Shown here: positions 1 through 64,000 of the stretch, in pieces | Layout: each line of letters starts with the position of its first letter | How positions within the stretch are numbered: the stretch's first letter is position 1 | Virus record (IMG/VR): IMGVR_UViG_3300027736_002225 | Strand: one strand, 5' to 3' | DNA: 64,000 nucleotides | Origin: a virus | Notes under the pieces: generated by a model | What the model was told of the DNA's origin: nothing | Databases searched by the model: none | The model's input: the letters and a program-made list of their open reading frames with translations, nothing else | Translations under genes and position numbers: made by a program

Positions 1-83
1 CCGGATACATTTTAAAATGATATACAAATTTTAAAAGAACTATAAGCAACTAACTCTATCATTCTGTTGCTGTTTATGTGTCT

Positions 84-112
84 ATTATAGCACACTCTTG
101 ACATCTTGTCAA
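84..112 (-). promoter_or_regulatory. sigma70-type promoter
   Basis: Minus strand TTGACA-N17-TATAAT, perfect consensus; points off the left edge of the window. Confidence 0.8.
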
Positions 113-155
113 ATCTTATTTTAAAGACCCTTTGCTTTGCTAGGGTACTTAAAAT

Positions 156-191
156 AAAAAACCCTCGGACTTTGCGGGTACCGAGGGTTTT
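156..191 (-). terminator. Rho-independent terminator
   Basis: AAAACCCTCGG-(12 nt)-CCGAGGGTTTTTT on the minus strand. Confidence 0.75.
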
Positions 192-218
192 AATAGATTT
201 CAGAAATGTTCTGCAAAC

Positions 219-314
219 TTACCCTCGATGCACTCTCCATGAATTTGGACGCGCAAAGCATTCTGGCTGTGTGCCATAAATGTCTTTTCCGTGGGATGCG
301 AGTTTACTTAACAT
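219..314 (-). CDS. 31-aa putative leader peptide (MLSKLASHGKDIYGTQPECFARPNSWRVHRG)
   Basis: Read by hand; AAGGA SD and TATAAATA upstream; ends just before the terminator. Confidence 0.5.
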   Translation of the reverse strand: MLSKLASHGKDIYGTQPECFARPNSWRVHRG

Positions 315-336
315 TACTTTTTTCCTTGCTATAAAT

Positions 337-344
337 TATTTATA
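337..344 (-). promoter_or_regulatory. T4-type late promoter TATAAATA
   Basis: Exact gp55 consensus in an intergenic region. Confidence 0.65.
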
Positions 345-385
345 GTCTAGAACATCTATCTATCGGTACTTTTTAAACTTTATTT

Positions 386-805
386 TCAAACTGTTGCTTC
401 TGCAAGTTCTTTGATTTCTTCAATATCGAAATCTTCATCTTTTGCTTTTACAACTTTTACTGGCTTTGTTTTCTTAGCAGGAGCAACTGGAGTCACTGGT
501 TTGCTTTTAACAAGAGCCACTGCTTTGGTTGCTTTAACCTTTGCAGGCTTTGCTACCGCAACACCTTGTTTCTTACCCATGGTTTCTGTAATAACAGAAT
601 TCCATTGTGCAAAGACTCCGCCCGCATCTAGCAGATACTGACAAGCTTCTGCTTTAGTCATCGGCTTAGGCAGCTCGATAAGTTCAAGTGGATTGTGTCC
701 GCCTTTGGACAACAGCTTAACACGAGATGCCAGATCATTGGCAAAACGAACCTTGGTGCCTTGTTCGGCGTGGGTGGAAACACCTGCAACTGTGAATGTA
801 CTCAT
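386..805 (-). CDS. hypothetical protein with Lys/Ala/Pro-rich C-terminal tail
   Basis: 139-aa ORF downstream of a consensus promoter. Confidence 0.7.
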   Translation of the reverse strand: MSTFTVAGVSTHAEQGTKVRFANDLASRVKLLSKGGHNPLELIELPKPMTKAEACQYLLDAGGVFAQWNSVITETMGKKQGVAVAKPAKVKATKAVALVKSKPVTPVAPAKKTKPVKVVKAKDEDFDIEEIKELAEATV

Positions 806-853
806 AATATAGACCTTTCAAAAAATTGATAAATTAACGACTTCACATTTCAT

Positions 854-882
854 ATTATATACCCTTTCGGGCGGCTTGTCAA
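854..882 (-). promoter_or_regulatory. sigma70-type promoter
   Basis: TTGACA-N17-TATAAT on the minus strand. Confidence 0.8.
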
Positions 883-1268
883 GCACTTTTTGTGTCCAAA
901 AGCAAAAATTCCTTAATCTTTTTGACGTGCTTGCAATCTCTACGGAATTGGAACCCCACGCAATCACATGAGACCTTGCCATTTCCAGAAATTACGTTAT
1001 AGACTGAACCTTTTAGTTTGGACTTTACCTTGAACACTCGTGTATCTGAGCGCTGTTTGGAAAACTCAAAACCAACGATAAACCTCTTATGGATGTAAGA
1101 AGTAGGGTATTCTTTAGTCCCTGTATGTACAGAAACGTAATCGTTATCCAACCACGTAGGATTGCTAACAACTCTACCCTTGAACACTACATTGTCGTAT
1201 TCTACGTTAAGTAGATTGGACTTGAATCTAGCGTGCAGCTCTACGGTTTGACCTATTTCTAACTTCAT
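879..1268 (-). CDS. SWIM-type zinc-finger protein
   Basis: C-terminal CDC-x8-CKH motif; start chosen at the ATG at 1268. Confidence 0.7.
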   Translation of the reverse strand: MKLEIGQTVELHARFKSNLLNVEYDNVVFKGRVVSNPTWLDNDYVSVHTGTKEYPTSYIHKRFIVGFEFSKQRSDTRVFKVKSKLKGSVYNVISGNGKVSCDCVGFQFRRDCKHVKKIKEFLLLDTKSA

Positions 1269-1274
1269 AACCAT

Positions 1275-1303
1275 ATTATAACAGAAAAAAGAACCCGAGT
1301 CAA
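1275..1303 (-). promoter_or_regulatory. sigma70-type promoter
   Basis: TTGACT-N17-TATAAT. Confidence 0.7.
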
Positions 1304-1316
1304 ATGCTCGGGTTCT
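1285..1316 (-). terminator. Rho-independent terminator overlapping the -35 box
   Basis: AGAACCCGAG-CATTTGA-CTCGGGTTCT followed by TTTTT. Confidence 0.7.
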
Positions 1317-1358
1317 AGGTGTTGTTTTTTAACAACAGGGTCGTTTTTTGCTTAATTT

Positions 1359-1511
1359 TTAAGCATTTTCCTTCTCGATTATTCCTTCTGATTCTAAATA
1401 GTCTAAAGTATCCTCGACTCCTTCGTTGTGACCCCATTTAAAGCACGCATAGCATGCTGCAAGCATTAGGGCTATTTGTATCATATCATATAGCGTAAAT
1501 GTATAATTCAT
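1359..1511 (-). CDS. 50-aa small membrane protein
   Basis: Hand-read ORF MNYTFTLYDMIQIALMLAACYACFKWG...; AGGAG SD; one hydrophobic segment. Confidence 0.7.
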   Translation of the reverse strand: MNYTFTLYDMIQIALMLAACYACFKWGHNEGVEDTLDYLESEGIIEKENA

Positions 1512-1540
1512 ATTTCGCTCCTTATAGTTATTTTAGCATA

Positions 1541-2026
1541 TCACAAAAACCAATCAGCTTGCCGTTGTTTTAGATTTTTAAATTGATCATGTTCAATTAT
1601 AAATTTTGCAACAAGACCATTTTCCATACCATAGGCTTCTATTTCCCATGGTTGGTCCCAATAGGAATAGTCTTCATCATATTTCACACCGAACCATGAT
1701 GTAATACATCGGCTTTTACTAAACCTATCTTTTACCTCTCCTTTGGCTAGTTGTTTTAGATGAACCATTTCGTGTGCGAGAATTTTAAACATAAGAATCG
1801 TTTTTTTAGTACGCTGTATGTCAATGCTAAATTCTCGGGGATTGCCTGTATCACTAAATTCATAATTACAATATCCACCTGCATCTATATTGTCTCTTAC
1901 TGTAATTTTAACAGTAATATTCTTTGACATCTGAGGTGAGAGCAAATTTCCTGCATAGGAATGCGCCGCCAATTTAAGTAGTTTTACGAGAGTGTTATCT
2001 TTCGCGTTTCTGACGGTGACGTACAT
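1541..2026 (-). CDS. putative zinc metallopeptidase
   Basis: AHEMVH (HExxH) and a downstream PWEIEA motif. Confidence 0.7.
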   Translation of the reverse strand: MYVTVRNAKDNTLVKLLKLAAHSYAGNLLSPQMSKNITVKITVRDNIDAGGYCNYEFSDTGNPREFSIDIQRTKKTILMFKILAHEMVHLKQLAKGEVKDRFSKSRCITSWFGVKYDEDYSYWDQPWEIEAYGMENGLVAKFIIEHDQFKNLKQRQADWFL

Positions 2027-2042
2027 TTTTGCCCTCCCATTT

Positions 2043-2050
2043 TATTTATA
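2043..2050 (-). promoter_or_regulatory. T4-type late promoter
   Basis: TATAAATA upstream of the 1541-2026 ORF. Confidence 0.6.
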
Positions 2051-2059
2051 ATGGTTAGG

Positions 2060-2887
2060 TTATGTCCAAAGTGAGTCTCTAGCTTTAATAAGACGAATCA
2101 TCATTTCTTCATCTTCCTTTTCGTAGGCCGTATCTATATCATCCATCATTTTAAGCATAGCAGCGGTATCTACTTTATCATCTTTGTTTAGAACACTAAA
2201 CAACGTGCCATCACTTCTCTTACTTTCACAATATGCAGACCACCCACTTGTTTCCATGGAGTCAACACGCAATGGGCGAATAGTAGTCCACCAGAGGTAA
2301 AGTTCTTTAATTTCTATAGCGCGCAATGCTTGACCTGCAGGCTTACCATAGTCTGTAGAGTCTTCTTCAACTCCCCAATCTTTATCCATCATTAGACTAG
2401 ACGCCCAATCTAGATGATCGAGACCTGCTTGAGGGCAACGCCAATTGCGCCAACGAAACCAACCACTTGCCCAAAATGGAGCTTTATATTTTGCTTTGGC
2501 ATCTTTATCGCCCCAGGCAATGTGATGCCATGCTTGTTCTATTTCAACAAAGTCCACCAGCTCATTAAAAAGGCAAGGAAGGAAACGGTTGCCAACATCG
2601 TACCATTGCCCTGGTTTGATATCTCTGGGATGAGCAGTAAGAGAATGAGTGCGAGTAACCCAACGATTATTAATATAATACTTAACATTATAAAGCCCAT
2701 CTATAGGGGCAAAGATAAACGTTTGCAGTTTATCTAAGCCTTCTTCAGCAATCCAATAACGGATAGGATACTTAGCTTGAGCTTCCTTATTCCATTTATC
2801 CCACCCCTCAGCAGTTTCTGCTTTTGGTTTAAACGTCCCTCTAATCCACTCTGCAAATTTACTATTTGACCAGTAGTTACTTCTCAT
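2060..2887 (-). CDS. Trp-rich hypothetical protein
   Basis: 275-aa ORF, translationally coupled to the upstream ORF. Confidence 0.75.
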   Translation of the reverse strand: MRSNYWSNSKFAEWIRGTFKPKAETAEGWDKWNKEAQAKYPIRYWIAEEGLDKLQTFIFAPIDGLYNVKYYINNRWVTRTHSLTAHPRDIKPGQWYDVGNRFLPCLFNELVDFVEIEQAWHHIAWGDKDAKAKYKAPFWASGWFRWRNWRCPQAGLDHLDWASSLMMDKDWGVEEDSTDYGKPAGQALRAIEIKELYLWWTTIRPLRVDSMETSGWSAYCESKRSDGTLFSVLNKDDKVDTAAMLKMMDDIDTAYEKEDEEMMIRLIKARDSLWT

Positions 2888-3072
2888 TTATTATTCCCCA
2901 CAGTATTTTTAGTTACGCTAGCAATTGCTGCAAGTACTTCTTTAGTAAGTTGTTCATCATCCCAAACCAATTCAACACGACCATCTTCATTTTTTGTAAC
3001 CGTCAGATGGGTGCCTTGAATAATCTTGGGCCAGGTTTCAATAGTCGTATTTTTTGGTTTGCGTGATGCCAT
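2884..3072 (-). CDS. hypothetical protein
   Basis: 62-aa ORF in the operon. Confidence 0.65.
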   Translation of the reverse strand: MASRKPKNTTIETWPKIIQGTHLTVTKNEDGRVELVWDDEQLTKEVLAAIASVTKNTVGNNK

Positions 3073-3074
3073 AA

Positions 3075-3269
3075 TTAAGCCTTGGTTTTTGCTTCTGCGC
3101 GAGCTGTACGAACTTCGGTAATTTCTGTTCGACGAGCTTTAATTGATTTTCCTAGTTCCTGCAATGCTTTGCGAGCACGGGTGCCTGCAGCATTGTTACC
3201 CTTTTCAAACTTCTCATTTTCCGCTTCGTATGCTGCCAATTGTGTTTTAATATCTTCATGTGCGCTCAT
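3075..3269 (-). CDS. histone H1-like Hc1-family small protein
   Basis: KFEKGNNAAGTRARKAL motif typical of the Hc1 N-terminal domain. Confidence 0.7.
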   Translation of the reverse strand: MSAHEDIKTQLAAYEAENEKFEKGNNAAGTRARKALQELGKSIKARRTEITEVRTARAEAKTKA

Positions 3270-3278
3270 TTTATTTCC

Positions 3279-4691
3279 TTAAATTTTAATTGCTGAAAAG
3301 TCTCTACGTGTCCTGTTGAACACATCCCCTAAATTATAATTGCTTTTTGCTGAGTTGTCAACCCTGTCGATATCCAAATTAGCATCTGTCAATCCTTTTT
3401 GCGCGGATGGCTCTAAATCATATAGTTTCATCTTTGCTCTATCAATCCCAATCATAAATCTTTTATTTGATGTTGGGTCATTATATCTATTCTTTAATTG
3501 CTTAACCATTAGTTGATTCAATTGCTCTAGCTCTTCTGTAGAAATTAAGGCAAACATAAAATCAACTGTCGCAGGCAAACCAAACGATTCCGATGTATCT
3601 GTTAGTTCTACATCGGTATTGCCATACCCACTTCGAGTTGTCTGTGTGGCACTTAAGATAGGTACATTTTCTTCTACTGCCAAACCACGAAGTTCTTCTG
3701 CAATAGATTTAATTAAAGTATACGAATTAATATTTGAACCTGACTTGAATCTAGAACTTGCACAAATATTTAAATAATCAATAATAATTATATCAGGTTT
3801 AAACTGTCGCTTCAACTGCAATTCATTTAACAATGCTTTAAAGTGTCCTGTATGGGCACCCGCCGTTGGATATTCCTTAATAATCAGATTGCCTTCTGTT
3901 TTATTACGAATCTTTTCAATCCTGCTATCAAATAAAGACTTCGGTAAATCTTTTAATTGATCCATTGTAATGTTCATTAGATTTGCATCAATACGTTCTG
4001 CAATTCTTTCTTCTGCCATTTCTAAAGTTATATACAGAACATTTTTATTCTGACTTAAAACAGATGCAGCAACGTGACACATAAACAACGATTTACCAAC
4101 ACCAGTACCTGCAAGACAAACATTCAACGTCTTGTTAGGCATACCGCCGTTAGTAATTTTGTTAAAGTAATCTAAATCAAATGGTACACGAGATGTTACA
4201 CGATGATAGGATTCATATCGACTTTCTGCATCCTGAATATAATCATGTCCAACATTATTGTCAAAGCAAACACCTAGTGCGTCTTGTAACAGTTGAGGAA
4301 TACCATCTTCCGATTTTGCTTTATCTCTGCCATCTATAATTGCAATTGAATTTAGGATGGCATTATAAATTGCTTTGTCTTTACAGAACTTTTCTGTTTC
4401 CTTATACAACCAATCACGATTGTGTTCTGTTTTTTCAAATTGGTTAACAATGTCAACAATTTCTTTGTACTGATCTTCAGTAAGACTTTTATCATTCTGT
4501 ACTGCAATTACCAATGCATCTTTGTTTGGTAATGAATTATACTGGTCAATAAAATCTTTTATTCGATCATAAATTATTTTTTCGTTATTGTCTATAAAAT
4601 AATCCCGCTTCAAAAACGGGATTACTTTTCTCATATAGTCATCGTCATTTATTAAATTCTCAAGAATTACTGTCTCGATTTTCGTAGTCAT
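3279..4691 (-). CDS. 41: replicative DNA helicase (T4 gp41-like)
   Basis: Walker A AGTGVGKS, IIDYLNIC, SESFGLPATVD. Confidence 0.95.
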   Translation of the reverse strand: MTTKIETVILENLINDDDYMRKVIPFLKRDYFIDNNEKIIYDRIKDFIDQYNSLPNKDALVIAVQNDKSLTEDQYKEIVDIVNQFEKTEHNRDWLYKETEKFCKDKAIYNAILNSIAIIDGRDKAKSEDGIPQLLQDALGVCFDNNVGHDYIQDAESRYESYHRVTSRVPFDLDYFNKITNGGMPNKTLNVCLAGTGVGKSLFMCHVAASVLSQNKNVLYITLEMAEERIAERIDANLMNITMDQLKDLPKSLFDSRIEKIRNKTEGNLIIKEYPTAGAHTGHFKALLNELQLKRQFKPDIIIIDYLNICASSRFKSGSNINSYTLIKSIAEELRGLAVEENVPILSATQTTRSGYGNTDVELTDTSESFGLPATVDFMFALISTEELEQLNQLMVKQLKNRYNDPTSNKRFMIGIDRAKMKLYDLEPSAQKGLTDANLDIDRVDNSAKSNYNLGDVFNRTRRDFSAIKI

Positions 4692-4950
4692 GCATTGCCT
4701 GTTCTATCATATTGTTTAGAATACCTGAAAACACAGTATTGAATTTTTCAGACTTCATATCATTTTCATCTTTATGCGGCGGCTTTTCAATTATAGTAAA
4801 ATCTACAGCAAGTTGTCCGTCACTATTATCTTCCAACGCGATGGAAGCAATACTGACGATTGTTCCGGCAAACTCACCTTCCAAAAGTTTGACGCCCCAT
4901 AAATCTTTATCTTCATTTTTTAAAGCCCACGGACTATACTTCACTGGCAT
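4660..4950 (-). CDS. hypothetical protein (position of T4 gp40)
   Basis: Acidic ORF between uvsX and gp41. Confidence 0.6.
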   Translation of the reverse strand: MPVKYSPWALKNEDKDLWGVKLLEGEFAGTIVSIASIALEDNSDGQLAVDFTIIEKPPHKDENDMKSEKFNTVFSGILNNMIEQAMHDYENRDSNS

Positions 4951-6013
4951 TTTCAAATTCCTCTTCGATGTCTGTTTCATCAAAACTCTTACCTAACATA
5001 TCGCTTCCTGCAATACGATAATTGTTTTCAATGTATTCTTTAAAAGATTTGGTTGTTAAAATTGGCATCCAAAATTCTTTGGTATACGTATCTTTAAGCC
5101 GATATTTCTTAGCATCAATTTCGCCTGTTTCTTTATCTACTTTGCTATACCAACCATTAGATGGCTTAACAACATATCCGCCTTCTAAGGCAACATCAAG
5201 TAGACCAGACCATTTACTGATTCCGCCTTCAAATGTAACTTCAATTGGGATCTTAGATTTCTCACGAACAAATCTAGATTTCTCTACGTTTATAACAAAG
5301 TTATATCCAATAACTTCGGTTCCTTCTTTTTCTTGTTGGCGACCAATAATAAAGATGTTATCGGCTGAGTAATACAAACCAGTTCCACCAGATACGATCT
5401 GTTTCGGATACAAACCAATTTCAGAATAAGTATGGTTAACAACAACCATAGGAATATCTTTAATTGTTAAGTGAGGGGTAACCATTCTAAACAAAGATTT
5501 CATCTGTTTAGCACGAGTCATATCTGCAACAGACTTACCTTCTAGTGCGTCATCAACTTCTTTCTTAGAAGCAAGATTGCCAACAGAATCAATGATAATG
5601 ATTACTTGCTCGCCTCGATTAATGTTATTAATTTGTGACATAATATCAAACTTCAATTGTTCAATATCTGTAATCGGAGTATGCAAGATTCGTGAAGTGT
5701 TAATTCCAAAGTTATCAAAATACGCTTGAGGCGAACCAAACTCTGAATCATAAAATAAAACAACCGCGTCTGGATACTTATCAATATATGCTTTAGTAAG
5801 CAATAATGTGAATGCAGTTTTAAAGTGTTTAGATGGGCCTGCAAATACTGTTAGTCCAGGAGTAAATCCTCCTTCAAGGCTTCCAGACAATGCAACATTC
5901 ATCATTGGTACTGAGGTTTGAATCATATCCTTCTTAGCGAAGAATTTAGATTTATTTAAAATTTCTGATTCTTTAATTGTTGAATTTTTCTTCAACCGTT
6001 CTAGTAATGACAT
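4934..6013 (-). CDS. uvsX: RecA-like recombinase UvsX
   Basis: AGPSKHFKT, FYDSEFG, ADMTRAKQMKSLFR. Confidence 0.95.
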   Translation of the reverse strand: MSLLERLKKNSTIKESEILNKSKFFAKKDMIQTSVPMMNVALSGSLEGGFTPGLTVFAGPSKHFKTAFTLLLTKAYIDKYPDAVVLFYDSEFGSPQAYFDNFGINTSRILHTPITDIEQLKFDIMSQINNINRGEQVIIIIDSVGNLASKKEVDDALEGKSVADMTRAKQMKSLFRMVTPHLTIKDIPMVVVNHTYSEIGLYPKQIVSGGTGLYYSADNIFIIGRQQEKEGTEVIGYNFVINVEKSRFVREKSKIPIEVTFEGGISKWSGLLDVALEGGYVVKPSNGWYSKVDKETGEIDAKKYRLKDTYTKEFWMPILTTKSFKEYIENNYRIAGSDMLGKSFDETDIEEEFENASEV

Positions 6014-6039
6014 ATCTATTCCTTAAGTAATAAAATAAT

Positions 6040-6068
6040 ATTATATAGTATTTGTGCATAGTTGTCTA
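6040..6068 (-). promoter_or_regulatory. sigma70-like promoter of uvsX
   Basis: TAGACA-N17-TATAAT. Confidence 0.65.
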
Positions 6069-6079
6069 TGCTTTTTGAA

Positions 6080-6913
6080 TTAAAAGATCACCGTCCATGG
6101 TTTTCTTGTTTCGCTTGTACAAGTTTTCTCATCTCGAATAAACCTTCCTGCATTTCGAATATACTGGTGCATATACAAATCAACGTAATCCATATCTAAT
6201 CCTTCAACCAAACAAGCAAACGATGATGACATTGCGTGAAACTGCTTTGCGTTTTGCAATACCATGCCAAAGTGCAGAATGTTCATATGGTAGTTTTGCA
6301 TTGTAGGCGCCGAAATAATTTTTATATCTTTACCAACAATATCCAACAACTTATTAGTATCCATAGTTAATCCTCTAGTAGGATCATGGTGTATAAAAAT
6401 ATATTCCTCATGATTTGGATTCACCATATTGAATACTTGTTCTTCTGCCTGCATATCTCGTTCATAGTAGAAACTCATAAAACGATGTTTCCAATCTATC
6501 TCCATAAAATCATAATATGCTTGATTCCCGTAAATAGATTTTGTGGATAGTTCTGACCAAGAAGCCTGATACTGATTTGTTCCGGAACGCAGAAATTCGT
6601 CAAAAGATTTTCCAGGAACACCTCTTTGTATTTCATGTCCAAGTAGATAGATCGAATCCGGAACAATTGTCTTTATATGCTCTATCATGCCATTATGTTC
6701 ATTGCCGGAATCAATGAACAATACTTTTATTCTTGGATCATCTCGATACATAAATTCTACAACGTGAGAATAATGCCTCCACGATACAACATAAATTTGT
6801 GTTAACGAATGTTCTATTAACAGTCGACGAGCCATACCATTAAACATGATATGGTCGCCGAGTCCTTGCATGGTATATAACATACCAATTCTTTGATTTT
6901 CACGAATGGCCAT
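6080..6913 (-). CDS. putative glycosyltransferase (GT9/GT-B-like)
   Basis: N-terminal QGLGDHIMFNGM and C-terminal AKQFHAMSSSF; paralog of 26333-27121. Confidence 0.5.
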   Translation of the reverse strand: MAIRENQRIGMLYTMQGLGDHIMFNGMARRLLIEHSLTQIYVVSWRHYSHVVEFMYRDDPRIKVLFIDSGNEHNGMIEHIKTIVPDSIYLLGHEIQRGVPGKSFDEFLRSGTNQYQASWSELSTKSIYGNQAYYDFMEIDWKHRFMSFYYERDMQAEEQVFNMVNPNHEEYIFIHHDPTRGLTMDTNKLLDIVGKDIKIISAPTMQNYHMNILHFGMVLQNAKQFHAMSSSFACLVEGLDMDYVDLYMHQYIRNAGRFIRDEKTCTSETRKPWTVIF

Positions 6914-6928
6914 AATAAAGGTATAAAC

Positions 6929-7744
6929 TTATTCTGTTGCGTTTGAACCGCACTTGGCGCGCTTAGCCTTAGTCAATGCCCCAAAATCTACCTGCCATTC
7001 GGTGCCTGGTGCAAGCTCTTTATGATTGGGTGGTAATTTAAAATCTACATTTGAAGCATTTTCAATGTCTGCAATTGGCATGCGAAACTTTGTCAAATCA
7101 TTTCCTAAATTAGGATATGGAGGAACGTGAGGAAACCCCCATCCAGCAACTTCATTTGTTTGATTGTTAATTACAATTTTATAAAAACCATGAGGAACAA
7201 CTACACCACTACCAATCTTTTTATCCTGTGCATTATAAATGCCGCCGACATAAATTGTGTAACTTTGATTACGTTGAACTGCCCATCCGCGAACAGATGT
7301 TTCTAATAGTTTCCAAATCCCTCTATTTAGACTTCCTGCCTGAGGTGCCATGTTTGTCATCAAGAATGATTCATATTCAACTTGTTGATCCCAACTTAAA
7401 TCTCCATCAGGACTCATATGACCTTTATCATATCCAGTTCCAACATAATCATCTACCCTAGGTCCGTTTTGAATAGACGCATCTGCTACAAAGGCATTTG
7501 TTCTTGGCCAACATCCTAGTGCATTTTGCGGAAGCAATTCATAGGTTACAAATTTAGGAAGTTTTGCTGCTGCATCATATCCTACAAGATACCCCTGTCG
7601 GCAAATTGGTTGAACTCCTTGGGTTGCGGGGAATCCATATGGTGCATGAACTTGACATGCTTGTACCGGCAATGGTTGACGCTGATCCCAACCATATGAG
7701 TATAAACTTAATGATGCTAGAAATGTAAAAATAATCTTTTTCAT
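6929..7744 (-). CDS. DNA/RNA non-specific endonuclease (NucA/Serratia type) with signal peptide
   Basis: YDKGHM, TNMAPQ, LNRGIW, VPHGFYKIV; N-terminal MKKIIFTFLASLSLYSYG. Confidence 0.9.
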   Translation of the reverse strand: MKKIIFTFLASLSLYSYGWDQRQPLPVQACQVHAPYGFPATQGVQPICRQGYLVGYDAAAKLPKFVTYELLPQNALGCWPRTNAFVADASIQNGPRVDDYVGTGYDKGHMSPDGDLSWDQQVEYESFLMTNMAPQAGSLNRGIWKLLETSVRGWAVQRNQSYTIYVGGIYNAQDKKIGSGVVVPHGFYKIVINNQTNEVAGWGFPHVPPYPNLGNDLTKFRMPIADIENASNVDFKLPPNHKELAPGTEWQVDFGALTKAKRAKCGSNATE

Positions 7745-10233
7745 GAGAATAATCCCTCTAATGTTGCCTGTGGTTTAGCAGTCCACCCCACACCATTTAA
7801 AATTGTTGTTAATGGTTCAAGAAATGATTTCTCAAACATCGTATCATAATCTACGTATTGTTTCAAATTAAACTCGTCGGGCATCTGATTAATAAATGCA
7901 ATACAATTTTCTTTAATCAAATTTGGCTCTTTTAAGTAAATGAATTTAATTTTGTCGCCTTCACTTATAAGTTCATACTTGCCGGTTAGTTGTTTTTCCT
8001 TTAAATAGAAATTATACAACAATGCGCCTCGAACGTGCATAGGAGTTCCTTGCCTATAAATTGAACTCCTATCTGTATATTTATCGACTCCGTTAACACC
8101 TCTAGGGAAAGCAATCAATTCTGGAGACATTTTTCTATACTTATATTCAAATTCTCGGATGTAATCTTGAATCTGTTGTTCTGTTCCAGTCAATGCCAAT
8201 TTAACTGCATGGCGCAATGCCTCACGAATAGGCTCAGGAGTAGACGACCTAACAATCTCCAATCCCATGACCTTTAATTTTGGTTCTTTGTATTGAACGC
8301 CCTCATTATTATAAACATTCAAGGCATATCTTTTCTTAGCAACCCAAATACCTCGGTCTGCAATAACTTCTCGTTTAAAATAAATCTTTGTATCAAAAGC
8401 ATTCGTGTAATCTGCTAAGCCGTCGCATGCTGCATTAATTGCCTTTTCAATTTTCTCATTACAAATCTTATCCAAGATCTCTACAATCTTTTCTTTCGGT
8501 TGATCTTTATAATACTTTTGTACTAATGGATCCAATGTGATATAGCATGCATCTGTATCCGAATAAAAAGAATACATAAAGTCTTTTGTTCCACAGACTT
8601 TATTTAAGTATTCATTCAAAGCTGCACCGACTGTCTGAATAATATACTGACCTGTAAGTGTAATACCTTCCGCAATATTAGAATCATAGAATCTAAAAAA
8701 TTCATTACCCCATGCCCCGAACAAAGAATTCAATTGAATCTTACGAGCCATCTGAAAATTGTTATACTTGGAAATCTCATTCTGATAAGACTTATCCTTT
8801 GTTTCTTCATACTTTGCTTGCGAAGCCAACATCAATTTTTTATAACGCTGACGATCATCAAACAATTTCTGCACAATCTCAGGAAACAATCCTTGCTTTT
8901 CTCTTGTGTAAGAATATCCATTTGCAGACATACAACAATTGTTGTCTTTTAGATCCTGCAGATTGTATTCTTTTTTCATTAATCTATCAACAGTTGTATC
9001 TTTTGTTGCTTGAATAACCTGCGTCTCGGGAGATAGATTATACTGCATAATAATACTTGGATACAGACTTGTCGCATCAAAAGATACGACCCAATCATAT
9101 TGTCCGGGTTTCGGTTCTTGGACATACGCTCCTACAATTTGTCGAGCAGGCTTACCTTCCCGCTGATGAACAATGATGTTCTTCTTATAAAGATGATTCC
9201 AAAGAATACAATCCCATGTTCTAACTGCCGAGAATACATCTACATAGTTACACTTTGCATCATATGCCATTGTCAAGATCAACTCAATAAGTCGCATCTT
9301 ATTTTCCAATTGGTCAATCAGTTCCGTATCGACTACGTTATATTCTACGAACTTTTGCCAATCATTTTTATAGAAATCTCGGAATGAAGAATATTCCTCG
9401 TATGACAATTTTTCTTTACCAAGTTCTACCTTAGCAATGTGATCTAGTTTATATGATTCTTGGGCACCATAAGTAAACTTCTTATACAGATCAAGATAGT
9501 CCAATGCAGCTACGCCAAGAATATCGTATGTCAATTCTGTCTTATTCATTCGAGTAAATTCTTTTGAATTCACTACATTCCAAGGAGACAATTGTCGAAG
9601 GAATTCATCTCCAAGTATTTTGGAAATTCGACTGCACAAATAAGGAATGTCGAAGAAGTCAATATTCCAACCTGTAATGATATGAGGATATCCATCGTCA
9701 ATCATAGATTGGATATATTTTTGAAATAGATCTTGCTCGTCCTTGCATTTAATATACTTATGATTTGGCTTTGTAACTTTAAAGTTCTTTGTACCAAATG
9801 TAACAATTTCTTTAGTATTATAATCTTGAGTGGTGATTAGTAGAACTTCTTCCATAGGATTTCGGACATTAGGGAATCCAAGTTCTGCAGATGTCTCAAT
9901 ATCCAAAGACCATATCTTTAACTGCGAAATATCAAAATCTACTTCGTCAGGAAATGTTTTTGTGATGTACTGATAGGCGTAATTTGTGTTGCCAAAAATC
10001 TCAAAATTGTCTACGTCGCTGTATCGTTTGACGTAATCTTTTGCTTCGTTAATACTTTCGAAAACAATTTCATCCAAATTTTCACCAAACAAAGATTTAT
10101 ACTTTGTTGGAGTTTTGGATTTCAAGAATAAACTAGGTTTAAATTCAATCTTATCTTGGACAGATTTGCCGTTATTGATTCCTCGAACAAGAATCTTGTT
10201 ACCATATTGATTGACACTAGTGTAAAACTTCAT
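7741..10233 (-). CDS. 43: family B DNA polymerase (gp43)
   Basis: DIET exonuclease motif, SFDATSLYPSII, KIQLNSLFG, YSDTD. Confidence 0.97.
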   Translation of the reverse strand: MKFYTSVNQYGNKILVRGINNGKSVQDKIEFKPSLFLKSKTPTKYKSLFGENLDEIVFESINEAKDYVKRYSDVDNFEIFGNTNYAYQYITKTFPDEVDFDISQLKIWSLDIETSAELGFPNVRNPMEEVLLITTQDYNTKEIVTFGTKNFKVTKPNHKYIKCKDEQDLFQKYIQSMIDDGYPHIITGWNIDFFDIPYLCSRISKILGDEFLRQLSPWNVVNSKEFTRMNKTELTYDILGVAALDYLDLYKKFTYGAQESYKLDHIAKVELGKEKLSYEEYSSFRDFYKNDWQKFVEYNVVDTELIDQLENKMRLIELILTMAYDAKCNYVDVFSAVRTWDCILWNHLYKKNIIVHQREGKPARQIVGAYVQEPKPGQYDWVVSFDATSLYPSIIMQYNLSPETQVIQATKDTTVDRLMKKEYNLQDLKDNNCCMSANGYSYTREKQGLFPEIVQKLFDDRQRYKKLMLASQAKYEETKDKSYQNEISKYNNFQMARKIQLNSLFGAWGNEFFRFYDSNIAEGITLTGQYIIQTVGAALNEYLNKVCGTKDFMYSFYSDTDACYITLDPLVQKYYKDQPKEKIVEILDKICNEKIEKAINAACDGLADYTNAFDTKIYFKREVIADRGIWVAKKRYALNVYNNEGVQYKEPKLKVMGLEIVRSSTPEPIREALRHAVKLALTGTEQQIQDYIREFEYKYRKMSPELIAFPRGVNGVDKYTDRSSIYRQGTPMHVRGALLYNFYLKEKQLTGKYELISEGDKIKFIYLKEPNLIKENCIAFINQMPDEFNLKQYVDYDTMFEKSFLEPLTTILNGVGWTAKPQATLEGLFS

Positions 10234-10250
10234 TCAGTAAATCCTAAGGG

Positions 10251-10258
10251 TATAAATA
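10251..10258 (+). promoter_or_regulatory. T4-type late promoter driving the plus-strand island
   Basis: TATAAATA upstream of the plus-strand ORFs starting at 10373. Confidence 0.6.
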
Positions 10259-10266
10259 ATTGTATC

Positions 10267-10295
10267 ATTATATAGCAAATTTAGTAATTTGTCTA
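10267..10295 (-). promoter_or_regulatory. sigma70-like promoter of gp43
   Basis: TAGACA-N17-TATAAT. Confidence 0.65.
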
Positions 10296-10372
10296 TAGAT
10301 ATATATGACTATATCCAAGCATGCAATGTGCTTTTGACCTTTTTGTAAAATTAAAACATAAAGGAGGATAGA

Positions 10373-10537
10373 ATGGCGACAAAGAAAGCTATTACTAGAC
10401 GAAAAGTAGTAGAACCCCCTGCCGCATCTACAAAAAGTTTTCCAACCGCCGCCTTAGGTGTGGGTATGGTTATCCTTACCAATTACCAGACAGAAGTAAA
10501 ACAAATACTGGGATTAATAATGAAAGCATTAACATGA
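10373..10537 (+). CDS. 54-aa small membrane protein
   Basis: Hand-read ORF with AAGGAGG SD; ATGA overlap with the next gene. Confidence 0.7.
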   Translation: MATKKAITRRKVVEPPAASTKSFPTAALGVGMVILTNYQTEVKQILGLIMKALT

Positions 10538-11283
10538 AAATAATAGATAAGATTTTAGAATACAAGAGAACTCCATATGTTATTGCAGGGGTAATATTCT
10601 TAAGCAGTTTGGTCGTACTTAGCTGTTTCAAAAGCGCAGAAACTCAACTAACTACGCTTAACCATGCTGCGTCACTTAGTCGCACTATGGCTAAATCATC
10701 TGATGATTTAACTAATTATGCTAGATTTTTTGTAACAACTAAGAACGAACAATGGAGAACAGAGTTTAACAATGTGCTTAAAATACGCAACGGTGAGGTA
10801 GCGGATGAAAAGGGAGTTACAAAATCATTTAAAGTTAGGGTAAAAGAAGTACCGTTTTTACAAACTGAATTGGATAAGTTATTGAAGGCAGAAGAATTAA
10901 GTAACAATCTTGCTAAACTAGAAGTTCAAGCGTTTGCCCTGATTGACAAAGGCAAACCTGAATTAAATTTTGAAATACAAACGTATCACTATACAGCAGC
11001 ACAGATGTTGATGTTTGGGGACGATTACAAAAAATACAAGAAAGAAATTGTAAACACTACTGATGAATTTTATGGTATGGTAGTACACAGGTTGCAATCA
11101 GACTATTTGTTTTACATGACGGCAGCATGGACAATGATTATTGTTATAAATTTAAGTTTAATTTTACTAGTAATGGTTATCAAACACAAAGAAATAGTTG
11201 ATAAGAAACCAGTTAGAACAGTTGCTAAAAAAATACCGGTAAAGAAACCAGTAGTAAAAAAAGTTAATAAGGAGAACAAATAA
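10534..11283 (+). CDS. 2-TM membrane protein with chemoreceptor/histidine-kinase-like extracytoplasmic sensor domain, no signalling domain
   Basis: TM1, SSDDLTNYARFFV...LKIRNG, KAEELSNNLAKLE, MFGDDYKKYK...DEF, TM2, then a Lys-rich tail. Confidence 0.6.
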   Translation: MKIIDKILEYKRTPYVIAGVIFLSSLVVLSCFKSAETQLTTLNHAASLSRTMAKSSDDLTNYARFFVTTKNEQWRTEFNNVLKIRNGEVADEKGVTKSFKVRVKEVPFLQTELDKLLKAEELSNNLAKLEVQAFALIDKGKPELNFEIQTYHYTAAQMLMFGDDYKKYKKEIVNTTDEFYGMVVHRLQSDYLFYMTAAWTMIIVINLSLILLVMVIKHKEIVDKKPVRTVAKKIPVKKPVVKKVNKENK

Positions 11284-11810
11284 TGCCAGAATCACGCTCA
11301 GAAAGAGAAGCACATATCAAAGATAGAGCCGGATGGACCATCACAGTTATAGCAGCATTACTAGCAGTTAACACATATGTTGCCAATGGCATTAGCAGTA
11401 ATATATTAACTAACACAATCAAAGCTAATGATACTTGGAACTTTTATCAAGCAAAAAGTATCAAACAAACTATAGCAGAAAATGCTAGAGATGATGCACT
11501 TGCTCGTAAAGATAACAAAAAAGCACAAGAGTTAACTGCCAAAATTGATAGATACGAAAGTGATCCTATCAAGAATGAAGGCAAGAAAGAATTAATGGCT
11601 AAAGCCAAAGGTTTAGAAGCTGAAAGAGATGAAGCTAAAAAGCACAGTCCATGGTTAACATTTGCCGGATCAACACTACAACTTAGCATTGTACTATTAT
11701 CTGCTGCTATATTAGCAGTTAGCATGGGAATGTTTTACGCTAGCATCGGCGTAGGACTAATTGGCGCATTGTTAATGAGCCAGGGTATTTGGTTATGGGT
11801 ACCCTTTTAA
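11283..11810 (+). CDS. DUF4337-like membrane protein
   Basis: ANDTWNFYQAKSIK motif; three hydrophobic segments. Confidence 0.7.
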   Translation: MPESRSEREAHIKDRAGWTITVIAALLAVNTYVANGISSNILTNTIKANDTWNFYQAKSIKQTIAENARDDALARKDNKKAQELTAKIDRYESDPIKNEGKKELMAKAKGLEAERDEAKKHSPWLTFAGSTLQLSIVLLSAAILAVSMGMFYASIGVGLIGALLMSQGIWLWVPF

Positions 11811-12016
11811 AGTTATTGATTATATTATTATTATCAACAACAGTTATAGTATCAAGTGAGGAGACTTCTAACGGATTAAAAAAAGATGAGGTGTGGTTGT
11901 GTGTTCGTTGGCAATGGACAACTACACCAGTTGAGGGCAAAGTCAATTGTGTTGAGTGGGCCAAAAAAGATTGTTCTAACAGATTATATCCAGAACTATG
12001 TAAAAGGGGCGGGTAA
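11789..12016 (+). CDS. small secreted Cys-containing protein
   Basis: Signal-like N-terminus, four Cys. Confidence 0.55.
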   Translation: MVMGTLLKLLIILLLSTTVIVSSEETSNGLKKDEVWLCVRWQWTTTPVEGKVNCVEWAKKDCSNRLYPELCKRGG

Positions 12017-12630
12017 TGATTGATCCAATTAGTATAAGTCTTGCTTTTTCTGCAGCACAATCAGCAATCAGTGGTATTAAACAAGCCATTGCTATGGGTA
12101 AAGATGTCAATAGTATTATTGGACAAGTAGGGCATTTCTTTGAGGCGGCCGATCAAGTTCATTTAGCCAGCATCAAAGCTAAACACGGTGCTATGGATAA
12201 AACTGATGCTCAAATTGGTCGTATGGCACTTGAGTTTGCTATGCACAGCAATAAATTGCGCGAGGATGAGAGAGCATTAAAAGACATGATTTATTGGCAA
12301 TTAGGTAAGCCTCAAATCTGGGAAGAAATGATTGCTGAACGTACCAGGTTAATGAAAGAAAAGCGTGAGGGTGAAGAAGCACAAGCAAAGGCCAAGCAAG
12401 AACATAAAGAAAAGATGGCTAAGTATGTTATGATAACAATGTATACTATAGGATTTGGAATTATTATTTCTGCATTTGTTATGCTAGGTGTTCAATTTTA
12501 TAGTATGGCTGAAGAACAAAAAGAACTTGAAGCTAAACAAGCAAAGGCATTGCAAATTCGTAGACAAAATCATTGGTTAAGAGAACAAGAACAGAAAAAA
12601 GAATTGGCTAAGGCAGCCAACGGGGGTTAG
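12016..12630 (+). CDS. hypothetical membrane-anchored coiled-coil protein
   Basis: MIDPISISLAF start, coiled coil, one TM segment. Confidence 0.75.
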   Translation: MIDPISISLAFSAAQSAISGIKQAIAMGKDVNSIIGQVGHFFEAADQVHLASIKAKHGAMDKTDAQIGRMALEFAMHSNKLREDERALKDMIYWQLGKPQIWEEMIAERTRLMKEKREGEEAQAKAKQEHKEKMAKYVMITMYTIGFGIIISAFVMLGVQFYSMAEEQKELEAKQAKALQIRRQNHWLREQEQKKELAKAANGG

Positions 12631-12740
12631 TGTTTATCTTTTTTCCAATCTTTAAACATTTCCCAAAATATCATAACTAACGGCAGGCACCCAAGTAAGA
12701 ACAATAAATCGTTAAAAGTAATTACTATATTAAAGTACAT
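12627..12740 (-). CDS. 37-aa hydrophobic peptide
   Basis: Hand-read MYFNIVITFNDLLFLLGCLPLVMIFWEMFKDWKKDKH; AATAAATA just upstream. Confidence 0.45.
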   Translation of the reverse strand: MYFNIVITFNDLLFLLGCLPLVMIFWEMFKDWKKDKH

Positions 12741-12769
12741 CAACTATTTATTAACATAGAAGATTAGAA

Positions 12770-13531
12770 ATGTCAGATAAAAAATATCGTAGTATTTTTA
12801 TAAGCGACGTACATTTAGGTACAAAAGATTCTAAGGCAGATAAGCTAAACAATTTTCTTAAGAATAATTCTTGCAATACACTATACTTAGTAGGAGATAT
12901 AATAGATGCTTGGAGAATTCAACAAAACAAATGGCGGTGGAAACAAAGCCACACTAATGTGGTCCGTCGTGTTCTCGGCCATGCTAAACGTGGCACTCGT
13001 GTTGTGTATATTGCAGGTAATCACGACGAATTCTTAAGACCTATGATCCCATATGGTTTCAGCTTCGGCCTCGTTGAGATACATAATCAAATAGAACATA
13101 TAGGCGCAGACGGTAAACATTATCTTGTAGTACATGGAGATATGTTTGACGGTATAACCAGATTAGCGCCCTGGTTAAGTTTTTTAGGAGATAAAGCATA
13201 TGATTTCATTTTATCAGTTAATAGCAAATACAATTGGATACGCCATCGCTTTGGTTTTGGGTACTTTAGTCTTAGTCAATATCTCAAAGCAAGAGTAAAG
13301 AAAGCAGTAGATTTTATTTTTCATTTTGAGAAAAATCTTGCAACCTATTGTAAGAAACGTGGATTTGATGGTGTAATCTGTGGGCATATTCATCATGCCG
13401 AGATTAAAGAAATAGACGGCGTTGCCTACATGAATGACGGCGACTGGGTTGAATCATGTACTGCATTGGTTGAACACCATGACGGCAAATGGGAAATAAT
13501 TACTTGGACAAGTGAAAAGGACGAAGTATGA
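12770..13531 (+). CDS. calcineurin-like metallophosphoesterase (UDP-2,3-diacylglucosamine diphosphatase / LpxH-like family)
   Basis: SDVHLG, GDIID, GNHD, HGD, GHIH, NDGDWVESCT. Confidence 0.85.
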   Translation: MSDKKYRSIFISDVHLGTKDSKADKLNNFLKNNSCNTLYLVGDIIDAWRIQQNKWRWKQSHTNVVRRVLGHAKRGTRVVYIAGNHDEFLRPMIPYGFSFGLVEIHNQIEHIGADGKHYLVVHGDMFDGITRLAPWLSFLGDKAYDFILSVNSKYNWIRHRFGFGYFSLSQYLKARVKKAVDFIFHFEKNLATYCKKRGFDGVICGHIHHAEIKEIDGVAYMNDGDWVESCTALVEHHDGKWEIITWTSEKDEV

Positions 13532-14235
13532 TAGAAGATAAAATTACAATTGTTATTCCATGTAAAAATGAGGAAGACTATATTTCATTTTTACTAGATG
13601 ATTTAAAAAAACAATGTCTTGGAAGAACAAGAATTATTATTGCAGATGCCTCTACAGATAATACCCGAAAAGTTATTCAACAAAATAAAGGCGATTTGAA
13701 TATTGAAATTATAGATGGCGGGCCCGTTTCTATTGCTAAAAACAACGGAGCAAAATTAGCAACAACACCATATATACTATTCATAGATAGCGATGTAAGA
13801 TTTTTCTCAAATACTGTTATACTTGAATGCGTTTATGAATTAGAATCCAATAATTTAGATTTGATTGGATTACGTCTAAAATGTTATGATAGGGATAGAC
13901 GAGCTCAAATTGGGTTTATGTTATTCAATTTTGTAAATAACATTATGAAACATAAGGTCCCATTTGCTGTAGGATCTTTTATGCTAACTCGCAGAGACAA
14001 ATTTAAAGAATACGGTATGTTCTCTGAGAAATATGGAACCAGTGAGGATTTCTTTTTATCCAAACAATACGATACTAAGAAGTTTAAATTAGTAAAACAT
14101 TACTGCGGGCAAGATAGTAGAAGGTTTCAAAAGATGGGATACTTCGGAATGGTTTGGTATCTTGTTAAAAATTTCTGGAATAGAAATAAAGAAATATACT
14201 GGGATAAAATGGATTATTCCAAGTATTGGAAATAA
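13528..14235 (+). CDS. GT2 glycosyltransferase
   Basis: IVIPCKNEE, DASTDNT, FIDSD, SED. Confidence 0.85.
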   Translation: MIEDKITIVIPCKNEEDYISFLLDDLKKQCLGRTRIIIADASTDNTRKVIQQNKGDLNIEIIDGGPVSIAKNNGAKLATTPYILFIDSDVRFFSNTVILECVYELESNNLDLIGLRLKCYDRDRRAQIGFMLFNFVNNIMKHKVPFAVGSFMLTRRDKFKEYGMFSEKYGTSEDFFLSKQYDTKKFKLVKHYCGQDSRRFQKMGYFGMVWYLVKNFWNRNKEIYWDKMDYSKYWK

Positions 14236-14967
14236 CTATTCGTGAGTTGCAATAAACTCTGCTTCCGGTATTCTTGTGCGAGTGTTTTTACTTCCAAGAA
14301 CAACTACAATACGTCTACCAACATCTGTATCTAACATCATAACAATGCATCCGCCAGACGCTTTAATATATCCTGTTTTACTAACAACAAAATTATATCT
14401 TTTACCAATTATAGGATTGGTATTATTAAAGAACAACCATTTCTTTTTTAATTTTATTGATATCTTAGAAGTATTACTTGCTTCTACAATTGCAGGATAA
14501 TCTTTAGCTGCTTGTACTAATTTAATAAGATCAAGTGCAGTACTAATATTCATTACATCTAGACCAGATGCCTCTACATATTTTGTATCAAGCATATTTA
14601 AATCAAATGCTTTTTGATTCATTGCCCTGACGCACATTAATTTTCCGCCAGGATAACTATCACATAAAGCAATTGCGGCTTTATTATCCGATTTAACCAT
14701 TGCTAGTTGAATCAGTTCTTTTCGTGTGTATTGATTTATTTTTGCATCTAATGGTAGCTTCTTATCTAGTACTACCATTACAGTCATAAGCTTAGTTATG
14801 CTCGCAATTGATCTTGATGCAGTAGGATTTTCACTTTGAAGTATCTTGCCGTTGCCGTCTGCAACCAACCAACTGTCTGCAGTAATATCCATAGCAAAAA
14901 GATTGCTCGATATAAGAGCAAGTAAACATAATATAAATTTCACGTTAATCCAATTACATAGGTTCAT
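14236..14967 (-). CDS. D-alanyl-D-alanine peptidase (S11, PbpG/DacA-like)
   Basis: SITK (SxxK), SDN and KTG motifs; signal peptide. Confidence 0.9.
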   Translation of the reverse strand: MNLCNWINVKFILCLLALISSNLFAMDITADSWLVADGNGKILQSENPTASRSIASITKLMTVMVVLDKKLPLDAKINQYTRKELIQLAMVKSDNKAAIALCDSYPGGKLMCVRAMNQKAFDLNMLDTKYVEASGLDVMNISTALDLIKLVQAAKDYPAIVEASNTSKISIKLKKKWLFFNNTNPIIGKRYNFVVSKTGYIKASGGCIVMMLDTDVGRRIVVVLGSKNTRTRIPEAEFIATHE

Positions 14968-15211
14968 CCGGCCCGTCGTCTCGACGAAACTTTATTCCAA
15001 TATAAGTACCGCAGGCGGCGCCAAGTGCCGCAGGTATAAGTAACATATGATCAGTCGTGTAGTTAATAACTACAAATGCACCTAAAACAGTAACAACAAC
15101 TGACCACGCACTTGCAACTACTGCTCTACTATCTGCAACAGATTTTAGATAGTATGTATAAAAAATATCTATACAAAATAAAGATAAAAAAGTAAGGATA
15201 TATTCAAACAT
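14954..15211 (-). CDS. small multi-TM membrane protein
   Basis: Three hydrophobic helices; start moved to 15211 because the upstream part is a tRNA. Confidence 0.7.
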   Translation of the reverse strand: MFEYILTFLSLFCIDIFYTYYLKSVADSRAVVASAWSVVVTVLGAFVVINYTTDHMLLIPAALGAACGTYIGIKFRRDDGPDEPM

Positions 15212-15217
15212 AGATGA

Positions 15218-15292
15218 TGGATGCGGGTGATGGATTCGCACCACCGACCTCTGGATTATGAGTCCAGCGCGCTACTACTGCGCCAACCCGCA
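15218..15292 (-). tRNA. tRNA with CAT anticodon (Met, initiator-like)
   Basis: Acceptor TGCGGGT/ACCCGCA, D stem GCGC/GCGC, anticodon arm CTGGA-CTCATAA-TCCAG, T arm GGTGG-TGCGAAT-CCATC, encoded CCA. Confidence 0.9.
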
Positions 15293-15301
15293 ATATATTT
15301 A

Positions 15302-15421
15302 TTAACGGCCCTGGCCGCGATATTTTTTATGTGACGTCTTTTGCGTCTTATTCATAGACGATGTCTTTACTCGTCCGCCTTGTTTGGTGCGCTTTTTAAC
15401 GCTTTCAATTTTCTTACTCAT
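15302..15421 (-). CDS. 39-aa highly basic protein ending KKYRGQGR
   Basis: Hand-read ORF with ATGA coupling; motif recalled from small T4-like phage proteins. Confidence 0.75.
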   Translation of the reverse strand: MSKKIESVKKRTKQGGRVKTSSMNKTQKTSHKKYRGQGR

Positions 15422-15708
15422 AGTTCACTTTCATTAATTTCAGGATCTTTTCCTGCGTTGTCGGTTCCACGCCTAAAGCTTTGGCCGGTTAAAGCTTTTG
15501 CTTTACTTGTAGAATGAGATCTACCACATTCATTACATATTGCATAGTATTGTTTATGTATAACCGGGCCACCGACCCATTTATAATTTGTTTCTTTTAC
15601 ATTATATTTAATGTCTTTGAACTTATTCTTACATTGAACAGAGTCACATAATGCTTTTCCTGTTACTGGGTCTATAAAGACAACAGGCCCGTTCAATTGT
15701 CTTTTCAT
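15418..15708 (-). CDS. putative Zn-binding protein
   Basis: CDSVQC and CNEC cysteine pairs. Confidence 0.6.
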   Translation of the reverse strand: MKRQLNGPVVFIDPVTGKALCDSVQCKNKFKDIKYNVKETNYKWVGGPVIHKQYYAICNECGRSHSTSKAKALTGQSFRRGTDNAGKDPEINESEL

Positions 15709-16043
15709 ATAGTCTTTGTTATATTAGCAAAGGTTGTAAATTGTTCTTTATTTTCTGGAACAACTTCAGTAATTTTTAATGATTCAATTGCTTTGTTATA
15801 ATCTTTAACCATAGAGTCAACTAATTCGGTCATCCAAACTATGCTCTTTTCATCTAATTGCAATTTGTGATCTTTTACATATGGGACATAGGGAAATAAT
15901 GCTAGTTGCATATCCCCGCCTGGGTTTGCGGGATCCCTTGCCATTGTAATCATAAAAGGTTTGTGTATTGTCAATGTATCTTGCAATCGAGAAACATCGC
16001 CAACCAATTCTTCACCGGTAACTAATTTTAAAATTTTAATCAT
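15705..16043 (-). CDS. conserved T4-like phage protein (Sm-like fold predicted)
   Basis: IKILKLVTGEELVG start; paralog-like to 52107-52523. Confidence 0.65.
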   Translation of the reverse strand: MIKILKLVTGEELVGDVSRLQDTLTIHKPFMITMARDPANPGGDMQLALFPYVPYVKDHKLQLDEKSIVWMTELVDSMVKDYNKAIESLKITEVVPENKEQFTTFANITKTI

Positions 16044-16107
16044 ATTGTTTCCATAAATTCAAAAGCTTCAATCTCATTATAAAACATCCTTATTATAATG
16101 TCATTAG

Positions 16108-16115
16108 TATTTATA
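16108..16115 (-). promoter_or_regulatory. T4-type late promoter
   Basis: TATAAATA. Confidence 0.5.
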
Positions 16116-16221
16116 TTCAAGCAAATTATAAGTATTTGATCAACTAGGGTGCTGACCTTTACATGCCAACACCTAGTTTAACTGCACCTAAAGTACAAAA
16201 GTTATTTTTCACAAAAGAATA

Positions 16222-16356
16222 TTATAGAATACCTTTGCGATTTAGAAATACAATTCTGCGCTCTAGATCAAAATGATCTGTTGCTTTTGCCAAATATAAT
16301 TCCGAGTCTTTTTTAGGTGTTAGTGATTTAATGATCTGTTTCCAAATTTTTTGCAT
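16222..16356 (-). CDS. 44-aa DUF3563-like protein
   Basis: Hand-read ORF containing YLAKATDHFDLERRI; AAGGA SD. Confidence 0.6.
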   Translation of the reverse strand: MQKIWKQIIKSLTPKKDSELYLAKATDHFDLERRIVFLNRKGIL

Positions 16357-16365
16357 TTTATATCC

Positions 16366-16875
16366 TTACAGATTTTCTTCTGTAAGAAATTGAGGCTTGC
16401 TAGATTTTTTTGCAGGTTTTACTGCAACTTCTACCTCATCTTTCACATCAATTTTCTTTGGTTTCTTGTGCTCAGGAATAATACGCTCAAGAGCAATCTT
16501 TAGCATACCATTAATTAAAGCAGCATCTTTAATTTCAATTTGGTCGTTAAGAGCAAATGTTCTTGTGAAATTACGTGAAGCGATTCCTTTGTACAACCAC
16601 TCTAGTGCGTCGTTGTCCTCAGCTGCATTGCCTTTGATAACGAGTTTATCGTCAACAAATTCAATTTCGATTTCTTGTTTAGAAAATCCAGCAACAGCCA
16701 TTTCGATAACATATTTGTTCTCGTCTGTTTTCTTAATGTTGTATGGAGGATAGCTGGGAATGTTTTTAGTAATGTCATCATGAATTTGCGCCATTCGAGT
16801 AAATTGATTGTCAAAACCAACAAAAAATTTATCAAAGTCCTTAAAGCCAGGACCGAATACTGATAGATGTGTCAT
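16366..16875 (-). CDS. hsp20: small heat-shock protein (Hsp20/IbpA-like)
   Basis: YPPYNI, MAVAGF, YKGIASRNFTRTF, NGMLKIAL, PEHKKPKKI. Confidence 0.95.
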   Translation of the reverse strand: MTHLSVFGPGFKDFDKFFVGFDNQFTRMAQIHDDITKNIPSYPPYNIKKTDENKYVIEMAVAGFSKQEIEIEFVDDKLVIKGNAAEDNDALEWLYKGIASRNFTRTFALNDQIEIKDAALINGMLKIALERIIPEHKKPKKIDVKDEVEVAVKPAKKSSKPQFLTEENL

Positions 16876-16876
16876 A

Positions 16877-17098
16877 TTAATCTCCCTTTTTTGTAATGCC
16901 AGTAATTGTATTTGCAAATGTTTCTGTAGCAACGGTCATAACGTCATTAGCAGACTTAGCAATTTGTTTTGTAAAGACACGTTGTGCCTCAACGAAATCA
17001 ACTAAAGGTTTAAGAAGGGATTCTTCCTTAACTGTTTGTTTGAGGAAGTTAATTTTGGCGTTTTGAATTGAATCAATAGCCATGTTTGAATAAAACAT
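16877..17098 (-). CDS. 73-aa helical protein (phasin-like?)
   Basis: AGGAG SD; amphipathic helical composition; lies directly before hsp20. Confidence 0.6.
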   Translation of the reverse strand: MFYSNMAIDSIQNAKINFLKQTVKEESLLKPLVDFVEAQRVFTKQIAKSANDVMTVATETFANTITGITKKGD

Positions 17099-17105
17099 AT
17101 AGTTT

Positions 17106-17120
17106 CTCCTAATAAGCGAG
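17106..17120 (-). promoter_or_regulatory. ROSE-like RNA thermometer hairpin
   Basis: CTCGCT-TATT-AGGAG: U(U/C)GCU motif opposite the SD, upstream of the hsp20 operon. Confidence 0.55.
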
Positions 17121-17134
17121 TGTTTTAATAATGT

Positions 17135-17349
17135 GCTACCCCGAAGGCGTAGCGTTTGTTCCTGCTTACTTTATACAGGGCCAACTAACGAGTGGCAGTG
17201 AAATATCTCGGACGCCTTATACCGTAGCATCAAACAGCCCTAAGGTGGGTACCTTGAAGAACGGATACGCCAGGGAATCCGCCGTGTTATTAGTGTGCGT
17301 TTTAACTTGTGGCGTAGGTCGCACCCCCTGCCATCCCATCCCGGGGATA
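17135..17349 (-). ncRNA. GC-rich multi-pseudoknot structured RNA
   Basis: Several hairpins and H-type pseudoknots plus a cUUCGg hairpin, starting just after a late promoter. Confidence 0.6.
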
Positions 17350-17353
17350 AAAT

Positions 17354-17361
17354 TATTTATA
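17354..17361 (-). promoter_or_regulatory. T4-type late promoter
   Basis: TATAAATA. Confidence 0.65.
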
Positions 17362-17680
17362 CAGTAAACGAACTACCGCATCCACAAGTATGCTTAGCAT
17401 TTGGATTTGTTATAACAAATTCCTTTGACATAAAAGAACCTTTATAGTCAATGACAGCCCCTGTTAAGTATTGCATACTAATAGCATCTATTAGTAATTT
17501 AAAATTGTCAAGCGGTATTTCAAAATCATCTTCATTTTTTACATGATCTAACGTAAACCCATAATTAAATCCTGAGCAGCCACCACCTTGGACAAAAGTT
17601 CTAAGACAAGCCTCGGGATTGTCTTCTTCAATTAATATGTCTAGTATTTTAGACTTTGCAGCATCTGTTACTGTAATCAT
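17357..17680 (-). CDS. erpA: A-type Fe-S carrier (ErpA/IscA, HesB family)
   Basis: GGGCSGFNYGF, NPNAKHTCGCGSSF. Confidence 0.9.
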   Translation of the reverse strand: MITVTDAAKSKILDILIEEDNPEACLRTFVQGGGCSGFNYGFTLDHVKNEDDFEIPLDNFKLLIDAISMQYLTGAVIDYKGSFMSKEFVITNPNAKHTCGCGSSFTV

Positions 17681-18035
17681 GGATCGCTGCCTTTATAGCA
17701 TCTTCTGCTAGAATTGAACAATGTATTTTAACTGGAGGGAGGGCTAGCTCTTTTGCAATTTGTGAGTTTTTGATGTTAGCAGCATCATTAATATGCATAC
17801 CCTTAACCCACTCAGTAACCAACGACGAACTCGCGATTGCTGAACCACATCCATATGTCTTGAAACGAGCATCTCTAATAAAACCATTATCATCCACTTT
17901 TATTTGTAATTTCATTACATCGCCGCAAGCCGGTGCACCGACCATTCCCGTTCCTATACCGGATTCGTTTTTATCAAAGCTTCCAACGTTTCTTGGATTT
18001 TCGTAATGATCGAGAACAGTTGTTGAATATGACAT
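17649..18035 (-). CDS. iscU: Fe-S cluster scaffold IscU
   Basis: DHYENPRNVG, APACGD, GCGSAIAS, LPPVKIHC. Confidence 0.95.
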   Translation of the reverse strand: MSYSTTVLDHYENPRNVGSFDKNESGIGTGMVGAPACGDVMKLQIKVDDNGFIRDARFKTYGCGSAIASSSLVTEWVKGMHINDAANIKNSQIAKELALPPVKIHCSILAEDAIKAAIHDYSNRCCKV

Positions 18036-18040
18036 ATAGT

Positions 18041-18048
18041 TATTTATA
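18041..18048 (-). promoter_or_regulatory. T4-type late promoter
   Basis: TATAAATA a few nt upstream of the iscU ATG. Confidence 0.6.
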
Positions 18049-18055
18049 CGGATTA

Positions 18056-18484
18056 TTAGTCCGTAGTTTGCTTTTTCTTGCCAATATTGTATTTTGTTTG
18101 TAAAGACCATTCATGTTTGTCTTTAAAAGCAATTACTTTAATCTGCGATAATGGAGCAAGTTGTTGAAACAATTCTGCTTTTATAACTTTTACTAAACCC
18201 CAATCTATTAGCAATTTAGCAATTGTATTACGTCGCTCCAGATCATTATCCGTTAGATCGGCAGATTTGCCATCTAACGCAAACAATTCTTTAAAGTGTA
18301 CAATAAAATATCTGCCCTGTTTATGCAGAATATGACACGATTGATATAGCACCTTATCTTTTCGTGATGCCACGCCAATACGTGTGAGTGTTTCTCGGAC
18401 TTTTAAAAAGTCGTCCGGTTGAGTTAAGGTTACTTCTAATGGATTATAACCAGGAAAATCAATGTGAAAAATATCTTCAGCCAT
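18056..18484 (-). CDS. regA: translational repressor RegA
   Basis: DDFLKVRETLTRIG, LYQSCHILHKQGRYFIVHFKE. Confidence 0.95.
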   Translation of the reverse strand: MAEDIFHIDFPGYNPLEVTLTQPDDFLKVRETLTRIGVASRKDKVLYQSCHILHKQGRYFIVHFKELFALDGKSADLTDNDLERRNTIAKLLIDWGLVKVIKAELFQQLAPLSQIKVIAFKDKHEWSLQTKYNIGKKKQTTD

Positions 18485-18923
18485 TCCTACCACCTTTTAT
18501 TAGTTTTATTCTTAAATAATCTAATTTATTTTTATCAAAGAGTGGGAGTACTTGGCGTGCTTTTTCTGTGCTATATCCATAGTATTCCTTTATCACTTCG
18601 ATCGCTTCAATTTTCTCAGCCTTAATCCATTTATTGAATCTTTTTTTGGGCCTAATTATATTTATTAAAAACGAATTTTGAAGCTTTTTATCGAGATGAG
18701 GACGGGAATTCATCTCATTTGCTGGAATTACTGTGTCGTGACCGTATGAAAGTCCTTTATTAATGATAAACGGATTATATTGTTTCTCAGACCAATCGTC
18801 AACTATTAAATTATCCTTAGAATAATGAATAGCATTAATAAAATCGAAAGGCGATATTGCTGGCGCCTTATAGGGCGTTACTGTTATTTCTTCTTTTGGC
18901 TTACCTAAAAAATCTAAACTCAT
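18477..18923 (-). CDS. 62: clamp loader small subunit (gp62)
   Basis: YNPFIINKGLS, KEYYGYS; synteny with gp44/regA. Confidence 0.9.
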   Translation of the reverse strand: MSLDFLGKPKEEITVTPYKAPAISPFDFINAIHYSKDNLIVDDWSEKQYNPFIINKGLSYGHDTVIPANEMNSRPHLDKKLQNSFLINIIRPKKRFNKWIKAEKIEAIEVIKEYYGYSTEKARQVLPLFDKNKLDYLRIKLIKGGRNG

Positions 18924-18934
18924 AGCATTTACTG

Positions 18935-19876
18935 TTATTTAAATTCAACAGAAGCCATAATCTCAGTTAAGCATGCAACCAAATTAATTTCTTGATCTGC
19001 GCAAAATGCGGACTTATATTGATAATCAGCAAGTAATAGAATCAATTGCGGAACCTGTACTACGCTATCGCAGAAAGTATCATAGAACTTTCTAAATAGA
19101 GTTTGCGGATCATTGTCAATGTTATTAACAACCCATGTACGCATTTTCTTCCAGTCTTTATCTTTAAGAGAAGAAACCAATTCCTGCATATTGGCTTCGC
19201 CCATATTAACAAGAATGCCTTCGTCAATTTTACCTGAAGAACTATAACGCTGCATTTCATTTAGAATACGACGATAATCAGGGAAATGCTTTTCAATTAC
19301 TTTTGCTGCAACCTTTTGATCGAAGTCAACATTCTCATGCTTAAGAATTTCGCATACTCGTTTAAAGAACGCGCCAGCAATCTTAGGCTTTTCGCTCTTA
19401 GGTAATTTAAATTCTATAACAGTTGTTCTAGAATGAAGCGGAGGAATAATACGATTCTTAAAATTACAAGTAAAGATGAACCTGCAATTCGATGAGAATT
19501 CTTCCATAAAAGCACGAAGTGCCGGTTGTGTAGAATTTGGATTCAAATAATCCGCTTCATCTAGAATAACTACTTTTGCTTTACCGCTAAATGATACAGT
19601 AGATGCAAATTGTTTAATTTTTGTTCTTAGAACATCAATACCAGATTCTTCTGAACCGTTAATGATGATATAATCAGTTTGTAACTCTTCGCATAATGCT
19701 CGGGCAATAGTAGTCTTACCCATACCAGCACCGCCGCACAATAGCATATTTTGAATCTCTCCTTTGGAGAGCATTTCCTGAAAGACCTTCTTTTGATCTG
19801 CAGGAAGAATACAATCTTCTAATGTGCGTGGCCGATACTTTTCAACCCACAAAAACTCTTGTTCACGAATATCCAT
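18935..19876 (-). CDS. 44: clamp loader large subunit (gp44)
   Basis: LWVEKYRP, GMGKTT, LDEAD. Confidence 0.95.
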   Translation of the reverse strand: MDIREQEFLWVEKYRPRTLEDCILPADQKKVFQEMLSKGEIQNMLLCGGAGMGKTTIARALCEELQTDYIIINGSEESGIDVLRTKIKQFASTVSFSGKAKVVILDEADYLNPNSTQPALRAFMEEFSSNCRFIFTCNFKNRIIPPLHSRTTVIEFKLPKSEKPKIAGAFFKRVCEILKHENVDFDQKVAAKVIEKHFPDYRRILNEMQRYSSSGKIDEGILVNMGEANMQELVSSLKDKDWKKMRTWVVNNIDNDPQTLFRKFYDTFCDSVVQVPQLILLLADYQYKSAFCADQEINLVACLTEIMASVEFK

Positions 19877-19912
19877 AATAATCCCATAATATTAAATTTT
19901 GTAAGGCACAAA

Positions 19913-20107
19913 TTAATTATTAGAAACAATAATTGTATCTTCTAATTCTTTTTTCAATGCTGCAATTCTTTCTTCCAAAACAGAAATTGCTGTATTATAA
20001 TGACCCGTCCCTTCTTTCAAACGGTCAAAATAATACCTACGCAAAGTTTCTGCTTCTGTTTCTAGAACTGCGATATATTCTTCATTTGATGTATGGAAGA
20101 TTTTCAT
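19913..20107 (-). CDS. hypothetical protein
   Basis: 64-aa ORF coupled to gp45. Confidence 0.6.
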   Translation of the reverse strand: MKIFHTSNEEYIAVLETEAETLRRYYFDRLKEGTGHYNTAISVLEERIAALKKELEDTIIVSNN

Positions 20108-20760
20108 ACTACAGAATCCGGTTCCATTGCAATAAAATATTCTACAGATTTTGTAGCGTGTTTAAAGTGAAACAATTTCTTTTTAGAGATTGTAATTTCA
20201 TAAGCATCAGGAATTACTTTAAAATTATCTACAGACATATGGCATTCAAATGCATCTTTGCTTGAACCAATTGTACGTTTATACGTATTTGCTGTATCAT
20301 TTTTCTTATCCCCTACAGTAAGGACAACATTGCCATCCTTAGATGTTACTGAGATTGTTGGGGCAGCTGTAATGTTTGCTGCTTTAATAATCATATTAAT
20401 ATCTTCTGCGGTCAAGCTGAACTTGAAGTGAGAATCAATTTCAATAGATTTATCTGGAGCTGAAACAATAACGCTTGCGTTAGAATAGAAGTATTCAAAC
20501 TTGCCATTGTTCTTAGAAATGGTCAAAGACTTTTCACCGAATTCAACATCTTGATTTTCCATCAATGTTAGCAAAGCCAACAAAGAGTTTAGATCATAGA
20601 CAGGAACTTCAACAGGAAAGTCTTCAGCCACAGTTGCTTTAGCAAAAATGTTTTTTGCTGTACTGATTGTGGACAAAGTCTTTCCTTTACGAATCAAAAT
20701 GTTACTGTTGATCGCAGCAAAATTCTTTAATAGTTGGATTGTTTCATTACTAATTTGCAT
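20104..20760 (-). CDS. 45: sliding clamp (gp45)
   Basis: LLKNFAAINSNI, YDLNSLL, YFIAME; synteny. Confidence 0.9.
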   Translation of the reverse strand: MQISNETIQLLKNFAAINSNILIRKGKTLSTISTAKNIFAKATVAEDFPVEVPVYDLNSLLALLTLMENQDVEFGEKSLTISKNNGKFEYFYSNASVIVSAPDKSIEIDSHFKFSLTAEDINMIIKAANITAAPTISVTSKDGNVVLTVGDKKNDTANTYKRTIGSSKDAFECHMSVDNFKVIPDAYEITISKKKLFHFKHATKSVEYFIAMEPDSVV

Positions 20761-20779
20761 AATATTTCCTTTTCAATTT

Positions 20780-21088
20780 TCAAACAGGGTGGTGGTCAAT
20801 AGTTTTATCTGTATCGTTGACTTCGATATCATGTACATATAAAAGCATCAATGCGTAGTGTAACACCTTTAGAAGGTCTTGTCTATTCCTTCCTGCTTTT
20901 TTTCCGTACCTTTGGACATATTTCATGACGTTCCCTGCGGTGAATCCAACGCCATGTCCATTATCAATAATAAATTCCGTTGCTTGAAATTTATTCATTG
21001 AATAGTGTTGACCATATGTTTTATCAATATAGTCTTTAAATTCCTTAATAAGTTCGCCTTCGTTGTACTTATAATTTATTTCCGCCAT
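20780..21088 (-). CDS. DUF3310-like protein
   Basis: HYS...GFTAGNVMKYVQRYGKK...DLLKVLHY. Confidence 0.75.
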   Translation of the reverse strand: MAEINYKYNEGELIKEFKDYIDKTYGQHYSMNKFQATEFIIDNGHGVGFTAGNVMKYVQRYGKKAGRNRQDLLKVLHYALMLLYVHDIEVNDTDKTIDHHPV

Positions 21089-21801
21089 GGTAAATTTCCA
21101 TTATATAATTTGTTCATATGTTCATTTCCTCTAAGGAAGAACTCCGCTTGCACCGAATCTGATCTGTTTCCTGCTCTATAGTTAACAGTATACTTACCGG
21201 TTGCTGCAGCCTCAATTGTATTGTCTTTTAGTGTATATGTCAATGCTCGATCAACTTCAGGTTGATCGTCGGGATGTCTTGCGCGTCTATACCAAATAGG
21301 AGACAATTGTAATGCCAATGGTTTAGCAAAAAAGAAACAATTAACATCGACAAAGTAATCGTCTATAACTGATTTATAGTCTCCTAGACTTTCACAGTCA
21401 TCGTTGCAAATAAATTTGCCATCCGAATCCACAATCTTTCTTAATGAGTATGCCCATTGTTTATCTCCAATTGCATTCATTAGATTTTCAATGTGATCTG
21501 GTTCTAACCAATTATCCTCATCCAAGTAGCAGATATAGTCGCCTTTAGCAAGATATGTACTTGCGCCATAAATTCTATGGCCATTATATTGTTCAAGTCC
21601 CGTTGCATATGGTAATACCATATAATCAAGATTTGGATGGTTAAAATCTAATATTTGTTTTGTTGCATCAAATGATCTGTGTTCACCATCTACAACAACT
21701 AGATGTTGTATGTTTTTATAGGTTTGTTTTGCAACTGATTCTATATTCTTTCTTAAATATTTAGAACCAGTTGTTGCCGTAACAATAGTAACGTCTGTCA
21801 T
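21076..21801 (-). CDS. GT2 glycosyltransferase
   Basis: HLVVVDG, YLDEDNW, VDVNC. Confidence 0.8.
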   Translation of the reverse strand: MTDVTIVTATTGSKYLRKNIESVAKQTYKNIQHLVVVDGEHRSFDATKQILDFNHPNLDYMVLPYATGLEQYNGHRIYGASTYLAKGDYICYLDEDNWLEPDHIENLMNAIGDKQWAYSLRKIVDSDGKFICNDDCESLGDYKSVIDDYFVDVNCFFFAKPLALQLSPIWYRRARHPDDQPEVDRALTYTLKDNTIEAAATGKYTVNYRAGNRSDSVQAEFFLRGNEHMNKLYNGNLPWRK

Positions 21802-22445
21802 ACGTCTCTCACATAGAATTCATTCTGCTCAATAACTTTATCTTTAGTCCAACCAAATTGAGATAAATAATCTTCAATTTCAGCATTCTTCCAATTGTTC
21901 TCAATAACCAATAATTTAGTTTTATATTTTGTAGTATCAAAAGATTTTAATACATCCAATTCTGTTCCTTCAGTATCAATGGTGATAAAATCAATAACAG
22001 GGTGTTCAAAATAATTTTCAATAATCCAATCTAAACGTCTTGAAGGTACATTAATTTTAAGTTCTTGCGGATCAAGCCCCATTTCTTTATGCGCTTCTAC
22101 TAATTTTTGATCTACCTGCAAACCACTCATACCGCCCCATGGTTGGTGCCCTTGGTTTTGATAGTTGCAGTATACTATTGTAAATTCTGCATCATTTGTA
22201 TTTTCAGTAGATACTGCACAATTTAATGCCTGCTTTCTTTTTTCTTCACAAGAATCAAAAAATCTAGGGCCTGGTTGTGGTTCTATTACTAAACAATCCC
22301 ATCCTAATGATTTCTCAAAATAATATGTGTTTGAATGAGTAATACCATCACTGCCGCCAACCTCAATACATTTACCAACGTATCCTTTTGGAAAATATTC
22401 CTCAATGAATTTATCTTCTTCGGAAGAACCATAATATTGTGCCAT
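21798..22445 (-). CDS. FkbM-family methyltransferase
   Basis: EVGGSDG, SNTYYFE, IEP, IDTEGTE. Confidence 0.9.
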   Translation of the reverse strand: MAQYYGSSEEDKFIEEYFPKGYVGKCIEVGGSDGITHSNTYYFEKSLGWDCLVIEPQPGPRFFDSCEEKRKQALNCAVSTENTNDAEFTIVYCNYQNQGHQPWGGMSGLQVDQKLVEAHKEMGLDPQELKINVPSRRLDWIIENYFEHPVIDFITIDTEGTELDVLKSFDTTKYKTKLLVIENNWKNAEIEDYLSQFGWTKDKVIEQNEFYVRDV

Positions 22446-22456
22446 ATAATTTGCCT

Positions 22457-23155
22457 TTAATTTATAAGAATGCCGTTACTGAATTTAAATTCTTTTGGAG
22501 TGTTTTCTGGATTATACCCATTACATTCTTTAAGTGTTGGCGGATATAATGGTACATCATCCTCATTATATCCGTTGCCACAAAAATCATAAGGGTTTGC
22601 TAATTGTTTTCGTGTTTCGCCGAACCAACCTTCATTCATAGAATGTATCATTGCATTATCTCTAACCATAGGCCATATAACTTCTTTTAAGAATATTTGA
22701 TCGCCTAGATAATATGCAAAATTTTTCATATAATAATACATTAGATTATACATTGGATTATTAAATCTACCTTTATATCCAAAAGCACATCCTATGATAG
22801 GGAATTCGTAATGAGCTTCATGATCTTGAAATGTATGGAATTTTTTATCAGAGTTTAACCATTCATTAACTGCTCGTTGTTCTCTGATAGTTATTCTGCT
22901 ATCGGAATCTCGGACAATTACAACATTATCATCTGATTCAAATAAAGCTTTAAATCTCCAGAACATACCATAACTGTCATCTGTTACTTCTATAATATTA
23001 GCATCAGTTAGATTTTCAAACTTTCGTTTGTCGTCAGTATAAATTCTAAATTCCCAATCAGGGTAAAATTCTTTTGCCAATTCATATTGTCGATTGGCAC
23101 CAACAATGTAGCGGGGCGAATCGCCCCACACAGATATAGATATAATCTTTCTCAT
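22457..23155 (-). CDS. putative glycosyltransferase (GT-A-like)
   Basis: KIISISVWG, MFWRF, VRDSDSR (DxD), DQIFL. Confidence 0.55.
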   Translation of the reverse strand: MRKIISISVWGDSPRYIVGANRQYELAKEFYPDWEFRIYTDDKRKFENLTDANIIEVTDDSYGMFWRFKALFESDDNVVIVRDSDSRITIREQRAVNEWLNSDKKFHTFQDHEAHYEFPIIGCAFGYKGRFNNPMYNLMYYYMKNFAYYLGDQIFLKEVIWPMVRDNAMIHSMNEGWFGETRKQLANPYDFCGNGYNEDDVPLYPPTLKECNGYNPENTPKEFKFSNGILIN

Positions 23156-23156
23156 T

Positions 23157-24359
23157 TTAATATCTAGATTTTCTTTCAACAATAATTGCCGGACGTCCAC
23201 TATATCTAGCTTTCTTAAATGCAAGTTCTAAATCTGCACCAGTTACAGGATCATATACCGGGAAACTTACTGCGGTTCTAAGCATATTTGTAAAGTCTTG
23301 CGAGTGAGTAATTCCTGAATAGAAAGGACCGCCATCTGCAGTAACTGCTCTGATAATTACAGGAACAGTATACTCTCCATGAGAAATTCTTTCAATTTTG
23401 TCAATATGATTAACAATCGCATCCATTGCAACTAACATAAAGTCATGACGTTCAAAATATAGAACTGGAATAAATCCTTCAAATCCCATACCAATTGCCA
23501 ATCCAGCCATTAGATTTTCTGCAACAGGAGTTTCTAATTTTTGTTCATCAGATACGCCTTTCAATGTTCCCATTGCGTTACCGCCTGGAGCATTGTTAAC
23601 ATTATATCCAATAAAGATTGCGCCTTCGTTGCCCAATTCGGTCATTGCCTTAAATGCGGCATCTTTATATTTTAATTCGTCAACTGTAAATTCTGGATAT
23701 TCGATTTCCTTTAAAGGCGGGAAATATTCATCATCTGTTTTCTTAACAGCTTTTGATAAATCAATCATGCCGGGTTTTCTAGCGTGCGGGTATGTAATTT
23801 CATATTTGTATTTAATAACAGAAGGAGAATTCCAAACATAGTCTGCAGTTTTGCCCCAACGCTGATCGTTAGTTGCTTCTACTGACCGGTTGTTATTCTC
23901 AATAACAAACTTACAAGGCAAATCCCATCCATCCACATAACGAATTGCTTCATAGGTGTGTCCGTTATCTTCTGTTCCATCTCCAATAAAGCACCACACT
24001 TTTTGCGTAGATCCTTTACGTTTCAACGCCCACGCAAGACCTGCTGCAATTGCAGGCGTTCCGCCAATAATTGCAGAACAGAAAAAGTTTCTAGCTTTGT
24101 CGTAAATAAACATACTACGCCCATTGAGAATTCTATCCTCAACTACTTCTGCGGGAATACCATGCAACAACGCATGATAATGGCTTCTGTGATTAGAAAT
24201 AACATAATCGCCTTCTTTAATGTCTTTAAAGATATCAATTAGTTGTGTTTCATTACCACCAGATAGATGGAATAAAAATGGTAATTTATTATCTAAATAT
24301 AGCTCGCCAATCCTGTCCTCAAAGGCAATTAGCTCTTCCGGTGTCCAATCTCTTTTCAT
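23157..24359 (-). CDS. TPP-dependent dehydrogenase E1 alpha-beta fusion (compact)
   Basis: HLSGGNE, SNHRSHYH, GDG...ENN (TPP site), then ETPVAEN and THSQ (beta domain). Confidence 0.85.
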   Translation of the reverse strand: MKRDWTPEELIAFEDRIGELYLDNKLPFLFHLSGGNETQLIDIFKDIKEGDYVISNHRSHYHALLHGIPAEVVEDRILNGRSMFIYDKARNFFCSAIIGGTPAIAAGLAWALKRKGSTQKVWCFIGDGTEDNGHTYEAIRYVDGWDLPCKFVIENNNRSVEATNDQRWGKTADYVWNSPSVIKYKYEITYPHARKPGMIDLSKAVKKTDDEYFPPLKEIEYPEFTVDELKYKDAAFKAMTELGNEGAIFIGYNVNNAPGGNAMGTLKGVSDEQKLETPVAENLMAGLAIGMGFEGFIPVLYFERHDFMLVAMDAIVNHIDKIERISHGEYTVPVIIRAVTADGGPFYSGITHSQDFTNMLRTAVSFPVYDPVTGADLELAFKKARYSGRPAIIVERKSRY

Positions 24360-25393
24360 TTAATGCTCTCCTTAAAATTAATAACAATTCTTCCAGCTTC
24401 GCCATTTCTCATTTTAGCAAAACCATCATTTATATCTTCTAAACCAATTACATCGGTTACTAGTTTGTTTGCAAGTTCAATATTATTATCGATGTGCATA
24501 ATAATATCGGCCAAATCATTCTCAGGAACAAAATTGCCACCATCTGAACTAAATATTTTTATACCATCAAATATTTTTAACGCATTGTCCAATGTTAATT
24601 TTTCGCCCGTCTTTGGTTGACCAACTAATACTAATGAGCCTTGTTTACCAAGAAGAGAAAATGCCTTGGAAATTACATCTGTATTTCCTGAAGTGTCAAT
24701 ACAATAATCCATTAGAGAAGATTCTGCAAAGAATGATGGGGCAGTTTCATATGAAAAATACTTTGCACCAAATTGTTCTACAAATGGACGCTTAACCTCA
24801 TAACGATCAACTAATGTAACATTTACATTATATAACACTTTTAGCCAGAATGCAATAGTTAATCCCAATCCACCAGCACCAGTAATTAAAATATTTGAAT
24901 TATCTTTTATTTTCAAATCATATTTTACAATACCATATGCTGTAGAAAACGCACATCCCATTAATGGATATAGATTTGTTAATTCTGTTTTATAGTCTAC
25001 AGGAGTAACTCTATTTTCGGAAACAATTGTTTTCTCTGCAAAAGTTGTTACTGGGCCCGAACCAACGAGTCCCAATTTGGAAAAATATTTGCCACCAAAA
25101 CAATCGCAACCGATACCTTTTCTCCAATGTAAAACAACATAATCACCGGGTTTTACTTTAGTAACATTGTCGCCAATTTGTTTTACTTGACCAAATCCTT
25201 CGTGGCCCATAAAATGGGGCATATACTTGTCCCATCCTTTAACCGCATCTATTTCATTTATTTGTGCGCCGCAAAGACCAGATGAGATCATTTCAACTAA
25301 TACTTGTCCTTCAGTAGGATCTTGATGTTCAAATTGCTCAATACTTAAAGGTTCAAAATGCTTGCGCATTACCGCTGCCGAAAAAGTTTTCAT
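24356..25393 (-). CDS. Zn-dependent alcohol dehydrogenase (MDR family)
   Basis: GLCGAQ, GHEGFG, GAGGLG. Confidence 0.9.
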   Translation of the reverse strand: MKTFSAAVMRKHFEPLSIEQFEHQDPTEGQVLVEMISSGLCGAQINEIDAVKGWDKYMPHFMGHEGFGQVKQIGDNVTKVKPGDYVVLHWRKGIGCDCFGGKYFSKLGLVGSGPVTTFAEKTIVSENRVTPVDYKTELTNLYPLMGCAFSTAYGIVKYDLKIKDNSNILITGAGGLGLTIAFWLKVLYNVNVTLVDRYEVKRPFVEQFGAKYFSYETAPSFFAESSLMDYCIDTSGNTDVISKAFSLLGKQGSLVLVGQPKTGEKLTLDNALKIFDGIKIFSSDGGNFVPENDLADIIMHIDNNIELANKLVTDVIGLEDINDGFAKMRNGEAGRIVINFKESIK

Positions 25394-26331
25394 ATAGTTT
25401 TATTTCCTTTCATTAAATCTTCCAATTTTGCTCTATATTGTATTCCCGAGGATACAAATTTTGCAGCCAATTTATTTGCATAACCAATACTTTCCTCAAA
25501 AGAATGCCCTTCTAAGAAACAAAAACTTAGAACAGCTAGTACAGAATCTCCCGCACCACTTAATTCTTTTACCTTCACTTCTTCCGCCTTTGAGTGTATT
25601 AAACCGAGCACGCTATCATAAGCGTATATTCCATCATTACCTGCAGTAATAACTATTTTTTGAATTCGTAATTTATTGCAAATTATTCTACACGCTTCTT
25701 CCATTGAAAAATCGGATGCGTATCGCAATCTAATTTTTTCAAATTCATATTTGTTTGGTTTTATAACTGTTGCTGAGGTAAAGATACTTAGATCATCTCG
25801 TTTTGTATCAACTAATACTGGGATGTTGTACATATTTGCAATCTCTATAATAGATTCTGCAACTTTCTTTGTGATAACACCTTTTTTATAATCAATCAAT
25901 AGTATATCATCAAATAAAGATATGTTATTCTTAACATATTCTATAATTTCATTCTCAGTATTTTCTAATAGTGGATGTGTAGATTCGTTGTCATATCTAA
26001 GTAAGTGTGCATTTTTATACTTAGATATCAATCTAGTTTTTACAGTAGTTTTTCTGCCTGCTTCTTTTGTAATAAAGCAGTTACTGTTAAGATGAAAGTT
26101 ATCGTTAAAAGTAGAGACCACTGAATCATAATCATTACCAACAACCGAAATAAAATTTACATTATGTCCCAATGAACATATATGTGCAGCAACATTGTAT
26201 GCGCCACCGAGCATATCTACTTCATCTTCTGTATCTAATACTAATGTCGGTGCTTCTGCAGAGATTCTTGTAGCATTACCATAAATAAACCTATCAAAAA
26301 TTAAATCACCTATAATCAAATGTCTTTTCAT
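25390..26331 (-). CDS. PfkB-family heptose-7-phosphate kinase (HldE/RfaE domain I)
   Basis: RISAEAP, GGAYNVA, DYKKG, SGAGD. Confidence 0.85.
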   Translation of the reverse strand: MKRHLIIGDLIFDRFIYGNATRISAEAPTLVLDTEDEVDMLGGAYNVAAHICSLGHNVNFISVVGNDYDSVVSTFNDNFHLNSNCFITKEAGRKTTVKTRLISKYKNAHLLRYDNESTHPLLENTENEIIEYVKNNISLFDDILLIDYKKGVITKKVAESIIEIANMYNIPVLVDTKRDDLSIFTSATVIKPNKYEFEKIRLRYASDFSMEEACRIICNKLRIQKIVITAGNDGIYAYDSVLGLIHSKAEEVKVKELSGAGDSVLAVLSFCFLEGHSFEESIGYANKLAAKFVSSGIQYRAKLEDLMKGNKTI

Positions 26332-26332
26332 A

Positions 26333-27121
26333 TCAATACATTACCTCATATCCTATAACTCCCCATCGATTATTGTTCCATCTACAATTAACTTGGGTCT
26401 CAACGCATGCTTTTATGTTGTGAAAGAACAATCTAGCAGAGGTTCTATCAACAACACTATCAACCAAACATCCAACGCTACTCGGAACTACATGAATTTC
26501 TTTAGCATTATAAATTAAATCCATGTAATCAAATATATTATCTGTAGCGCCTTCTTTAATTTCAATAATATCAAGATTATTTATATTACCAGAAACAGCT
26601 ACGTTTATAGGATATCCATCGGGTTTGTTGCTACTATATCTATGGACTAACATATAGTCCCTTCCTTTATATAAGGAATCAAATAGCTTTTTAGAATTTT
26701 TAGTATTTTGTGGAATCTGGCATTTAGTATATCTTGCAGAGAATGGAACTTCTACAATTTCATACATTTGCCTATCAGAACTTATTGCAAGATTTGCGTA
26801 ATCAAGTTGTCCATTAGGAAGTTTTCTTAATAATCTAGTATATTGTATTTCCGGATCTGCCGCACTCAACATACTGCAATTATTTTTATTTGCAAAATCT
26901 TCTAGCAAATGTTTATTGCGTGTAATATCAATATCAGGGAATTCTAATAATTCAATATTACTAAATCCCTCATATAATGTTTGCATAGATTCCCTAAAGA
27001 ATTTTCTATAAGGAACATAAACAACATCGCAGACTTCTGCAAATGCGTGAACCATTCCGTTGCAAATTATATGATCACCGAGACCAGTATGAGTATGTAG
27101 TAATAATCTATCACCTGCCAT
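26333..27121 (-). CDS. putative glycosyltransferase (GT9/GT-B-like)
   Basis: HTGLGDHIICNGMV, AKEIHVVPSS; lies between the heptose genes. Confidence 0.5.
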   Translation of the reverse strand: MAGDRLLLHTHTGLGDHIICNGMVHAFAEVCDVVYVPYRKFFRESMQTLYEGFSNIELLEFPDIDITRNKHLLEDFANKNNCSMLSAADPEIQYTRLLRKLPNGQLDYANLAISSDRQMYEIVEVPFSARYTKCQIPQNTKNSKKLFDSLYKGRDYMLVHRYSSNKPDGYPINVAVSGNINNLDIIEIKEGATDNIFDYMDLIYNAKEIHVVPSSVGCLVDSVVDRTSARLFFHNIKACVETQVNCRWNNNRWGVIGYEVMY

Positions 27122-27125
27122 TATT

Positions 27126-27923
27126 TTATCCTTGTTTCAAGTAATCTACGTAATTGGAAACGCCTTCCTTTATTGTAGTCATACTTGATAAATTATATCC
27201 AATTTTTTCCAATGTTGTCATATCGGAAGATGTATTCTTTTGATATTGATTAACTATATCTTCAGGAAACTTTATATATTCCTTTTCACCAAATCCAATT
27301 TTTTCTAAAAGACATTGTAGTACATATTCAAAATTATTTTGTGTACCTGATCCTAAATCATATGTTCCGGGAATATAGTTATTTAAAAAGTATTCTATTA
27401 CTTTAATAAGATCCTGTACATATATAAAATCTCTATAGATTGAATCCGATCCTTCAAATATTTTTGCTTTACCTGTGTCATTAATTTGATTATACCAATG
27501 ATATATTGTACTAGCCATTCTACCTTTATGTTCCTCATGCGGGCCATATACATTAAAAAATCTTAGAACAACTGCTCTGTTATTAATATGTTCTTCACTA
27601 TCAAGTTTACTCTTAGCATAAAGATTTAATGGGCCGTTTCCATTTCCATAAATTGCTGCAGAACTTGCAAATATAAAAGGAATATTATTTTCGTTACAAT
27701 AATCAAACCATTTATTAGTGCTGTCAACATTTAATCTTGTCAATCTACCCCAATCTTTTTCCAATGTATTAGAAATTGCTCCCAAATGAACAACTCCTGT
27801 TATGTCTTTTGAATATATTGGTTCATCCTCAATATCAAGACCAACGACATTATAATTTCTTTTTACAAAATAGTCTATTGCATTTTGTCCAATAAAACCA
27901 TTTGCCCCGGTTATTACTACCAT
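27126..27923 (-). CDS. hldD: ADP-L-glycero-D-manno-heptose 6-epimerase-like
   Basis: TGANGFIG, PLNLYAKSK, FNVYGPHEEHKGRMAS, YQKNT. Confidence 0.85.
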   Translation of the reverse strand: MVVITGANGFIGQNAIDYFVKRNYNVVGLDIEDEPIYSKDITGVVHLGAISNTLEKDWGRLTRLNVDSTNKWFDYCNENNIPFIFASSAAIYGNGNGPLNLYAKSKLDSEEHINNRAVVLRFFNVYGPHEEHKGRMASTIYHWYNQINDTGKAKIFEGSDSIYRDFIYVQDLIKVIEYFLNNYIPGTYDLGSGTQNNFEYVLQCLLEKIGFGEKEYIKFPEDIVNQYQKNTSSDMTTLEKIGYNLSSMTTIKEGVSNYVDYLKQG

Positions 27924-28867
27924 ACAAAATTCTCTTTATAATAATCTACCATAATTTCTAATTCATTATCAAAATTTGCATTTGGGCGCCACCCAAGAGA
28001 TTTTAATTTAGAATCATCTATTGCATATCTAACATCTTGGCCTTGTCGTTTTTCGGACAAATCCATAAAATTGCTATATGTTTCTTCGGTGCATAAGTGA
28101 AATCTATCTATAATTTTTTTGGCAATAACTATATTTTGTTCCTCATAGTTTCCAGATATGTTATAGATTTCATTTTTTGTTTCAGATTTAATTATGGTTA
28201 TAACTGCAGAAGCGGTATCAGATACATGGAGCCATGTTCTTCGCGGCATCCCGGCATCGTGCATAATAATTTTCCTACCCAAAGTCAAATGCTTAATTGC
28301 TTTTGGTATAAATTTTTCTACATATTGCCCTGTGCCATAATTATTAGTTGGTCTAAGAATGACATAAGGAACCTCATATGTTCTTGCCCATGCAAGTACT
28401 AACATATCTGCAGCTGCTTTTGTTGCAGAATATGGATTACTTGGTTTTAATAAATCTGTTTCAGAATGAGCGCCATCAACAATATCACCATATACTTCAT
28501 CCGTACTAAAATGCAATAGTGTAGGGCGTCTTGTTTTTGGGGTTGCTTTTATTAGTTCAAGTAATTTATGGACTCCATTAATATTGCTTCTAAGGAAAAC
28601 ATCTGAGCTAACAATACTATTGTCAACGTGTGTTTCGGCAGCCATATTAATGATGTAGTCGCAATCATAAATTTTTTCTAGATCATTAATATCCGAATAC
28701 AAAAATTTAAATTTTGGATATTCTAATAGTAAAGGAAGGAAGTTTTTATTGCTGGCATATGTTTTTTTATCAATACCAAAAACATAATAACCTTCATCTA
28801 AACATTTTTTAGTAACATGGTATCCCATGAATCCTAAACAACCTGTCACATAAACAATTTTTGTCAT
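27917..28867 (-). CDS. rfbB: dTDP-glucose 4,6-dehydratase
   Basis: AAETHVDNS, STDEVYG, PYSATKAA, GQDVRYA. Confidence 0.92.
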   Translation of the reverse strand: MTKIVYVTGCLGFMGYHVTKKCLDEGYYVFGIDKKTYASNKNFLPLLLEYPKFKFLYSDINDLEKIYDCDYIINMAAETHVDNSIVSSDVFLRSNINGVHKLLELIKATPKTRRPTLLHFSTDEVYGDIVDGAHSETDLLKPSNPYSATKAAADMLVLAWARTYEVPYVILRPTNNYGTGQYVEKFIPKAIKHLTLGRKIIMHDAGMPRRTWLHVSDTASAVITIIKSETKNEIYNISGNYEEQNIVIAKKIIDRFHLCTEETYSNFMDLSEKRQGQDVRYAIDDSKLKSLGWRPNANFDNELEIMVDYYKENFVW

Positions 28868-29643
28868 ACATATACTTTCAACCCATGTGCTAAGCCATAT
28901 AAACGAAGAGCATGGTGCTTTTTTAAATTATCTAAAGCAGTAGAATTCCCAGTATAATCTGTATTCCCTGTTGATTCTACAATAAAATTTTTCTCTAAAT
29001 TATTTATATCACAAAAATAATCTAAAAATTCACTAAGCTTTATTTTTTCAGGATATACGCAATCTATTGTCTGATACAATGAGGTTACTGTTTGTAGATT
29101 TGACAATACAAATTTAATTATATTGTAAAAATCTTGTATTGAGATGTAATCAAATTTTCGGTCATCTATAAGTTTAAAAGGTTCTGTAGATGCAAGGAAT
29201 CTTTTTAATAACCGAGTTTCATATTCTGTATTTCCAAAACATCCAAACAATCGCAAATTAATGTATTTTGCATCTTTTCTAATAATATCATAAATTGTTC
29301 TCTTAGAGAAAGCATACGCATTGTTTGTATCTGTACCTTCTATTCCCGAACCAATATTAATATAATTTTTAAATAGATTAGAGTTAGAATGAAAATTATA
29401 AAACAAAGATAAATTTCTTGCTACGTCGTATGCGTCTTTGCTTTGTAGATTTTCTTTTCCGCCAAATGTTAGACAATTTATAACAACATCTGCTTGAACC
29501 GCAGTTAATAAATTCTTTACAGTTTCATTGTCAAATAAATCTACCTGATCTTTATAGATAGGAAGTACTTGATGTGCCGATGTTAACTCTTTAGTTAGGT
29601 AAGATCCAATAAATCCGCCTGCGCCAATAATTACAATTCTCAT
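28864..29643 (-). CDS. NAD-dependent epimerase/reductase (extended SDR)
   Basis: GAGGFIG, YAFSK, LRLFGCFG. Confidence 0.85.
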   Translation of the reverse strand: MRIVIIGAGGFIGSYLTKELTSAHQVLPIYKDQVDLFDNETVKNLLTAVQADVVINCLTFGGKENLQSKDAYDVARNLSLFYNFHSNSNLFKNYINIGSGIEGTDTNNAYAFSKRTIYDIIRKDAKYINLRLFGCFGNTEYETRLLKRFLASTEPFKLIDDRKFDYISIQDFYNIIKFVLSNLQTVTSLYQTIDCVYPEKIKLSEFLDYFCDINNLEKNFIVESTGNTDYTGNSTALDNLKKHHALRLYGLAHGLKVYV

Positions 29644-30380
29644 ATGTTTACAATCATTTCTTTTTTAAATTCTTCATCTGATAAAAATGGTAGCATGTCA
29701 TGAAGGCCTGCCTGTTTACCATTTTTTAATGCTTGGGCTGGTAAAATTTCTTGGTCTTCTAAACACTTACAATCTATAATAGCGGGCCCGTCAACTAATA
29801 AAAAATCTTTAAAGGAATTCAATTGAGTTTCCAATCTAACATCTTGATAATCTAGACCAAATGTAGTTGCTATATTCTTAAAAGATGGAAACCATAATCC
29901 AGTTTCAGAACTTGTTCCAAATACTCGTCCATTAAAATATTTGGATTGGGTATTTTTAATACTTAAATATCCATTATTATTCAATACAATAAATTTTATA
30001 TTAAGGTTATGTTGTTTTACAACGGCAAGTTCTTGAATATTGCTCATAAAACTACCATCGCCTGTTATGGCAATAACTTGTTGATTGCTTGACATAGCAA
30101 CACCTATTGCTGCAGGAACCACCCAGCCCATATCTGCTTGTGCTGGGCTAAAAATAAAGCGTTGTCCTTCTTTTGCATTAAGGGCAGTTGGTCCAGCATA
30201 ACTAATACTGCCAGCATCGCCCATAATAATATCAGATGCTATACTATATTTGTTTACTGCATCTAAAACTGCGTAAATATTTAATGCGTAATCATTATTA
30301 TTCGCGGCATATTCTGGCTGCATCACCGGCCATATGTTTTTCCAATGATTGCATTTATCAATCCATTCTTGCCGCGTCAT
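29640..30380 (-). CDS. TPP enzyme, C-terminal (PP) half of an acetolactate synthase/YerE-like protein
   Basis: QADMG, GDGSF, LNNNGY. Confidence 0.85.
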   Translation of the reverse strand: MTRQEWIDKCNHWKNIWPVMQPEYAANNNDYALNIYAVLDAVNKYSIASDIIMGDAGSISYAGPTALNAKEGQRFIFSPAQADMGWVVPAAIGVAMSSNQQVIAITGDGSFMSNIQELAVVKQHNLNIKFIVLNNNGYLSIKNTQSKYFNGRVFGTSSETGLWFPSFKNIATTFGLDYQDVRLETQLNSFKDFLLVDGPAIIDCKCLEDQEILPAQALKNGKQAGLHDMLPFLSDEEFKKEMIVNI

Positions 30381-31387
30381 ATCATACCTCTAAAAAATTT
30401 TTCTAGGTTAACATTATACTTGGAATCAATATGCACAATATCTTTTTTCAACTCATTTATATCTAAATCTATTGCAATCTTATAACTAGCGGGACTAAAT
30501 TGTTTTGGATCATATCCAATAACACTGCTATTTACGCTGCTTCCAAGTATCAATAATAAGTCAGCATTCTGCATTGCAAAATTACCTGCTCGAGAACCTT
30601 TAATTCCTACGGTACCAATACTTAACGGGTGGCTATCTGCAGTATAGTCCCTTGCACCGTAAGTACTAACGTATGGGATCTGATAATTTTCAATAAAATT
30701 AACAAATTGATCCACAGTATTACTTTGTCTAATACCGTATCCAGCAAGAATAACTGGGCGCCGAGACTCTGAAATTTTTTGTTTAATCTCAGAAAAATTA
30801 GACATTAGGTTGTTTACAACCGACGGTATATACGTTGAATATTTTTCCGGCATTTCTGCCGTTTGAATATTGCTAGGAATGTCTATCCAAACGGGACCGG
30901 GTCTACCACTTGTCGCAGTATAAACTGCTTCTTGAATTTTATAAGCAACATCTTCAACACTAGTAATGAATGTTGCGGTTTTTGTCATTGATTTAAATGT
31001 ATCAATAACATTATGTTCTTGTATTCCATACTTTCGAATATTAATATTCTTTTGTTCATTTATCCAAGAACTACAAGTATCCAAACGGACATTACCACTT
31101 ATGAATAATACAGGAACAGAATCTTGCCAAGCATTTAAAACACTAGTTGCACAGTTTGTTCCTGCACACCCAGTAGTAGGATTTACTACAGATAGTTTTC
31201 CTGTAAATTTACTTTCGCCTATTGCAGAATGTCCTGCACCTTGTTCGTGATGATAACAGATATAATTTATTTTTCCATGTTTAATGAAACCATCATTAAG
31301 TCCGCTGGCGCCGCCGCCCATCAATCCATGTACTCTAGATACACCTATATTATATAAGTATTCTGCTATCCAATCACAAACTCGCAT
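30377..31387 (-). CDS. TPP enzyme, N-terminal and central half of an acetolactate synthase/YerE-like protein
   Basis: HHEQGAG, TTGCAGTN, RPGPVWIDIP. Confidence 0.85.
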   Translation of the reverse strand: MRVCDWIAEYLYNIGVSRVHGLMGGGASGLNDGFIKHGKINYICYHHEQGAGHSAIGESKFTGKLSVVNPTTGCAGTNCATSVLNAWQDSVPVLFISGNVRLDTCSSWINEQKNINIRKYGIQEHNVIDTFKSMTKTATFITSVEDVAYKIQEAVYTATSGRPGPVWIDIPSNIQTAEMPEKYSTYIPSVVNNLMSNFSEIKQKISESRRPVILAGYGIRQSNTVDQFVNFIENYQIPYVSTYGARDYTADSHPLSIGTVGIKGSRAGNFAMQNADLLLILGSSVNSSVIGYDPKQFSPASYKIAIDLDINELKKDIVHIDSKYNVNLEKFFRGMI

Positions 31388-32543
31388 GATTTGTTGCCCA
31401 ATCATTAATACGTTTTAATGCTTCAATTATATCTTTTTTACTGGTAGCATAACAAAGGCGTAGATATCCTTTGCCATATTCCCCAAAACAATCGCCAGGT
31501 AATGTAACAACCCCGGCATCAAGTAATGCGTTGCATACCTCTTCAGAAGTTAGACCCGTCTTTGTAATATTTGGAAATACATAGAATGCGCCTCCTGGAA
31601 ACAAACACTCAAATCCCGGAATCTTATTCAATCCATCAACCAGTAAATCTCTTCTAGACTTATATTCTTCCATCATATTATAAACAGAATCTTGCGGGCC
31701 GTCAATAGCTTCTTTCCCGGCTGCTTGAATAAATGGGCTAACGCAACTACTCGTTGTTTGTAACAATGCAGCCATTCTTTCAATCACAGTACTAGGGCCT
31801 ATCATAGTTCCTAGTCTCCAACCAGTCATTGCAAATGCTTTACTAAAACCATTGCTTATAATAACGTGTTCTTTACATTCATCATATATTCCGGGACTAC
31901 TAAATGTGCTATAATTCATCCTACTATAAATTTCGTCACTATACAGATATATGTCTTTTTCTTTTGCCAATTCATATATTGCTTTAATTTCTTCAGGAGT
32001 CATTACACTTCCCGTAGGATTGTGTGGACTGTTTATAATGATCAATCTAGTTTTATCGGTAATTGCATTTGCAACATCCTCGGGGTTCATTCTAAATTTG
32101 TTTTCTTCTTTTAACGGCACTCTAACAGGAATTGCGCCGCACATTTTAATTGTGCTGTAATAAGTTGCAAATCCAGGATCGGGAACAATTACTTCATATC
32201 CAGGATCAACTAAACAGTATATTGCATAAAACATTCCAATATTGGCGCCAGGAGTAATTAACACTTGATCTAGATCGGGCGCAAATCCTCTACTTCGTTT
32301 AGTAGCATCTATAATAGTTTGTCGAAAGTCTGGCAATCCAAAACTACTGCAATAATGCGTGCCGCCATTCTTCAAAGAATTTATAGCAGCATTAATTACA
32401 TTTTCTGGAGTATCAAAATCTGGATCTCCTATTTCCATATGGATCATAGATCTACCAAGTGATTCTAATTTTTTTGCCCTGTCCAAATATTTGAACATGG
32501 GTTGCCCATCAATATTGGAAGCGACTTTACTTAAATTTTTCAT
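31374..32543 (-). CDS. PLP-dependent aminotransferase class I/II
   Basis: GDPDF, NSPHNPTG, SDEIY, FSKAFAMTGWRLG. Confidence 0.92.
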   Translation of the reverse strand: MKNLSKVASNIDGQPMFKYLDRAKKLESLGRSMIHMEIGDPDFDTPENVINAAINSLKNGGTHYCSSFGLPDFRQTIIDATKRSRGFAPDLDQVLITPGANIGMFYAIYCLVDPGYEVIVPDPGFATYYSTIKMCGAIPVRVPLKEENKFRMNPEDVANAITDKTRLIIINSPHNPTGSVMTPEEIKAIYELAKEKDIYLYSDEIYSRMNYSTFSSPGIYDECKEHVIISNGFSKAFAMTGWRLGTMIGPSTVIERMAALLQTTSSCVSPFIQAAGKEAIDGPQDSVYNMMEEYKSRRDLLVDGLNKIPGFECLFPGGAFYVFPNITKTGLTSEEVCNALLDAGVVTLPGDCFGEYGKGYLRLCYATSKKDIIEALKRINDWATNHASL

Positions 32544-33862
32544 ACAAATAAACTCATAAAACCATCAACTACTTTACCTATATATGCAATTTGTTCGGGA
32601 GTAATTACTGGACTTGTGCCATGGAAATAAGTATTGGTCATTGTCATTGTAGCAATCGGAAAATTATCTCTTGCATCTGCAGGATTCATTAGATGACTAT
32701 ATGCTGGTTGTAGCATAATGTTACCTGCAAAATATGGGCGCGTCTGAATCAAATGTTCTTCAAGATAATCAACAATATCGCTACGTGTAAAAGGAACACC
32801 TTTGCGAATTGTTAACGGGAATGCAAACCAACTAGGATTACTCTTTGCCTGTGCTCTTGGTAAGTGGAAATATTCTTCATATTTACTATAGATATCAAAC
32901 AATAAGTTGTAATTGCGTTTGCGTAACTCGTGTATTGTTTCCAACTTATCTAATTGAACCAATCCCATCGCACCTTGCAATTCAATTGGTTTTAAATTGT
33001 AACCTATTTCATCATACACATACTTGTGATCAAAAATTTCTCCTGGCATCTCAGGAATCCATTCTTTAAATCGTGTGCCACAAGAACCGCATTTTAATTT
33101 ATTTGCTTCAGGACCAACACAATAACATCCGCGTCCCCATTCTCTAAATGATCTAGCAATAACTTCTGTTTCATATGTTTTACAAGCAACAAATCCGCCT
33201 TCGCCCATTGTCATGTGATGCGCCGGATAGAATGAGCAAGATGCCATCTCTCCATAAGATCCTAATGGATTTCCGTCATATGTAGATCCTAAAGCATCGC
33301 AACAATCTTCTAAAAGAATCATATCATAGCGTTTAACTAATTCCATTACCCAATCCATATTAGGAGGATTACCTAATACATGGGCAAATGTAATTACTCT
33401 AATATTATGTTTCTTAATTAGTTCTTCTGCTTTTGTTAGATCAAGATTTAATGTGTCTAACTCAATATCTAAAAACACAGGTTCAAACCCAAGTTGTAAT
33501 GTTGGATTTAATGTTGTCGGGAAACCTGCAATAGGCATTAATACCTTTGTTCCCTTAGGCAAATTATATCCACGCTTAGATGTAAGAGTAGACATCATTA
33601 ACAGATTAGAACTAGATCCAGAATTTGTTAAAATTCCATGTTTCTTTCCAAATTGTTTAGGAAACTCTTTTTCAAATTTTACGGATTGGTCGCCCATAAC
33701 AAGCCAACCATTTAATAACGTACTTACTGCTGCAAGTATTTCATGCTCGTCAAAATATGGACCTGCGTATTTAACGAAGTCTTTACCAGGAATCCAAATT
33801 TCCTCATTGCGTTTATTTCTAACAAACTCCGCAATGCCAATTAAAATATCATCTTTGTTCAT
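32540..33862 (-). CDS. rfbH: NDP-4-keto-6-deoxyglucose 3-dehydrase (RfbH/DdhC)
   Basis: NSGSSSN, EDCCDALG, SFYPAHHMTMGEGG (His in place of the catalytic Lys), WGRGCYC Fe-S cysteines, DHKYVY. Confidence 0.9.
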   Translation of the reverse strand: MNKDDILIGIAEFVRNKRNEEIWIPGKDFVKYAGPYFDEHEILAAVSTLLNGWLVMGDQSVKFEKEFPKQFGKKHGILTNSGSSSNLLMMSTLTSKRGYNLPKGTKVLMPIAGFPTTLNPTLQLGFEPVFLDIELDTLNLDLTKAEELIKKHNIRVITFAHVLGNPPNMDWVMELVKRYDMILLEDCCDALGSTYDGNPLGSYGEMASCSFYPAHHMTMGEGGFVACKTYETEVIARSFREWGRGCYCVGPEANKLKCGSCGTRFKEWIPEMPGEIFDHKYVYDEIGYNLKPIELQGAMGLVQLDKLETIHELRKRNYNLLFDIYSKYEEYFHLPRAQAKSNPSWFAFPLTIRKGVPFTRSDIVDYLEEHLIQTRPYFAGNIMLQPAYSHLMNPADARDNFPIATMTMTNTYFHGTSPVITPEQIAYIGKVVDGFMSLFV

Positions 33863-33865
33863 AAT

Positions 33866-34768
33866 TTACCAATATGCGTAATTAGTTTCTAAGTTGGGAT
33901 GTACCACTCTTTGTGCTTTATCCTCATCCAATGGGTATATCCAATATTCATTAAACATAGGAAGCCATTCTTTATACGAAGGAGATTGTAACCAACGGGA
34001 ACCAACAATACCAAAAAATAGTTGGATCGTCCCGCCTGTCTGTATTCCTACTTTTCCTTGTTGCTTAGCATGCTGAGCATAAAAAGGAGATTGTGTTGTC
34101 ACTCCCGTTAACAAAACATCATAATCATAACTATCAATTAATTTCTTTGTATGCTCAACTATACTATCGAATGTATTGCATCCTGGAATCTGTCTATCAT
34201 CTGCAAGCGGATGGTATGGCGTTTTAATACAATCCACCAATTCAAAAGGTACAATTTTTTCTTTGTCTTTGCCCCAAATCCTATCAAGGTGATCCCATTG
34301 ATATTTTATAGATTCGGCGTGTGTAGATATTACAAGAACTTTTTTGCCTTTTAAATGTTGTGTCCAAGGTACTGGCAGTTTATTATACTCAGAATAATAT
34401 CCCAACAATCCTCCAGGATCTAATGCCGCAGTATCCTTATGAAAGAATGTTGGTTTATCCTCAAATTGCTTTATAAAATTTGATCTTTTAATATCTCCAG
34501 ATACATCAACAAATCCTAAAATATCACACTCTTTCATTACGTCTAAAGTCTCGGGCCACAACTTTTTAAACACGTAATCCATATTATCGGGTACGCCGCC
34601 TTCAACTAATGTGTATTCATTGTAGTGTTGTCTATCGGGAATAATTCCTCGAGAGATACAATCAAGAACATACCCTGCAGTATTGTCTATTCTTAATAGT
34701 GAAAACGGGACATTACTATCCAATTTTTCTATTAACAGGTCATTTAGTTTGTAATAGTCAATTTGCAT
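33866..34768 (-). CDS. hypothetical protein, possibly GT-D-like glycosyltransferase
   Basis: FSLLR, WTQHLKGKKVLVI, TGGTIQLFFGIVGSRW. Confidence 0.45.
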   Translation of the reverse strand: MQIDYYKLNDLLIEKLDSNVPFSLLRIDNTAGYVLDCISRGIIPDRQHYNEYTLVEGGVPDNMDYVFKKLWPETLDVMKECDILGFVDVSGDIKRSNFIKQFEDKPTFFHKDTAALDPGGLLGYYSEYNKLPVPWTQHLKGKKVLVISTHAESIKYQWDHLDRIWGKDKEKIVPFELVDCIKTPYHPLADDRQIPGCNTFDSIVEHTKKLIDSYDYDVLLTGVTTQSPFYAQHAKQQGKVGIQTGGTIQLFFGIVGSRWLQSPSYKEWLPMFNEYWIYPLDEDKAQRVVHPNLETNYAYW

Positions 34769-35471
34769 AGTATAGTGCTAATTTTTCTTTATCTGTTTTA
34801 ATATATCGAAACGCATCTTGTACATCAGGTGTAAGCGATTGATATAGTTGCATCATCTCTGTTTCCGCCTGATGCATATTATAATTAGTTCCCTGCGGGT
34901 GGGCAATAGTAAATGCGTAATCTCGAATAACTGGTCGTTTTTTAATATAACTAAGTGCGGTAAAAATTAAATCAAAACTCCAACCCATTTTATACGGAGC
35001 AAAATTTATATTTCTATTTTTTGCGTCATCAAGTATATCTTTATGAATAAACCAACAAGTGCAATCTGTATTTGCAACCATTTTTAAATTAGGCTCGTCC
35101 AGGTCAAAACTTGTTAAATCTGTTCTAAAAGGATTGTAGAATGTGTAATCTACATTGGGAGCATAGATTCCCCAATTATAGGTGTCAAAGCAATCTCTTG
35201 CACCTTGATAAATTTCTGCCCAATTATCATATGATGCGTCTGCTTGAATGTGAAACATTACATCGCCGGTAAACAATTCTAATGCTTTTAAGAATTGTGC
35301 AGTGAAATAACTTTCTTCTCCAATGTTGTGCCAATTGGGATCGTCCTCACGGTGATTGTCGTCACTATTAATGACAACAGGCACAACCCCAATGGCACTC
35401 AGTTGCTTTTGCTTTTCTTTTGTTTTTTCATATTGACCGCGCCAATTGAAAATAAATGTCTGTATATTCAT
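34758..35471 (-). CDS. putative glycosyltransferase-like protein
   Basis: Inside the sugar operon; IQADA, GWSFD, RPVIRD. Confidence 0.45.
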   Translation of the reverse strand: MNIQTFIFNWRGQYEKTKEKQKQLSAIGVVPVVINSDDNHREDDPNWHNIGEESYFTAQFLKALELFTGDVMFHIQADASYDNWAEIYQGARDCFDTYNWGIYAPNVDYTFYNPFRTDLTSFDLDEPNLKMVANTDCTCWFIHKDILDDAKNRNINFAPYKMGWSFDLIFTALSYIKKRPVIRDYAFTIAHPQGTNYNMHQAETEMMQLYQSLTPDVQDAFRYIKTDKEKLALYYAN

Positions 35472-36337
35472 CGTTGTAAAATTTTATTATACACTACGGC
35501 ATCAAACCAATTCAAGAAATTATCAAGCATGATGTATGATGGAGGGATGCCATTTTTAAATTTTGGCGCATTAAGCATTATGTTATATAATTCATCATTG
35601 CCGTCCAAATACATAATAAATTTAATTGCTTCTTCAACACTACCAAAATCATTTACATCAATAAATGCATTTGGATTAAAATCCGAACTAATTGTTTCAC
35701 TGCCCCAATAAATTGGAATTGTTCCTGCATAAAATGCGTGGAGTATTTTTTCAGTAACATAACCAGGATGCGAATATGGCTCAAAGCAAATATTAAATTT
35801 CCTTGTTGATAAGAATTCAATTTTTGCAGCCTCGCCTTCCAAATTAACATCTATATTTTTATATAGTTTGCCCGCACTATCAACGTGTTTTTCTTTGTGC
35901 AACATTTTAAAGAAATTATTACGTTCCTGACAATTCGGGTTACTTACAACAAAAGAACAGAATCCGGTTTTCTCTTTAATTTCTGGATTAAAGATATAGT
36001 TAAAATCGTATTTAGTATTGTGTATGTGTTCCAATGCCCACATATAGACAACATACAATGGCAATCTATAATGCCAAGATTCAAAGTTATGATCAAAACT
36101 TATTGCGTAGTTGCAATCATAATCTTCTGGTCTTTGATTTTCGCCTGTATAGAAAATCTTAACGCAATCTTTAGAATATTTTAAATTGTTTTCTCCAAAA
36201 TTTCTATCACCAAATAACAAAAAATCAGGATTCTCATTATTAACTTCTACATCATATCGTGTAGATAACAAGTCCATAAAGAATGTTGCTAGATGCGGAT
36301 GGGTATCAGTAAACCCTATACTTAATTTTTTATTCAT
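35468..36337 (-). CDS. GT10 alpha-1,3-fucosyltransferase-like
   Basis: YTGEN, FCSFVVSN, KFNICFE, YVTEKI, IPIYWG. Confidence 0.9.
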   Translation of the reverse strand: MNKKLSIGFTDTHPHLATFFMDLLSTRYDVEVNNENPDFLLFGDRNFGENNLKYSKDCVKIFYTGENQRPEDYDCNYAISFDHNFESWHYRLPLYVVYMWALEHIHNTKYDFNYIFNPEIKEKTGFCSFVVSNPNCQERNNFFKMLHKEKHVDSAGKLYKNIDVNLEGEAAKIEFLSTRKFNICFEPYSHPGYVTEKILHAFYAGTIPIYWGSETISSDFNPNAFIDVNDFGSVEEAIKFIMYLDGNDELYNIMLNAPKFKNGIPPSYIMLDNFLNWFDAVVYNKILQR

Positions 36338-36346
36338 ATAACTTTC

Positions 36347-37357
36347 TTATTCATCAAAATTCATACACATATCTTCAACCAAATCATCAAATGATTGCGT
36401 AGGTTTCCATCCTAATTGTATTCTTGCCTTCGATGCATCACCTAATAATGTTTCAACTTCTGCTGGTCGGAAATATTTTTTATCTACTCGGATTATTACT
36501 TTTTTATCTACTTTATTAATGCCAACTTCATTAACCCCGTCACCTTCCCAACGAATTTTTAAACCAAAATATGGGGCACAATGTTCAACAAATTCTCTTA
36601 CTGAGAATTGTTCTCCAGTTGCAATAACATAATCTTCAGGTGTATCTTGTTGCAACATCATCCACATTGCGTTGACATAATCTTTAGCATGTCCCCAATC
36701 TCGCATAGCATTTAGATTGCCAAGATACAAACACTCTTGTTTACCTTCACTAATTGCCTTTAAAGCATTTACAATTTTCTTAGTTACAAAATTATGTCCT
36801 CGGCGAGGAGATTCGTGATTAAATAGTATGCCCGAGCAAGCAAACATATTATACGACTCTCTGTAATTTTTTACAATCCAATAAGCATACATTTTTGCAA
36901 CACCGTATGGGGATCTAGGATAGAACGGAGTTGTTTCTTTTTGCGGGATTTCTTGAACCAATCCAAATAGTTCAGAAGTAGATGCTTGATAAATTTTTGT
37001 CTTTTTATCTAGATTAAGCAATCTTACAGATTCCAATATTTTTAACGTACCCATTGCATCAACCATACCTGTGTATTCAGGAGTTTCAAAAGAAACTTTA
37101 ACATGACTTTGGGCAGCTAAATTATAGATTTCATCTGGAGAATGTTTTTTTAGAACATTCATTAATGACAATGAATCAGTTACATCTCCATAATGTAATT
37201 CTAAATTTGGATGATTGAATATATGGTCAATTCTAGAAGTATTAATCGAAGAACTACGCCTAATAATACCATGAACTTCGTATCCTTTTTCCAATAGAAG
37301 TTCTGCTAGATAGGAACCATCTTGTCCTGTGATTCCTGTAATCAATGCTTTTTTCAT
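36347..37357 (-). CDS. gmd: GDP-mannose 4,6-dehydratase
   Basis: [33 protein letters not shown]. Confidence 0.97.
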
Positions 37358-37391
37358 TTCAAACCTTATAATGAATTAATAACGACTTAAA

Positions 37392-37399
37392 TATTTATA
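37392..37399 (-). promoter_or_regulatory. T4-type late promoter of the sugar operon
   Basis: TATAAATA between the cobS-like terminator and gmd. Confidence 0.7.
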
Positions 37400-37413
37400 A
37401 GTCTAAAATAGGT

Positions 37414-37436
37414 AAAAGGGCGCATAAGCGCCCTTT
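37414..37436 (-). terminator. Rho-independent terminator
   Basis: AAAGGGCGC-TTAT-GCGCCCTTTT. Confidence 0.75.
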
Positions 37437-37453
37437 GGTTAAATTAAAAATTC

Positions 37454-38635
37454 TTAGAATGGAATTTCATCTTCGGGAGGAGTAATAGGAACAATTTTTT
37501 GCTCATCTACTTTTTCTTCTTCTTTAGGTGCTTCCATTTTCTTATAGAGATCCATAAAAGAATTCTTCGTGTCTCCATCAAAGCGATTGATACAAAGCTC
37601 AATTGCCTTTTGACGATCTTTAAACATTGAGAATGCTTTTACAATGTGAACAAGACGTCGGGTAGAAATCAGTTCATCAATCGCATCTTCAAGATATGTC
37701 TTACGAATAACTTCAGCCCAAGTAACCAACTTGTCTGCAAAATCGGCATCTTCACATCCCAACTCTTTCATGTTGTTGATAATAATCTTATGCTCGATTT
37801 TAGCATTAGGATATTCTTGTTCAACAGTAATAGGGAAACGCTCAAGGAATGCCTCATCAAGAATTTGTGCTGCAATATACTTGCCGCTATCAGAGCCTTG
37901 ACCTTTAGTATTTGCTGTAGCAACAACTGTAAAACCAGGTGCAGGATAAATTACGTCGCCATTCTTTTTATTGAAATATGGCTTGCCTTCAAGAATACCT
38001 TGAATACACATTAGTTTATTACTACCACGATCAATTTCGTCAATTAACAAAACTGCTCCACGTCGCATTGCGAGAATAACTGGACCTTCACGGAAAGTTA
38101 CGTTACCGTCAATCAATGTAGATCCACCAACAAGATCATCCTCATCTGTTTCAATAGAAACATTAACCCGGACACACTCTCGTTTTAGTTTAGAACAAAC
38201 TTGTTCAACCATAGTTGTTTTACCATTACCAGTTAGACCAGTAATGAAAACAGGATAAAACACTTTAGATTTAAGGATGGATTCTAGATCTCGGAAAAAT
38301 CCGAAAGGAACATAATTGTCATCTTTAATAGGTACTAGATTTTCCACTTCTGTAACCAATCGCTTTTGCCGAAGGGGAACAACTTGTGCATGCAATGCGG
38401 GCATTTCTTCTTTCATAATATTCGTATTTGTAGTAGTTTTAGGGATATCGTTATCTGATACATCTAGATTTAATACACCGCGACTTGCTCGGTATTTAGC
38501 ACCATTAATCAACCAAAAAGGAGTTTTAATTCCTTTTTGTTCAAGATAAGCAATGACAGCTTTTCGCGATGCCGTCTTACCAAAATTAGTTACTAGATCT
38601 GTAATAAGTTGTTTTTTATCAATATCGGTTTTCAT
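37454..38635 (-). CDS. CobS/MoxR-like AAA+ ATPase
   Basis: GLTGNGKT, DEDDLVGG, LIDEID, ATANTKG, AFLERF, STRRLV. Confidence 0.9.
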   Translation of the reverse strand: MKTDIDKKQLITDLVTNFGKTASRKAVIAYLEQKGIKTPFWLINGAKYRASRGVLNLDVSDNDIPKTTTNTNIMKEEMPALHAQVVPLRQKRLVTEVENLVPIKDDNYVPFGFFRDLESILKSKVFYPVFITGLTGNGKTTMVEQVCSKLKRECVRVNVSIETDEDDLVGGSTLIDGNVTFREGPVILAMRRGAVLLIDEIDRGSNKLMCIQGILEGKPYFNKKNGDVIYPAPGFTVVATANTKGQGSDSGKYIAAQILDEAFLERFPITVEQEYPNAKIEHKIIINNMKELGCEDADFADKLVTWAEVIRKTYLEDAIDELISTRRLVHIVKAFSMFKDRQKAIELCINRFDGDTKNSFMDLYKKMEAPKEEEKVDEQKIVPITPPEDEIPF

Positions 38636-38646
38636 AATATAGTCCT

Positions 38647-38694
38647 GGGGATGGGGATGGGGATGGGGATGGGGATAGGGATAGGGATAGGGAT
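38647..38694 (+). repeat. hexamer tandem array (GGGGAT)5(AGGGAT)3
   Basis: Read directly from the sequence. Confidence 0.95.
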
Positions 38695-38705
38695 TTCACA
38701 AAATA

Positions 38706-38734
38706 ATTATAACATCTTTTGAAGATCGTGTCAA
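38706..38734 (-). promoter_or_regulatory. sigma70-type promoter of the cobS-like gene
   Basis: TTGACA-N17-TATAAT. Confidence 0.8.
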
Positions 38735-40899
38735 GCGATTTCTTCAATAAATTTGTTCAAAAGTATCCGATTCATCAATTTAGATTTACGATTCTTAATA
38801 AAAGCCTTCATAAGATCTTTTTTCGATGTATCGCTGGTCACTACCATTTCTCCATCTTCAATAACTAGATCATCCGAAACAACCAAAAAATACTTATCAT
38901 ATGCATATGTTGATAAAGAATAAAATTTGTCTTTTCGAATTTTGCCAATAATATTTGTAGAATCTTCTTTATTTTGCAGCCCACTTGTATCCAAAATTCT
39001 TTGCACAACTCCTCTTGAAGATCTGCTCATAATATAATATCCTACAAGATTTGTGTCTGTACGTTTTTTGAGCAAATCTAGAAGAGCTGCGGTAACAGGT
39101 TGACCAGGTGCAGCGTATCCTGATATTTTTGTTTTTGGATCAGTTACTACAATATTTGAAGATATTCGATAACCTAATCCATAATATGAATTTGCATCTC
39201 TTTGTGTACCTTCGGGAGTAACTATTTGATTCAAATAATTACCTTCTCCGTCTGTAAGGAAAATAGTATTAACAATATCCAATTTATACATTTCTTTAAA
39301 CACGGGTATAAAATGATTTGCAAATATAACCGCTTCATTTAAAGGAGTCGAATTTAGCTCCCATCCAGCTGGGATATCAGCATATCTTATATACCGAGAA
39401 TTAGTATAAATTGCACCAAATTGTAATAATTTTTTCTGCGCAAAATTATATTGAGCAGTTGTCATACTATTGGATAACAATTCAAAACTTTTATAAGCGT
39501 AACCATTTATTGCCAAATCTAATGGATTCTTTGAAAAAGTTGCATGATGTTTACCTGCAAGATATCCAGGAAGACCATACTTATTCTTAATAAATGATTC
39601 AACGACTCCGCCTGATGAATCTGTAAAAGAAAATACTCGGAAAGGAATATTTACTTTTTTGCAAAAATCTGCAAGCACTAGCGTCTGTTCAATTGTTTGA
39701 GTAATATTGTCGGTCATTGAACCTGACCAATCTATAAACATTATCATTCCATGATTCTTACCACCTGGAATTTTAGTAACACGTTTAAAAAGATCTTCAT
39801 TATATTTGTAACTAAAAATTTTATCTAGATTTAATTCTCCAGTTTTAGAAACTTTTGCTCGAGCAAATTGAGCTGCGTTTCGTTTTAGTTCAAACTCTTT
39901 AACAAGATATTGAATAAACTTGCCATTAGTTTGTTTGTAGTTTGCAAGGAGAGTATTTGCATCTTTGTGCCGGTCATTATTATCGAGCGATTCCCAATTA
40001 GTATTCTTATATAGGTAATCGTGAGGAATAATTACATCCTCAATTTTTACATTTGGTAAATTGAAATACTTATATGGGCGAACATCATTCGATAACAAAT
40101 CTGCTTCACGACTGCGAAATTCTTGATCTGTAATAGAACTTGGATCGTTCTTACCGGCATTTTTATTTTTTGCTCGAGATTCGCCTGTCTCACCGTCTTC
40201 GCCGTCTTGGTCATCATCGCCAAAATCATCAGAATCAGAATCAAATTCAATATCAAAGTCATCAGAGAATTCTCCATCGAGATCTTCGATGTCGCCGGTG
40301 ATTCTAAGTTTTTTACGTTGTTCTAATTTTACCTCATCCTCATTTATTGCCTTTTGATTGTTATACAATTCTTTTGCAATAGTTAGAACCTCGTCCCAAG
40401 ATTTTAGAGAGTCAATTCGTTTGATGTAAACCTGTTCCTCATCTGAAAAAGGTACAGCCATAAAAGGACCTACCTTAAAATGCAGATTGATACGATCAAT
40501 GAATGGCAGAGTATTTACATCAATATCGTTGATACCGAAGAAATCTTTTTCAACTAAATCTTTATATGCTTTATAAAAAGATGAACGTAGACCAGGGTAT
40601 CGAATTTTAATACATTTCTCGATGCGGGCATCTTCGATTACGTTAAGATAAGATTTGAATCCTGGAGTATGGCCACGCACCGCGTCGTGCCAACCATCGG
40701 GAGGAGTTTCCCAAGCATGCCCTACTTCATGCCCAACAAGAAGGTCATATATATCACCGCTCATTTCTTTCCAAATAGGAAGAACAAGAATTCGGTTCTT
40801 AGGATCAAAGTATGCGGTAGAAGTTTTCTTATGTTGCACAGAGATGTTTTCTTGTGCAAGCAGCTTTGCAAGAATAGATTTTGAGTTTGCTAGTGACAT
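38731..40899 (-). CDS. CobT-like protein: HExxH peptidase domain, acidic linker and vWA domain
   Basis: GHEVGH, NVIEDARIE, DWSGSM (MIDAS), STPL, FLTDGE. Confidence 0.85.
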   Translation of the reverse strand: MSLANSKSILAKLLAQENISVQHKKTSTAYFDPKNRILVLPIWKEMSGDIYDLLVGHEVGHAWETPPDGWHDAVRGHTPGFKSYLNVIEDARIEKCIKIRYPGLRSSFYKAYKDLVEKDFFGINDIDVNTLPFIDRINLHFKVGPFMAVPFSDEEQVYIKRIDSLKSWDEVLTIAKELYNNQKAINEDEVKLEQRKKLRITGDIEDLDGEFSDDFDIEFDSDSDDFGDDDQDGEDGETGESRAKNKNAGKNDPSSITDQEFRSREADLLSNDVRPYKYFNLPNVKIEDVIIPHDYLYKNTNWESLDNNDRHKDANTLLANYKQTNGKFIQYLVKEFELKRNAAQFARAKVSKTGELNLDKIFSYKYNEDLFKRVTKIPGGKNHGMIMFIDWSGSMTDNITQTIEQTLVLADFCKKVNIPFRVFSFTDSSGGVVESFIKNKYGLPGYLAGKHHATFSKNPLDLAINGYAYKSFELLSNSMTTAQYNFAQKKLLQFGAIYTNSRYIRYADIPAGWELNSTPLNEAVIFANHFIPVFKEMYKLDIVNTIFLTDGEGNYLNQIVTPEGTQRDANSYYGLGYRISSNIVVTDPKTKISGYAAPGQPVTAALLDLLKKRTDTNLVGYYIMSRSSRGVVQRILDTSGLQNKEDSTNIIGKIRKDKFYSLSTYAYDKYFLVVSDDLVIEDGEMVVTSDTSKKDLMKAFIKNRKSKLMNRILLNKFIEEIA

Positions 40900-40922
40900 G
40901 GTTTTTTCCTTACTGATGCTAT

Positions 40923-40951
40923 ATTATAACACCTTTTAGTAAAGAAGTCAA
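40923..40951 (-). promoter_or_regulatory. sigma70-type promoter
   Basis: TTGACT-N17-TATAAT. Confidence 0.7.
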
Positions 40952-40958
40952 GCACTTT

Positions 40959-41363
40959 TTACGCCGCGGGCGGACGTGTGATAGCCAAAATTTTAGATAT
41001 TTGAGCTTCTATAATGGGTTTTCTGTTCGGCCATTTGATAAAATCTTTATCGGGATTCTTCAAAAGATTTGCCAAAAGGGGCATGATTAAGGCTTCAACT
41101 TTGCTTAATTTTTCAGCAACATCTTTTTCAATTAATTGTCGATATGCATCGGTATCAAAATTTGCACCAGAACCAGCTTTTACAAGTTCTTCCAAATTAT
41201 CAACCTTATTTAAAAGTGCAGCAATTTTATTTTCAATACCCGAGGTATCTACAACAGGAGCAGCTACTTGTACAGGTTTTTCAACTATGGATTCTTCCGA
41301 ATCTACAGCAGTAAACCCAAAATCAAATATTTCAGTATATTCAGTTGGAATCTTTGTGCTCAT
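40959..41363 (-). CDS. conserved hypothetical phage protein
   Basis: FDFGFTAV and PLLANLLKNPDKDFIKWPNR motifs. Confidence 0.75.
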   Translation of the reverse strand: MSTKIPTEYTEIFDFGFTAVDSEESIVEKPVQVAAPVVDTSGIENKIAALLNKVDNLEELVKAGSGANFDTDAYRQLIEKDVAEKLSKVEALIMPLLANLLKNPDKDFIKWPNRKPIIEAQISKILAITRPPAA

Positions 41364-41916
41364 TTAGTGCCTCTACCATTGTTTTAACTGCGTACTTTTT
41401 AATTATCTTTTTACGTTTATTTTCAAATTTCTTTTTTGCAAAATCTAATTTAAATTTAGAAACTCGGTGTGTAAAATCTGTTCCATTCATATGATCAAAT
41501 TCATGTTGGAAAATTCTAGCTGTTAGTCCTTTGAATTCATTCTCAACAACTTCGCCTTTTTCATTTTGATATTTAACTTTAACGGTTGTTGGGCGTTTAA
41601 TATTTAGCATTATACCTGGATATGATAAACAACCTTCGTTATAATTTTCTTCTTTAACATTGTATTCAACAATTTCTGGATTGAATATTGCAATTTTTGT
41701 ATCACCTAAACCCATTACAAATACTCGCATATCAAGTCCTACTTGGTTAGCACTTAGACCAACGCCTCCCAATTGTTTCATTCTTTCAAATAGAACATTT
41801 GAAACATTAGTAGCACTTTTGCCATCCTTCTTAAAATCAAAAAGATTTGGAGTTTTTGTCATAACCTCCGCAGTAGGTTCAACTAAAGTTAATTTGTCTT
41901 TTCTTAATATAATCAT
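41341..41916 (-). CDS. def: peptide deformylase
   Basis: GVGLSANQ, EGCLS, QHEFDH. Confidence 0.95.
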   Translation of the reverse strand: MIILRKDKLTLVEPTAEVMTKTPNLFDFKKDGKSATNVSNVLFERMKQLGGVGLSANQVGLDMRVFVMGLGDTKIAIFNPEIVEYNVKEENYNEGCLSYPGIMLNIKRPTTVKVKYQNEKGEVVENEFKGLTARIFQHEFDHMNGTDFTHRVSKFKLDFAKKKFENKRKKIIKKYAVKTMVEALNEHKDSN

Positions 41917-43631
41917 ACTACTATTCTACTAAAATTTTGATACTTTTGAAATTTAATCACTGATTTAAATTTGTCAATCAATTGATCGCCTTTATGTGAA
42001 ATTACAAACACATTTGTATCATCACTTATGGTATTCAACAAATTCATAACGTAATCCGTACCGTTTGCATCTAATGAGGAGTCAAATACTTCATCCAATA
42101 GTAATAGATTGGTACTTGCACTATTCTTCATCTTTGCAATTGTTCGCCATGTAAATAACAGCGCCAAATCAATTCTTTGCTTTTCACCTTCACTAAAAGA
42201 TGCATAACTAAATTCATCTCTATGTCTAGATTTAATTGTCTCATTAAATGATTCATCTAGTTCAAAGTGGACAAAGAAATCCATTGCTGTTAAATACTTA
42301 TTTACTAACTTATTTATTACCGGCAAGTATTGTCTAATAATTTTAGTTTTAATGCCCGTATCTTTTAATAAAGAACCAGCTGCTTCGTGATAAAACTTAT
42401 CCTCATTTATCTTTGATCTATCAGAAACTAAATCTACAATTTCTTTTGCCATTGACTTTAAATTTATTTTCTCATTAGTCAATGATGTTAGCGTGTCATC
42501 TTTTTGTTCTAGATCAGCCATCAATTTTTTAATGTAGCTTTGAGACGCAATCATAGAATTGTTTACTCTCAAAATTGATACTTGAACATTTGACATTGAT
42601 TTTTTAATATCCTCAATCTCAGTAAGACGTGTCTCAACTTCTGTAATTTTTTCGTTAATTTGATCTAATGCAGATGTAACTTCTTCAATTTTATGTGTAT
42701 GTTTTTCAACAGTTATTGTCTTTAGATCATTGGAAATATTCTGATTACAGGTTGGACAATTGTCGTGTTCCTCGTAAAAATTAATTTCGTTTTTAGCTTT
42801 TTTAATTCTATCAGTAAGATTCTTATACAGATTATTTAATTCTGTTTTCTTTTTTGCTTGTTCATCAGAATCAGATACACTCAATTCATACACTGCATAT
42901 ATATCTTGTAGATCTTCTAATTGTGTAGACAATGCTGCAATTTCTGCAGTTGATTCATCAATCTTAGTTTGGACATCATTTTCACGTTTCTTTTTATCTT
43001 CTTCCAACTGAAGAATGTATCCTTGTTGTACTTTTACTTTGTGCTTTCCGATTTCAATCTTGCCATCTAAATCTTTAATTGCATCCTTTAAAGAATTTAT
43101 CTTATCCTTAAGCACAGTATTCATTACAGAAAATATTTGAATATCTAAAATATCCTCAATAATTTCTCTTCGATACCCTAGGGATAATTGCATAAAGGGA
43201 GTAAAAGAAGCGGATCCTAAAATTACAATCTGAGTAAACGATTTATAATTTAATTTTAGAATGCTTTCTTCTAAGTATTTCTGATAATCTCTTGATGCTG
43301 CATCTTGATTAAGAATAACACCGTCGCAATAGATTTCAAAAACATTCGGTTTCATTCCCCGAACAATTCTATAATCTTTTTTACCAATAGAAAATTCTAC
43401 CTCAACCGCAAGATTCTTGCCGTTGATAGTATTCATTAGTTGCGGTTTATTAATACTACGAAATGGTTTATTAAAAAGACCAAAGCAAATAGCATCAAGA
43501 ATTGTACTTTTGCCGGCACCGTTTTCACCAACAATTAAAGTAGATGGCGATGCCTCAAATTCTATTTCTGTAAATTGGCCGCCGGTTGATAAGAAATTTT
43601 TCCATCGTATTTTTGTAAATCTTATACTCAT
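41913..43631 (-). CDS. 46: recombination endonuclease ATPase subunit (gp46, Rad50-like)
   Basis: GENGAGKS, CPTC zinc hook, FSEGEKQR, LLDEVFD. Confidence 0.95.
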   Translation of the reverse strand: MSIRFTKIRWKNFLSTGGQFTEIEFEASPSTLIVGENGAGKSTILDAICFGLFNKPFRSINKPQLMNTINGKNLAVEVEFSIGKKDYRIVRGMKPNVFEIYCDGVILNQDAASRDYQKYLEESILKLNYKSFTQIVILGSASFTPFMQLSLGYRREIIEDILDIQIFSVMNTVLKDKINSLKDAIKDLDGKIEIGKHKVKVQQGYILQLEEDKKKRENDVQTKIDESTAEIAALSTQLEDLQDIYAVYELSVSDSDEQAKKKTELNNLYKNLTDRIKKAKNEINFYEEHDNCPTCNQNISNDLKTITVEKHTHKIEEVTSALDQINEKITEVETRLTEIEDIKKSMSNVQVSILRVNNSMIASQSYIKKLMADLEQKDDTLTSLTNEKINLKSMAKEIVDLVSDRSKINEDKFYHEAAGSLLKDTGIKTKIIRQYLPVINKLVNKYLTAMDFFVHFELDESFNETIKSRHRDEFSYASFSEGEKQRIDLALLFTWRTIAKMKNSASTNLLLLDEVFDSSLDANGTDYVMNLLNTISDDTNVFVISHKGDQLIDKFKSVIKFQKYQNFSRIVV

Positions 43632-44683
43632 GCTTCTTCGTAGTGTTGTGCTTCGACATACAATGTCTTAAGCAATGTCTTCAATCGTTCTTTGTCCGCA
43701 TCTGTTTCAATACTATCAACATAACCAGTAAGCAATGTCATAGTATCTTCTAGATCAATAGCATCATCCAATGCCTCAGATTCAAACTCGGAAAAATCCT
43801 CAATAATTTTAACTTCAAGTGGATCTTGTTTATAGATACGTTCTATAAACTTATCAAACTTGTGAAAGTCTCTCTTCTTAACTACAACAATTTTTATATG
43901 TTGTGTCTCAAAAGTTTTAACATCAATAGTATCAGGATCCGTTGTTTCATCATTATAATAATACTTTGTAAAAATAGTATATGGATTTTGTACAAACTCT
44001 AAAGAATGATCTTCAGTATCAAAGATAAAGAATCCTTTTGGATCGCTTTCATCATTCCATGTTAATTCGTAAGGAGTACCTAGATATGAGATATTTCCCT
44101 CACTAGATTTAGTATGAAAATGTCCGCTTAATACGTGTTTGTACTGTTTAAAATAACTACGATCAAATCCTTCATGGTTATCAATACCCCGCATCATTTG
44201 AAATCCGGAAATTTCAAAATGTCCGATACAATAATCAGAAGAACTTGCATCCATAAATGCAGCAATTTCTGTTTCGTTATCTTTGCAAATCCAGGGAATT
44301 ATATCAAACTGAACACCATCAAATTTTATTATACCTGGCTCTTGGAAAATAGTAATGTTACCATAGTCCTTTAACAATAAATCTGGAGAATTTACGCTAA
44401 GACTTTCTTTCCAGAATATATCATGATTGCCAACCAATGTAATTAGTTTAATACCATTGGCTTCCATGGGATCAAAGAAATACCGTCGGGATTCTGCAAG
44501 CGAATGAAAATTAATATACTTCCTGCGATCAAATAGATCTCCTAATTGAACAACAGTATCAATATTGTTGTCTTTTAGATACGGAAATAATATATTGGTA
44601 TAAAATTTTTCATAGTACGCATGAAATGCTTTTGAGTCATTTCTAACTCCAAAATGCGTATCTCCCAACAAACAAATCTTCAT
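43628..44683 (-). CDS. 47: recombination endonuclease nuclease subunit (gp47, Mre11-like)
   Basis: GDTHFG, GDLFD, GNHD, GHFH. Confidence 0.95.
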   Translation of the reverse strand: MKICLLGDTHFGVRNDSKAFHAYYEKFYTNILFPYLKDNNIDTVVQLGDLFDRRKYINFHSLAESRRYFFDPMEANGIKLITLVGNHDIFWKESLSVNSPDLLLKDYGNITIFQEPGIIKFDGVQFDIIPWICKDNETEIAAFMDASSSDYCIGHFEISGFQMMRGIDNHEGFDRSYFKQYKHVLSGHFHTKSSEGNISYLGTPYELTWNDESDPKGFFIFDTEDHSLEFVQNPYTIFTKYYYNDETTDPDTIDVKTFETQHIKIVVVKKRDFHKFDKFIERIYKQDPLEVKIIEDFSEFESEALDDAIDLEDTMTLLTGYVDSIETDADKERLKTLLKTLYVEAQHYEEA

Positions 44684-44684
44684 A

Positions 44685-45158
44685 TTAATCTTTAAATTCG
44701 TTATCTTCTCTATGTCCTACACGCATTGCCATGTTAGCATCAGTTTCTCTTACTTGCACTTTGCAACACCATACACGATCCTTTTCACCATAGTTAGGTA
44801 AGAAAATTGTGTTTATGTATTCATAAAGAAAATCGGCAATGCCCTCACATCCAGTCTTTTCAACTTCTGTAATCTTTGCTAATTTTAATGTGCCTAGATG
44901 CAATAGATGTTCTCGCATTGGATCATCCTGTGCAACTAACAATGTGTGGTCAAACCAGTCTTCAAGTAGACCTTTAAGTGGTTTTAGTCCACCAAAGTCC
45001 ATACACCAATTGCGGGCATCTAATGTATCACACTCAAATTCTAAATGGAATGAAAGTGCATATCCATGAATTAAATTGCAATGACTATCTGCACGCCATT
45101 GTCTATATGCTACGGGACCAATCTGATTATAAGTTTTTGTAGAAATGTATTTTGCCAT
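44685..45158 (-). CDS. queD: 6-carboxy-5,6,7,8-tetrahydropterin synthase QueD
   Basis: HCNLIHGY, DFGGLK, FDHTLL, GCE, RET. Confidence 0.85.
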   Translation of the reverse strand: MAKYISTKTYNQIGPVAYRQWRADSHCNLIHGYALSFHLEFECDTLDARNWCMDFGGLKPLKGLLEDWFDHTLLVAQDDPMREHLLHLGTLKLAKITEVEKTGCEGIADFLYEYINTIFLPNYGEKDRVWCCKVQVRETDANMAMRVGHREDNEFKD

Positions 45159-45164
45159 GTTTAT

Positions 45165-45259
45165 TCTCCTATGTTATCATAGGCGGCGGAATTTATAAAG
45201 CGGGACGATGCCGGTAGACCGCTATGTGATATATTATATATTACTTAAACATAGCGGTC
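45165..45259 (-). promoter_or_regulatory. switch-like structured leader of queD
   Basis: Pseudoknot, an SD-overlapping hairpin and an 11-bp inverted repeat; see findings. Confidence 0.55.
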
Positions 45260-45261
45260 AA
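45233..45261 (-). promoter_or_regulatory. sigma70-type promoter of queD
   Basis: TTGACC-N17-TATAAT. Confidence 0.65.
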
Positions 45262-46314
45262 TACATTAGCAGAAAAGAATTTTTCCGTTAAGTACGATGC
45301 TTGTTTGCGAACGTGATACTTATATTGATCGTGATTATTCATGTATTGAACAATTTTATAACATAAGTCTTGTCGATGCACTTCGTATGCTTCAAATGAT
45401 TCTGTCCATTCACTAGGATATTTGAACATATCATTGTACATTTCCGTATAGGATAAACGATCTGGCACCATAGGAATAGCATCTACAATGGCACCTTCGT
45501 AACAACTAATACCCAATGTTTCTTGTAGGTTTGCACTAAATACAATCTTAGCACGACCTAGCAGTTTGTGATATTCATGTTTATCTAATTGCGTATCTTG
45601 ACAAACAACAAACTCATATTGAGGTAAATGTTTAGCCAAGTCTCGGAAAATTTCAACTTGTTTTTCTGGTGCAAGTCGATGAGGGAACAAAATTAATTCG
45701 CGCTTCGGAGTTGTATTATAGTTTTCTAATGTGTCAACCATATATTCCATCGGCCAACCTGAGCGAACAATCTTACCTTGTTCAATCATAGTGATCTTCC
45801 ATTCGTCATCCACTGTTTCGCTAAATGTCTCAGCAAACAAATCAATATGAAAATCAGTAGCAAAATAGTTATGGTCAATAGCGTGAAAGAAACTTTGTTC
45901 GGCATGTCTCACCCAAGGAGCATCTCCAATGAGACGACCTAAAAAGTCTTGAGGATCATAACTGCCAGCGTGCCATAGTGCGTGAATAGTTACAGGAATC
46001 TGTAACAGCTCACTCATGTATTTTAAATTAATAATGCCAGGATGCCAAGCGTCAGTAAATAGAAAGTGATCACCAGCATTAATGGATCCGCTACAAAACA
46101 GGCGACCCATCTGCTCAACTTGACTAGATTTGTATATATTAGTCCCGCCAAAATTAAGGAAAGCACCAGGGGTAGTAACACTAGGAATATTAGTAGGTCC
46201 GCATATAACTTCAATATCCGCTGTCTTTTTAAGTAATTGGGGTACATGATATTTCCATTGTTCAGTGTATCGTGTGTCTACTGCCTCTAAATCAACAATA
46301 AATATTTTAGCCAT
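45241..46314 (-). CDS. GT-B glycosyltransferase
   Basis: FPHRLAPEK, ANLQETLGISCYEG (E-x7-E), PDRLSY. Confidence 0.75.
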   Translation of the reverse strand: MAKIFIVDLEAVDTRYTEQWKYHVPQLLKKTADIEVICGPTNIPSVTTPGAFLNFGGTNIYKSSQVEQMGRLFCSGSINAGDHFLFTDAWHPGIINLKYMSELLQIPVTIHALWHAGSYDPQDFLGRLIGDAPWVRHAEQSFFHAIDHNYFATDFHIDLFAETFSETVDDEWKITMIEQGKIVRSGWPMEYMVDTLENYNTTPKRELILFPHRLAPEKQVEIFRDLAKHLPQYEFVVCQDTQLDKHEYHKLLGRAKIVFSANLQETLGISCYEGAIVDAIPMVPDRLSYTEMYNDMFKYPSEWTESFEAYEVHRQDLCYKIVQYMNNHDQYKYHVRKQASYLTEKFFSANVLTAMFK

Positions 46315-46729
46315 GTGTTTGTTCAAAGTGAATTCTGCAACCGTTTTCGCCATCTTCTGATACTTCAATTACATAAGCACGTCCAGGCCATTTTGCAATT
46401 AATTTATCATATAGATCGTTTGCCATCATTTCACATGATTTATAATCCAATTGTAATGTGCCATCGCTATACCAGCGCTCCATAATTCTTTTTGCTTGAA
46501 TAAATTCAACATCTCGATTGTCATGAAATACTTCCATTTCGACCCGAAAATGGAACATATGCCGATGGCGATCTGCAAGAAAACTTACATCAAGCCAATG
46601 ATCTTCTGGGACTCCAAATCGACGTGTTGCCAATGATGGATCTGTTGCGGCATCGGGGTAACGATGAATGCCTTCTTTCTGAAAGGTAACCCAAATAAAA
46701 CTACTCTTTTTAACAATACTAGTATTCAT
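46307..46729 (-). CDS. QueD-like T-fold protein (candidate DpdL CDG decarboxylase)
   Basis: EGIH, HRHMFHF, SCE and VSEDGENG motifs parallel QueD; second paralog in the cluster. Confidence 0.55.
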   Translation of the reverse strand: MNTSIVKKSSFIWVTFQKEGIHRYPDAATDPSLATRRFGVPEDHWLDVSFLADRHRHMFHFRVEMEVFHDNRDVEFIQAKRIMERWYSDGTLQLDYKSCEMMANDLYDKLIAKWPGRAYVIEVSEDGENGCRIHFEQTHG

Positions 46730-46739
46730 AATATAATCC

Positions 46740-48026
46740 TTATGCAAATAAATTTTCTAATGACATCCGAGGCTGATGGCTTACAGATTCAGATTCCATA
46801 TATTTACCAACGTGCTTTTCCCAATGAGAAAAGTCTCCAATATCTTTAACTTCAAACAATGTAGCATACTCATTTTCGCAACCCTTATCTCTACAAAATC
46901 TAAGTAACTCGTCTTTAGATTCTAATAGGGTTGTAACATCAAGTGTGAAATTATGCACATTTGTCAATATGAAACAAAGACGTGCTTTCATAATGTCAAT
47001 AAACTTGCCGCCATTTTCAAGATACTTACCTACAGCAATGTTCATTAATTTATGATATTCTTCTGGAGTATATTCGGTACCACAAACACTATTGATTTCA
47101 TCTACAACTGTTCTATAGATGTTAGAATATTCTCTGCCCATTTTTACAGATGAGCCGCCATAACCATGTCGTGTTTTTTTACTATACGAGAAATAAAACA
47201 ATCCATTATCTAATGACATTGAATGTGTTGTAGAATCATAAGAGATTTCAATGTTCTCATACATTCCAGTCTGACTAAAAACCATATAGGGAAGCATACG
47301 ACGCAGTGCGCCTACCCCTAGAATGTGAAGATGAAATGGTTTCTTAAAGGGCATTACCTTAACATAGAATGCTCGTTTAACATCTTCAAGTTGCCCAGTA
47401 CCTAGTGCAGCAGATGCCATTGACACACCGCCGATACGATCATGATATGGTGCAGTGATTTCTTCAAGTAAAATATTTGCCCACTCAGCATAAGTCTCAT
47501 GACAAGCACCTTGAATGATTGCGAAAGGTCGACAATCACTTTTCATTTCAATAAACTTTTCAATCTGAGATTTAATATTTTGTCCCGTTTGCTTGGCATA
47601 ACTAGCAAAATTATCTCGGTCAAAATATCTACCCTTAGTATCAAGCTTTGCAGACTTGCCACTTGCATTAGTAATTATTACTGGGATCTCATCAAAGGAC
47701 ATTCCAATGTCTGCATGGGATGCTTGATTCTCATAAACGCTATTACGAACTTCTGGCGAATTAGGAATGCCACGTGTAATAATTTGCAGACCGCCAGAGT
47801 CGGCATGTATATTTTTAATCGCGGGTCTAAATTTTTGTAGACGTTTTCCAAATTGTTTTTCAGTAAACCCGTTATACAATAATGAGAACTGATGATTATT
47901 CATATTATGAACAGTCTTACCAATAAGGTCATTGATCATCTGCAATACTGCAGGATCATTACATTGTTCTGCACCAAGACGTAAGTACGCCGGTCCAGAA
48001 ATTACATATTCCATCTGTCTGCTCAT
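46740..48026 (-). CDS. dpdA: TGT-fold DNA-guanine transglycosylase (DpdA-like)
   Basis: ADSGG, SFDEIP, IIQG, HLHILGVG, SYDSTT motifs; lies inside the folE/queD/queE cluster. Confidence 0.75.
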   Translation of the reverse strand: MSRQMEYVISGPAYLRLGAEQCNDPAVLQMINDLIGKTVHNMNNHQFSLLYNGFTEKQFGKRLQKFRPAIKNIHADSGGLQIITRGIPNSPEVRNSVYENQASHADIGMSFDEIPVIITNASGKSAKLDTKGRYFDRDNFASYAKQTGQNIKSQIEKFIEMKSDCRPFAIIQGACHETYAEWANILLEEITAPYHDRIGGVSMASAALGTGQLEDVKRAFYVKVMPFKKPFHLHILGVGALRRMLPYMVFSQTGMYENIEISYDSTTHSMSLDNGLFYFSYSKKTRHGYGGSSVKMGREYSNIYRTVVDEINSVCGTEYTPEEYHKLMNIAVGKYLENGGKFIDIMKARLCFILTNVHNFTLDVTTLLESKDELLRFCRDKGCENEYATLFEVKDIGDFSHWEKHVGKYMESESVSHQPRMSLENLFA

Positions 48027-49390
48027 TCGAATAAACTTTCTAAAGTGCTTGAGGTATTTTGTTCATTGGGAACAAAATTTTTATCTTTTGATAGATAAGT
48101 GTGATTGTCTGTATAGATTATATTATACTTGTGCTTGTTTGTCAATACAGAACGGACATCATCAATAGATAAATCTTTTCTATTTAGATCAGTTATATAC
48201 TTTTTGTACTGAACCGTTTCGTATTCGTTAATTTTTGCTTTGCTAGAATTAGACTTTGTTGGTTTGAACAAATCAAATACATTAAACCATTCTCCAACAC
48301 CATTTAAGTCCATGGTCACTACGCGTTCTAATGCGCCAGTATTGTACCAATCAAACGGGCTTTTGTATTGTTCATACAATTTAAGTATTGTACTACTAAC
48401 ATCTTTTTTATCTACGCTAAAAAAATCTGTACCATTAAAGTTTTCTAACCAAGACATTCCTTTAAGTGCAACTGTTGGCATATGTCCAATACATTCATAG
48501 AATGCTAAGCCAAAACTTTCTCGTATTGCGGGATTATAAGCAACTCTAGCAGATGTTATAAAATCAACTTTTTCCTGTCCATATATCTCTGAGCGAATTT
48601 CAAATTTAGCATTAATTTCCTTTAACGCTGCTTCAAATTTTTTCGCACCAGTATCATTTGTAATAATTTTTGCAGGCAATTTTGTTTCTGCAATCATACG
48701 AACAAATTCCTCAGGATTCTTCCTTGGCTCCCAGCGACCAATCCATAATACACCTTCTCTAGATTTAGTATGAGGAGACAGCAATTCTTTTTCCGTCATT
48801 TGTATAGGTGTATAGTATGCGTCTTTACCTGACAATTTAATCTCATCAACATTTCTACGTGTTTGTGTGCCAATATAAATGCCGTTTACATCCATCAACT
48901 TAATAAAAAATTCATTGAAAGAATCTGAGAATTTGCTTTTTTGAGGACTGTCTTCCATAAAGACCAAATTCTCGTGATGCGTATAATATATGACTTGTAC
49001 TGAATCTTGAATAGATAGGGAATAGATTGCGGGAAATGATTCCACGGTGTTACAAATAACTACATCGTATAGATTGTCATTTAGAGCAGTCATAAAACAT
49101 TCTCTAAAATTAATCATTTTTTCAAAGTTATATGAATCCTCAAACATAAAAGTTTTGGCGTGTTTACTATAACTAAGTGGCTCTTTAGGTGCAATAACAT
49201 TAGCACCTTTAGATTGAAGATATGCACTAAAGTCTTTATTGGATGCCGGTTTATCCAATATAATATCAATTTTTATTCCAATAACAGAACAAGTCTCTAC
49301 AAAGGATTTTGCAAATTGTCCGATGCCACCATATGGAATTAAATGCTGATCGCTAATACAAAAAGCAATTCTCCTGTTGTAAATATTCAT
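48023..49390 (-). CDS. GT4-like (GT-B) glycosyltransferase
   Basis: GGIGQF, IGRWEPRKN, RESFGLAFYE (E-x7-E). Confidence 0.8.
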   Translation of the reverse strand: MNIYNRRIAFCISDQHLIPYGGIGQFAKSFVETCSVIGIKIDIILDKPASNKDFSAYLQSKGANVIAPKEPLSYSKHAKTFMFEDSYNFEKMINFRECFMTALNDNLYDVVICNTVESFPAIYSLSIQDSVQVIYYTHHENLVFMEDSPQKSKFSDSFNEFFIKLMDVNGIYIGTQTRRNVDEIKLSGKDAYYTPIQMTEKELLSPHTKSREGVLWIGRWEPRKNPEEFVRMIAETKLPAKIITNDTGAKKFEAALKEINAKFEIRSEIYGQEKVDFITSARVAYNPAIRESFGLAFYECIGHMPTVALKGMSWLENFNGTDFFSVDKKDVSSTILKLYEQYKSPFDWYNTGALERVVTMDLNGVGEWFNVFDLFKPTKSNSSKAKINEYETVQYKKYITDLNRKDLSIDDVRSVLTNKHKYNIIYTDNHTYLSKDKNFVPNEQNTSSTLESLFE

Positions 49391-49391
49391 A

Positions 49392-49901
49392 TCAATTACC
49401 CAAGATTTTAATTAAGTGTTTTGTTTGATGCATTGCGTCATCCAATGCATTGTGATATGTTCCTTGCCGTTCATCAGCAGGAATCCATTTGAATAATGCC
49501 TTTACAGTTCTGTAGCAACGATCGTCCCATGGATGCCATGGTGGTTTTCTGCCTGTATTGAAATAAGCATTTCCAAGAATAGTATTATCAAATACTGCAC
49601 CATTGCCCCACAAAGGAAGACTCTTTGGACCAAACCAAATTTCGAATTTGTCTAGTGCTTCTTGTAGTGAGATGTTGTTTTTTGTTAACTCTCGGAATGC
49701 TTCTTTGTTTTGCTTTGACCACCATTCAACAGTATCCTTGGCAATATGCAGGCCTGCTTCTTTGCATGACTTTATATCAATAGTGCAGTAAAACGTATCC
49801 AGTATTTTATCCCCTTCAAATTTTACTGCACCAATGGAACAAATTGCCGCATTTGATCTTGTTGACATTGTCTCCAAATCAACCATTACGTTTATAGTCA
49901 T
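49392..49901 (-). CDS. DEDDh 3'-5' exonuclease (DexA-like)
   Basis: MVDLET, GNGAVFD, HNALDDA. Confidence 0.85.
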
Positions 49902-50587
49902 TTTGAACGGGCGATGCTTAAGAATTCATTTCGTAGTGCAGGATCAGTTTTAAATCCGCCACCTAATTTACTTGTAACTGTAGAGCTACCAGTATCTTCT
50001 ACGCCTCGGCTCTTAACACAGTAATGCTGAGCATCAAGCATAACTGCAACATTATCTGTTTCCAAGATAAATTGCAGGGCATGGTAAATTTGTTCTGTCA
50101 AGCGTTCTTGAATCTGAGGACGCTTGCTAAAGTATTCTACGATACGATTGATTTTACTCAATCCAAGAACTTTATCTTTTGGGACATAAGCAACAGTTGC
50201 CAATCCATCAATAACTACAAAATGATGTTCACAATTACTTTGGACATTAACATTGCGCTCAACGACCATTTCATTATATTTCATCTTGTTATCAACTGTG
50301 GTACATTTAGGGAATGCGTCATAATCAAGTCCCCAAAAGATTTCATTGACATACATTCGGGCAACACGTTTTGGAGTATCACATAAACTATCATCTTCTA
50401 AATCAAGGCCCAGCACTCGCATAATTTCTGAAAAGTGAGACTCAATTACTTCAATCTTTGTTTTGCGATCAAGATCTAATCGAGTATTAGGATCTAATCG
50501 GGTAGGAGTCTCGACTCCCATTGCAACTAAATGCTGATGAACTTTTTGCCCCAATTCTGGGTCTGTTTTTGTCTTGTTATATGACAT
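49898..50587 (-). CDS. folE: GTP cyclohydrolase I
   Basis: [29 protein letters not shown]. Confidence 0.95.
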
Positions 50588-50651
50588 TTGAATCCTTCCT
50601 TACACGGATATGATGATTGAAAATTTTGTTACCTTTGTGTAACATTATTAT

Positions 50652-51509
50652 TTATGTTCCCCACTCATTCTTAAAAAGTGGTACTTGTAAACGATCGCTA
50701 TATCGAAGACCATTCTTCATTGCCATTTCTGCAACCTTTCGATTGTTCATAGCATAAACGCTTTCGACACCGCCTACCGGCATCAAATAAACAGGACCTT
50801 TAAACCCTGCAGATTTATATAGTTCAATTGCTTCCATTGCTTCTTCAGCATCTTCTTCAGTTGCAACTACAAACTTAAGATAAGTGTATCCAACGTCTTG
50901 ATATGCTGATACAATGTCGGGGCAAATTGCTTCTTCCCATTTTTCGCCGCTGACACTTAATTTTGGACTAACAGAAAATGTTAGTGCATTATATCCTCTG
51001 TCTTTACGACCAAGAGACCAATTAAGAAGAAATTGTCTGAATTCAGATGACAATGCCTGTGTACCATTTGTTTCAAACGTAATCTCTTTTAAAGATTTCA
51101 TTTTTTCATTATCTAGAAGATCTGGATACGATCGTTGCCAACCAAGTAATGGTTCGCCGCCCGTTATTACAAGATGTTCGTCTTCCCATTTCTTGTACGG
51201 AAGTATATCCATAATTGTATCGGCAATGTTATCAGTATCAAGTACAGGGCTAAGATGCTTAAAACGAGGATCCCAGCTAGCGTAAGAATCGCACCCTGTA
51301 CTAACAAGAGGCAAATCTTTATAGGAAAGAAACTTACGTACGTCAGCCGCGATATAATCAACTTCATTGCTAAATTCCCCTTTTGGCATTCCAAATCCAC
51401 TACAAGTGAAGTTACAACCAAATGTACGAAGAAAAACACTAGGTACGCCCATGTAGCGGCCTTCACCTTGTATACTATAAAACAATTCTGCAACTTTAAG
51501 CTTTGCCAT
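50652..51509 (-). CDS. queE: 7-carboxy-7-deazaguanine synthase QueE (radical SAM)
   Basis: FYSIQGEG, FLRTFGCNFTC...CDS, ITGGEP, FETNGT, SPK. Confidence 0.9.
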   Translation of the reverse strand: MAKLKVAELFYSIQGEGRYMGVPSVFLRTFGCNFTCSGFGMPKGEFSNEVDYIAADVRKFLSYKDLPLVSTGCDSYASWDPRFKHLSPVLDTDNIADTIMDILPYKKWEDEHLVITGGEPLLGWQRSYPDLLDNEKMKSLKEITFETNGTQALSSEFRQFLLNWSLGRKDRGYNALTFSVSPKLSVSGEKWEEAICPDIVSAYQDVGYTYLKFVVATEEDAEEAMEAIELYKSAGFKGPVYLMPVGGVESVYAMNNRKVAEMAMKNGLRYSDRLQVPLFKNEWGT

Positions 51510-51537
51510 CAAGACTCCAATAATTTAATTAACACTT

Positions 51538-51567
51538 ATTATATAGTAAATTAGTCATCCATGTCAA
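51538..51567 (-). promoter_or_regulatory. sigma70-type promoter of the queE cluster
   Basis: TTGACA-N18-TATAAT. Confidence 0.6.
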
Positions 51568-52165
51568 GAGGATTGTCTGAATCTATTTCAACTTTTTTAA
51601 CCTTTTTAGGGATATTTATGTTGCGTTTTTCAATATCAATATTGTCCATTTGCCGTTTTAAGTAATCCAAAAATTGGTGACTAAATTCACCGTTATCATG
51701 ATCTTGCAAGATCAAGGAATCAATATCCATATTCTCAATCATCTTATACTTAGTGGCCTGTTGTTTCTTTTCCTTTTGAATTCTGCGAATAAAGGCAAAG
51801 TAAATAATCTGAGTATAATATGCAAATGGATTTGAAGATTTACTTGGGTCAAATTTTTGTACTGCAGTTAAACAATTTTCAATCCCGTCCGAAATCATAT
51901 CATCTTTAAAAGTATAATTAATAAAATTAGATTTGTATGAAAGGTGTGTAGCAATCTTTATAAAACATTCGCCAATATATCTAGTAACAACGGGGGTTTC
52001 TTCTCCTCGTTCTTTAGCAGCATCGACTTGTTCTTTATATGCTATTAAGGCTTCTAAAAACTCTTTATTATTTACATAATGTGCAGTAACCGAAGGTTTC
52101 TTTTCCTTAATGGAAAGTTTTCCTTCGTCTGATTCTATTATTCCCATAGTCGTGTCTTTCATCAT
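51551..52165 (-). CDS. 55: late-transcription sigma factor (gp55)
   Basis: HYVNNKEF, DMISDGIENC, NPFAYYTQI, RRIQKEKKQ. Confidence 0.95.
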   Translation of the reverse strand: MMKDTTMGIIESDEGKLSIKEKKPSVTAHYVNNKEFLEALIAYKEQVDAAKERGEETPVVTRYIGECFIKIATHLSYKSNFINYTFKDDMISDGIENCLTAVQKFDPSKSSNPFAYYTQIIYFAFIRRIQKEKKQQATKYKMIENMDIDSLILQDHDNGEFSHQFLDYLKRQMDNIDIEKRNINIPKKVKKVEIDSDNPLDMDD

Positions 52166-52523
52166 TTTCTTCTTCTAAAATTGAGTCTCTTATTTCATCT
52201 GTTACATCAATTGCGTTTTCTTCTGCTTCTTTACGGGCATCAAGATATTTAATATAATTTTCTGTAAGTTCTTCGTTGGCTTTTGCGTATGATATAATAT
52301 TTCGAACAGGAACCTCATAAAATTCTTCTTTGGTTAATGCAAACCAAGGAGCAAGTGTATACGATTCAATTACAGCTCTTCCAACATTTGATCTAATTTG
52401 ATTTAATACCAAAGGATCTTTTATAAAAAGACTAAAGGTATTTTTTAAATCTATTACTTCATCCGTTTTACATACTATATCTTCACCACTATTTAACTTC
52501 AATATTTTATAACTTAGGATCAT
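52107..52523 (-). CDS. conserved T4-like phage protein (Sm-like fold predicted)
   Basis: ILKLNSGEDIVC start; between uvsW and gp55. Confidence 0.65.
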   Translation of the reverse strand: MILSYKILKLNSGEDIVCKTDEVIDLKNTFSLFIKDPLVLNQIRSNVGRAVIESYTLAPWFALTKEEFYEVPVRNIISYAKANEELTENYIKYLDARKEAEENAIDVTDEIRDSILEEENDERHDYGNNRIRRRKTFH

Positions 52524-54004
52524 TGTAATTGAACTTTTATAAGTTTGTAGTCAAAATGTTCATCATTGTAAATTTTTATCCGTTCAATCATATGAAGTAA
52601 CGTAAAGTTCTTTTTAGATTTCCAGGTTAAATCATCGCCTATATCATATAGATTGCAACTGTCTTTGTCTTTGGTTGTTCTCAAACCACGTCCAATAGAT
52701 TGCAAATTTCTTATCCGAGATTTAGAAGGAGATGCAAATACAATATTATGCAAATTCTTAATGTTAATCCCGGTAGAGAATGTTCCATATGAAGCCACTA
52801 TTATAGCATTATTTTCGAGTTCTGTCAATGCTCGAATTTTTTCTCTTTGCTCCGTATCTGTTCCCCCATAAACAAAAAATACTTTTCTATTTTCTGCTTT
52901 GGCATTAATCATTTCATATAGATTTTTGCCATGTTTTTCTACATACTGAAATAATACAAGACTGTTACCTTCTTGTTTAAGAGTCAAATTTCTAATAAAT
53001 TTGTTTCTTGGTTCGTATTGAACAAGAAAATCCATTTCTTCTTGATACGTTTTACCCTTCATAGCTTTTTTAATTTCATCCGGATAATCTAATATCAAAT
53101 TATAGATTTTTAAATCAGATAATGTTTTGCTTGTAATAAGTTTCTTAGTTGTTGTGACTTTATAAACAGGACCAAAGATACCTTCAAGAACTAACTTATG
53201 CGTTTGTGTACCATCCAATGTACCAGTAGTCCCTACTCTATAAGGAGCGTCTGGGCATTTATTTAAAATTCCAGTTAAAGATTTTGCTTTAAATTGATGA
53301 GCTTCGTCTCCATAAACAACTTGGAATTTTTCAAAAAATTGTTTTGGTAATTTATAGATAGATTGCCAGGTACTAATAACAACATTACAATCTGTAGATT
53401 TTTCATGCCCGCCATAAATGCGATGGCAATGGGATGCTGCATCCCATCCATTTAAACAAGAATAATCTCGAAAATCTGAAAACATCTGTTCTACCAAAGA
53501 TGTTGTAGGTACAATAATTAATTGCCTTCTGTCAAATTCATAGTGCCAACGAATTATACAATAAATTATTAAAGATTTTCCAGATCCGGTGGGAGAAAGT
53601 AATAACCTTCTACCGTCGCTAATTGCTTTATGTACCGCTTCTATTTGATATTCTCTAATTGGAATCGGTTCGCCTTTTGAGCCAATGTTTAACTTTTCAC
53701 AAAATTCTTTTACAGATTCAAAAGTACATTCATCTGCAGTTTTTTCATACTCAGATAAATCTACAGTGTATTCTCTTTCTTTTGCAAAATGTTCAACATA
53801 CTCTTTTAAGCCAACATAAAGCTCTTTAGTAAACATAGAAAAAAGCCTGACACGGCCATCCCACATCTTTGATCTATACAAAGGGTGAAATTTTGCACCA
53901 GGTACTTCGAAGGAAAAATGATTATTTAATTCCTGAGCAATTGAAGGCTCAGCATCAATATTCAAATATACTTCATTCTTTTTTCTTATTTTTATATCGG
54001 CCAT
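52520..54004 (-). CDS. uvsW: SF2 helicase UvsW
   Basis: SPTGSGKS, DEAH, TGT, QSIGRGLR. Confidence 0.95.
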   Translation of the reverse strand: MADIKIRKKNEVYLNIDAEPSIAQELNNHFSFEVPGAKFHPLYRSKMWDGRVRLFSMFTKELYVGLKEYVEHFAKEREYTVDLSEYEKTADECTFESVKEFCEKLNIGSKGEPIPIREYQIEAVHKAISDGRRLLLSPTGSGKSLIIYCIIRWHYEFDRRQLIIVPTTSLVEQMFSDFRDYSCLNGWDAASHCHRIYGGHEKSTDCNVVISTWQSIYKLPKQFFEKFQVVYGDEAHQFKAKSLTGILNKCPDAPYRVGTTGTLDGTQTHKLVLEGIFGPVYKVTTTKKLITSKTLSDLKIYNLILDYPDEIKKAMKGKTYQEEMDFLVQYEPRNKFIRNLTLKQEGNSLVLFQYVEKHGKNLYEMINAKAENRKVFFVYGGTDTEQREKIRALTELENNAIIVASYGTFSTGINIKNLHNIVFASPSKSRIRNLQSIGRGLRTTKDKDSCNLYDIGDDLTWKSKKNFTLLHMIERIKIYNDEHFDYKLIKVQLQ

Positions 54005-54444
54005 TACATCATACCGTTAGTGAATTTTGTCCATTCTAAACAGTTCTTAATATCCCATGTTCTACTATTCAATGACCGAATAATTTGCTCCAATTGGTAC
54101 TGAACAATTTTAAAATATTCAACCTTATCTTCTAATAAAATAAGATCGTTATCTACCTGCAGGAACTCATCCATTTCATTTTTTAATGGTTTGTTTCCCT
54201 GCCATTGTTCCCATTCTTCTGCAGCTAATTCGGCTTGTGTCATTTCTCCTCTGTAATACTTATATTTCTTACGTCGGAGGTTTAAATAGTCAGACTCGGC
54301 TTTTCGTAAATTAAGACGAGTAGATGATAAAAAATTCAAATACTTTGAATGTAATAAAGGAGTGCGAGCAGATTCTTGCCCTAGATTAGTTTCATTAATC
54401 TTGCAATCATCTGCCCACGATGACTGTAGGTCAGACAATTTCAT
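54004..54444 (-). CDS. uvsY: recombination mediator UvsY
   Basis: PLLHSKY, YYRGE, WDIKN; synteny with uvsW. Confidence 0.9.
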   Translation of the reverse strand: MKLSDLQSSWADDCKINETNLGQESARTPLLHSKYLNFLSSTRLNLRKAESDYLNLRRKKYKYYRGEMTQAELAAEEWEQWQGNKPLKNEMDEFLQVDNDLILLEDKVEYFKIVQYQLEQIIRSLNSRTWDIKNCLEWTKFTNGMM

Positions 54445-54447
54445 GGA

Positions 54448-55332
54448 TTAACCAATTTTGATAATTTGATTAGGATTACCTTGGAAGTTGAAAGAACCGA
54501 AGTGGTTTAGCGAGATTGACGGATCAAGCCAAATATCACCGCCAATACCTTGCCAACGACGACTAAAGGTATAATCCTCAGACAAATAACGACGATCTTT
54601 AGGATCAATCATTGTGTCAAAGAATGCATAGAAAAAGTCTTGCAAATCTGGAGGAGTATTCAAATCGTTGTTATATTTGAGTTCCGGATATGCTGCAATC
54701 ATCTTGTCAATTGCTTCGCGCTTAATCATCATAAATCCTGTAGCGCCGTCATGCAATTTGATAACGCCACTTTCAATAGCAATTTGCTTCATATCTGCAT
54801 TAACAAATTTAAAGTTAATAGCATAATCACTTCCTGAAGCTGCGATCATTCTATCGTCCATAGGGGCCTGTCCATTAGACAAAACCGCATCACGGATACG
54901 TTGCCAGTTAACACCCTTCTTAGGATATGCACCAACGCATACTTCTTTATTGTGTGCAATAAGTTTCAAGACATCTTCAACTTGAAATTCAATGTCAGCA
55001 TCAATAAACAATAGACGAGTATAGTTGCTTTGCAAAAAATATGCAACTAAAACATTTCGAGCACGAGTAACAAGAGACTCATTTGCAATTGTTCCAAATG
55101 CAACTGGAATTTGATGTTGGTTGAAAAATGTCAATGTGCGAACCATTGAACGGAAATACGCTTCTGTTAGCATACCACCATAACAAGGGGTTGCAATAAA
55201 AAGTCGTTCTTTGCGAAGATCTTCAATGTTTATTTGAAGTTGACTTTGTTGGTTTTCTGCTGGTGCGGCAGGTTTATTAAATTTTGGCACCGGTACTTTC
55301 GGAATGTTTTTCAAAGGGTTGTTTTTAGCCAT
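54448..55332 (-). CDS. GT-A-fold glycosyltransferase-like protein
   Basis: IATPCYGG, ESLVTRARN, LFIDADI, YLSEDYTF. Confidence 0.7.
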   Translation of the reverse strand: MAKNNPLKNIPKVPVPKFNKPAAPAENQQSQLQINIEDLRKERLFIATPCYGGMLTEAYFRSMVRTLTFFNQHQIPVAFGTIANESLVTRARNVLVAYFLQSNYTRLLFIDADIEFQVEDVLKLIAHNKEVCVGAYPKKGVNWQRIRDAVLSNGQAPMDDRMIAASGSDYAINFKFVNADMKQIAIESGVIKLHDGATGFMMIKREAIDKMIAAYPELKYNNDLNTPPDLQDFFYAFFDTMIDPKDRRYLSEDYTFSRRWQGIGGDIWLDPSISLNHFGSFNFQGNPNQIIKIG

Positions 55333-55351
55333 ACTATCTCCATATTATTAA

Positions 55352-55936
55352 TTAAAGTTTCTCCACCTCAAACAAGGTATATTTAAATGAGGCAATTGCG
55401 GTAAAATATTCAACGCTTGCAGATGCAATATCAAAGTCTAAAGCTTCCAAGGACACAGGGAATATGTCTTTAAACATTATATTTACTTTAGGCGTATTTG
55501 TCGAGTCTAAAATGCACAAAGTTGCATCCGAGTATGCCAAAACTTCAGTAATTCCTTTAGAAGTTACTTTAAATGGAAATGCACTTGGCTTATTCGCAGT
55601 AAATGCGCCGAATTGGGTATAATCTTTTGGAAACCCCAATGCAACTAACCATTTATATATTTCCATATAGTTTGACATATCTTCTGCGATTAAAAATCTA
55701 ATACTAAGATCTCCAAATTGCAGCTTGTCTCCAATGCGAGGAATATCGGTAAAGGGCGAGGGTTGAGATGCAAACCCTAAAGCCAATTGAGGTAAATTTG
55801 CAGATTGACAAGTAAACGATACATTTGGTATATCCTTTACAGAAAATCTGAAAGCGTTTGGCCTTAGATAGTCGTGAGTTGTTGGCAAATTATTTGCATA
55901 ATTTTGCTGAAGCACACTTATATTTGAAGTAAACAT
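55352..55936 (-). CDS. 3: tail tube terminator/completion protein (gp3-like)
   Basis: FTCQSANLP, GDKLQFGDL, NYMEIYKW, FPVSL. Confidence 0.8.
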   Translation of the reverse strand: MFTSNISVLQQNYANNLPTTHDYLRPNAFRFSVKDIPNVSFTCQSANLPQLALGFASQPSPFTDIPRIGDKLQFGDLSIRFLIAEDMSNYMEIYKWLVALGFPKDYTQFGAFTANKPSAFPFKVTSKGITEVLAYSDATLCILDSTNTPKVNIMFKDIFPVSLEALDFDIASASVEYFTAIASFKYTLFEVEKL

Positions 55937-55962
55937 TTTAAAACACCTTCTACTGATACTTA

Positions 55963-55970
55963 TATTTATA
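55963..55970 (-). promoter_or_regulatory. T4-type late promoter
   Basis: TATAAATA. Confidence 0.7.
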
Positions 55971-55976
55971 AGGCAG

Positions 55977-56001
55977 AAAAGGGGGAAAAATCCCCCCTTT
56001 T
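55977..56001 (-). terminator. terminator after the major capsid gene
   Basis: AAAAGGGGG(G)-ATTTTT-CCCCCTTTT. Confidence 0.75.
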
Positions 56002-56068
56002 AAAGAACAGCCTGTAGACTGTAGATATACGCCGGTCTTAATGCCGGCTTTATCAATGTAATTTTTGA

Positions 56069-57364
56069 TTACATTAAATTCAATACTTGCGTACGACGAT
56101 AGTATTGATTACGGTTAGCTGTAAAGCTATCTGCGTCATTTGCGCCTGCTGAGTTAACAACATATGGGTTAGCAATTAGACCGTAACGTGTCTTAAAGCC
56201 AATCTTTGGCTGGAAGCTGTTAGGATCAACTGCGCGAACCATTTGTAGAGGAACATATGGGCAATAGAACATACCTGCATCATAAGGAGAAGAACCCTTA
56301 TAACCAACCATGTAGAATTGGCTTGCTGCGCCTAGATTTGATGAATACGGATCAATGTAAACTCTGTAACGTCCATTTAGAACACCAGCGAATGTATTGC
56401 CTGTATCGTCAACATTTAGACCTGTGCTCAATGCTGGAGCGTAGTCTAGAACACCGGACATAGCTAATGCGCTTGCAACGTCTGCAGAGCAAACGATGAA
56501 GTTACCTTTGCCACGACGTGTGTCTTGTGCAATGTGGTTAGCATCACGTTCAATGTTGAACAATAGACCTTTGAAACGCTCTACAGACCAACGTCCGTTA
56601 GAATCAACGTCTAAGTCAAATGTACCTGCGGTCGCTGTTGCAGGAGAACCTGGCTTAGCTACACCATAGATTGTACGAACAACTTCGCGGTTAATTTCAA
56701 ACATGAATTCTTGGGATAGAATGTTTGACAATTCTGCTTCAGCGTCAAGACCATGAATTGCTTTCAAATCTTGTGCTAATTCAACGGTGTATTCTGCTTT
56801 TAACGCACGTGACTTAGCAGTAACTGTAGTCTTGTCAATGCTGAAAGACATTTCGTTAAATGCTTGGCCGCCGGATGTACCTTGAGCTTCAGCCGCTGCT
56901 GTCGTTGTACCTGCACCAGTTGTATAAGCACCAGAAACTGGGTTATTACCTGTTGTGCTAACTGCGTTACCAGAGAACGATGTATTTGCTTCGTTGAACA
57001 ATGCTTCTACACGTGTTGTAGTATTAGCACGCTCGCCGCTATACATAGATCTCATTGCAAAGATTAAGCCTGTTGGACCAGTCATTGGCTGAACACCGCA
57101 AATGTCATATGCCATTAAGTTAGGCATTGCACGGCGAACTAAACCAATCATGATTGGGTCATACTTGTCAATACCGCCAGTTGCGCTGATATTGTTGCCT
57201 GGAGCTGCCTCGAACAATGCATTACGCTCTTCACGTAATGAACGCTCTTGGTTCTCTAAAAGAACAGAAGTAACAGCTTTCTTGTAGCTATCCTTGATCT
57301 CTGGAAGATCTGGGTGCTCAAGAATGGCTTGCCATTTTTGTTGTAGGTTTTCCGATAAAAACAT
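56069..57364 (-). CDS. 23: major capsid protein (gp23)
   Basis: GVQPMTGPTGLIFAMR, ELAQDLKAIHGLDAEAEL, YCPYVPLQ, GFKTRYG. Confidence 0.98.
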   Translation of the reverse strand: MFLSENLQQKWQAILEHPDLPEIKDSYKKAVTSVLLENQERSLREERNALFEAAPGNNISATGGIDKYDPIMIGLVRRAMPNLMAYDICGVQPMTGPTGLIFAMRSMYSGERANTTTRVEALFNEANTSFSGNAVSTTGNNPVSGAYTTGAGTTTAAAEAQGTSGGQAFNEMSFSIDKTTVTAKSRALKAEYTVELAQDLKAIHGLDAEAELSNILSQEFMFEINREVVRTIYGVAKPGSPATATAGTFDLDVDSNGRWSVERFKGLLFNIERDANHIAQDTRRGKGNFIVCSADVASALAMSGVLDYAPALSTGLNVDDTGNTFAGVLNGRYRVYIDPYSSNLGAASQFYMVGYKGSSPYDAGMFYCPYVPLQMVRAVDPNSFQPKIGFKTRYGLIANPYVVNSAGANDADSFTANRNQYYRRTQVLNLM

Positions 57365-57393
57365 TTTTTTCTCCTTGATTAGTAGCGTGAAAA

Positions 57394-58521
57394 TTACGCT
57401 CTTTTAAATGATCTTGAAAGCGCTTGTGCATATACAGAAACAGTCGAAGTACCTTCTGAAAGTTCAGTAGGAATATCGTTGTCTTCTGTTAGAGTTTGCT
57501 GGGACTGAACAGATACTTTACCTTCTGTCACAATATTCTTTGGAAAATAATTCTCTTTAATTACAGAAACTTTTTCTCTGTAAAGATCTTCATTTTCAAA
57601 GTCAACACCTTCTAATAATTTACCCAATTTTGCAGCTTCTGTGTTAGCCAAATCTTTGGATAATTCTTCTATAATTGCAGCGCGCTTTAAAGAAATAACT
57701 TCTTTATTGAGTTCTACACTGTTGCCAATAGCTTCATCTAATTTTGTAGATAGTTCTTCAGCCTTAGCTTGTAGTTCACCGATTACATCGTATTTTTCTT
57801 CAGGCACTTCAATGTAGTGTTCTTTGAATAGTACCTTTAGTCCAGACATGAAATCTTCTGCAATCTCTGTGCGAAGACCATTTTCTAGAGCTAGTTCATT
57901 CTCTTTCATCCAGTTCTCAACTACATAGTTAAGATATGAATCAATTTTTTCAACAATGCCATCTTTGTATTCTGCAACATCTGCCGCATATTTTTCTTCT
58001 AACGATGCAGCAACTTTGTCCATTTCCGAATTTACGCGAGCAATAACGGCTGCTTCAAAAATAGATGTTGCTTTAGCTTTGAAATCTTCGGATAGATCAT
58101 CGCCAAAAATTGGGGATAGATCAATAACTCCGTTTGTTTCTTCTTCAGCAATTGTCTCACCTTCTTCTTCAGATTCTTCACCAACTGGTGTGTTACCTGC
58201 AGAATTTGGCTGATTAACTGCAGAAGCTAAATCGCCAACTGTTTGGAAGTTAGGAGTAGCGCCAGGGCCTTTTGCTGTTAAAGTATTTTGTTTAATACTT
58301 TTAGCGGAAATTGCGCCTTGGTTTTCTTCTTTCTCATCGCGATCTTCTTCGGTTCCAGCGTCCTGAGATGAGCCTTGTCTTGGCATAGAAGCGTCTCCGC
58401 TAACTGCTGCTTTGATTGAAGAATCTTTTGGGGAGCTAGGGCTCATTGCATCTGCTTCTTCTAAGCTAGCTTTAGCATTTACTTGCTCTAGCAATTGTTT
58501 GATTTTGCTTTCTACTGACAT
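57394..58521 (-). CDS. 22: prohead scaffold protein (gp22)
   Basis: IFEAAV, YLNYVVENWM, acidic; synteny. Confidence 0.92.
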   Translation of the reverse strand: MSVESKIKQLLEQVNAKASLEEADAMSPSSPKDSSIKAAVSGDASMPRQGSSQDAGTEEDRDEKEENQGAISAKSIKQNTLTAKGPGATPNFQTVGDLASAVNQPNSAGNTPVGEESEEEGETIAEEETNGVIDLSPIFGDDLSEDFKAKATSIFEAAVIARVNSEMDKVAASLEEKYAADVAEYKDGIVEKIDSYLNYVVENWMKENELALENGLRTEIAEDFMSGLKVLFKEHYIEVPEEKYDVIGELQAKAEELSTKLDEAIGNSVELNKEVISLKRAAIIEELSKDLANTEAAKLGKLLEGVDFENEDLYREKVSVIKENYFPKNIVTEGKVSVQSQQTLTEDNDIPTELSEGTSTVSVYAQALSRSFKRA

Positions 58522-58550
58522 TAGTGTCTCCTAAATGGATTGTTTCAAAT

Positions 58551-58558
58551 TATTTATA
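58551..58558 (-). promoter_or_regulatory. T4-type late promoter
   Basis: TATAAATA upstream of gp22. Confidence 0.75.
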
Positions 58559-58565
58559 AGTTTAC

Positions 58566-59216
58566 TTACCTAGACATTCTAGACATAAACTCTTCAAACA
58601 TCTTTAGTTTAACAGATTCTAACTGTCCCTTAGATGCGCCCTTTAATGTTCGTTGTGCTTTTTCGACATCAACTGATCTCCAAAGACCGTTTTCGCATAT
58701 CCATTCAGCAGATTCATAAATGCCTTGAACAAAAGCATCATGGGCCGATGGATCAGCAACAATGTCTACGGTTGCAAGATGAAAATCATCTTGTACTTCA
58801 TTTACACCTTCTTTATTAAGTTTTAATGAACCTAATCCTCTAGAAGAAACACCAAGTCTTACGCCGTTCTCAATTAAATTGCGAGCAATGTTGCCCATTG
58901 GTGTTTCTAAAATTTTTGCCTTGCCCATAACATTATTACCTTCAAATTTTAATTGAGTAATAAGGTGAGAACATTTATCCAAATTTAATGTTGGGTTTGC
59001 AGGGTGTCCCAATTCGCCTAGTGATCTTTTTTCGTCAATAAGCTTTTGGTATCTACCTAATTCTTTTTCCATAATGTCGCGCTTATATAAACGTCCATTA
59101 CGATTTGGTTGTTCTGTTTGCATAAAGATGCCTTCAATAAAGACATTTTTTCCGCCGCCTACTTTATCCTCAACCAAATATTGTAGGTCTTGTGCTACTT
59201 CTGTAATTAGTCTCAT
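58566..59216 (-). CDS. 21: prohead protease (gp21)
   Basis: NRNGRLY, GELGHP, GVSSRGLGS, DIVADPS. Confidence 0.95.
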   Translation of the reverse strand: MRLITEVAQDLQYLVEDKVGGGKNVFIEGIFMQTEQPNRNGRLYKRDIMEKELGRYQKLIDEKRSLGELGHPANPTLNLDKCSHLITQLKFEGNNVMGKAKILETPMGNIARNLIENGVRLGVSSRGLGSLKLNKEGVNEVQDDFHLATVDIVADPSAHDAFVQGIYESAEWICENGLWRSVDVEKAQRTLKGASKGQLESVKLKMFEEFMSRMSR

Positions 59217-59229
59217 TTAAATTCCTATA

Positions 59230-59643
59230 TTAATTTGGAGCAGTTTGGAAATTAGGGCCTTCATACCCTGTTCGTTTGCCTAATACCAAATACAACATTC
59301 CACCCGTTGCCGGTAATTGCACTGTTATATTTGCATTTGCACTTATATCATCAACAAATCCTGCGCCTTGATCTAATTCCCAATCTTGACCGCCGTATAA
59401 TATCATTACATTTGACGCAGATGCAGAAGAAACGCCTCTTTGAACTAAGACAGGTACACCCGAGGCATCTGTAGAACTCCACATTGCTGTTTTAATTGTA
59501 ACATTTGTATTTGCAAAACCTAGAAAAGTTTCTTCCGGTTGTGTAAGATCTGCTCTCAAATCCAAGTTAGCCATTCCGCTACCAATGAACTTAACAACTG
59601 CTTGTTGTCTTACATTTTTAAGTATTGTGGTTGTTACCGGCAT
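59230..59643 (-). CDS. hypothetical protein in the head module
   Basis: 137-aa beta-rich ORF between the prohead genes. Confidence 0.65.
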   Translation of the reverse strand: MPVTTTILKNVRQQAVVKFIGSGMANLDLRADLTQPEETFLGFANTNVTIKTAMWSSTDASGVPVLVQRGVSSASASNVMILYGGQDWELDQGAGFVDDISANANITVQLPATGGMLYLVLGKRTGYEGPNFQTAPN

Positions 59644-59652
59644 TTTGTCCTC

Positions 59653-60687
59653 TTATTTTTTCTCTTCGGGTTTCGGAATACTACTTGGCGTACGAGCTAG
59701 ACTAGCATCGCTCTTAGCACGCTGTTTATTTTCTGCATTCCATAATCTTTGAGCAGCACTCATACGGGCTTCTGCAACTTCAGTATCTTCTTTATTCAAT
59801 CTTTTTTCTGCCCTAGTAATACCAAGGCTTCTTTGTATAAATTTATGACCTGCCTCATTGCCGGTCTTAGGATCATTATCTTTTAACGCTTTACCTATTT
59901 TAGTAAATTGTTTATCTTGATCTGCTTCTGCTTTTTTATTATAAGAATACACAGTATCTTTATTTAATTCTTCAATTGGTTCAACTTCTTCTTTTGCTAA
60001 ACGGTCAATTGCCTTATTAACATTATTTTGTCTTTTCCAAGATTTTTCTTTATAATCTTGCGATAGTTTAGCACTTGCCTGTTTCATGCCTGGGCTTTTT
60101 GCTCTTATGCCTTTATTCTCAAAATCTGCTGCAATTTTACGTTGAATTCCAGCACTGCGAGCCGCGCCTTTAGCATAAGCCGCAAGAGTAGATTTTGATA
60201 ATTCATCTAACTCCTCAACTTCTTCGCCCAACTCTTCAGAAGATTTCATATAATCCAATGATGTTGTAATATAATCTTCTGCTTTTGTTATTTTTGCCTG
60301 CACCCACTCTGGAAGATTTTCATCTTCTTCGAGCATATCTTTTAATTCTGCAGCATTTCTACAAATTGTTTGTAATTGTGTCTTGGCCATGGCGCCTTCA
60401 TAATCATACTCGCCTTCATCTTTGGCTTCTGCCATATCTTCTTTTTTCTTTTTCTTGGCAATAGCAATTGCGGCTTGTTGTGCAGCATTTGCAGCTTCAT
60501 CCACATTTTCATTTCTTTTAGATGCATACGAGGCACCAAGGGCCATACGAATACGTTCTTTTTTGCTTTTGCCAGCAAATTTTGGGTTGTCTGAATGAAC
60601 AAAATCGTCTATCCATTTACCCGTAGGATCAGAAGCCTTTAAGACTTCTAATAAAGAATCTTCTCTAAATTGATTAAATTTCTTCAT
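59653..60687 (-). CDS. putative prohead core/internal polyprotein
   Basis: Basic modules separated by acidic EE-x-x-x-x-x-E linkers. Confidence 0.6.
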   Translation of the reverse strand: MKKFNQFREDSLLEVLKASDPTGKWIDDFVHSDNPKFAGKSKKERIRMALGASYASKRNENVDEAANAAQQAAIAIAKKKKKEDMAEAKDEGEYDYEGAMAKTQLQTICRNAAELKDMLEEDENLPEWVQAKITKAEDYITTSLDYMKSSEELGEEVEELDELSKSTLAAYAKGAARSAGIQRKIAADFENKGIRAKSPGMKQASAKLSQDYKEKSWKRQNNVNKAIDRLAKEEVEPIEELNKDTVYSYNKKAEADQDKQFTKIGKALKDNDPKTGNEAGHKFIQRSLGITRAEKRLNKEDTEVAEARMSAAQRLWNAENKQRAKSDASLARTPSSIPKPEEKK

Positions 60688-60844
60688 TTTCCTTGCCTAT
60701 GCTGGCTGCAATTTCTTGTTTTTTATCGTCTAATGCTGCGGATAATTTAAATCCTAAAGCATCGTTAAATCTATTAACTGCGTCATTTGAGCGATCTGCT
60801 AAAATGTCGTCTACCATGTGTCTAATAACTTCTGATGTATCCAT
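60674..60844 (-). CDS. small prohead core protein (gp67-like)
   Basis: Hand-read 56-aa ORF MDTSEVIRHMVDDILAD... immediately after the portal gene. Confidence 0.7.
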   Translation of the reverse strand: MDTSEVIRHMVDDILADRSNDAVNRFNDALGFKLSAALDDKKQEIAASIGKENEEI

Positions 60845-60847
60845 AAT

Positions 60848-62383
60848 TTACCCCTGCGGTTGCTCTATAGGTTGACCATCCATACCCAATGTAGGTGGAG
60901 GTTCTGCTGCCATTTGTTTTTCCATTGTCTCAATTTCGTCAATGGTCATTCTTAACACATTTCTCATTATATATTCTTTACTAAAATACGTTCCAACGTA
61001 TGGTTGCATCTGATTCAATACGTCAATTCTATTACGAAGATTTTCTGCATCTTTCATTTCCGCAAAATATTGATCTTGTGCAAATTTAAATTGAATTACC
61101 TCTTTAAATTGTACCCAGTCTTGTTCAGTAATAACGCCAGTTAAAATTAACTGCGTTTTCAATATATCATGAAATAATTGACTAAATTTCTTGCGAAGTC
61201 GGCCAACAAATTTTGCAAATTTTAATTCATCTCTAGTTATCTCTGTTGCTCTACCAAAAGAAATACCCTGTTGTGCTTGCATTCTTGATAAAGGAACATT
61301 CAATGCCTGATATAATTTATTCTGAAAATAATGAATATCGTCAATCTGACCTAAATTTTCTCCACCTGGTAATGTAGTAATCTCAGTACCACGTCCACCT
61401 TCTCTTCTAGGTAGCCAAAAATCCTCAAGCATCGACATAAATTTGCGATCGTCTCTTATTTCGCCTGTTGCAGAATCATAGACAATCTTATTACGATAGC
61501 GAGCCATAATATCCTTAAGATATTGCTCGGCTTTCAACTTAGGCAAATTGCCCACATCAATATAAAATATTCTTCTTTCTGGTGCTCTTGATAACCTATA
61601 GATTACCAACGCATCTTCCATCATCTTTAACTGATTCACCGGTTTAATTGCTTTATGCAAATAACTTAAAACAACATTCTTCTCGGAATCATTTAAACCG
61701 GAAGGAGCATAACTAACAGAATCCAAAGATATACGTAGACCTTGATTCGCACCCGTCGCCGCAGTCTGATAATTTGGCTGATAATTTATGCCTTTTTCAT
61801 TATAGATGAAAAATTCTTCAATTGATTTAATAAGATCAATGCCGGTCTTTTGATCTTTATCTTTTTTAATCTCTCTGACCTTACGAATTTTTCGTGGGTC
61901 AATTTGTCTTAACTCAATGATGCCCCTTTTAGGATTTTTCTCATCAATAATCTTTTGATAATAAATTCTACCATCCACATACCATCTACGGAATATATCA
62001 AATCCTTTTATATTGAATCCAAGAAGTCTAACAATTACGCTAAACTGATCTTCAATTGCCTTCTTAATGTTATCAGGAACATCAAGCCCATCTAAATTAA
62101 TTTGTACAACCGCCTCGTCCTCAACCGCCGCAATTGCCTCGGTTACAATTTCATCAATTGCTGTAGAACAATCAGCATACATGGATGCTTCACGATATCG
62201 GGTAATTAACTCTGCCTCTGATTTCGCAGTTGCATCCATTTCTAAGTATGTTCCGAAGTAACCGCCACCTTGTACCGTTGCGGTTCCATCTTCAGTAGTA
62301 GGTGGCACAAACGATTGTGTTCGTGCCAATTTACTCACATCATTATCACGGCTAATTGTGTAGCCGAATATATTAATTGCCAT
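60848..62383 (-). CDS. 20: portal protein (gp20)
   Basis: RWYVDGR, RAPERRIFYIDVGNLP, EDFWLPRREGGRGTEI. Confidence 0.98.
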   Translation of the reverse strand: MAINIFGYTISRDNDVSKLARTQSFVPPTTEDGTATVQGGGYFGTYLEMDATAKSEAELITRYREASMYADCSTAIDEIVTEAIAAVEDEAVVQINLDGLDVPDNIKKAIEDQFSVIVRLLGFNIKGFDIFRRWYVDGRIYYQKIIDEKNPKRGIIELRQIDPRKIRKVREIKKDKDQKTGIDLIKSIEEFFIYNEKGINYQPNYQTAATGANQGLRISLDSVSYAPSGLNDSEKNVVLSYLHKAIKPVNQLKMMEDALVIYRLSRAPERRIFYIDVGNLPKLKAEQYLKDIMARYRNKIVYDSATGEIRDDRKFMSMLEDFWLPRREGGRGTEITTLPGGENLGQIDDIHYFQNKLYQALNVPLSRMQAQQGISFGRATEITRDELKFAKFVGRLRKKFSQLFHDILKTQLILTGVITEQDWVQFKEVIQFKFAQDQYFAEMKDAENLRNRIDVLNQMQPYVGTYFSKEYIMRNVLRMTIDEIETMEKQMAAEPPPTLGMDGQPIEQPQG

Positions 62384-62403
62384 TATTTAAATCCAAAAAT
62401 AAA

Positions 62404-62964
62404 TTATACAATGCTGCTAGTTAAAGATTGTACGGTAAACGATTGATATTGGAATGTCACAGAGAATGTAGATAATTGATCGTTAGCCGCAAAATCTAAT
62501 CCAATTGGAGAAATATCTGTTGGGAACGCATCTCTTAAATTGTATTGACGAATTGCAACACCTTTTCTATTCAATTGTACAACATCAATAGTTTGTTGAT
62601 ATAACAAAGGTAACATTTCGCCAGTCTTTGCAGTATTGCTTTCAATAAGATTCATCCATTTTTCTAAAGCATTTCTTAAAGTAAAATCACTGTCATTAAT
62701 AATAGTACAAGTAAACGGCGCAAATACTTTATCTCCGGCCAATTTAATTTCGCGACCCCTGTAATAAACAGGAGTAACTCCAATTGTCTGGCCAGGCAAT
62801 TCTGCAATATTAACCAAATAACTTGATATATCAGATTGAATACCTGCAGGTTGAGCAACCGAAGGAAAGTGTATGTCAATTCTAAATTGATTTGGACGGG
62901 CACCGCCGTCGCCCAATCTTGCTTTAAATTGATCTATATTAAAAGGAATCGTTTCTAATGCCAT
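62404..62964 (-). CDS. 19: tail tube protein (gp19)
   Basis: GARPNQF, YRGREIKLAGD, FPTDISPI. Confidence 0.92.
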   Translation of the reverse strand: MALETIPFNIDQFKARLGDGGARPNQFRIDIHFPSVAQPAGIQSDISSYLVNIAELPGQTIGVTPVYYRGREIKLAGDKVFAPFTCTIINDSDFTLRNALEKWMNLIESNTAKTGEMLPLLYQQTIDVVQLNRKGVAIRQYNLRDAFPTDISPIGLDFAANDQLSTFSVTFQYQSFTVQSLTSSIV

Positions 62965-62979
62965 TTGGTTTCTCCGTTA

Positions 62980-64000
62980 TTATGCGCCAACTTCTTCAAA
63001 CGAAATGCCCGATCTTGTAGCAATAAATGTCAATGATATGAAATTAATAGAACGTGCTGGCTTGACAAATATGTCTGCTCTAAATTCATTTCTATCAATT
63101 ACATCACCGGTGTTGTTTGTGTCATCGCAAACAACTTTGAAATCCGTAATGCCACGTCGACCTTGAACATCTCTTAAGAAAGGCTCTATTAGATTTCTAA
63201 ATTGTGATCTTGTAAACGGATCGTTAAATTCAAATAATTGGAATTTTGCAGCAGTTGCAATTGCTTTTTCCAATACAATAAACAATCTACGAACATTAAT
63301 TCTATCAAATGCGCTAGGTTTTGACAACATAGTTTTGTCGCCGTATAGAATTGTTCCTTGACCGGGGAAGGATACTACAGGATTAACACCTGCTTTGTAT
63401 AATGTATCCCTATCCGTCTTAGAAGGATTAAATGCTAGTTTAACAACATTTCTAATTTGACCTCTAGAGAATCCGCCTGGGCTAAACCAAGGATCTGTTA
63501 GAGAATCAGTTCTCACGCATAGACCAGCAATGTCGCCATTTAATGGAACCCAACGATATTTGTCGTTATATCTATCATACTGATATTTCCATCCGGAATC
63601 CATAACAGCATAACTAGAATTAATATTTAATGTATTATTTCTCCAAGAAACAACGCTGCTTGCTTGAGTAGAAGGAGAAACATTTACAACAGATTCCAAA
63701 CTAGGAGATACAAATACTACGCAATCTTTTCTATCTTCTGCAATTGCAACTAAGTTAGAAACAACTGCTGCGGTATTTGACCAAGGTCCTGCAGGAATTA
63801 AATTAATATCATACAACTCATCGTTTGAGAAGTTGTTAAATCCTGCAATTACGTTACCTGCAGAAATATTTGCTTCGTCAGAAACGCCTTTGCTGAACGA
63901 TACTGATACATTTGTGCTAAGATTTCCAAATGCTCTGCCAACAACTGTGGTTCCCCATGTTGCAGTATTTGCAACTGAAGTTAATGGATGGTCCATAGAC
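62980..64000 (-). CDS. 18: tail sheath protein (gp18), 5'-truncated by the window edge
   Basis: PWFSPGG, FDRINVRRLF, FEFND, KPARSINFI. Confidence 0.95.
   Translation of the reverse strand, partial: SMDHPLTSVANTATWGTTVVGRAFGNLSTNVSVSFSKGVSDEANISAGNVIAGFNNFSNDELYDINLIPAGPWSNTAAVVSNLVAIAEDRKDCVVFVSPSLESVVNVSPSTQASSVVSWRNNTLNINSSYAVMDSGWKYQYDRYNDKYRWVPLNGDIAGLCVRTDSLTDPWFSPGGFSRGQIRNVVKLAFNPSKTDRDTLYKAGVNPVVSFPGQGTILYGDKTMLSKPSAFDRINVRRLFIVLEKAIATAAKFQLFEFNDPFTRSQFRNLIEPFLRDVQGRRGITDFKVVCDDTNNTGDVIDRNEFRADIFVKPARSINFISLTFIATRSGISFEEVGA

Follow-up and report, generated by a model that had tools for sequence, protein, structure and literature searches.

Chains of coaxially stacked H-type pseudoknots occur in the upstream pseudoknot domain of the tobamovirus 3′ UTR and in PK1-PK4 of tmRNA. 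In the leader of T4 gene 32 mRNA, an H-type pseudoknot is the nucleation site for a regulatory protein, and in the E. coli ompA leader a 5′-terminal stem-loop protects the message against 5′-end-dependent attack by RNase E. Type III antitoxin RNAs (ToxI-like) are tandem direct repeats of a 34-45-nt unit with a ToxN/AbiQ-type endoribonuclease encoded next to them. The Pseudomonas ibpA ROSE-like thermometers (ROSE_3, RF02523) combine a stable first hairpin with a weak Shine-Dalgarno (SD) hairpin containing a bulged G, upstream of a gene for an IbpA-type small heat-shock protein. To our knowledge, phage-borne RNA thermometers are barely documented, and we know of no structured RNA family described for the leader position between regA and hsp20.

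The RNA described here is encoded in a 64-kb stretch of viral DNA, the whole of which was analysed and which is referred to as the window. Like the tobamovirus and tmRNA chains, it consists of linker-free pseudoknots that could stack as a rod and are individually replaceable, but it has no sequence relation to them and lies at the 5′ end or between the cistrons of a phage mRNA. It resembles the T4 gene 32 leader in that the mRNA leader of a T4-type phage carries an H-type pseudoknot at its 5′ end, whereas it has no sequence similarity to that leader, precedes a different gene, contains several knots and has no known protein partner. As in the ompA leader, only a few nucleotides separate the predicted 5′ end from the first structure; stabilisers of the ompA type, however, are simple hairpins free of sequence constraint, whereas the present RNA combines pseudoknots with invariant loops and is also found internally, immediately behind stop codons. 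The tandem repeats of type III antitoxins are not found, the modules differing in sequence and length, and the neighbouring genes encode IscA, NifU, RegA, a 73-aa ORF product and Hsp20 rather than an endoribonuclease. With the Pseudomonas ROSE-like elements, the locus shares a stable first hairpin (hairpin E), the weak SD hairpin, the bulged G and the IbpA-type gene. It differs from ROSE_3 in being phage-borne and driven by a late promoter, in scoring 12.7 bits against a cut-off of 43 and in having an E hairpin that is often followed by a U-run; the up to four additional upstream modules found here, pseudoknots included, are without counterpart in ROSE elements. What is new in the present analysis are the hsp20-less and siphovirus-like contexts of the RNA, the tests of copy number and absence, and the full combinatorics of its modules.

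Gene order, composition and coding potential

The gene content of the 64-kb window identifies a T4-like phage as its source. On the minus strand the order is gp44, gp62, RegA, NifU, IscA, the pseudoknot RNA, the 73-aa ORF, Hsp20 and, further on, tRNA-Met (Table 1). The closest cultured relatives by gp44 (approximately 58-62% identity) are Methylophilales phage Melnitz, Stenotrophomonas phage DLP_6, Pelagibacter phage Mosig and cyanomyoviruses, and the four relatives whose database records were checked are filed under Kyanoviridae. An insertion of NifU and IscA after regA sets the window, together with a small group of loci, apart from most relatives, in which regA stands directly beside the RNA. 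The 73-aa ORF has no significant Pfam or PHROG match and is present in a minority of the loci that carry the 91-nt core of the RNA (approximately 34 of 156). In two of these loci (L154 and L217), the hsp20 gene behind the 73-aa ORF has a UUGCU...AGGAG pairing of its own.

Table 1. Positions of the genes and RNA elements at the locus, with the core copy of a siphovirus-like genome in the last line
Feature	Position	Strand	Remarks
regA, translational repressor	18056-18493	-	Pfam Translat_reg (PF01818), 4.8e-48
NifU-like Fe-S cluster assembly gene	17649-18110	-	between regA and the RNA
IscA/HesB-like Fe-S cluster assembly gene	17357-17680	-	stop codon 17357-17359
Late-promoter-type box TATAAATA	17354-17361	-	from sequence; overlaps IscA stop codon
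5′-terminal hairpin AUCC-CCG-GGAU, then conserved GGGA	17338-17348	-	from sequence
Module A, H-type pseudoknot	17295-17337	-	stem GGC-AGG/CCU-AC-GCC, 17332-17311
Module B, hairpin GGCGGAU/AUCCGUU	17260-17283	-	10-nt loop; alignment A7
P1 hairpin CCC-ACCUUA-GGG	17238-17249	-	nearly invariant; one UA and one UG variant
Pseudoknot C, stem CUGU/ACGG, loop GAUGCU pairing with GGCGUC	17211-17237	-	100% paired in 78 copies
Pseudoknot D, CGAG/CUCG crossing GCCA/UGGC	17180-17210	-	plus a covarying A-U pair closing UAUU
Pc hairpin CCUGU/GCAGG	17161-17179	-	conserved loop AUAAAGUAA; 4/5 pairs changed on both sides
Hairpin E, GCUAC(G)CC-UUCG-GGGUAGC, then AU-rich sequence	17135-17153	-	first hairpin of ROSE-like unit
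ROSE-like SD hairpin CUC(G)CU-UAUU-AGGAG	17106-17120	-	just 3′ of 17361-17135; bulged G
73-aa ORF	16877-17098	-	first cistron after leader; start codon 17098-17096
hsp20, IbpA-type small heat-shock protein	16366-16875	-	Pfam HSP20, 6.7e-19
tRNA-Met	15218-15292		Rfam 15 match at gathering threshold
Core in G007	L312:8809-8898	-	between 949-aa late gene and tiny ORFs

The original prediction described a structured RNA of consecutive pseudoknots between a late promoter and the hsp20 operon, and this description holds in both respects: the RNA starts right after the promoter box with the hsp20 unit downstream, and the helices of modules A-D pair in relatives, with covariation in A, B and D. The actual synteny extends beyond the hsp20-only description and reads regA-RNA-hsp20. 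In 137 of the 156 core-bearing loci, regA lies at most 400 nt upstream of the core, hsp20 lies downstream of it in approximately 140, and regA within 400 nt upstream is combined with hsp20 within 900 nt downstream in 128. The region was also correctly described as richer in GC than the genome, with approximately 48% GC in 17361-17135 and approximately 34% around it (0.475-0.485 at 17100-17399 vs. 0.31-0.38 in the flanks). The accompanying statement that it contains no credible ORF is literally incorrect, as a 78-aa ORF on the plus strand (17131-17367) covers the whole RNA region, but it is correct as regards coding, the frame not being conserved and being broken by 1-nt indels in homologues of 88-95% identity (L003 and L004). 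A 40-aa ORF on the minus strand was likewise rejected as a gene, on account of indels in relatives and the pattern of G-U pairs.

Four helix positions carry UG in 62, 78, 77, and 65 of 78 core copies, respectively, and because such G-U pairs would be A-C mismatches on the other strand, the RNA is assigned to the minus strand, in the same direction as the genes. Minimum free energy folding restricted to nested structures is no better than shuffles for either strand (z about 0); this is uninformative because pseudoknots are not modelled, and support for the fold is therefore comparative, drawn from relatives, and not energetic. By this comparative evidence, the minus strand of 17361-17135 is shown to encode a conserved, modular, non-coding RNA.

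Pairing and covariation in the core and its upstream modules

The core occupies 91 nt of the minus strand (17250-17160; covariance-model match in the window of 114 bits) and consists of the P1 hairpin, pseudoknot C, pseudoknot D and the Pc hairpin. The 156 core-bearing loci that were collected gave 78 distinct core sequences, which make up alignment A2 with the pairing as originally predicted plus one extra pair. In this alignment, 99.4% of the pair cells are formed vs. 88.6% in column shuffles, none of 500 of which reaches the observed value, and controls with slid partners are only 31-43% paired. The covariation sought among homologues is present, with 12 core pairs (210 cells) changed on both sides.

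Interleaved helices with compensatory changes, the mark of an H-type pseudoknot, are found in D, where helices Pa and Pb both covary, and in the sister type of module A; C is compatible with such a knot and nearly invariant. In helix Pa of D, pair 50-69 is UA in 42 copies, GC in 19, AU in 7, GU in 7, and CG in 1, and all five pairs of Pb, the strands of which interleave with Pa, have double changes. The pair closing the 4-nt loop (52-58) is CG in 41 copies, UA in 31, and AU in 6, and G51 has two possible partners, C68 or C59. The predicted crossing of CGAG/CUCG and GCCA/UGGC is thus matched by two covarying helices in the 78 copies, and the structure of pseudoknot D is, on comparative grounds, well proven. 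The predicted module C and CCUG/CAGG hairpin also stand: among the 78 copies, C is pairable throughout and nearly invariant, and four of the five Pc pairs covary. Changes in C are one-sided only, and P1 and C together show one double change and otherwise a few switches between U-G and C-G or between G-C and G-U. Because P1 and C are nearly invariant though completely pairable, the data are consistent with their fold rather than a demonstration of it.

Approximately 40 of the 91 core positions are invariant, including both the P1 loop (ACCUUA) and the Pc loop as well as nearly the whole of C, while the neighbouring helices covary freely. The core sequence has no linker between P1 and P2, between the 3′ strand of C and Pa, or between Pb and Pc, and since its helices abut in this manner, the core could form a single continuous rod by stacking. 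Kissing of the P1 loop (ACCUUA) with UAAGGU in the Pc loop was considered and is not supported, as it shows no covariation and is mismatched in 49 of the 78 copies.

Upstream of the core, an AUCYC..GGGAUGGGA motif with varying loops stands at the head of module A in many loci. In the window, the loop of module A (GUGCG, 17324-17320) pairs with CGCAC (17299-17295). This type of module A is represented by an 18-mer found in only six contigs of IMG/VR. The stem and the loop contact predicted for it are borne out by one compensating change in a relative (L108), from GUGCG/CGCAC to AUGCG/CGCAU, and by the sister type of A (alignment A4), a covarying H-type pseudoknot that is 99.2% paired and has six pairs with double changes. 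Further types of A have the same loop-to-downstream pairing as judged by eye, and the short type (alignment A5), with subtypes out of structural register, was also judged by eye only. Similarly, the predicted hairpin B is upheld by alignment A7, in which it is 98% paired and three of seven pairs are changed on both sides. The layout of a CCC-6 nt-GGG hairpin, which was said to be common to A and C, is true of C only, as A opens with AUCC-CCG-GGAU.

Occurrence, leader architecture and genomic contexts

The core is present in more than 150 phage contigs of IMG/VR; the exact 23-mer of module C occurs in 109 IMG/VR stretches, and a looser core pattern gives at least 118 matches. In a search of the whole window with Rfam 15 at the gathering threshold, only the tRNA was found, and at E up to 10 the segment 16900-17600 gave only a chance-level Yfr21 match and a weak ROSE_3 match. 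No known riboswitch, ribozyme, sRNA or manA/wcaG family of Rfam 15 matches the region, and the novelty put forward for the pseudoknot modules stands in that they match no described family. Twelve variant loci searched at the Rfam threshold contain only tRNAs and one GOLLD RNA elsewhere. This GOLLD RNA (RF02032, 179.7 bits, 3′ end cut off) lies at L218:4804-5219 (+), overlapping a tRNA match, in the contig of a related lake phage and approximately 3 kb downstream of its core; many loci have tRNA clusters after the hsp20 region, as the window has its tRNA-Met.

No match was found by BLASTN in 50,697 GenBank phage records, E. coli genomes and plasmids, and in 185,579 bacterial and archaeal genomes two pattern scans produced 0 and 7 matches. 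The seven are best read as chance, three fitting the model over the pattern only and four not at all; one of them (L320) lies in GC-rich sequence with the look of coding DNA. Literature searches found no paper on this pseudoknot RNA. One copy is present in each of five complete phage genomes of 160-170 kb and one in the 64-kb window, and these searches and counts show the core to be phage-only and single-copy. Locus frequencies are biased because the loci were mostly collected through the core's own sequence; among the best 80 regA loci gathered without this bias, none carries the canonical core and three carry a variant.

Of 101 distinct loci, approximately three-quarters have a NATAAATA box directly before the first module. 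If the core is the first module, the box ends 5-12 nt ahead of the first core helix; in the other promoter loci, it directly precedes module A, module B or another hairpin; and in loci without a box, the core starts 1-6 nt after the upstream stop codon. In every case the core points in the same direction as the genes on either side. Late transcription of the T4 type begins about 6 nt past the promoter box, so that the RNA would begin with a helix.

Leaders differ in the modules that they carry. The element is present in L004, L003 and G001, whereas in L005, which has an IscA of 96% identity, TATAAATAA leads almost straight to hairpin E; as read from these sequences, the pseudoknot element is an insertion/deletion polymorphism among relatives. 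The combinations comprise no module (L005), A only (L177, L236 and L241), core only, A with core, B with core, A with B and core (the window), and arrangements with extra modules (L184 and L214). Module A of L177 is of the window type and stands without a core, and the leaders of the closest RegA relatives (L232-L234) have a P1-like hairpin, D and Pc but no C. A leader of promoter, hairpin E and ROSE-like unit without pseudoknots precedes hsp20 in Pelagibacter phage Mosig, phage C48C1 and many marine contigs, from which it follows that A-D are cassettes between promoter and thermometer. Comparison of the leaders shows modules A-D to be optional cassettes in one freshwater clade of T4-like (Kyanoviridae-like) phages.

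The core also occurs without hsp20. In L127 and L196, it stands 3 nt after regA and runs into an operon with DUF4422, dCMP deaminase, MazG ... DNA polymerase; the two cores show compensatory differences (GACA/UGUC vs. GCCA/UGGU), and the DUF4422 proteins have diverged considerably. L124 and L188, which lack hsp20, again have the core behind regA, and a consensus sigma70-type promoter follows it; in L124, a U-run comes after Pc, and tRNA genes lie downstream of the promoter. The promoters directly after the core in L124 (1676-1760, -) and L188 read TTGACA, 17 nt, TACAAT and TTGACA, 17 nt, TAGAAT, respectively. The core of L131 is that of record G007, a siphovirus-like genome of 26,078 bp (92% complete) that lacks hsp20 and has genes for major head, tape-measure, tail and terminase proteins. 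It scores 101.6 bits there; a 949-aa late gene ends 1 nt upstream of it, and the next ribosome-binding site follows 10 nt downstream. One tiny ORF beside this copy encodes a coiled coil with a hydrophobic C-terminal tail and is possibly lysis-related. L161 is a second copy of this kind, with compensatory differences. Since the core is kept with compensatory changes in loci without hsp20 and in a 26-kb genome, it constitutes an autonomous, horizontally spread RNA domain. The comparison of these loci shows a core that is, by its compensatory changes, selected independently of hsp20 and of the thermometer and that has crossed between unrelated phage types.

The frequent proximity of regA, within 400 nt upstream in 137 of 156 loci and kept when hsp20 is lost, would suit a role as operator or decoy of a phage protein, most obviously RegA, for the binding of which single-stranded UAA-type triplets would be exposed in the Pc loop. 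Two UAA-like triplets are contained in the consensus of this loop, AUWARGUAA, and SELEX with RB69 RegA is reported to have yielded UAA triplets (Dean, Allen & Miller 2005). Against such an operator, the synteny of regA and hsp20 is also found in relatives without any pseudoknot module, and in the window two genes lie between regA and the RNA. In addition, the surroundings of the core in the 26-kb phage G007 yielded no regA homologue, the ten largest proteins of this phage have no translation-repressor PHROG match, and known RegA sites overlap start codons, whereas the Pc loop lies at least 60 nt upstream of one. A role as RegA operator is, from these comparisons, very improbable.

The original prediction had also raised, as a speculation, an array of antitoxin mimics. 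A phage-only, single-copy, pseudoknot-built RNA that has passed between unrelated phages would suit an anti-defence RNA decoy or a type III antitoxin mimic, but the modules are not repeats of one unit, being unrelated in sequence and varying in number between phages, and no ToxN, AbiE or AbiF type gene, and hence no ToxN-type nuclease, lies nearby. The array claim fails on these points, and a decoy is further at odds with the tie of the RNA to one syntenic position as an mRNA leader; the explanation as a whole is scarcely credible.

The ROSE-like unit and the possible roles of the pseudoknot chain

A ROSE-like unit of two hairpins stands directly upstream of hsp20 in most loci, and the region originally delimited (17135-17361) covers only its first hairpin, E. 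The consensus of hairpin E is NNNAY(G)CC-UUCG-GGGUNNN, and its stems covary in 76 leaders, so that this predicted hairpin, too, is supported visibly across loci. In most leaders, U(C/U)GCU follows 8-14 nt after E and is in turn followed by AGGAG and the start codon; the SD-pairing strand is UCGCU in 60 of the 76 leaders and UUGCU in 16. As in ROSE elements, U(U/C)GCU pairs with the SD sequence AGGA around a bulged G in the 3′-most hairpin, and the unit lies in the 5′ UTR of a small heat-shock gene, in the window before the 73-aa ORF and hsp20. Nearest-neighbour prediction gives the 32-nt SD segment a folding energy of -4.2 kcal/mol at 30°C and -1.9 kcal/mol at 42°C; the energy of approximately -2 to -3 kcal/mol at 37-42°C refers to the whole 32 nt and at 37°C includes a second weak hairpin at the AUG. 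This second predicted hairpin, AAAC...GUUU (17093-17105, -), lies over the AUG of the 73-aa ORF at up to 37°C and is lost at 42°C. The ROSE_3 match (17156-17093, E = 9) spans hairpin E and the SD hairpin, and the Rfam gathering score of ROSE, ROSE_2 or ROSE_3 is not reached in the window. The ROSE-like unit is predicted to mask the ribosome-binding site of the 73-aa ORF/hsp20 operon.

The GAUGCU/GGCGUC helix of C (17211-17216) resembles the stem of E (17146-17151), and marine leaders have GAUGCC...GGGUC; this likeness could stem from a duplication or point to alternative pairing. The 3′ strand of C (AGGCGU) is complementary to the 5′ arm of E (AYGCCU), which suggests an alternative pairing and a possible switch, one without covariation support because both partners are invariant.

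With slightly less than even confidence, we favour the reading that the pseudoknot chain acts in cis, as a compact 5′-terminal or intercistronic domain by which the fate of the message downstream is determined. A stability or translation domain acting in cis is preferred because the structure starts at the 5′ end, has almost no single-stranded linkers, precedes different downstream genes and is built of interchangeable modules. The chain would protect the message against 5′-end-dependent or single-strand-specific RNases and would insulate the thermometer, its near-invariant loops would probably dock a conserved host or phage factor, and temperature control would be left to the separate ROSE-like hairpin. 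Two observations weigh against this reading. A plain stabiliser would not need approximately 40 invariant nucleotides, a pattern more typical of ligand-binding, protein-binding or catalytic RNAs, and hairpin E with its U-run could end the transcript and release a separate small RNA.

Hairpin E is terminator-like in many relatives, and at least five U occur in the 9 nt after it in 46 of the 76 leaders. A stand-alone late small RNA of 130-230 nt, extending from the late promoter to E (or to Pc with its U-run), would act in trans, and hsp20 would be expressed by read-through. Such an RNA would be in keeping with the succession of promoter, structured RNA and CUUCGG hairpin with U-run in these leaders, with the order of Pc, U-run and separate sigma70-like promoter in L124, and with the retention of the core in loci without hsp20. 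However, E belongs to the basal hsp20 leader even where the modules are missing (L005, Mosig and C48C1), the tail after E in the window has only 4 U in 9 nt, and the cores of L127, L196 and L131 run into the next ribosome-binding site with no terminator. As far as these sequences indicate, a separate small RNA is unlikely.

The invariance of the core bears on a further explanation, in which it would be a new riboswitch aptamer or self-cleaving ribozyme, with C as the pocket or active site and its state relayed to E or to the ribosome-binding site. Approximately 40 of 91 positions held invariant beside freely covarying helices, two pseudoknots with conserved loops and the possible alternative pairing of AGGCGU with AYGCCU would all fit such an element, and the order of aptamer, terminator-like hairpin and ribosome-binding site would fit a riboswitch. 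No known class is matched, however, even at E up to 10, and C, the presumed centre of the element, is dropped altogether in the L232-L234 leaders. The downstream genes (hsp20, the 73-aa ORF, DUF4422 and tiny basic ORFs) point to no single ligand, and the alternative pairing shows no covariation, its partners both being invariant. A riboswitch or ribozyme in this strict sense appears distinctly unlikely. More broadly, the core could represent a new class of autonomous mobile phage RNA domain, of riboswitch, ribozyme or decoy type, that controls whichever cistron follows, its invariant C and hairpin loops binding a small molecule or a conserved host factor or self-cleaving; this is possible, if doubtful.

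In complexity and conservation, the core is on a par with riboswitch or ribozyme motifs, having two pseudoknots, approximately 40 invariant bases and rich covariation, and it would be a candidate for a new family in RNA catalogues. Only uncultured aquatic phages carry it, and it passes between phages of unrelated types. As a stabiliser alone, it would be a compact, portable module for the protection of mRNA; should it bind a ligand or a host factor, it would reveal a new means by which phages control late gene expression.

Follow-up and report, generated by a model that had tools for sequence, protein, structure and literature searches.

A QueC-less 7-deazaguanine DNA-modification cluster with two associated glycosyltransferases in an uncultured T4-like phage

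The gene cluster

The DNA analysed here, called the window, is a 64,000-nucleotide stretch (IMG/VR record IMGVR_UViG_3300027736_002225) from an uncultured aquatic T4-like phage. Eight genes lie between positions 44685 and 51512, all on the minus strand, in the order QueE, FolE, DEDD exonuclease, GTa, DpdA2-type transglycosylase, DpdL, GTb and QueD. Stops and starts mostly overlap, by 4 nt for FolE/Exo and for GTa/DpdA and by 8 nt for DpdL/GTb; the exonuclease and GTa are separated by a 1-nt gap. The cluster is surrounded by replication and recombination genes (gp55, SbcCD, UvsY, helicase). Elsewhere in the window, at 21-37 kb, a large operon of 16 kb encoding nucleotide-sugar enzymes and glycosyltransferases (GTs) is found behind a TATAAATA late promoter, meaning that this phage clearly glycosylates something else too. 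No late promoter was found for the QueE-to-QueD cluster itself.

QueE, the radical-SAM synthase of 7-carboxy-7-deazaguanine (CDG; 50652..51512), matches phrog_2076 (2e-54) and scores above the cut-off of PF04055, the QueE NCBIfam models giving weak matches. FolE, GTP cyclohydrolase I (49898..50587), is recognized by PF01227 (8.6e-62) and, above cut-off, by NF006824 (1e-96). QueD, the 6-carboxytetrahydropterin synthase (44685..45158), is a clade variant with CxxxHGY, identified by PF01242 (3e-15), phrog_2389 (1e-40) and alignment. The Rv2179c-like DEDD 3'-5' exonuclease (49392..49901; PF16473, 5e-46; phrog_255) is kept in most relatives and in the cyanophage isolate BUCT-ZZ01, and is missing from one subclade; it is a conserved member of the cluster with a putative role in the pathway.

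A QueC-less pathway with DpdA2 and DpdL

The 428-residue product of 46740..48026 is a homologue of the DpdA2 transglycosylase of phage VH7D, as judged from a tblastn match (E 2e-51, 32.6% identity over 83% of the protein) and a full-length alignment with the proteins of VH7D, ACP17, Ps15, X1 and BUCT-ZZ01, in which 40 columns are invariant, including the motifs DSGGLQ (D76-S-G-G-L-Q81) and SYDS..H. Its identity is 32% to the ACP17 protein and 37.5% to that of BUCT-ZZ01 (tblastn). A sequence search of the PDB gave no matches, and the TIGR00430 Tgt model aligns with residues 63-246 at 8e-5, far below its cut-off. The VH7D enzyme was shown to insert preQ1, preQ0 and CDG into DNA (PMC10516641). 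These data, together with the polymerase-type tail described below, point to DNA rather than tRNA as the probable substrate of the window's enzyme.

The next gene, a QueD paralogue (ORF 46307..46747, likely ATG at 46729), encodes LADRHRHMF, which fits LxxxHRHxF in place of CxxxHGH. This is the signature of DpdL, a proposed CDG decarboxylase that gave negative results when tested heterologously (PMC10516641). The signature is conserved in the aligned homologues of ACP17, BUCT-ZZ01 and the PA5oct type, and the window's protein, 50% identical to DpdL of ACP17 and 33% to that of phiST, is likewise a putative CDG decarboxylase. QueC (PF06508) was not found in the window, in a 98%-identical fragment (G001) or in five relatives, which include a 222-kb record rated 100% complete (G002). 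In the window, G001 and G002, DpdL co-occurs with FolE, QueD, QueE and DpdA, without QueC.

Much of what an earlier note had read from this DNA is borne out by these results. All eight genes are present in the order that it gave, queE-folE-exonuclease-GT4-dpdA-like-QueD-like-GT-B-queD, and the absence of queC, which it had noticed in the window, extends to G001 and all five relatives searched. Its DpdA-like call is now a DpdA2 assignment over the full length of the protein; of the families that it had suggested comparing, Tgt gave a match below cut-off. The class of pathway that it had outlined, a QueC-less, DpdL-type 7-deazaguanine DNA system, is supported.

The two glycosyltransferases

GTa (48023..49390) and GTb (45241..46314; the ORF extends to 46368, with ATG 46314 as the likely start) were assigned to no family above threshold by Pfam or PHROGs. 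With Glycos_transf_1, GTa reaches 16.7 bits, short of the gathering score of 26.4, and GTb gives no match; that score is exceeded by homologues from X1 (45.5 bits), L043 (28.0 bits) and BUCT-ZZ01 (26.5 bits). The AF2 model of GTa (pLDDT 88.6) has a GT-B/GT4 fold, with SPS, MshA, WlaC, BshA and PimA as best Foldseek matches (E 1e-13 to 1e-10). That of GTb (pLDDT 95.6) has the same fold; its best matches are BshA, glycogen synthase, GlgM, LmbT and MshA, with tetrahydrobiopterin glucosyltransferase ranking lower. The Foldseek probability is 1.00 for the GTa and GTb models against MshA, BshA, PimA, SPS and WlaC, and a GTb-family profile matches the putative GT 8xsg at 1e-4. The EX7E residues E291 and E299 of GTa are invariant across 26 homologues; in GTb, E273 is invariant and E265 at least 90% conserved among 49 representatives. 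On the strength of these models, both proteins are real GT-B/GT4 enzymes with EX7E, GTa being of the retaining type, and the two GT-B enzymes of the earlier note are confirmed as such.

The two proteins differ in their architecture. In GTa, a small C-terminal domain is followed by a floppy linker and by the polymerase-type tail TLESLFE. GTb, which is of the ACP17/PA5oct type, has a net charge of about -14 and no clamp tail. The pI values are 6.0 and 5.5, and neither enzyme is basic, unlike many DNA-binding enzymes. GTb resembles small-molecule GT4s, and may act before DpdA, on the free base and not on DNA.

A polymerase-type tail on DpdA and GTa

The T4-type DNA polymerase gp43 of the window (7741..10233, minus strand; phrog_262, 1035 bits) ends in TLEGLFS, DpdA in SLENLFA and GTa in TLESLFE, all of which fit [ST]LE.LF. 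This pattern occurs three times in the 26,898 ORF residues of the window, always at the C-terminus of one of these three proteins, against a mean of 0.0015 expected from shuffled sequences. The tail is kept in all relatives and co-varies: in BUCT-ZZ01, FF replaces LF in polymerase, DpdA and GTa alike. The window's gp55 homologue lacks the motif. In T4, gp43, gp55 and gp33 bind the clamp through C-termini of a similar hydrophobic-acidic kind, which are interchangeable (PMC2988020). By its sequence, [ST]LE.LF is a T4-type sliding-clamp epitope, and we infer from it that DpdA and GTa bind the clamp. The gp45 homologue (20104..20760, minus strand; phrog_223, 9e-65), near clamp-loader genes at 18477-19876, is the docking platform that we propose. 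Since DpdA and GTa share the epitope of the polymerase, both probably act on DNA at the replication fork.

When GTa residues 376-455 were modelled with the clamp trimer, the complex scored 0.44, in the low band (0.60 or less), against 0.01 for the best control, which counts as weak support for binding; runs agreed in at least 61% of contacts, with a partner pLDDT of at least 46. Of 80 solved complexes, 58 reach the mark set for this test, as do 2 of 110 mismatched pairs; passes with a score of 0.60 or less came from only 7 of the 80 solved complexes and from both of these mismatches. A solved RB69 clamp-peptide complex exists, and the GTa-clamp pass may reflect likeness to it rather than binding.

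Conservation of the cluster, and other readings of it

In 53 IMG/VR loci, DpdA is 68-98% identical to that of the window. Every contig among them that is long enough shows the order sig55-QueE-FolE-(Exo)-GTa-DpdA-DpdL-[slot]-QueD-SbcD-SbcC, a conservation far beyond chance. GTa lies immediately upstream of DpdA in 52 of the 52 informative loci across this range of identity, and also in BUCT-ZZ01. Each of the more distant DpdA2+DpdL lineages (L055-58, L061, ACP17, X1) has a GT4-like gene that adjoins dpdA or dpdL or is at most two genes away. The slot of some relatives holds nucleotide-sugar enzymes, an NAD epimerase/dehydratase or a UDP-glucose dehydrogenase.

An ordinary system could be imagined in which dDG is the sole modification, as it is in phiST DNA, and in which the GTs hitch-hike in the cluster and work with the 16-kb sugar operon to glycosylate the cell surface or the virion; the presence of that operon speaks for it. 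Hitch-hiking, however, explains neither an adjacency kept in more than 50 contigs and at least seven isolate lineages, nor the 4-nt and 8-nt gene overlaps, nor the tail of GTa, and the cluster is itself devoid of a late promoter. We hold this to be very unlikely.

GTb has a different distribution, following DpdL rather than DpdA across lineages. Genes of its type are found within 4 kb of DpdL, mostly adjoining it, in ACP17, PA5oct-like phages (eleven records), Phosso, X1/BUDD and BCSR5, and also near DpdL in BUCT-ZZ01; the ACP17 homologue (40%) is placed between dpdA and dpdL. This tracking of DpdL, the strong acidity and missing clamp tail of GTb, and its likeness to BshA, MshA, LmbT and, further down the list, tetrahydrobiopterin glucosyltransferase would suit a metabolic sugar step, in which the substrate of GTb, and perhaps of GTa, is a free intermediate, a pterin or a deazapurine, and the DNA ends as plain dDG or dCDG. 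The sugar would then be a transient activating or protecting group, or the enzymes would make a soluble glycoside. With only DpdL and DpdA of ACP17, E. coli made no dDG (PMC10516641), consistent with the lack of an earlier step. The polymerase-type tail of GTa and its translational coupling to DpdA point instead to a step at the level of DNA, and phiST makes dDG without any GT (PMC10516641). A purely metabolic role seems unlikely to us.

The association of GTs with DpdL or DpdA spans unrelated backbones, namely T4-like phages, Arenbergviridae jumbo phages and Phosso (469 kb), and neither GT nor DpdL was found within 12-14 kb around dpdA in the QueC-type DpdA2 phages Ps15 and VH7D. From this distribution of sequences, both GTs are evolutionarily locked to dpdA/dpdL, and sugar chemistry is tied to the deazaguanine pathway. 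The earlier note had proposed following the GT-dpdA-QueD-like-GT synteny into related phages, and had taken a lack of co-occurrence of the GTs with dpdA as evidence against its idea; the co-occurrence is there, as is the synteny, with GTa-DpdA at every informative locus and GTb-type genes near DpdL in several isolate lineages.

These ties argue against a target unrelated to deazaguanine, be it another base, the DNA backbone or a clamp client among the replisome proteins, with the placement of the GT genes being regulatory. For such a target one can cite the replication and recombination genes around the cluster, and the fact that a clamp tail places GTa at the clamp and says nothing of what it modifies. 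Against it also stand the checked QueC-type loci, which lack the GTs, and the absence of a hydroxymethylase that would give pyrimidines a handle. A search of the complete relative G002 and of three partial ones gave no thymidylate-synthase-type hydroxymethylase (PF00303); hmC and hmU were rejected as sugar acceptors because the complete relative has none. We judge this reading quite improbable.

A proposed mechanism

The explanation that we favour, with somewhat better than even confidence, is that the module carries out replication-coupled hypermodification of DNA and leaves a sugar-bearing 7-deazaguanine in virion DNA. From the established functions of their families, FolE, QueD and QueE would produce CDG. 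Without QueC there would be no route to preQ0, and DpdL would turn CDG into 7-deazaguanine or a related base. By homology with the VH7D enzyme, DpdA2, held at the fork through its C-terminal peptide docked on the phage sliding clamp, would exchange guanine for that base in double-stranded DNA. GTa, translationally coupled to DpdA and bearing the same docking peptide, would then glycosylate the inserted base, with an NDP-sugar as donor. GTb might add a second sugar or, more likely, place a sugar on the free base before insertion, a role that we favour because of its acidic surface and small-molecule GT4 look-alikes. The end product would be a sugar-bearing 7-deazaguanine nucleotide, shielding virion DNA against host nucleases. 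PA5oct, which carries GTb and DpdL, resists restriction at G-containing sites through a chemically undefined modification (PMC12191111).

Several observations weigh against this favoured explanation. If DpdL makes plain 7-deazaguanine, the base would offer no O or N handle at C7, and we know of no retaining GT4 enzymes that make C-glycosides. A GTa homologue at locus L076 (48% identity) lies beside QueE, QueD and an epimerase, has a different tail, and has no DpdA within 6 kb. Finally, phiST has DpdL but no GT and its DNA still contains plain dDG (PMC10516641), which shows that dDG can be formed without a GT. The earlier note's idea that both GTs decorate an inserted deazaguanine is partly supported: the GT genes are tied to dpdA/dpdL, the glycosylated base is a candidate product, and GTb may work on the free base. 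The DNA probably carries a sugar-decorated purine.

We give an even chance to the broader proposal that this lineage, ACP17, BUCT-ZZ01, PA5oct-like phages and many uncultured aquatic phages have glycosylated 7-deazaguanine in their DNA, installed at the fork by a clamp-riding transglycosylase and glycosyltransferase, with a swappable cassette for the second GT or sugar enzyme. If so, these phages would contain a hypermodified purine of an as yet undescribed chemical kind, and the cassette would vary the sugar between related phages.

Comparison with known systems

In T4, as proposed here, a GT-B enzyme sugars a non-canonical base post-replicatively, and there are two transferases per phage. 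The earlier note's analogy with the T4 alpha- and beta-glucosyltransferases is one of logic only: the window's enzymes are GT4-like with EX7E, AGT and BGT are absent among the listed fold matches (cellular GT4/GT5), the base is a purine analogue, and no hydroxymethylase was found in relatives. To our knowledge, T4 glucosyltransferases are not clamp-tethered. The gp45 clients of T4 and RB69 (gp43, gp55, gp33; PMC2988020) share with DpdA and GTa a short hydrophobic-acidic C-terminal peptide after a variable linker. They differ in that the clients predicted here, a transglycosylase and a glycosyltransferase, are enzymes that modify DNA, and in that the window's gp55 is without the motif.

The only sugar-decorated 7-deazaguanines in nucleic acid that we know of are mannosyl- and galactosyl-queuosine. 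These occur in animal tRNA and receive their sugar once the base has been built into the polymer (PMC12518689, PMC7384130). They are thus RNA modifications, and they carry the sugar on hydroxyls of the cyclopentenediol side chain of queuosine, which this phage is unable to make. No sugar-decorated 7-deazaguanine in phage DNA was found in any paper of the literature searched.

Vibrio phage VH7D/nt-1 (preQ0, preQ1, mdPreQ1, dG+) has in common with the window the DpdA2 subfamily, a T4-like backbone and a C-terminal tail of the LF-type family; it differs in carrying QueC and QueF and in having no DpdL or GT beside dpdA. Modification levels in these systems are low (PMC10516641). The closest systems are the DpdL-type dDG systems of Cellulophaga phage phiST (DpdA3, DpdL, FolE, QueD, QueE) and Acidovorax phage ACP17 (DpdA2, DpdL) (Cui, Hutinet et al., NAR 2023, PMC10516641), a paper silent on glycosyltransferases, in which "glycosyl" occurs 0 times. 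Like them, the window has FolE, QueD and QueE without QueC, DpdL with LxxxHRHxF and a DpdA transglycosylase, and its core is this known system; the GT layer upon it is undescribed in the literature searched. phiST differs in having no GT and plain dDG in its DNA. ACP17 shows 32% identity in DpdA2, 50% in DpdL, 72% in QueD and 40% in its GTb homologue. To the phiST and ACP17 systems the window adds GTa, and the clamp tails on its DpdA and GTa.

Phage and genome setting

The window comes from an aquatic T4-like myophage that has not been cultured. Among the genes on it are those for the gp43 polymerase, the gp45 clamp (20104-20760) and gp44/62 loaders, UvsX, UvsY, a gp41-type helicase and SbcCD, together with a gp55 sigma factor and the capsid, portal and sheath proteins. 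The nearest matches of the capsid protein (63-66% identity) are Pelagibacter, Methylophilales and Synechococcus myophages, and these are absent from the DpdA matches; comparison of the cluster with isolate phages by megablast gave no match. The window also has auxiliary genes that are typical for T4-like phages of aquatic habitats, at 37454-40899, 41341-41916, 17649-18110 and 16366-16932; they encode a CobS-like AAA ATPase, a large CobT-like/peptidase protein, a peptide deformylase, a NifU-like protein and Hsp20.

A QueC-less deazaguanine core

On the minus strand, at 44685-51512, lie in this order the genes for QueE, FolE, a DEDD exonuclease, the 455-aa GT4-type glycosyltransferase GTa (48023-49390), a 428-aa DpdA-like protein (46740-48026), a 146-aa DpdL (46307-46747), the 357-aa GT4-type glycosyltransferase GTb and QueD, exactly the arrangement described in an earlier note on this DNA. 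The genes are tightly packed, with overlaps of 4 nt and 8 nt. The 428-aa protein aligns over its full length with DpdA2 from Vibrio phage VH7D (E 2e-51) and with its counterparts in phages ACP17 and BUCT-ZZ01, and it retains the TGT-type motif DSGGLQ. The earlier dpdA-like call is thereby made more precise: as judged from the motif and the homology to the VH7D enzyme, the protein belongs to the DpdA2 subfamily of these transglycosylases, which swap the base into DNA. A DpdA2 profile had no match among PDB sequences. The VH7D enzyme was shown experimentally to put preQ1, preQ0 and, weakly, 7-carboxy-7-deazaguanine (CDG) into DNA (PMC10516641). The 146-aa protein contains LADRHRHMF, which corresponds to the LxxxHRHxF signature defining DpdL, a proposed CDG decarboxylase, and is 50% identical to the DpdL of ACP17 and 33% to that of phiST.

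The absence of queC, which the earlier note had reported for the window, extends to a fragment 98% identical to it and to five relatives, including a 222-kb record rated complete; this search covered relatives rather than the whole genome of the window's phage. Since DpdA2 and DpdL are present and QueC was not found, the core is a QueC-less system of the ACP17/phiST type, which is already known biology.

In QueD (44685-45158), which had no match among PDB sequences, CNLIHGY stands in place of the published signature CxxxHGH. The QueD of ACP17, BUCT-ZZ01 and related contigs shares this change from His to Tyr (alignment A6).

Two glycosyltransferases locked to the pathway

GTa and GTb are barely detected by Pfam. 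Their AlphaFold models are confident (pLDDT 88.6 and 95.6, respectively) and adopt GT-B folds, the best structural matches being retaining GT4-type enzymes (MshA, BshA, PimA, sucrose-phosphate synthase and WlaC). The EX7E motif is kept in both proteins: E291 and E299 are invariant in GTa, as is E273 in GTb, where E265 is nearly invariant. On the strength of these models and of the motif, both predicted glycosyltransferases are real, as had been claimed. FolE, a PTPS-like enzyme and a glycosyltransferase could also make up a pterin glycoside pathway, and tetrahydrobiopterin glucosyltransferase does appear among the GT4 fold matches; it is just one of many, and this pathway was rejected, QueE and DpdA favouring deazapurine chemistry.

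The glycosyltransferases are locked to the deazaguanine pathway. DpdA was found in 58 IMG/VR loci, 53 of them at 68-98% identity. Within this identity range, GTa directly precedes dpdA in 52 of the 52 loci where upstream sequence is present, and dpdL follows dpdA in every locus with downstream sequence. In the isolate BUCT-ZZ01, the genes for FolE, GTa, DpdA, DpdL and a second glycosyltransferase are arranged in the identical order. Distant lineages carrying DpdA2 and DpdL (L055-58, L061, ACP17 and X1/BUDD) lack GTa, and each has a GT4-like gene adjoining dpdA/dpdL or at most two genes away. GTb homologues occur near DpdL in Phosso, PA5oct-like jumbo phages, ACP17, X1/BUDD, BCSR5 and BUCT-ZZ01, and also in 240-260-kb metagenomic contigs, where they are 75% identical to the window copy; GTb tracks DpdL, not DpdA. 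Neither a glycosyltransferase nor DpdL was found adjoining dpdA in the QueC-bearing DpdA2 phages Ps15 and VH7D. In addition, relatives' clusters contain nucleotide-sugar enzymes, namely a NAD epimerase/dehydratase after the second glycosyltransferase and a UDP-glucose dehydrogenase after GTb.

The slot after dpdL is occupied in the window (45241-46314) and in its 98% identical fragment by a single GTb of the ACP17/PA5oct type, 75% identical to the copies on the jumbo-like contigs L064 and L066. In sister phages (L009, 11713-13860; L043, 11726-13895) the same slot holds a 390-aa glycosyltransferase (23% identity) and a NAD epimerase/dehydratase. This difference, in which the window and the fragment are unusual within their clade, looks like the swap of a sugar cassette.

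Other arrangements were seen at related loci. On contig L076 (6001-8177), a GTa homologue (48% identity) with the C-terminal tail NLFEGL, different from other GTa tails, lies beside QueE, QueD, FolE, an epimerase, a cytidylyltransferase-like gene and a Vut_1/YhhQ-type transporter; DpdA and DpdL were not found within 6 kb. At the distant DpdL-DpdA locus L061, a gene directly upstream of dpdL (1456-3069) encodes a 537-aa protein that contains DUF7487 and shows a weak, heparan-sulfate N-deacetylase-like match, and the GT4-like gene is two genes downstream of dpdA. The QueC-type DpdA2 cluster of Stenotrophomonas phage Ps15 (L062, 4505-6240) has an annotated myo-inositol-1-phosphate synthase and a phosphoribosyltransferase between folE and queC; the BUCT-ZZ01 and PA5oct-like clusters also contain phosphoribosyltransferase genes.

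A C-terminal tail shared with the polymerase

DpdA ends in SLENLFA, GTa in TLESLFE and the phage's own polymerase in TLEGLFS, a resemblance first noticed in the DpdA alignment. Across the window, whose 189 ORFs total 26,898 residues, the pattern [ST]LE.LF occurs three times, always at the C-terminus of one of these proteins, and has a mean of 0.0015 occurrences in shuffled sequences. All relatives keep the tails, which also co-vary: FF replaces LF in the polymerase, DpdA and GTa of BUCT-ZZ01 alike, and the polymerase and DpdA tails of ACP17, Ps15 and X1 also match each other. The tail is not found in GTb. The gp55 late sigma homologue (51551-52165) has an acidic end, NPLDMDD, without the pattern. 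In T4, gp43, gp55 and gp33 bind the sliding clamp through C-terminal epitopes that are hydrophobic-acidic, similar to one another and interchangeable (PMC2988020). A complex prediction for the clamp trimer and GTa residues 376-455 lends weak support, with a score of 0.44 against 0.01 for the best control, in a range (0.60 or less) where passes comprise only 7 of 80 solved complexes plus both of the mismatched pairs that passed; overall, 58 of the 80 solved complexes passed, against 2 of 110 mismatched pairs. Contact agreement between runs was at least 61%, and partner pLDDT at least 46. Because an RB69 clamp-peptide complex has already been solved, this prediction is a likeness at most.

Proposed mechanism

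CDG would be made by FolE, QueD and QueE, in keeping with the established functions of these families, and may then be processed by DpdL in the role proposed for it in the literature. DpdA, tethered to the clamp, would exchange the deazapurine base into newly made DNA; GTa, presumably translated from one message with DpdA and likewise tethered to the clamp, would put the sugar on at the DNA level. The place of GTb is less clear: it might act on the free base, glycosylating it ahead of insertion, or else attach a second sugar. The former is suggested by its strongly acidic character (net charge about -14), by best structural matches that use small-molecule acceptors, and by its tracking of DpdL over DpdA. 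ACP17 DpdL and DpdA alone produced no plain 7-deazaguanine in DNA (dDG) in E. coli (PMC10516641). The ACP17 GTb homologue is located between dpdA and dpdL, and its action on the free base before insertion would explain this absence.

The main weakness of placing a sugar on deazaguanine is chemical, plain 7-deazaguanine being without an obvious acceptor atom. Furthermore, phiST has a DpdL system that ends at dDG and needs no glycosyltransferase (PMC10516641). The earlier note had invoked the T4 glucosyltransferases as a model. Glycosylation of hmC or hmU in the T4 manner was rejected, such an acceptor being unlikely because the complete relative has no thymidylate-synthase-family gene. The QueC-less deazaguanine system and its pathway-linked glycosyltransferases stand, the T4-style acceptor is unlikely, and a sugar-bearing deazaguanine is partly supported.

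A 16-kb sugar operon

An operon of about 17 genes for nucleotide-sugar synthesis and transfer lies on the minus strand at 21076-37399. It encodes a GT2, an FkbM methyltransferase, split TPP enzymes, an E1/transketolase-like protein, a zinc ADH, a PfkB kinase, several epimerases/dehydratases, including a strong GDP-mannose 4,6-dehydratase match, two aminotransferases and a GT10 fucosyltransferase. Since a late promoter, TATAAATA (37392-37399), precedes this operon whereas none was found at the deazaguanine cluster, a link between the two is unproven, and the operon was set aside as the source of the sugar. It probably serves another glycosylation target, for which the virion, the host surface and DNA are candidates, and it is not required for the mechanism proposed here.

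Significance and relation to known systems

The literature searched contained no report of a deazaguanine carrying a sugar in DNA. The substituents on the eight phage 7-deazaguanine DNA bases known so far are all small, and sugars in DNA are known on hydroxymethyl-pyrimidines, not on a purine analogue. If true, a deazaguanine with a sugar would constitute a new chemistry of DNA. DNA bearing it would probably differ in its sensitivity to restriction enzymes, type IV and END-type nucleases and CRISPR, and would behave differently in nanopore and PacBio sequencing. The sugar-bearing base may also account for the failure of the two ACP17 enzymes to give a product in E. coli, and clamp-tethered base exchange and glycosylation would explain high replacement levels by post-replicative enzymes. 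The system yields a specific chemical prediction and, with several carriers in culture, is open to direct testing.

The 2023 paper defining DpdL does not mention glycosyltransferases (PMC10516641), and restriction tests indicated a modified G in PA5oct without determination of its chemistry (PMC12191111). The nearest precedent for a sugar-bearing deazaguanine is the glycosylated queuosine of animal tRNA (PMC12518689, PMC7384130). The system described here is a variant of the known DpdL-type deazaguanine system, to which a layer of glycosyltransferases is added.

Follow-up and report, generated by a model that had tools for sequence, protein, structure and literature searches.

The 82-nt intergenic leader of a queD-like gene in the window (the whole 64,000-nt stretch of viral DNA analysed here, from the IMG/VR record IMGVR_UViG_3300027736_002225) is almost certainly a conserved, structured and queD-specific cis-regulatory RNA. 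It includes an H-type pseudoknot, the putative aptamer core, of about 42 nt (45182-45223, minus strand), and this knot very probably competes with a helix that sequesters the ribosome-binding site (RBS). We lean, with some caution, towards regarding the leader as a small-molecule riboswitch candidate that switches ON; small-molecule binding, a guanine-like ligand face and the direction of control are what we infer.

The queD-like gene and its neighbourhood

The leader lies on the minus strand between a glycosyltransferase-like ORF of 375 aa, which ends at 45241, and the queD-like ORF, which starts at 45158. Its sequence had been quoted exactly in the initial annotation, and the assignment of the downstream ORF to queD made there agrees with our searches: the gene (44685-45158, minus strand) encodes a 157-aa protein of the PTPS family (Pfam PTPS, 3e-15; phrog_2389 'QueD-like', 1e-40), which scores under the cut-off of the TIGR03367 model. 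A phmmer search of the PDB sequences with this protein matched no solved structure. The window protein and all motif-linked homologues carry SHCxLxHGY, and the counterpart motif in E. coli QueD is CxxxHGH. This difference suggests that one canonical zinc histidine is replaced in the motif-linked QueD-like proteins.

Upstream of queD, genes on the same minus strand encode, in this order, a QueE-like radical SAM protein (50652-51512), FolE (49898-50587), an exonuclease (between FolE and the GT4-like gene), a GT4-like protein (48023-49390) and a protein with weak, distant Tgt/DpdA-like similarity (46740-48026); PF01702 is carried by part of the look-alike clusters. A small gene without an assigned function follows, and then the glycosyltransferase-like gene that directly precedes the queD leader. 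Neither QueC nor a clear PF01702 match was found in four related contigs. Based on the neighbouring genes (45241-51512, minus strand), queD is probably part of a 7-deazaguanine DNA-modification cluster; the base may carry a sugar, as the presence of two glycosyltransferase-like genes hints. Among the genes of this cluster, the motif precedes queD alone.

A phosphoribosyltransferase gene was found beside queD, queE and folE in the locus L111 (574-1095) and in Synechococcus phage BUCT-ZZ01 (L210); with such a neighbour, the deazapurine base may be salvaged into nucleotides. In addition, a late sigma factor gene (51551-52165, minus strand; phrog_234, 9e-58) adjoins a large helicase gene (52520-54004) in the window. 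A perfect 12/12 TTGACA-N17-TATAAT site (48117-48145, minus strand) precedes the Tgt-like gene by about 90 nt and falls within the end of the GT4-like gene.

Pseudoknot architecture, covariation and distribution

All parts of the knot are given on the minus strand. P1 is a helix of 5 bp in which AGCGG (45219-45223) pairs with CCGCU (45199-45203), and its top is closed by two invariant G-C pairs. The pairing was evaluated in A2, an unfitted MAFFT alignment of 101 distinct sequences, with GC/CG and AU/CG/UA covariation in P1. Based on the A2 columns, L1 (45213-45218) is composed of UCU, with an invariant C and a nearly invariant last U, and the variable spacer ACC. The 5′ strand of P2 (45206-45212) includes GGCA (P2a), the invariant U 45208 and the C-G side (P2b), and the 3′ strand (45182-45188) includes the P2b side, the invariant C 45186 and CGCC (P2a). 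According to the A2 test, P2a is formed by 45209-45212 with 45182-45185, and P2b by 45206-45207 with 45187-45188; the invariant U.C mismatch (45208/45186) separates them. L2 (45204-45205) consists of a U and the unpaired C 45204, which adjoins the top of P1 and is invariant (101/101 sequences), and the 10-nt L3 (UUAUAAAUUC, 45189-45198) carries the invariant A residues 45196, 45194 and 45192 and an invariant UC.

Across the family, P2 has two pairs near the pocket (C-G and R-Y), the U.C mismatch and 3-7 further variable pairs. The P2a helix of the window is weaker than usual, with the three pairs GGC/GCC and A 45209 opposite C (A.C) beside the U.C mismatch. The pseudoknot drawn initially, AGCGG/CCGCT plus CGGC/GCCG, was correct in P1 and in the H-type fold and misplaced in the register of P2: CGGC/GCCG would occupy G41, which pairs invariantly with C21 throughout the family, in which the register is GGC/GCC followed by C-G and G-C past the U.C mismatch.

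In A2, 93.9% of the cells were paired (39-56% with the partners slid), the covariation score was 0.547 against at most 0.125 in the controls, and both sides changed in 8 of the 12 pairs. None of 500 shuffles matched the values observed in A2, and none of 500 equalled those of A1, a further unfitted MAFFT alignment (93.3% paired, covariation 0.515), the shuffle statistics being inflated by the relatedness of the sequences. P1 was paired in 99.8% of the A2 cells and was found unaided by RNAalifold, which does not predict pseudoknots. P2b was recognised because 'UC-R' of L2 tracks 'UC-Y-GC' of L3. Its C-G pair is present in 101/101 sequences, and its R-Y pair, a position that the search pattern left free for any combination, occurs without exception as A-U (167 distinct cores) or G-C (31). 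Furthermore, 16 positions of A2 are invariant and mostly unpaired, including C 45204 and the three alternate A residues of L3; G8, G9, C24, C25 and C26 are invariant in the 101 sequences. Covariation among homologous phage queD leaders, proposed as a check in the initial annotation, was thus found for P1, P2 and P3.

Folded alone, the short leader is similar to its shuffles (z = -0.68), and the long form that includes the inverted repeat departs from them (z = -3.4). It should be noted that the pseudoknot, the hairpin and the promoter position are judged to be beyond chance because of the comparison with relatives, not because of single-sequence thermodynamics.

When IMG/VR was searched with the QueD protein, 80 loci (83-100% identity) were obtained, and the leaders of related loci showed the same architecture with other helix sequences. 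R1, a covariance model built from P1 alone, gave a single match in the window (61.5 bits, 45173-45227) and matched 64 of the 80 QueD-fetched loci, each time immediately upstream of queD; the motif occurs once per phage contig of 230-263 kb. Two pattern scans that were independent of QueD, for the AGAGG-type and the AGCGG-type P1, each hit at least 120 contigs. Among the matches listed, the total reached at least 299 IMG/VR loci with at least 198 distinct aptamer cores, and the next ORF was PTPS/QueD-like in 77/78 and 112/117 readable cases of the two scans. The identity of the motif-linked QueD proteins to that of the window goes down to 31%. The motif is therefore abundant among aquatic phages, being present in at least about 300 contigs.

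The next protein of L127, an apparent exception, has a weak PTPS match, and the other exceptions examined contain one inserted gene (methyltransferase, cupin or unknown) directly followed by queD; on these grounds, non-QueD genes as partners of the motif were rejected for the examined cases. One extra gene between the motif and queD, encoding a methyltransferase, a cupin or an unknown protein of 58-293 aa, was observed in L269, L262, L215, L308/L317, L275 and L067/L073. Such inserted genes would share the same control.

A blastn comparison of two leader types with 50,697 phage records produced no match beyond chance. R1 found no motif in the cultured phages Acidovorax ACP17, Xanthomonas X1 and BUDD, Synechococcus BUCT-ZZ01 and Achromobacter Motura; these five all carry QueD homologues, and their queD overlaps or abuts its neighbours. 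In cellular genomes, the AGCGG pattern gave 3 matches in 596 Gb, all without a QueD-like ORF downstream. When R1 was applied to these three, two were unreported at E <= 0.01 and one reached 18.8 bits, and none of the three was recovered by a whole-genome R1 search, so that they are best taken as chance matches. The motif was not found in 151 genomes from the family of one matching MAG (labelled Comamonadaceae), and a full-text search of the literature found no description of it.

Expression platform and promoters

The P3 hairpin CCUAUG-AUAA-CAUAGG (45168-45183, minus strand; -5.4 kcal/mol) contains the AGG of the Shine-Dalgarno sequence AGGAG (45166-45170, minus strand). In the free fold, GCCG (45184-45187) pairs with the UG of the start codon AUG (45156-45158, minus strand) and the GC of codon 2. 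The hairpin over AGGAG described in the initial annotation is thus present, and it recurs in related leaders with a varying loop length. The earlier reading, which recognised that the hairpin blocks the Shine-Dalgarno sequence, overlooked that it shares nucleotides with P2: CC 45182-45183 is common to the 3′ strand of P2 and P3.

Three platform designs recur in the family. The first, which is that of the window, is CCUAUG/CAUAGG over the Shine-Dalgarno sequence; the second is ACUCC/GGAGU over the same element; and the third, UGYCAUC/GAUGRCA or AAGUCAUC/GAUGACUU, covers the start codon and codons 2-3. Of 140 distinct leaders, 133 have a minimum-energy platform fold in which the 3′ nucleotides of P2 are paired to the region of AUG (84 leaders) or of the Shine-Dalgarno sequence (49 leaders). 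The duplexes between a leader's own tail and RBS have a mean of -8.14 kcal/mol against -5.84 for crossed ones, and 0/5000 permutations were as low, a statistic that relatedness of the sequences likewise inflates. The compensatory changes extend to codon 2 (UGCCAUC/GAUGGCA, AAGUCAUC/GAUGACUU, CAUU/AAUG), which is GCA in some leaders versus ACU or ACA in others, with CAUC/GAUG versus CAUU/AAUG as a further exchange. In the free fold of the window leader, the unpaired probability of the Shine-Dalgarno AGG is 0, and the UG of AUG is paired. With the P2 strands made unavailable, as a model of the bound aptamer, the positions of the Shine-Dalgarno sequence are unpaired with a probability of 0.42-0.95, those of its AGG with 0.42-0.94.

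Since P2 and P3 draw on one shared strand, 3′ in P2 and 5′ in P3, a ligand-stabilised knot should switch translation ON. We suggest the following course of events. Transcription driven by the sigma-70 promoter would begin 2-4 nt ahead of P1 and place the aptamer at the 5′ end of the mRNA. In the free state, P1 and P3 would form and the translation of queD would be blocked; in the window, P3 would comprise CCUAUG/CAUAGG over the Shine-Dalgarno sequence and GCCG/UGGC over AUG. A bound ligand would lock P2, P3 would melt, and the Shine-Dalgarno sequence and AUG would be exposed.

The sigma-70-type promoter of the window consists of the -35 hexamer TTGACC (45256-45261, minus strand) and the -10 hexamer TATAAT (45233-45238, minus strand), which together match the consensus in 11 of 12 positions, with a predicted start near 45225-45227. 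The initial annotation had proposed that this TTGACC-N17-TATAAT promoter (45261..45233) starts transcription at the leader, and both the nearest relative and divergent lineages agree with it. L001, the nearest relative, with an identical upstream gene and a QueD of 100% identity to that of the window, has a perfect TTGACA-N17-TATAAT in the same place. Family-wide, -10-like hexamers concentrate 0-14 nt ahead of P1, and both hexamers are present in 29 of 140 distinct upstream regions; many of the 29 are TTGACA-N17-TATAAT in lineages with a QueD only about 40% identical. Because divergent lineages keep a near-consensus promoter at the same distance, we consider it a recurrent feature.

A second promoter-like site was observed inside hairpin-type leaders. 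In 87 of 105 distinct leaders of this type (e.g., L002:2806-2900, L003, L010), the loop of P3 is TGCTATAAT, and TTTACA in L3 lies 17 nt upstream of it, which makes up an extended -10 promoter-like site. This internal site would start an aptamer-less mRNA at the Shine-Dalgarno sequence. The window and L001 have the upstream promoter in its place. The two sites are almost mutually exclusive (internal only 85, upstream only 4, both 2). As a consequence of the internal site in these 87 leaders, part of the conservation could act at the DNA level.

Regulatory readings and comparison with known RNA families

As is usual for riboswitches, a covarying aptamer, invariant unpaired nucleotides, a metabolic gene downstream and a mutually exclusive platform are found together in the leader. 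The candidate ligand may be a 7-deazaguanine-pathway base, a pterin or guanine. To our knowledge, riboswitches are seldom carried by phages, and every validated preQ1 class turns genes off. Whether the motif is a new phage-confined riboswitch class, the first preQ1-like fold to turn translation ON and one that senses a guanine-faced metabolite, appears to us evenly balanced. In that case, CDG, preQ0, dihydroneopterin triphosphate (the substrate of QueD) or guanine from DNA transglycosylation would be the candidate metabolites, and the switch would set the timing of the committed step in viral DNA hypermodification. Counted against a riboswitch are the weak P2a of the window and the folding of the short leader, which is no better than that of shuffles, as well as ON control of a biosynthetic gene without an obvious product-feedback logic.

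The motif is bound to one gene, that for the committed step toward the 7-deazaguanine bases in phage DNA, which serve the escape from restriction, and is apparently opposite in direction to its closest structural relative. The identity of the ligand would reveal the phage signal for starting DNA hypermodification. If the riboswitch reading is true, a compact ON aptamer of about 42 nt would become available for the toolbox, and the motif would test the re-use of a preQ1-I-like pocket with a longer P2; the alignment supplies natural compensatory mutants.

Alternatively, the leader could be a protein-binding translational operator, whose knot would be stabilised or unfolded by QueD itself or by a regulator. 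The 16 invariant, mostly unpaired positions and the exclusive RBS helix suit such an operator equally well, and a precedent exists in T4-type phages, whose RNA operators include a pseudoknot for gene 32. We nevertheless consider this unlikely, as the motif is kept across QueD proteins that are only 31-45% identical and across unrelated neighbourhoods, with queD as the sole constant partner, and as the pocket is laid out like those of pseudoknot aptamers for small molecules, in that a C is left unpaired between the helices and an A-rich strand may run along P1.

The element could also act as a structure without a ligand, setting the level or timing of queD as a 5′ stabiliser, a kinetic folding device or a thermosensor. 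Its frequent position at the extreme 5′ end of the transcript would fit such a role. However, the invariant loop nucleotides, the U.C mismatch and the exception-free R-Y pair exceed the needs of a stabilising hairpin, and the competition of P2 with P3 persists through three differing platform designs; we therefore give little credence to a purely structural role.

A further model, put forward in the initial annotation, is built on a perfect 11-bp inverted repeat with a 5′ arm within the end of the upstream gene (45249-45259, minus strand) and a 3′ arm over P1 (45217-45227, minus strand). It proposes that the repeat lets read-through transcripts trap the 5′ strand of P1, so that only promoter-proximal transcripts would be switchable; in a variant, the repeat would be an operator flanking the -10 hexamer. 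The repeat exists as described, and its word is found only once within the window. It folds at -15.9 kcal/mol, covering P1, and, by rough arithmetic, the chance landing of a repeat arm on P1 is unlikely, with few such repeats in the window. The proposed blocking of the aptamer in read-through transcripts, however, is not supported by the relatives: the arm differs at 3 of 11 bases in L001 despite the same upstream gene and promoter. Over 144 leaders, the mean upstream complementarity to P1 is at the shuffled level (-5.28 vs -5.44 kcal/mol), and the window alone stands apart, at -19.2 kcal/mol where the leaders average -5.3. None of 119 scorable AGCGG-type leaders among the matches listed comes close to its complementarity. 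Based on L001 and the 144-leader comparison, the repeat was rejected as a family feature; it is private to the window phage, and a role for it there, in either form of the model, is highly doubtful. An intrinsic terminator, which would need a G+C-rich hairpin and a U-tract behind it, was also rejected for the repeat, as the scan found none, the loop spans 21 nt, and UACCGGCA follows as the tail. The third conformer of the initial annotation, a competing CATAG/CTATG pairing, was treated in the same way: the complementarity is present and is limited to the window and L001, and it was rejected as a family feature. Another perfect 11-bp inverted repeat, AAAACCCTCGG-N12-CCGAGGGTTTT, with the shape of a two-way terminator, is located at 158-191.

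Rfam 15 was scanned at permissive thresholds with a 2.5-kb region, the window segment 45140-45245 (106 bases) and 11 diverse loci. For the window segment, cmscan at E <= 10 gave four unrelated weak matches only, with RF00522 absent, and no RF00522 match was obtained for the 2.5-kb region and the leaders of the 11 diverse loci. The matches were far under the gathering scores (e.g., 'freshwater-2', 12.3 vs 49.9 bits). The Rfam check on the preQ1 classes that the initial annotation had called for thus left the leader unmatched, and the loose likeness to preQ1-I aptamers noted there agrees with the H-type pseudoknot layout.

The preQ1-I riboswitch (RF00522; B. subtilis queC, T. tengcongensis) is a small H-type pseudoknot that precedes a 7-deazaguanine-pathway gene. 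Its P1 has 5 bp with G-C at the top; a conserved C directly 5′ of the P1 3′ strand is left unpaired, an A-rich strand follows P1, and the P1 loop pairs with the 3′ tail as P2. The 3′ strand of this short P2 includes or adjoins the Shine-Dalgarno sequence or a terminator element, which results in OFF control. The phage motif resembles it in the 5-bp, G-C-topped P1 with an unpaired conserved C 5′ of the P1 3′ strand, in the A-rich strand after P1, in the loop-to-tail P2 and in the 7-deazaguanine-pathway gene downstream. C 45204 occupies the place of the ligand-pairing C of preQ1-I, and by analogy it may have the same role. In contrast to the 3-4 bp of the preQ1-I P2, that of the phage motif is about twice as long, with at least 7 positions and an invariant U.C mismatch. 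L3 has 10 nt with alternating invariant A residues and UC, whereas that of preQ1-I has about 6-7 nt; the L1 spacer varies in length, unlike in preQ1-I; and the core is about 42 nt versus 34. The P2 3′ strand of the phage motif is the anti-RBS strand and predicts ON control, while preQ1-I is OFF. Also, unlike preQ1-I, the motif was found solely in uncultured phages. From this sequence comparison, the motif appears to be a distinct variant rather than a member of preQ1-I. That it is an ordinary OFF-type preQ1-I riboswitch missed by the Rfam model is very improbable: it does share a P1 of 5 bp, a CCC ahead of the 3′ strand of P1, an A-rich tail and a queuosine-pathway gene, but RF00522 is silent at E <= 10 on the 106 bases and on the 11 loci, P2 is about twice as long with U.C, and its 3′ strand is the anti-RBS strand and not the Shine-Dalgarno sequence.

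The preQ1-II and preQ1-III riboswitches belong to the same pathway and likewise control translation through a pseudoknot aptamer. They have other helices, with the Shine-Dalgarno sequence sequestered inside the ligand-bound knot, and no Rfam match to them was obtained for the phage motif. The guanidine-III and fluoride riboswitches are pseudoknot aptamers that turn genes ON, and the phage motif is similar to them in its compact knot, the bound form of which would free the RBS or prevent its sequestration. Their sequences, conserved nucleotides and gene associations are unrelated to those of the phage motif, with no Rfam match. Finally, a recoding pseudoknot, which would be expected a few nt after a slippery site or the stop codon of an ORF that extends past it, was rejected, as many lineages have a promoter placed after the upstream gene and ahead of the knot, the upstream genes differ, and queD has its own Shine-Dalgarno sequence and AUG.
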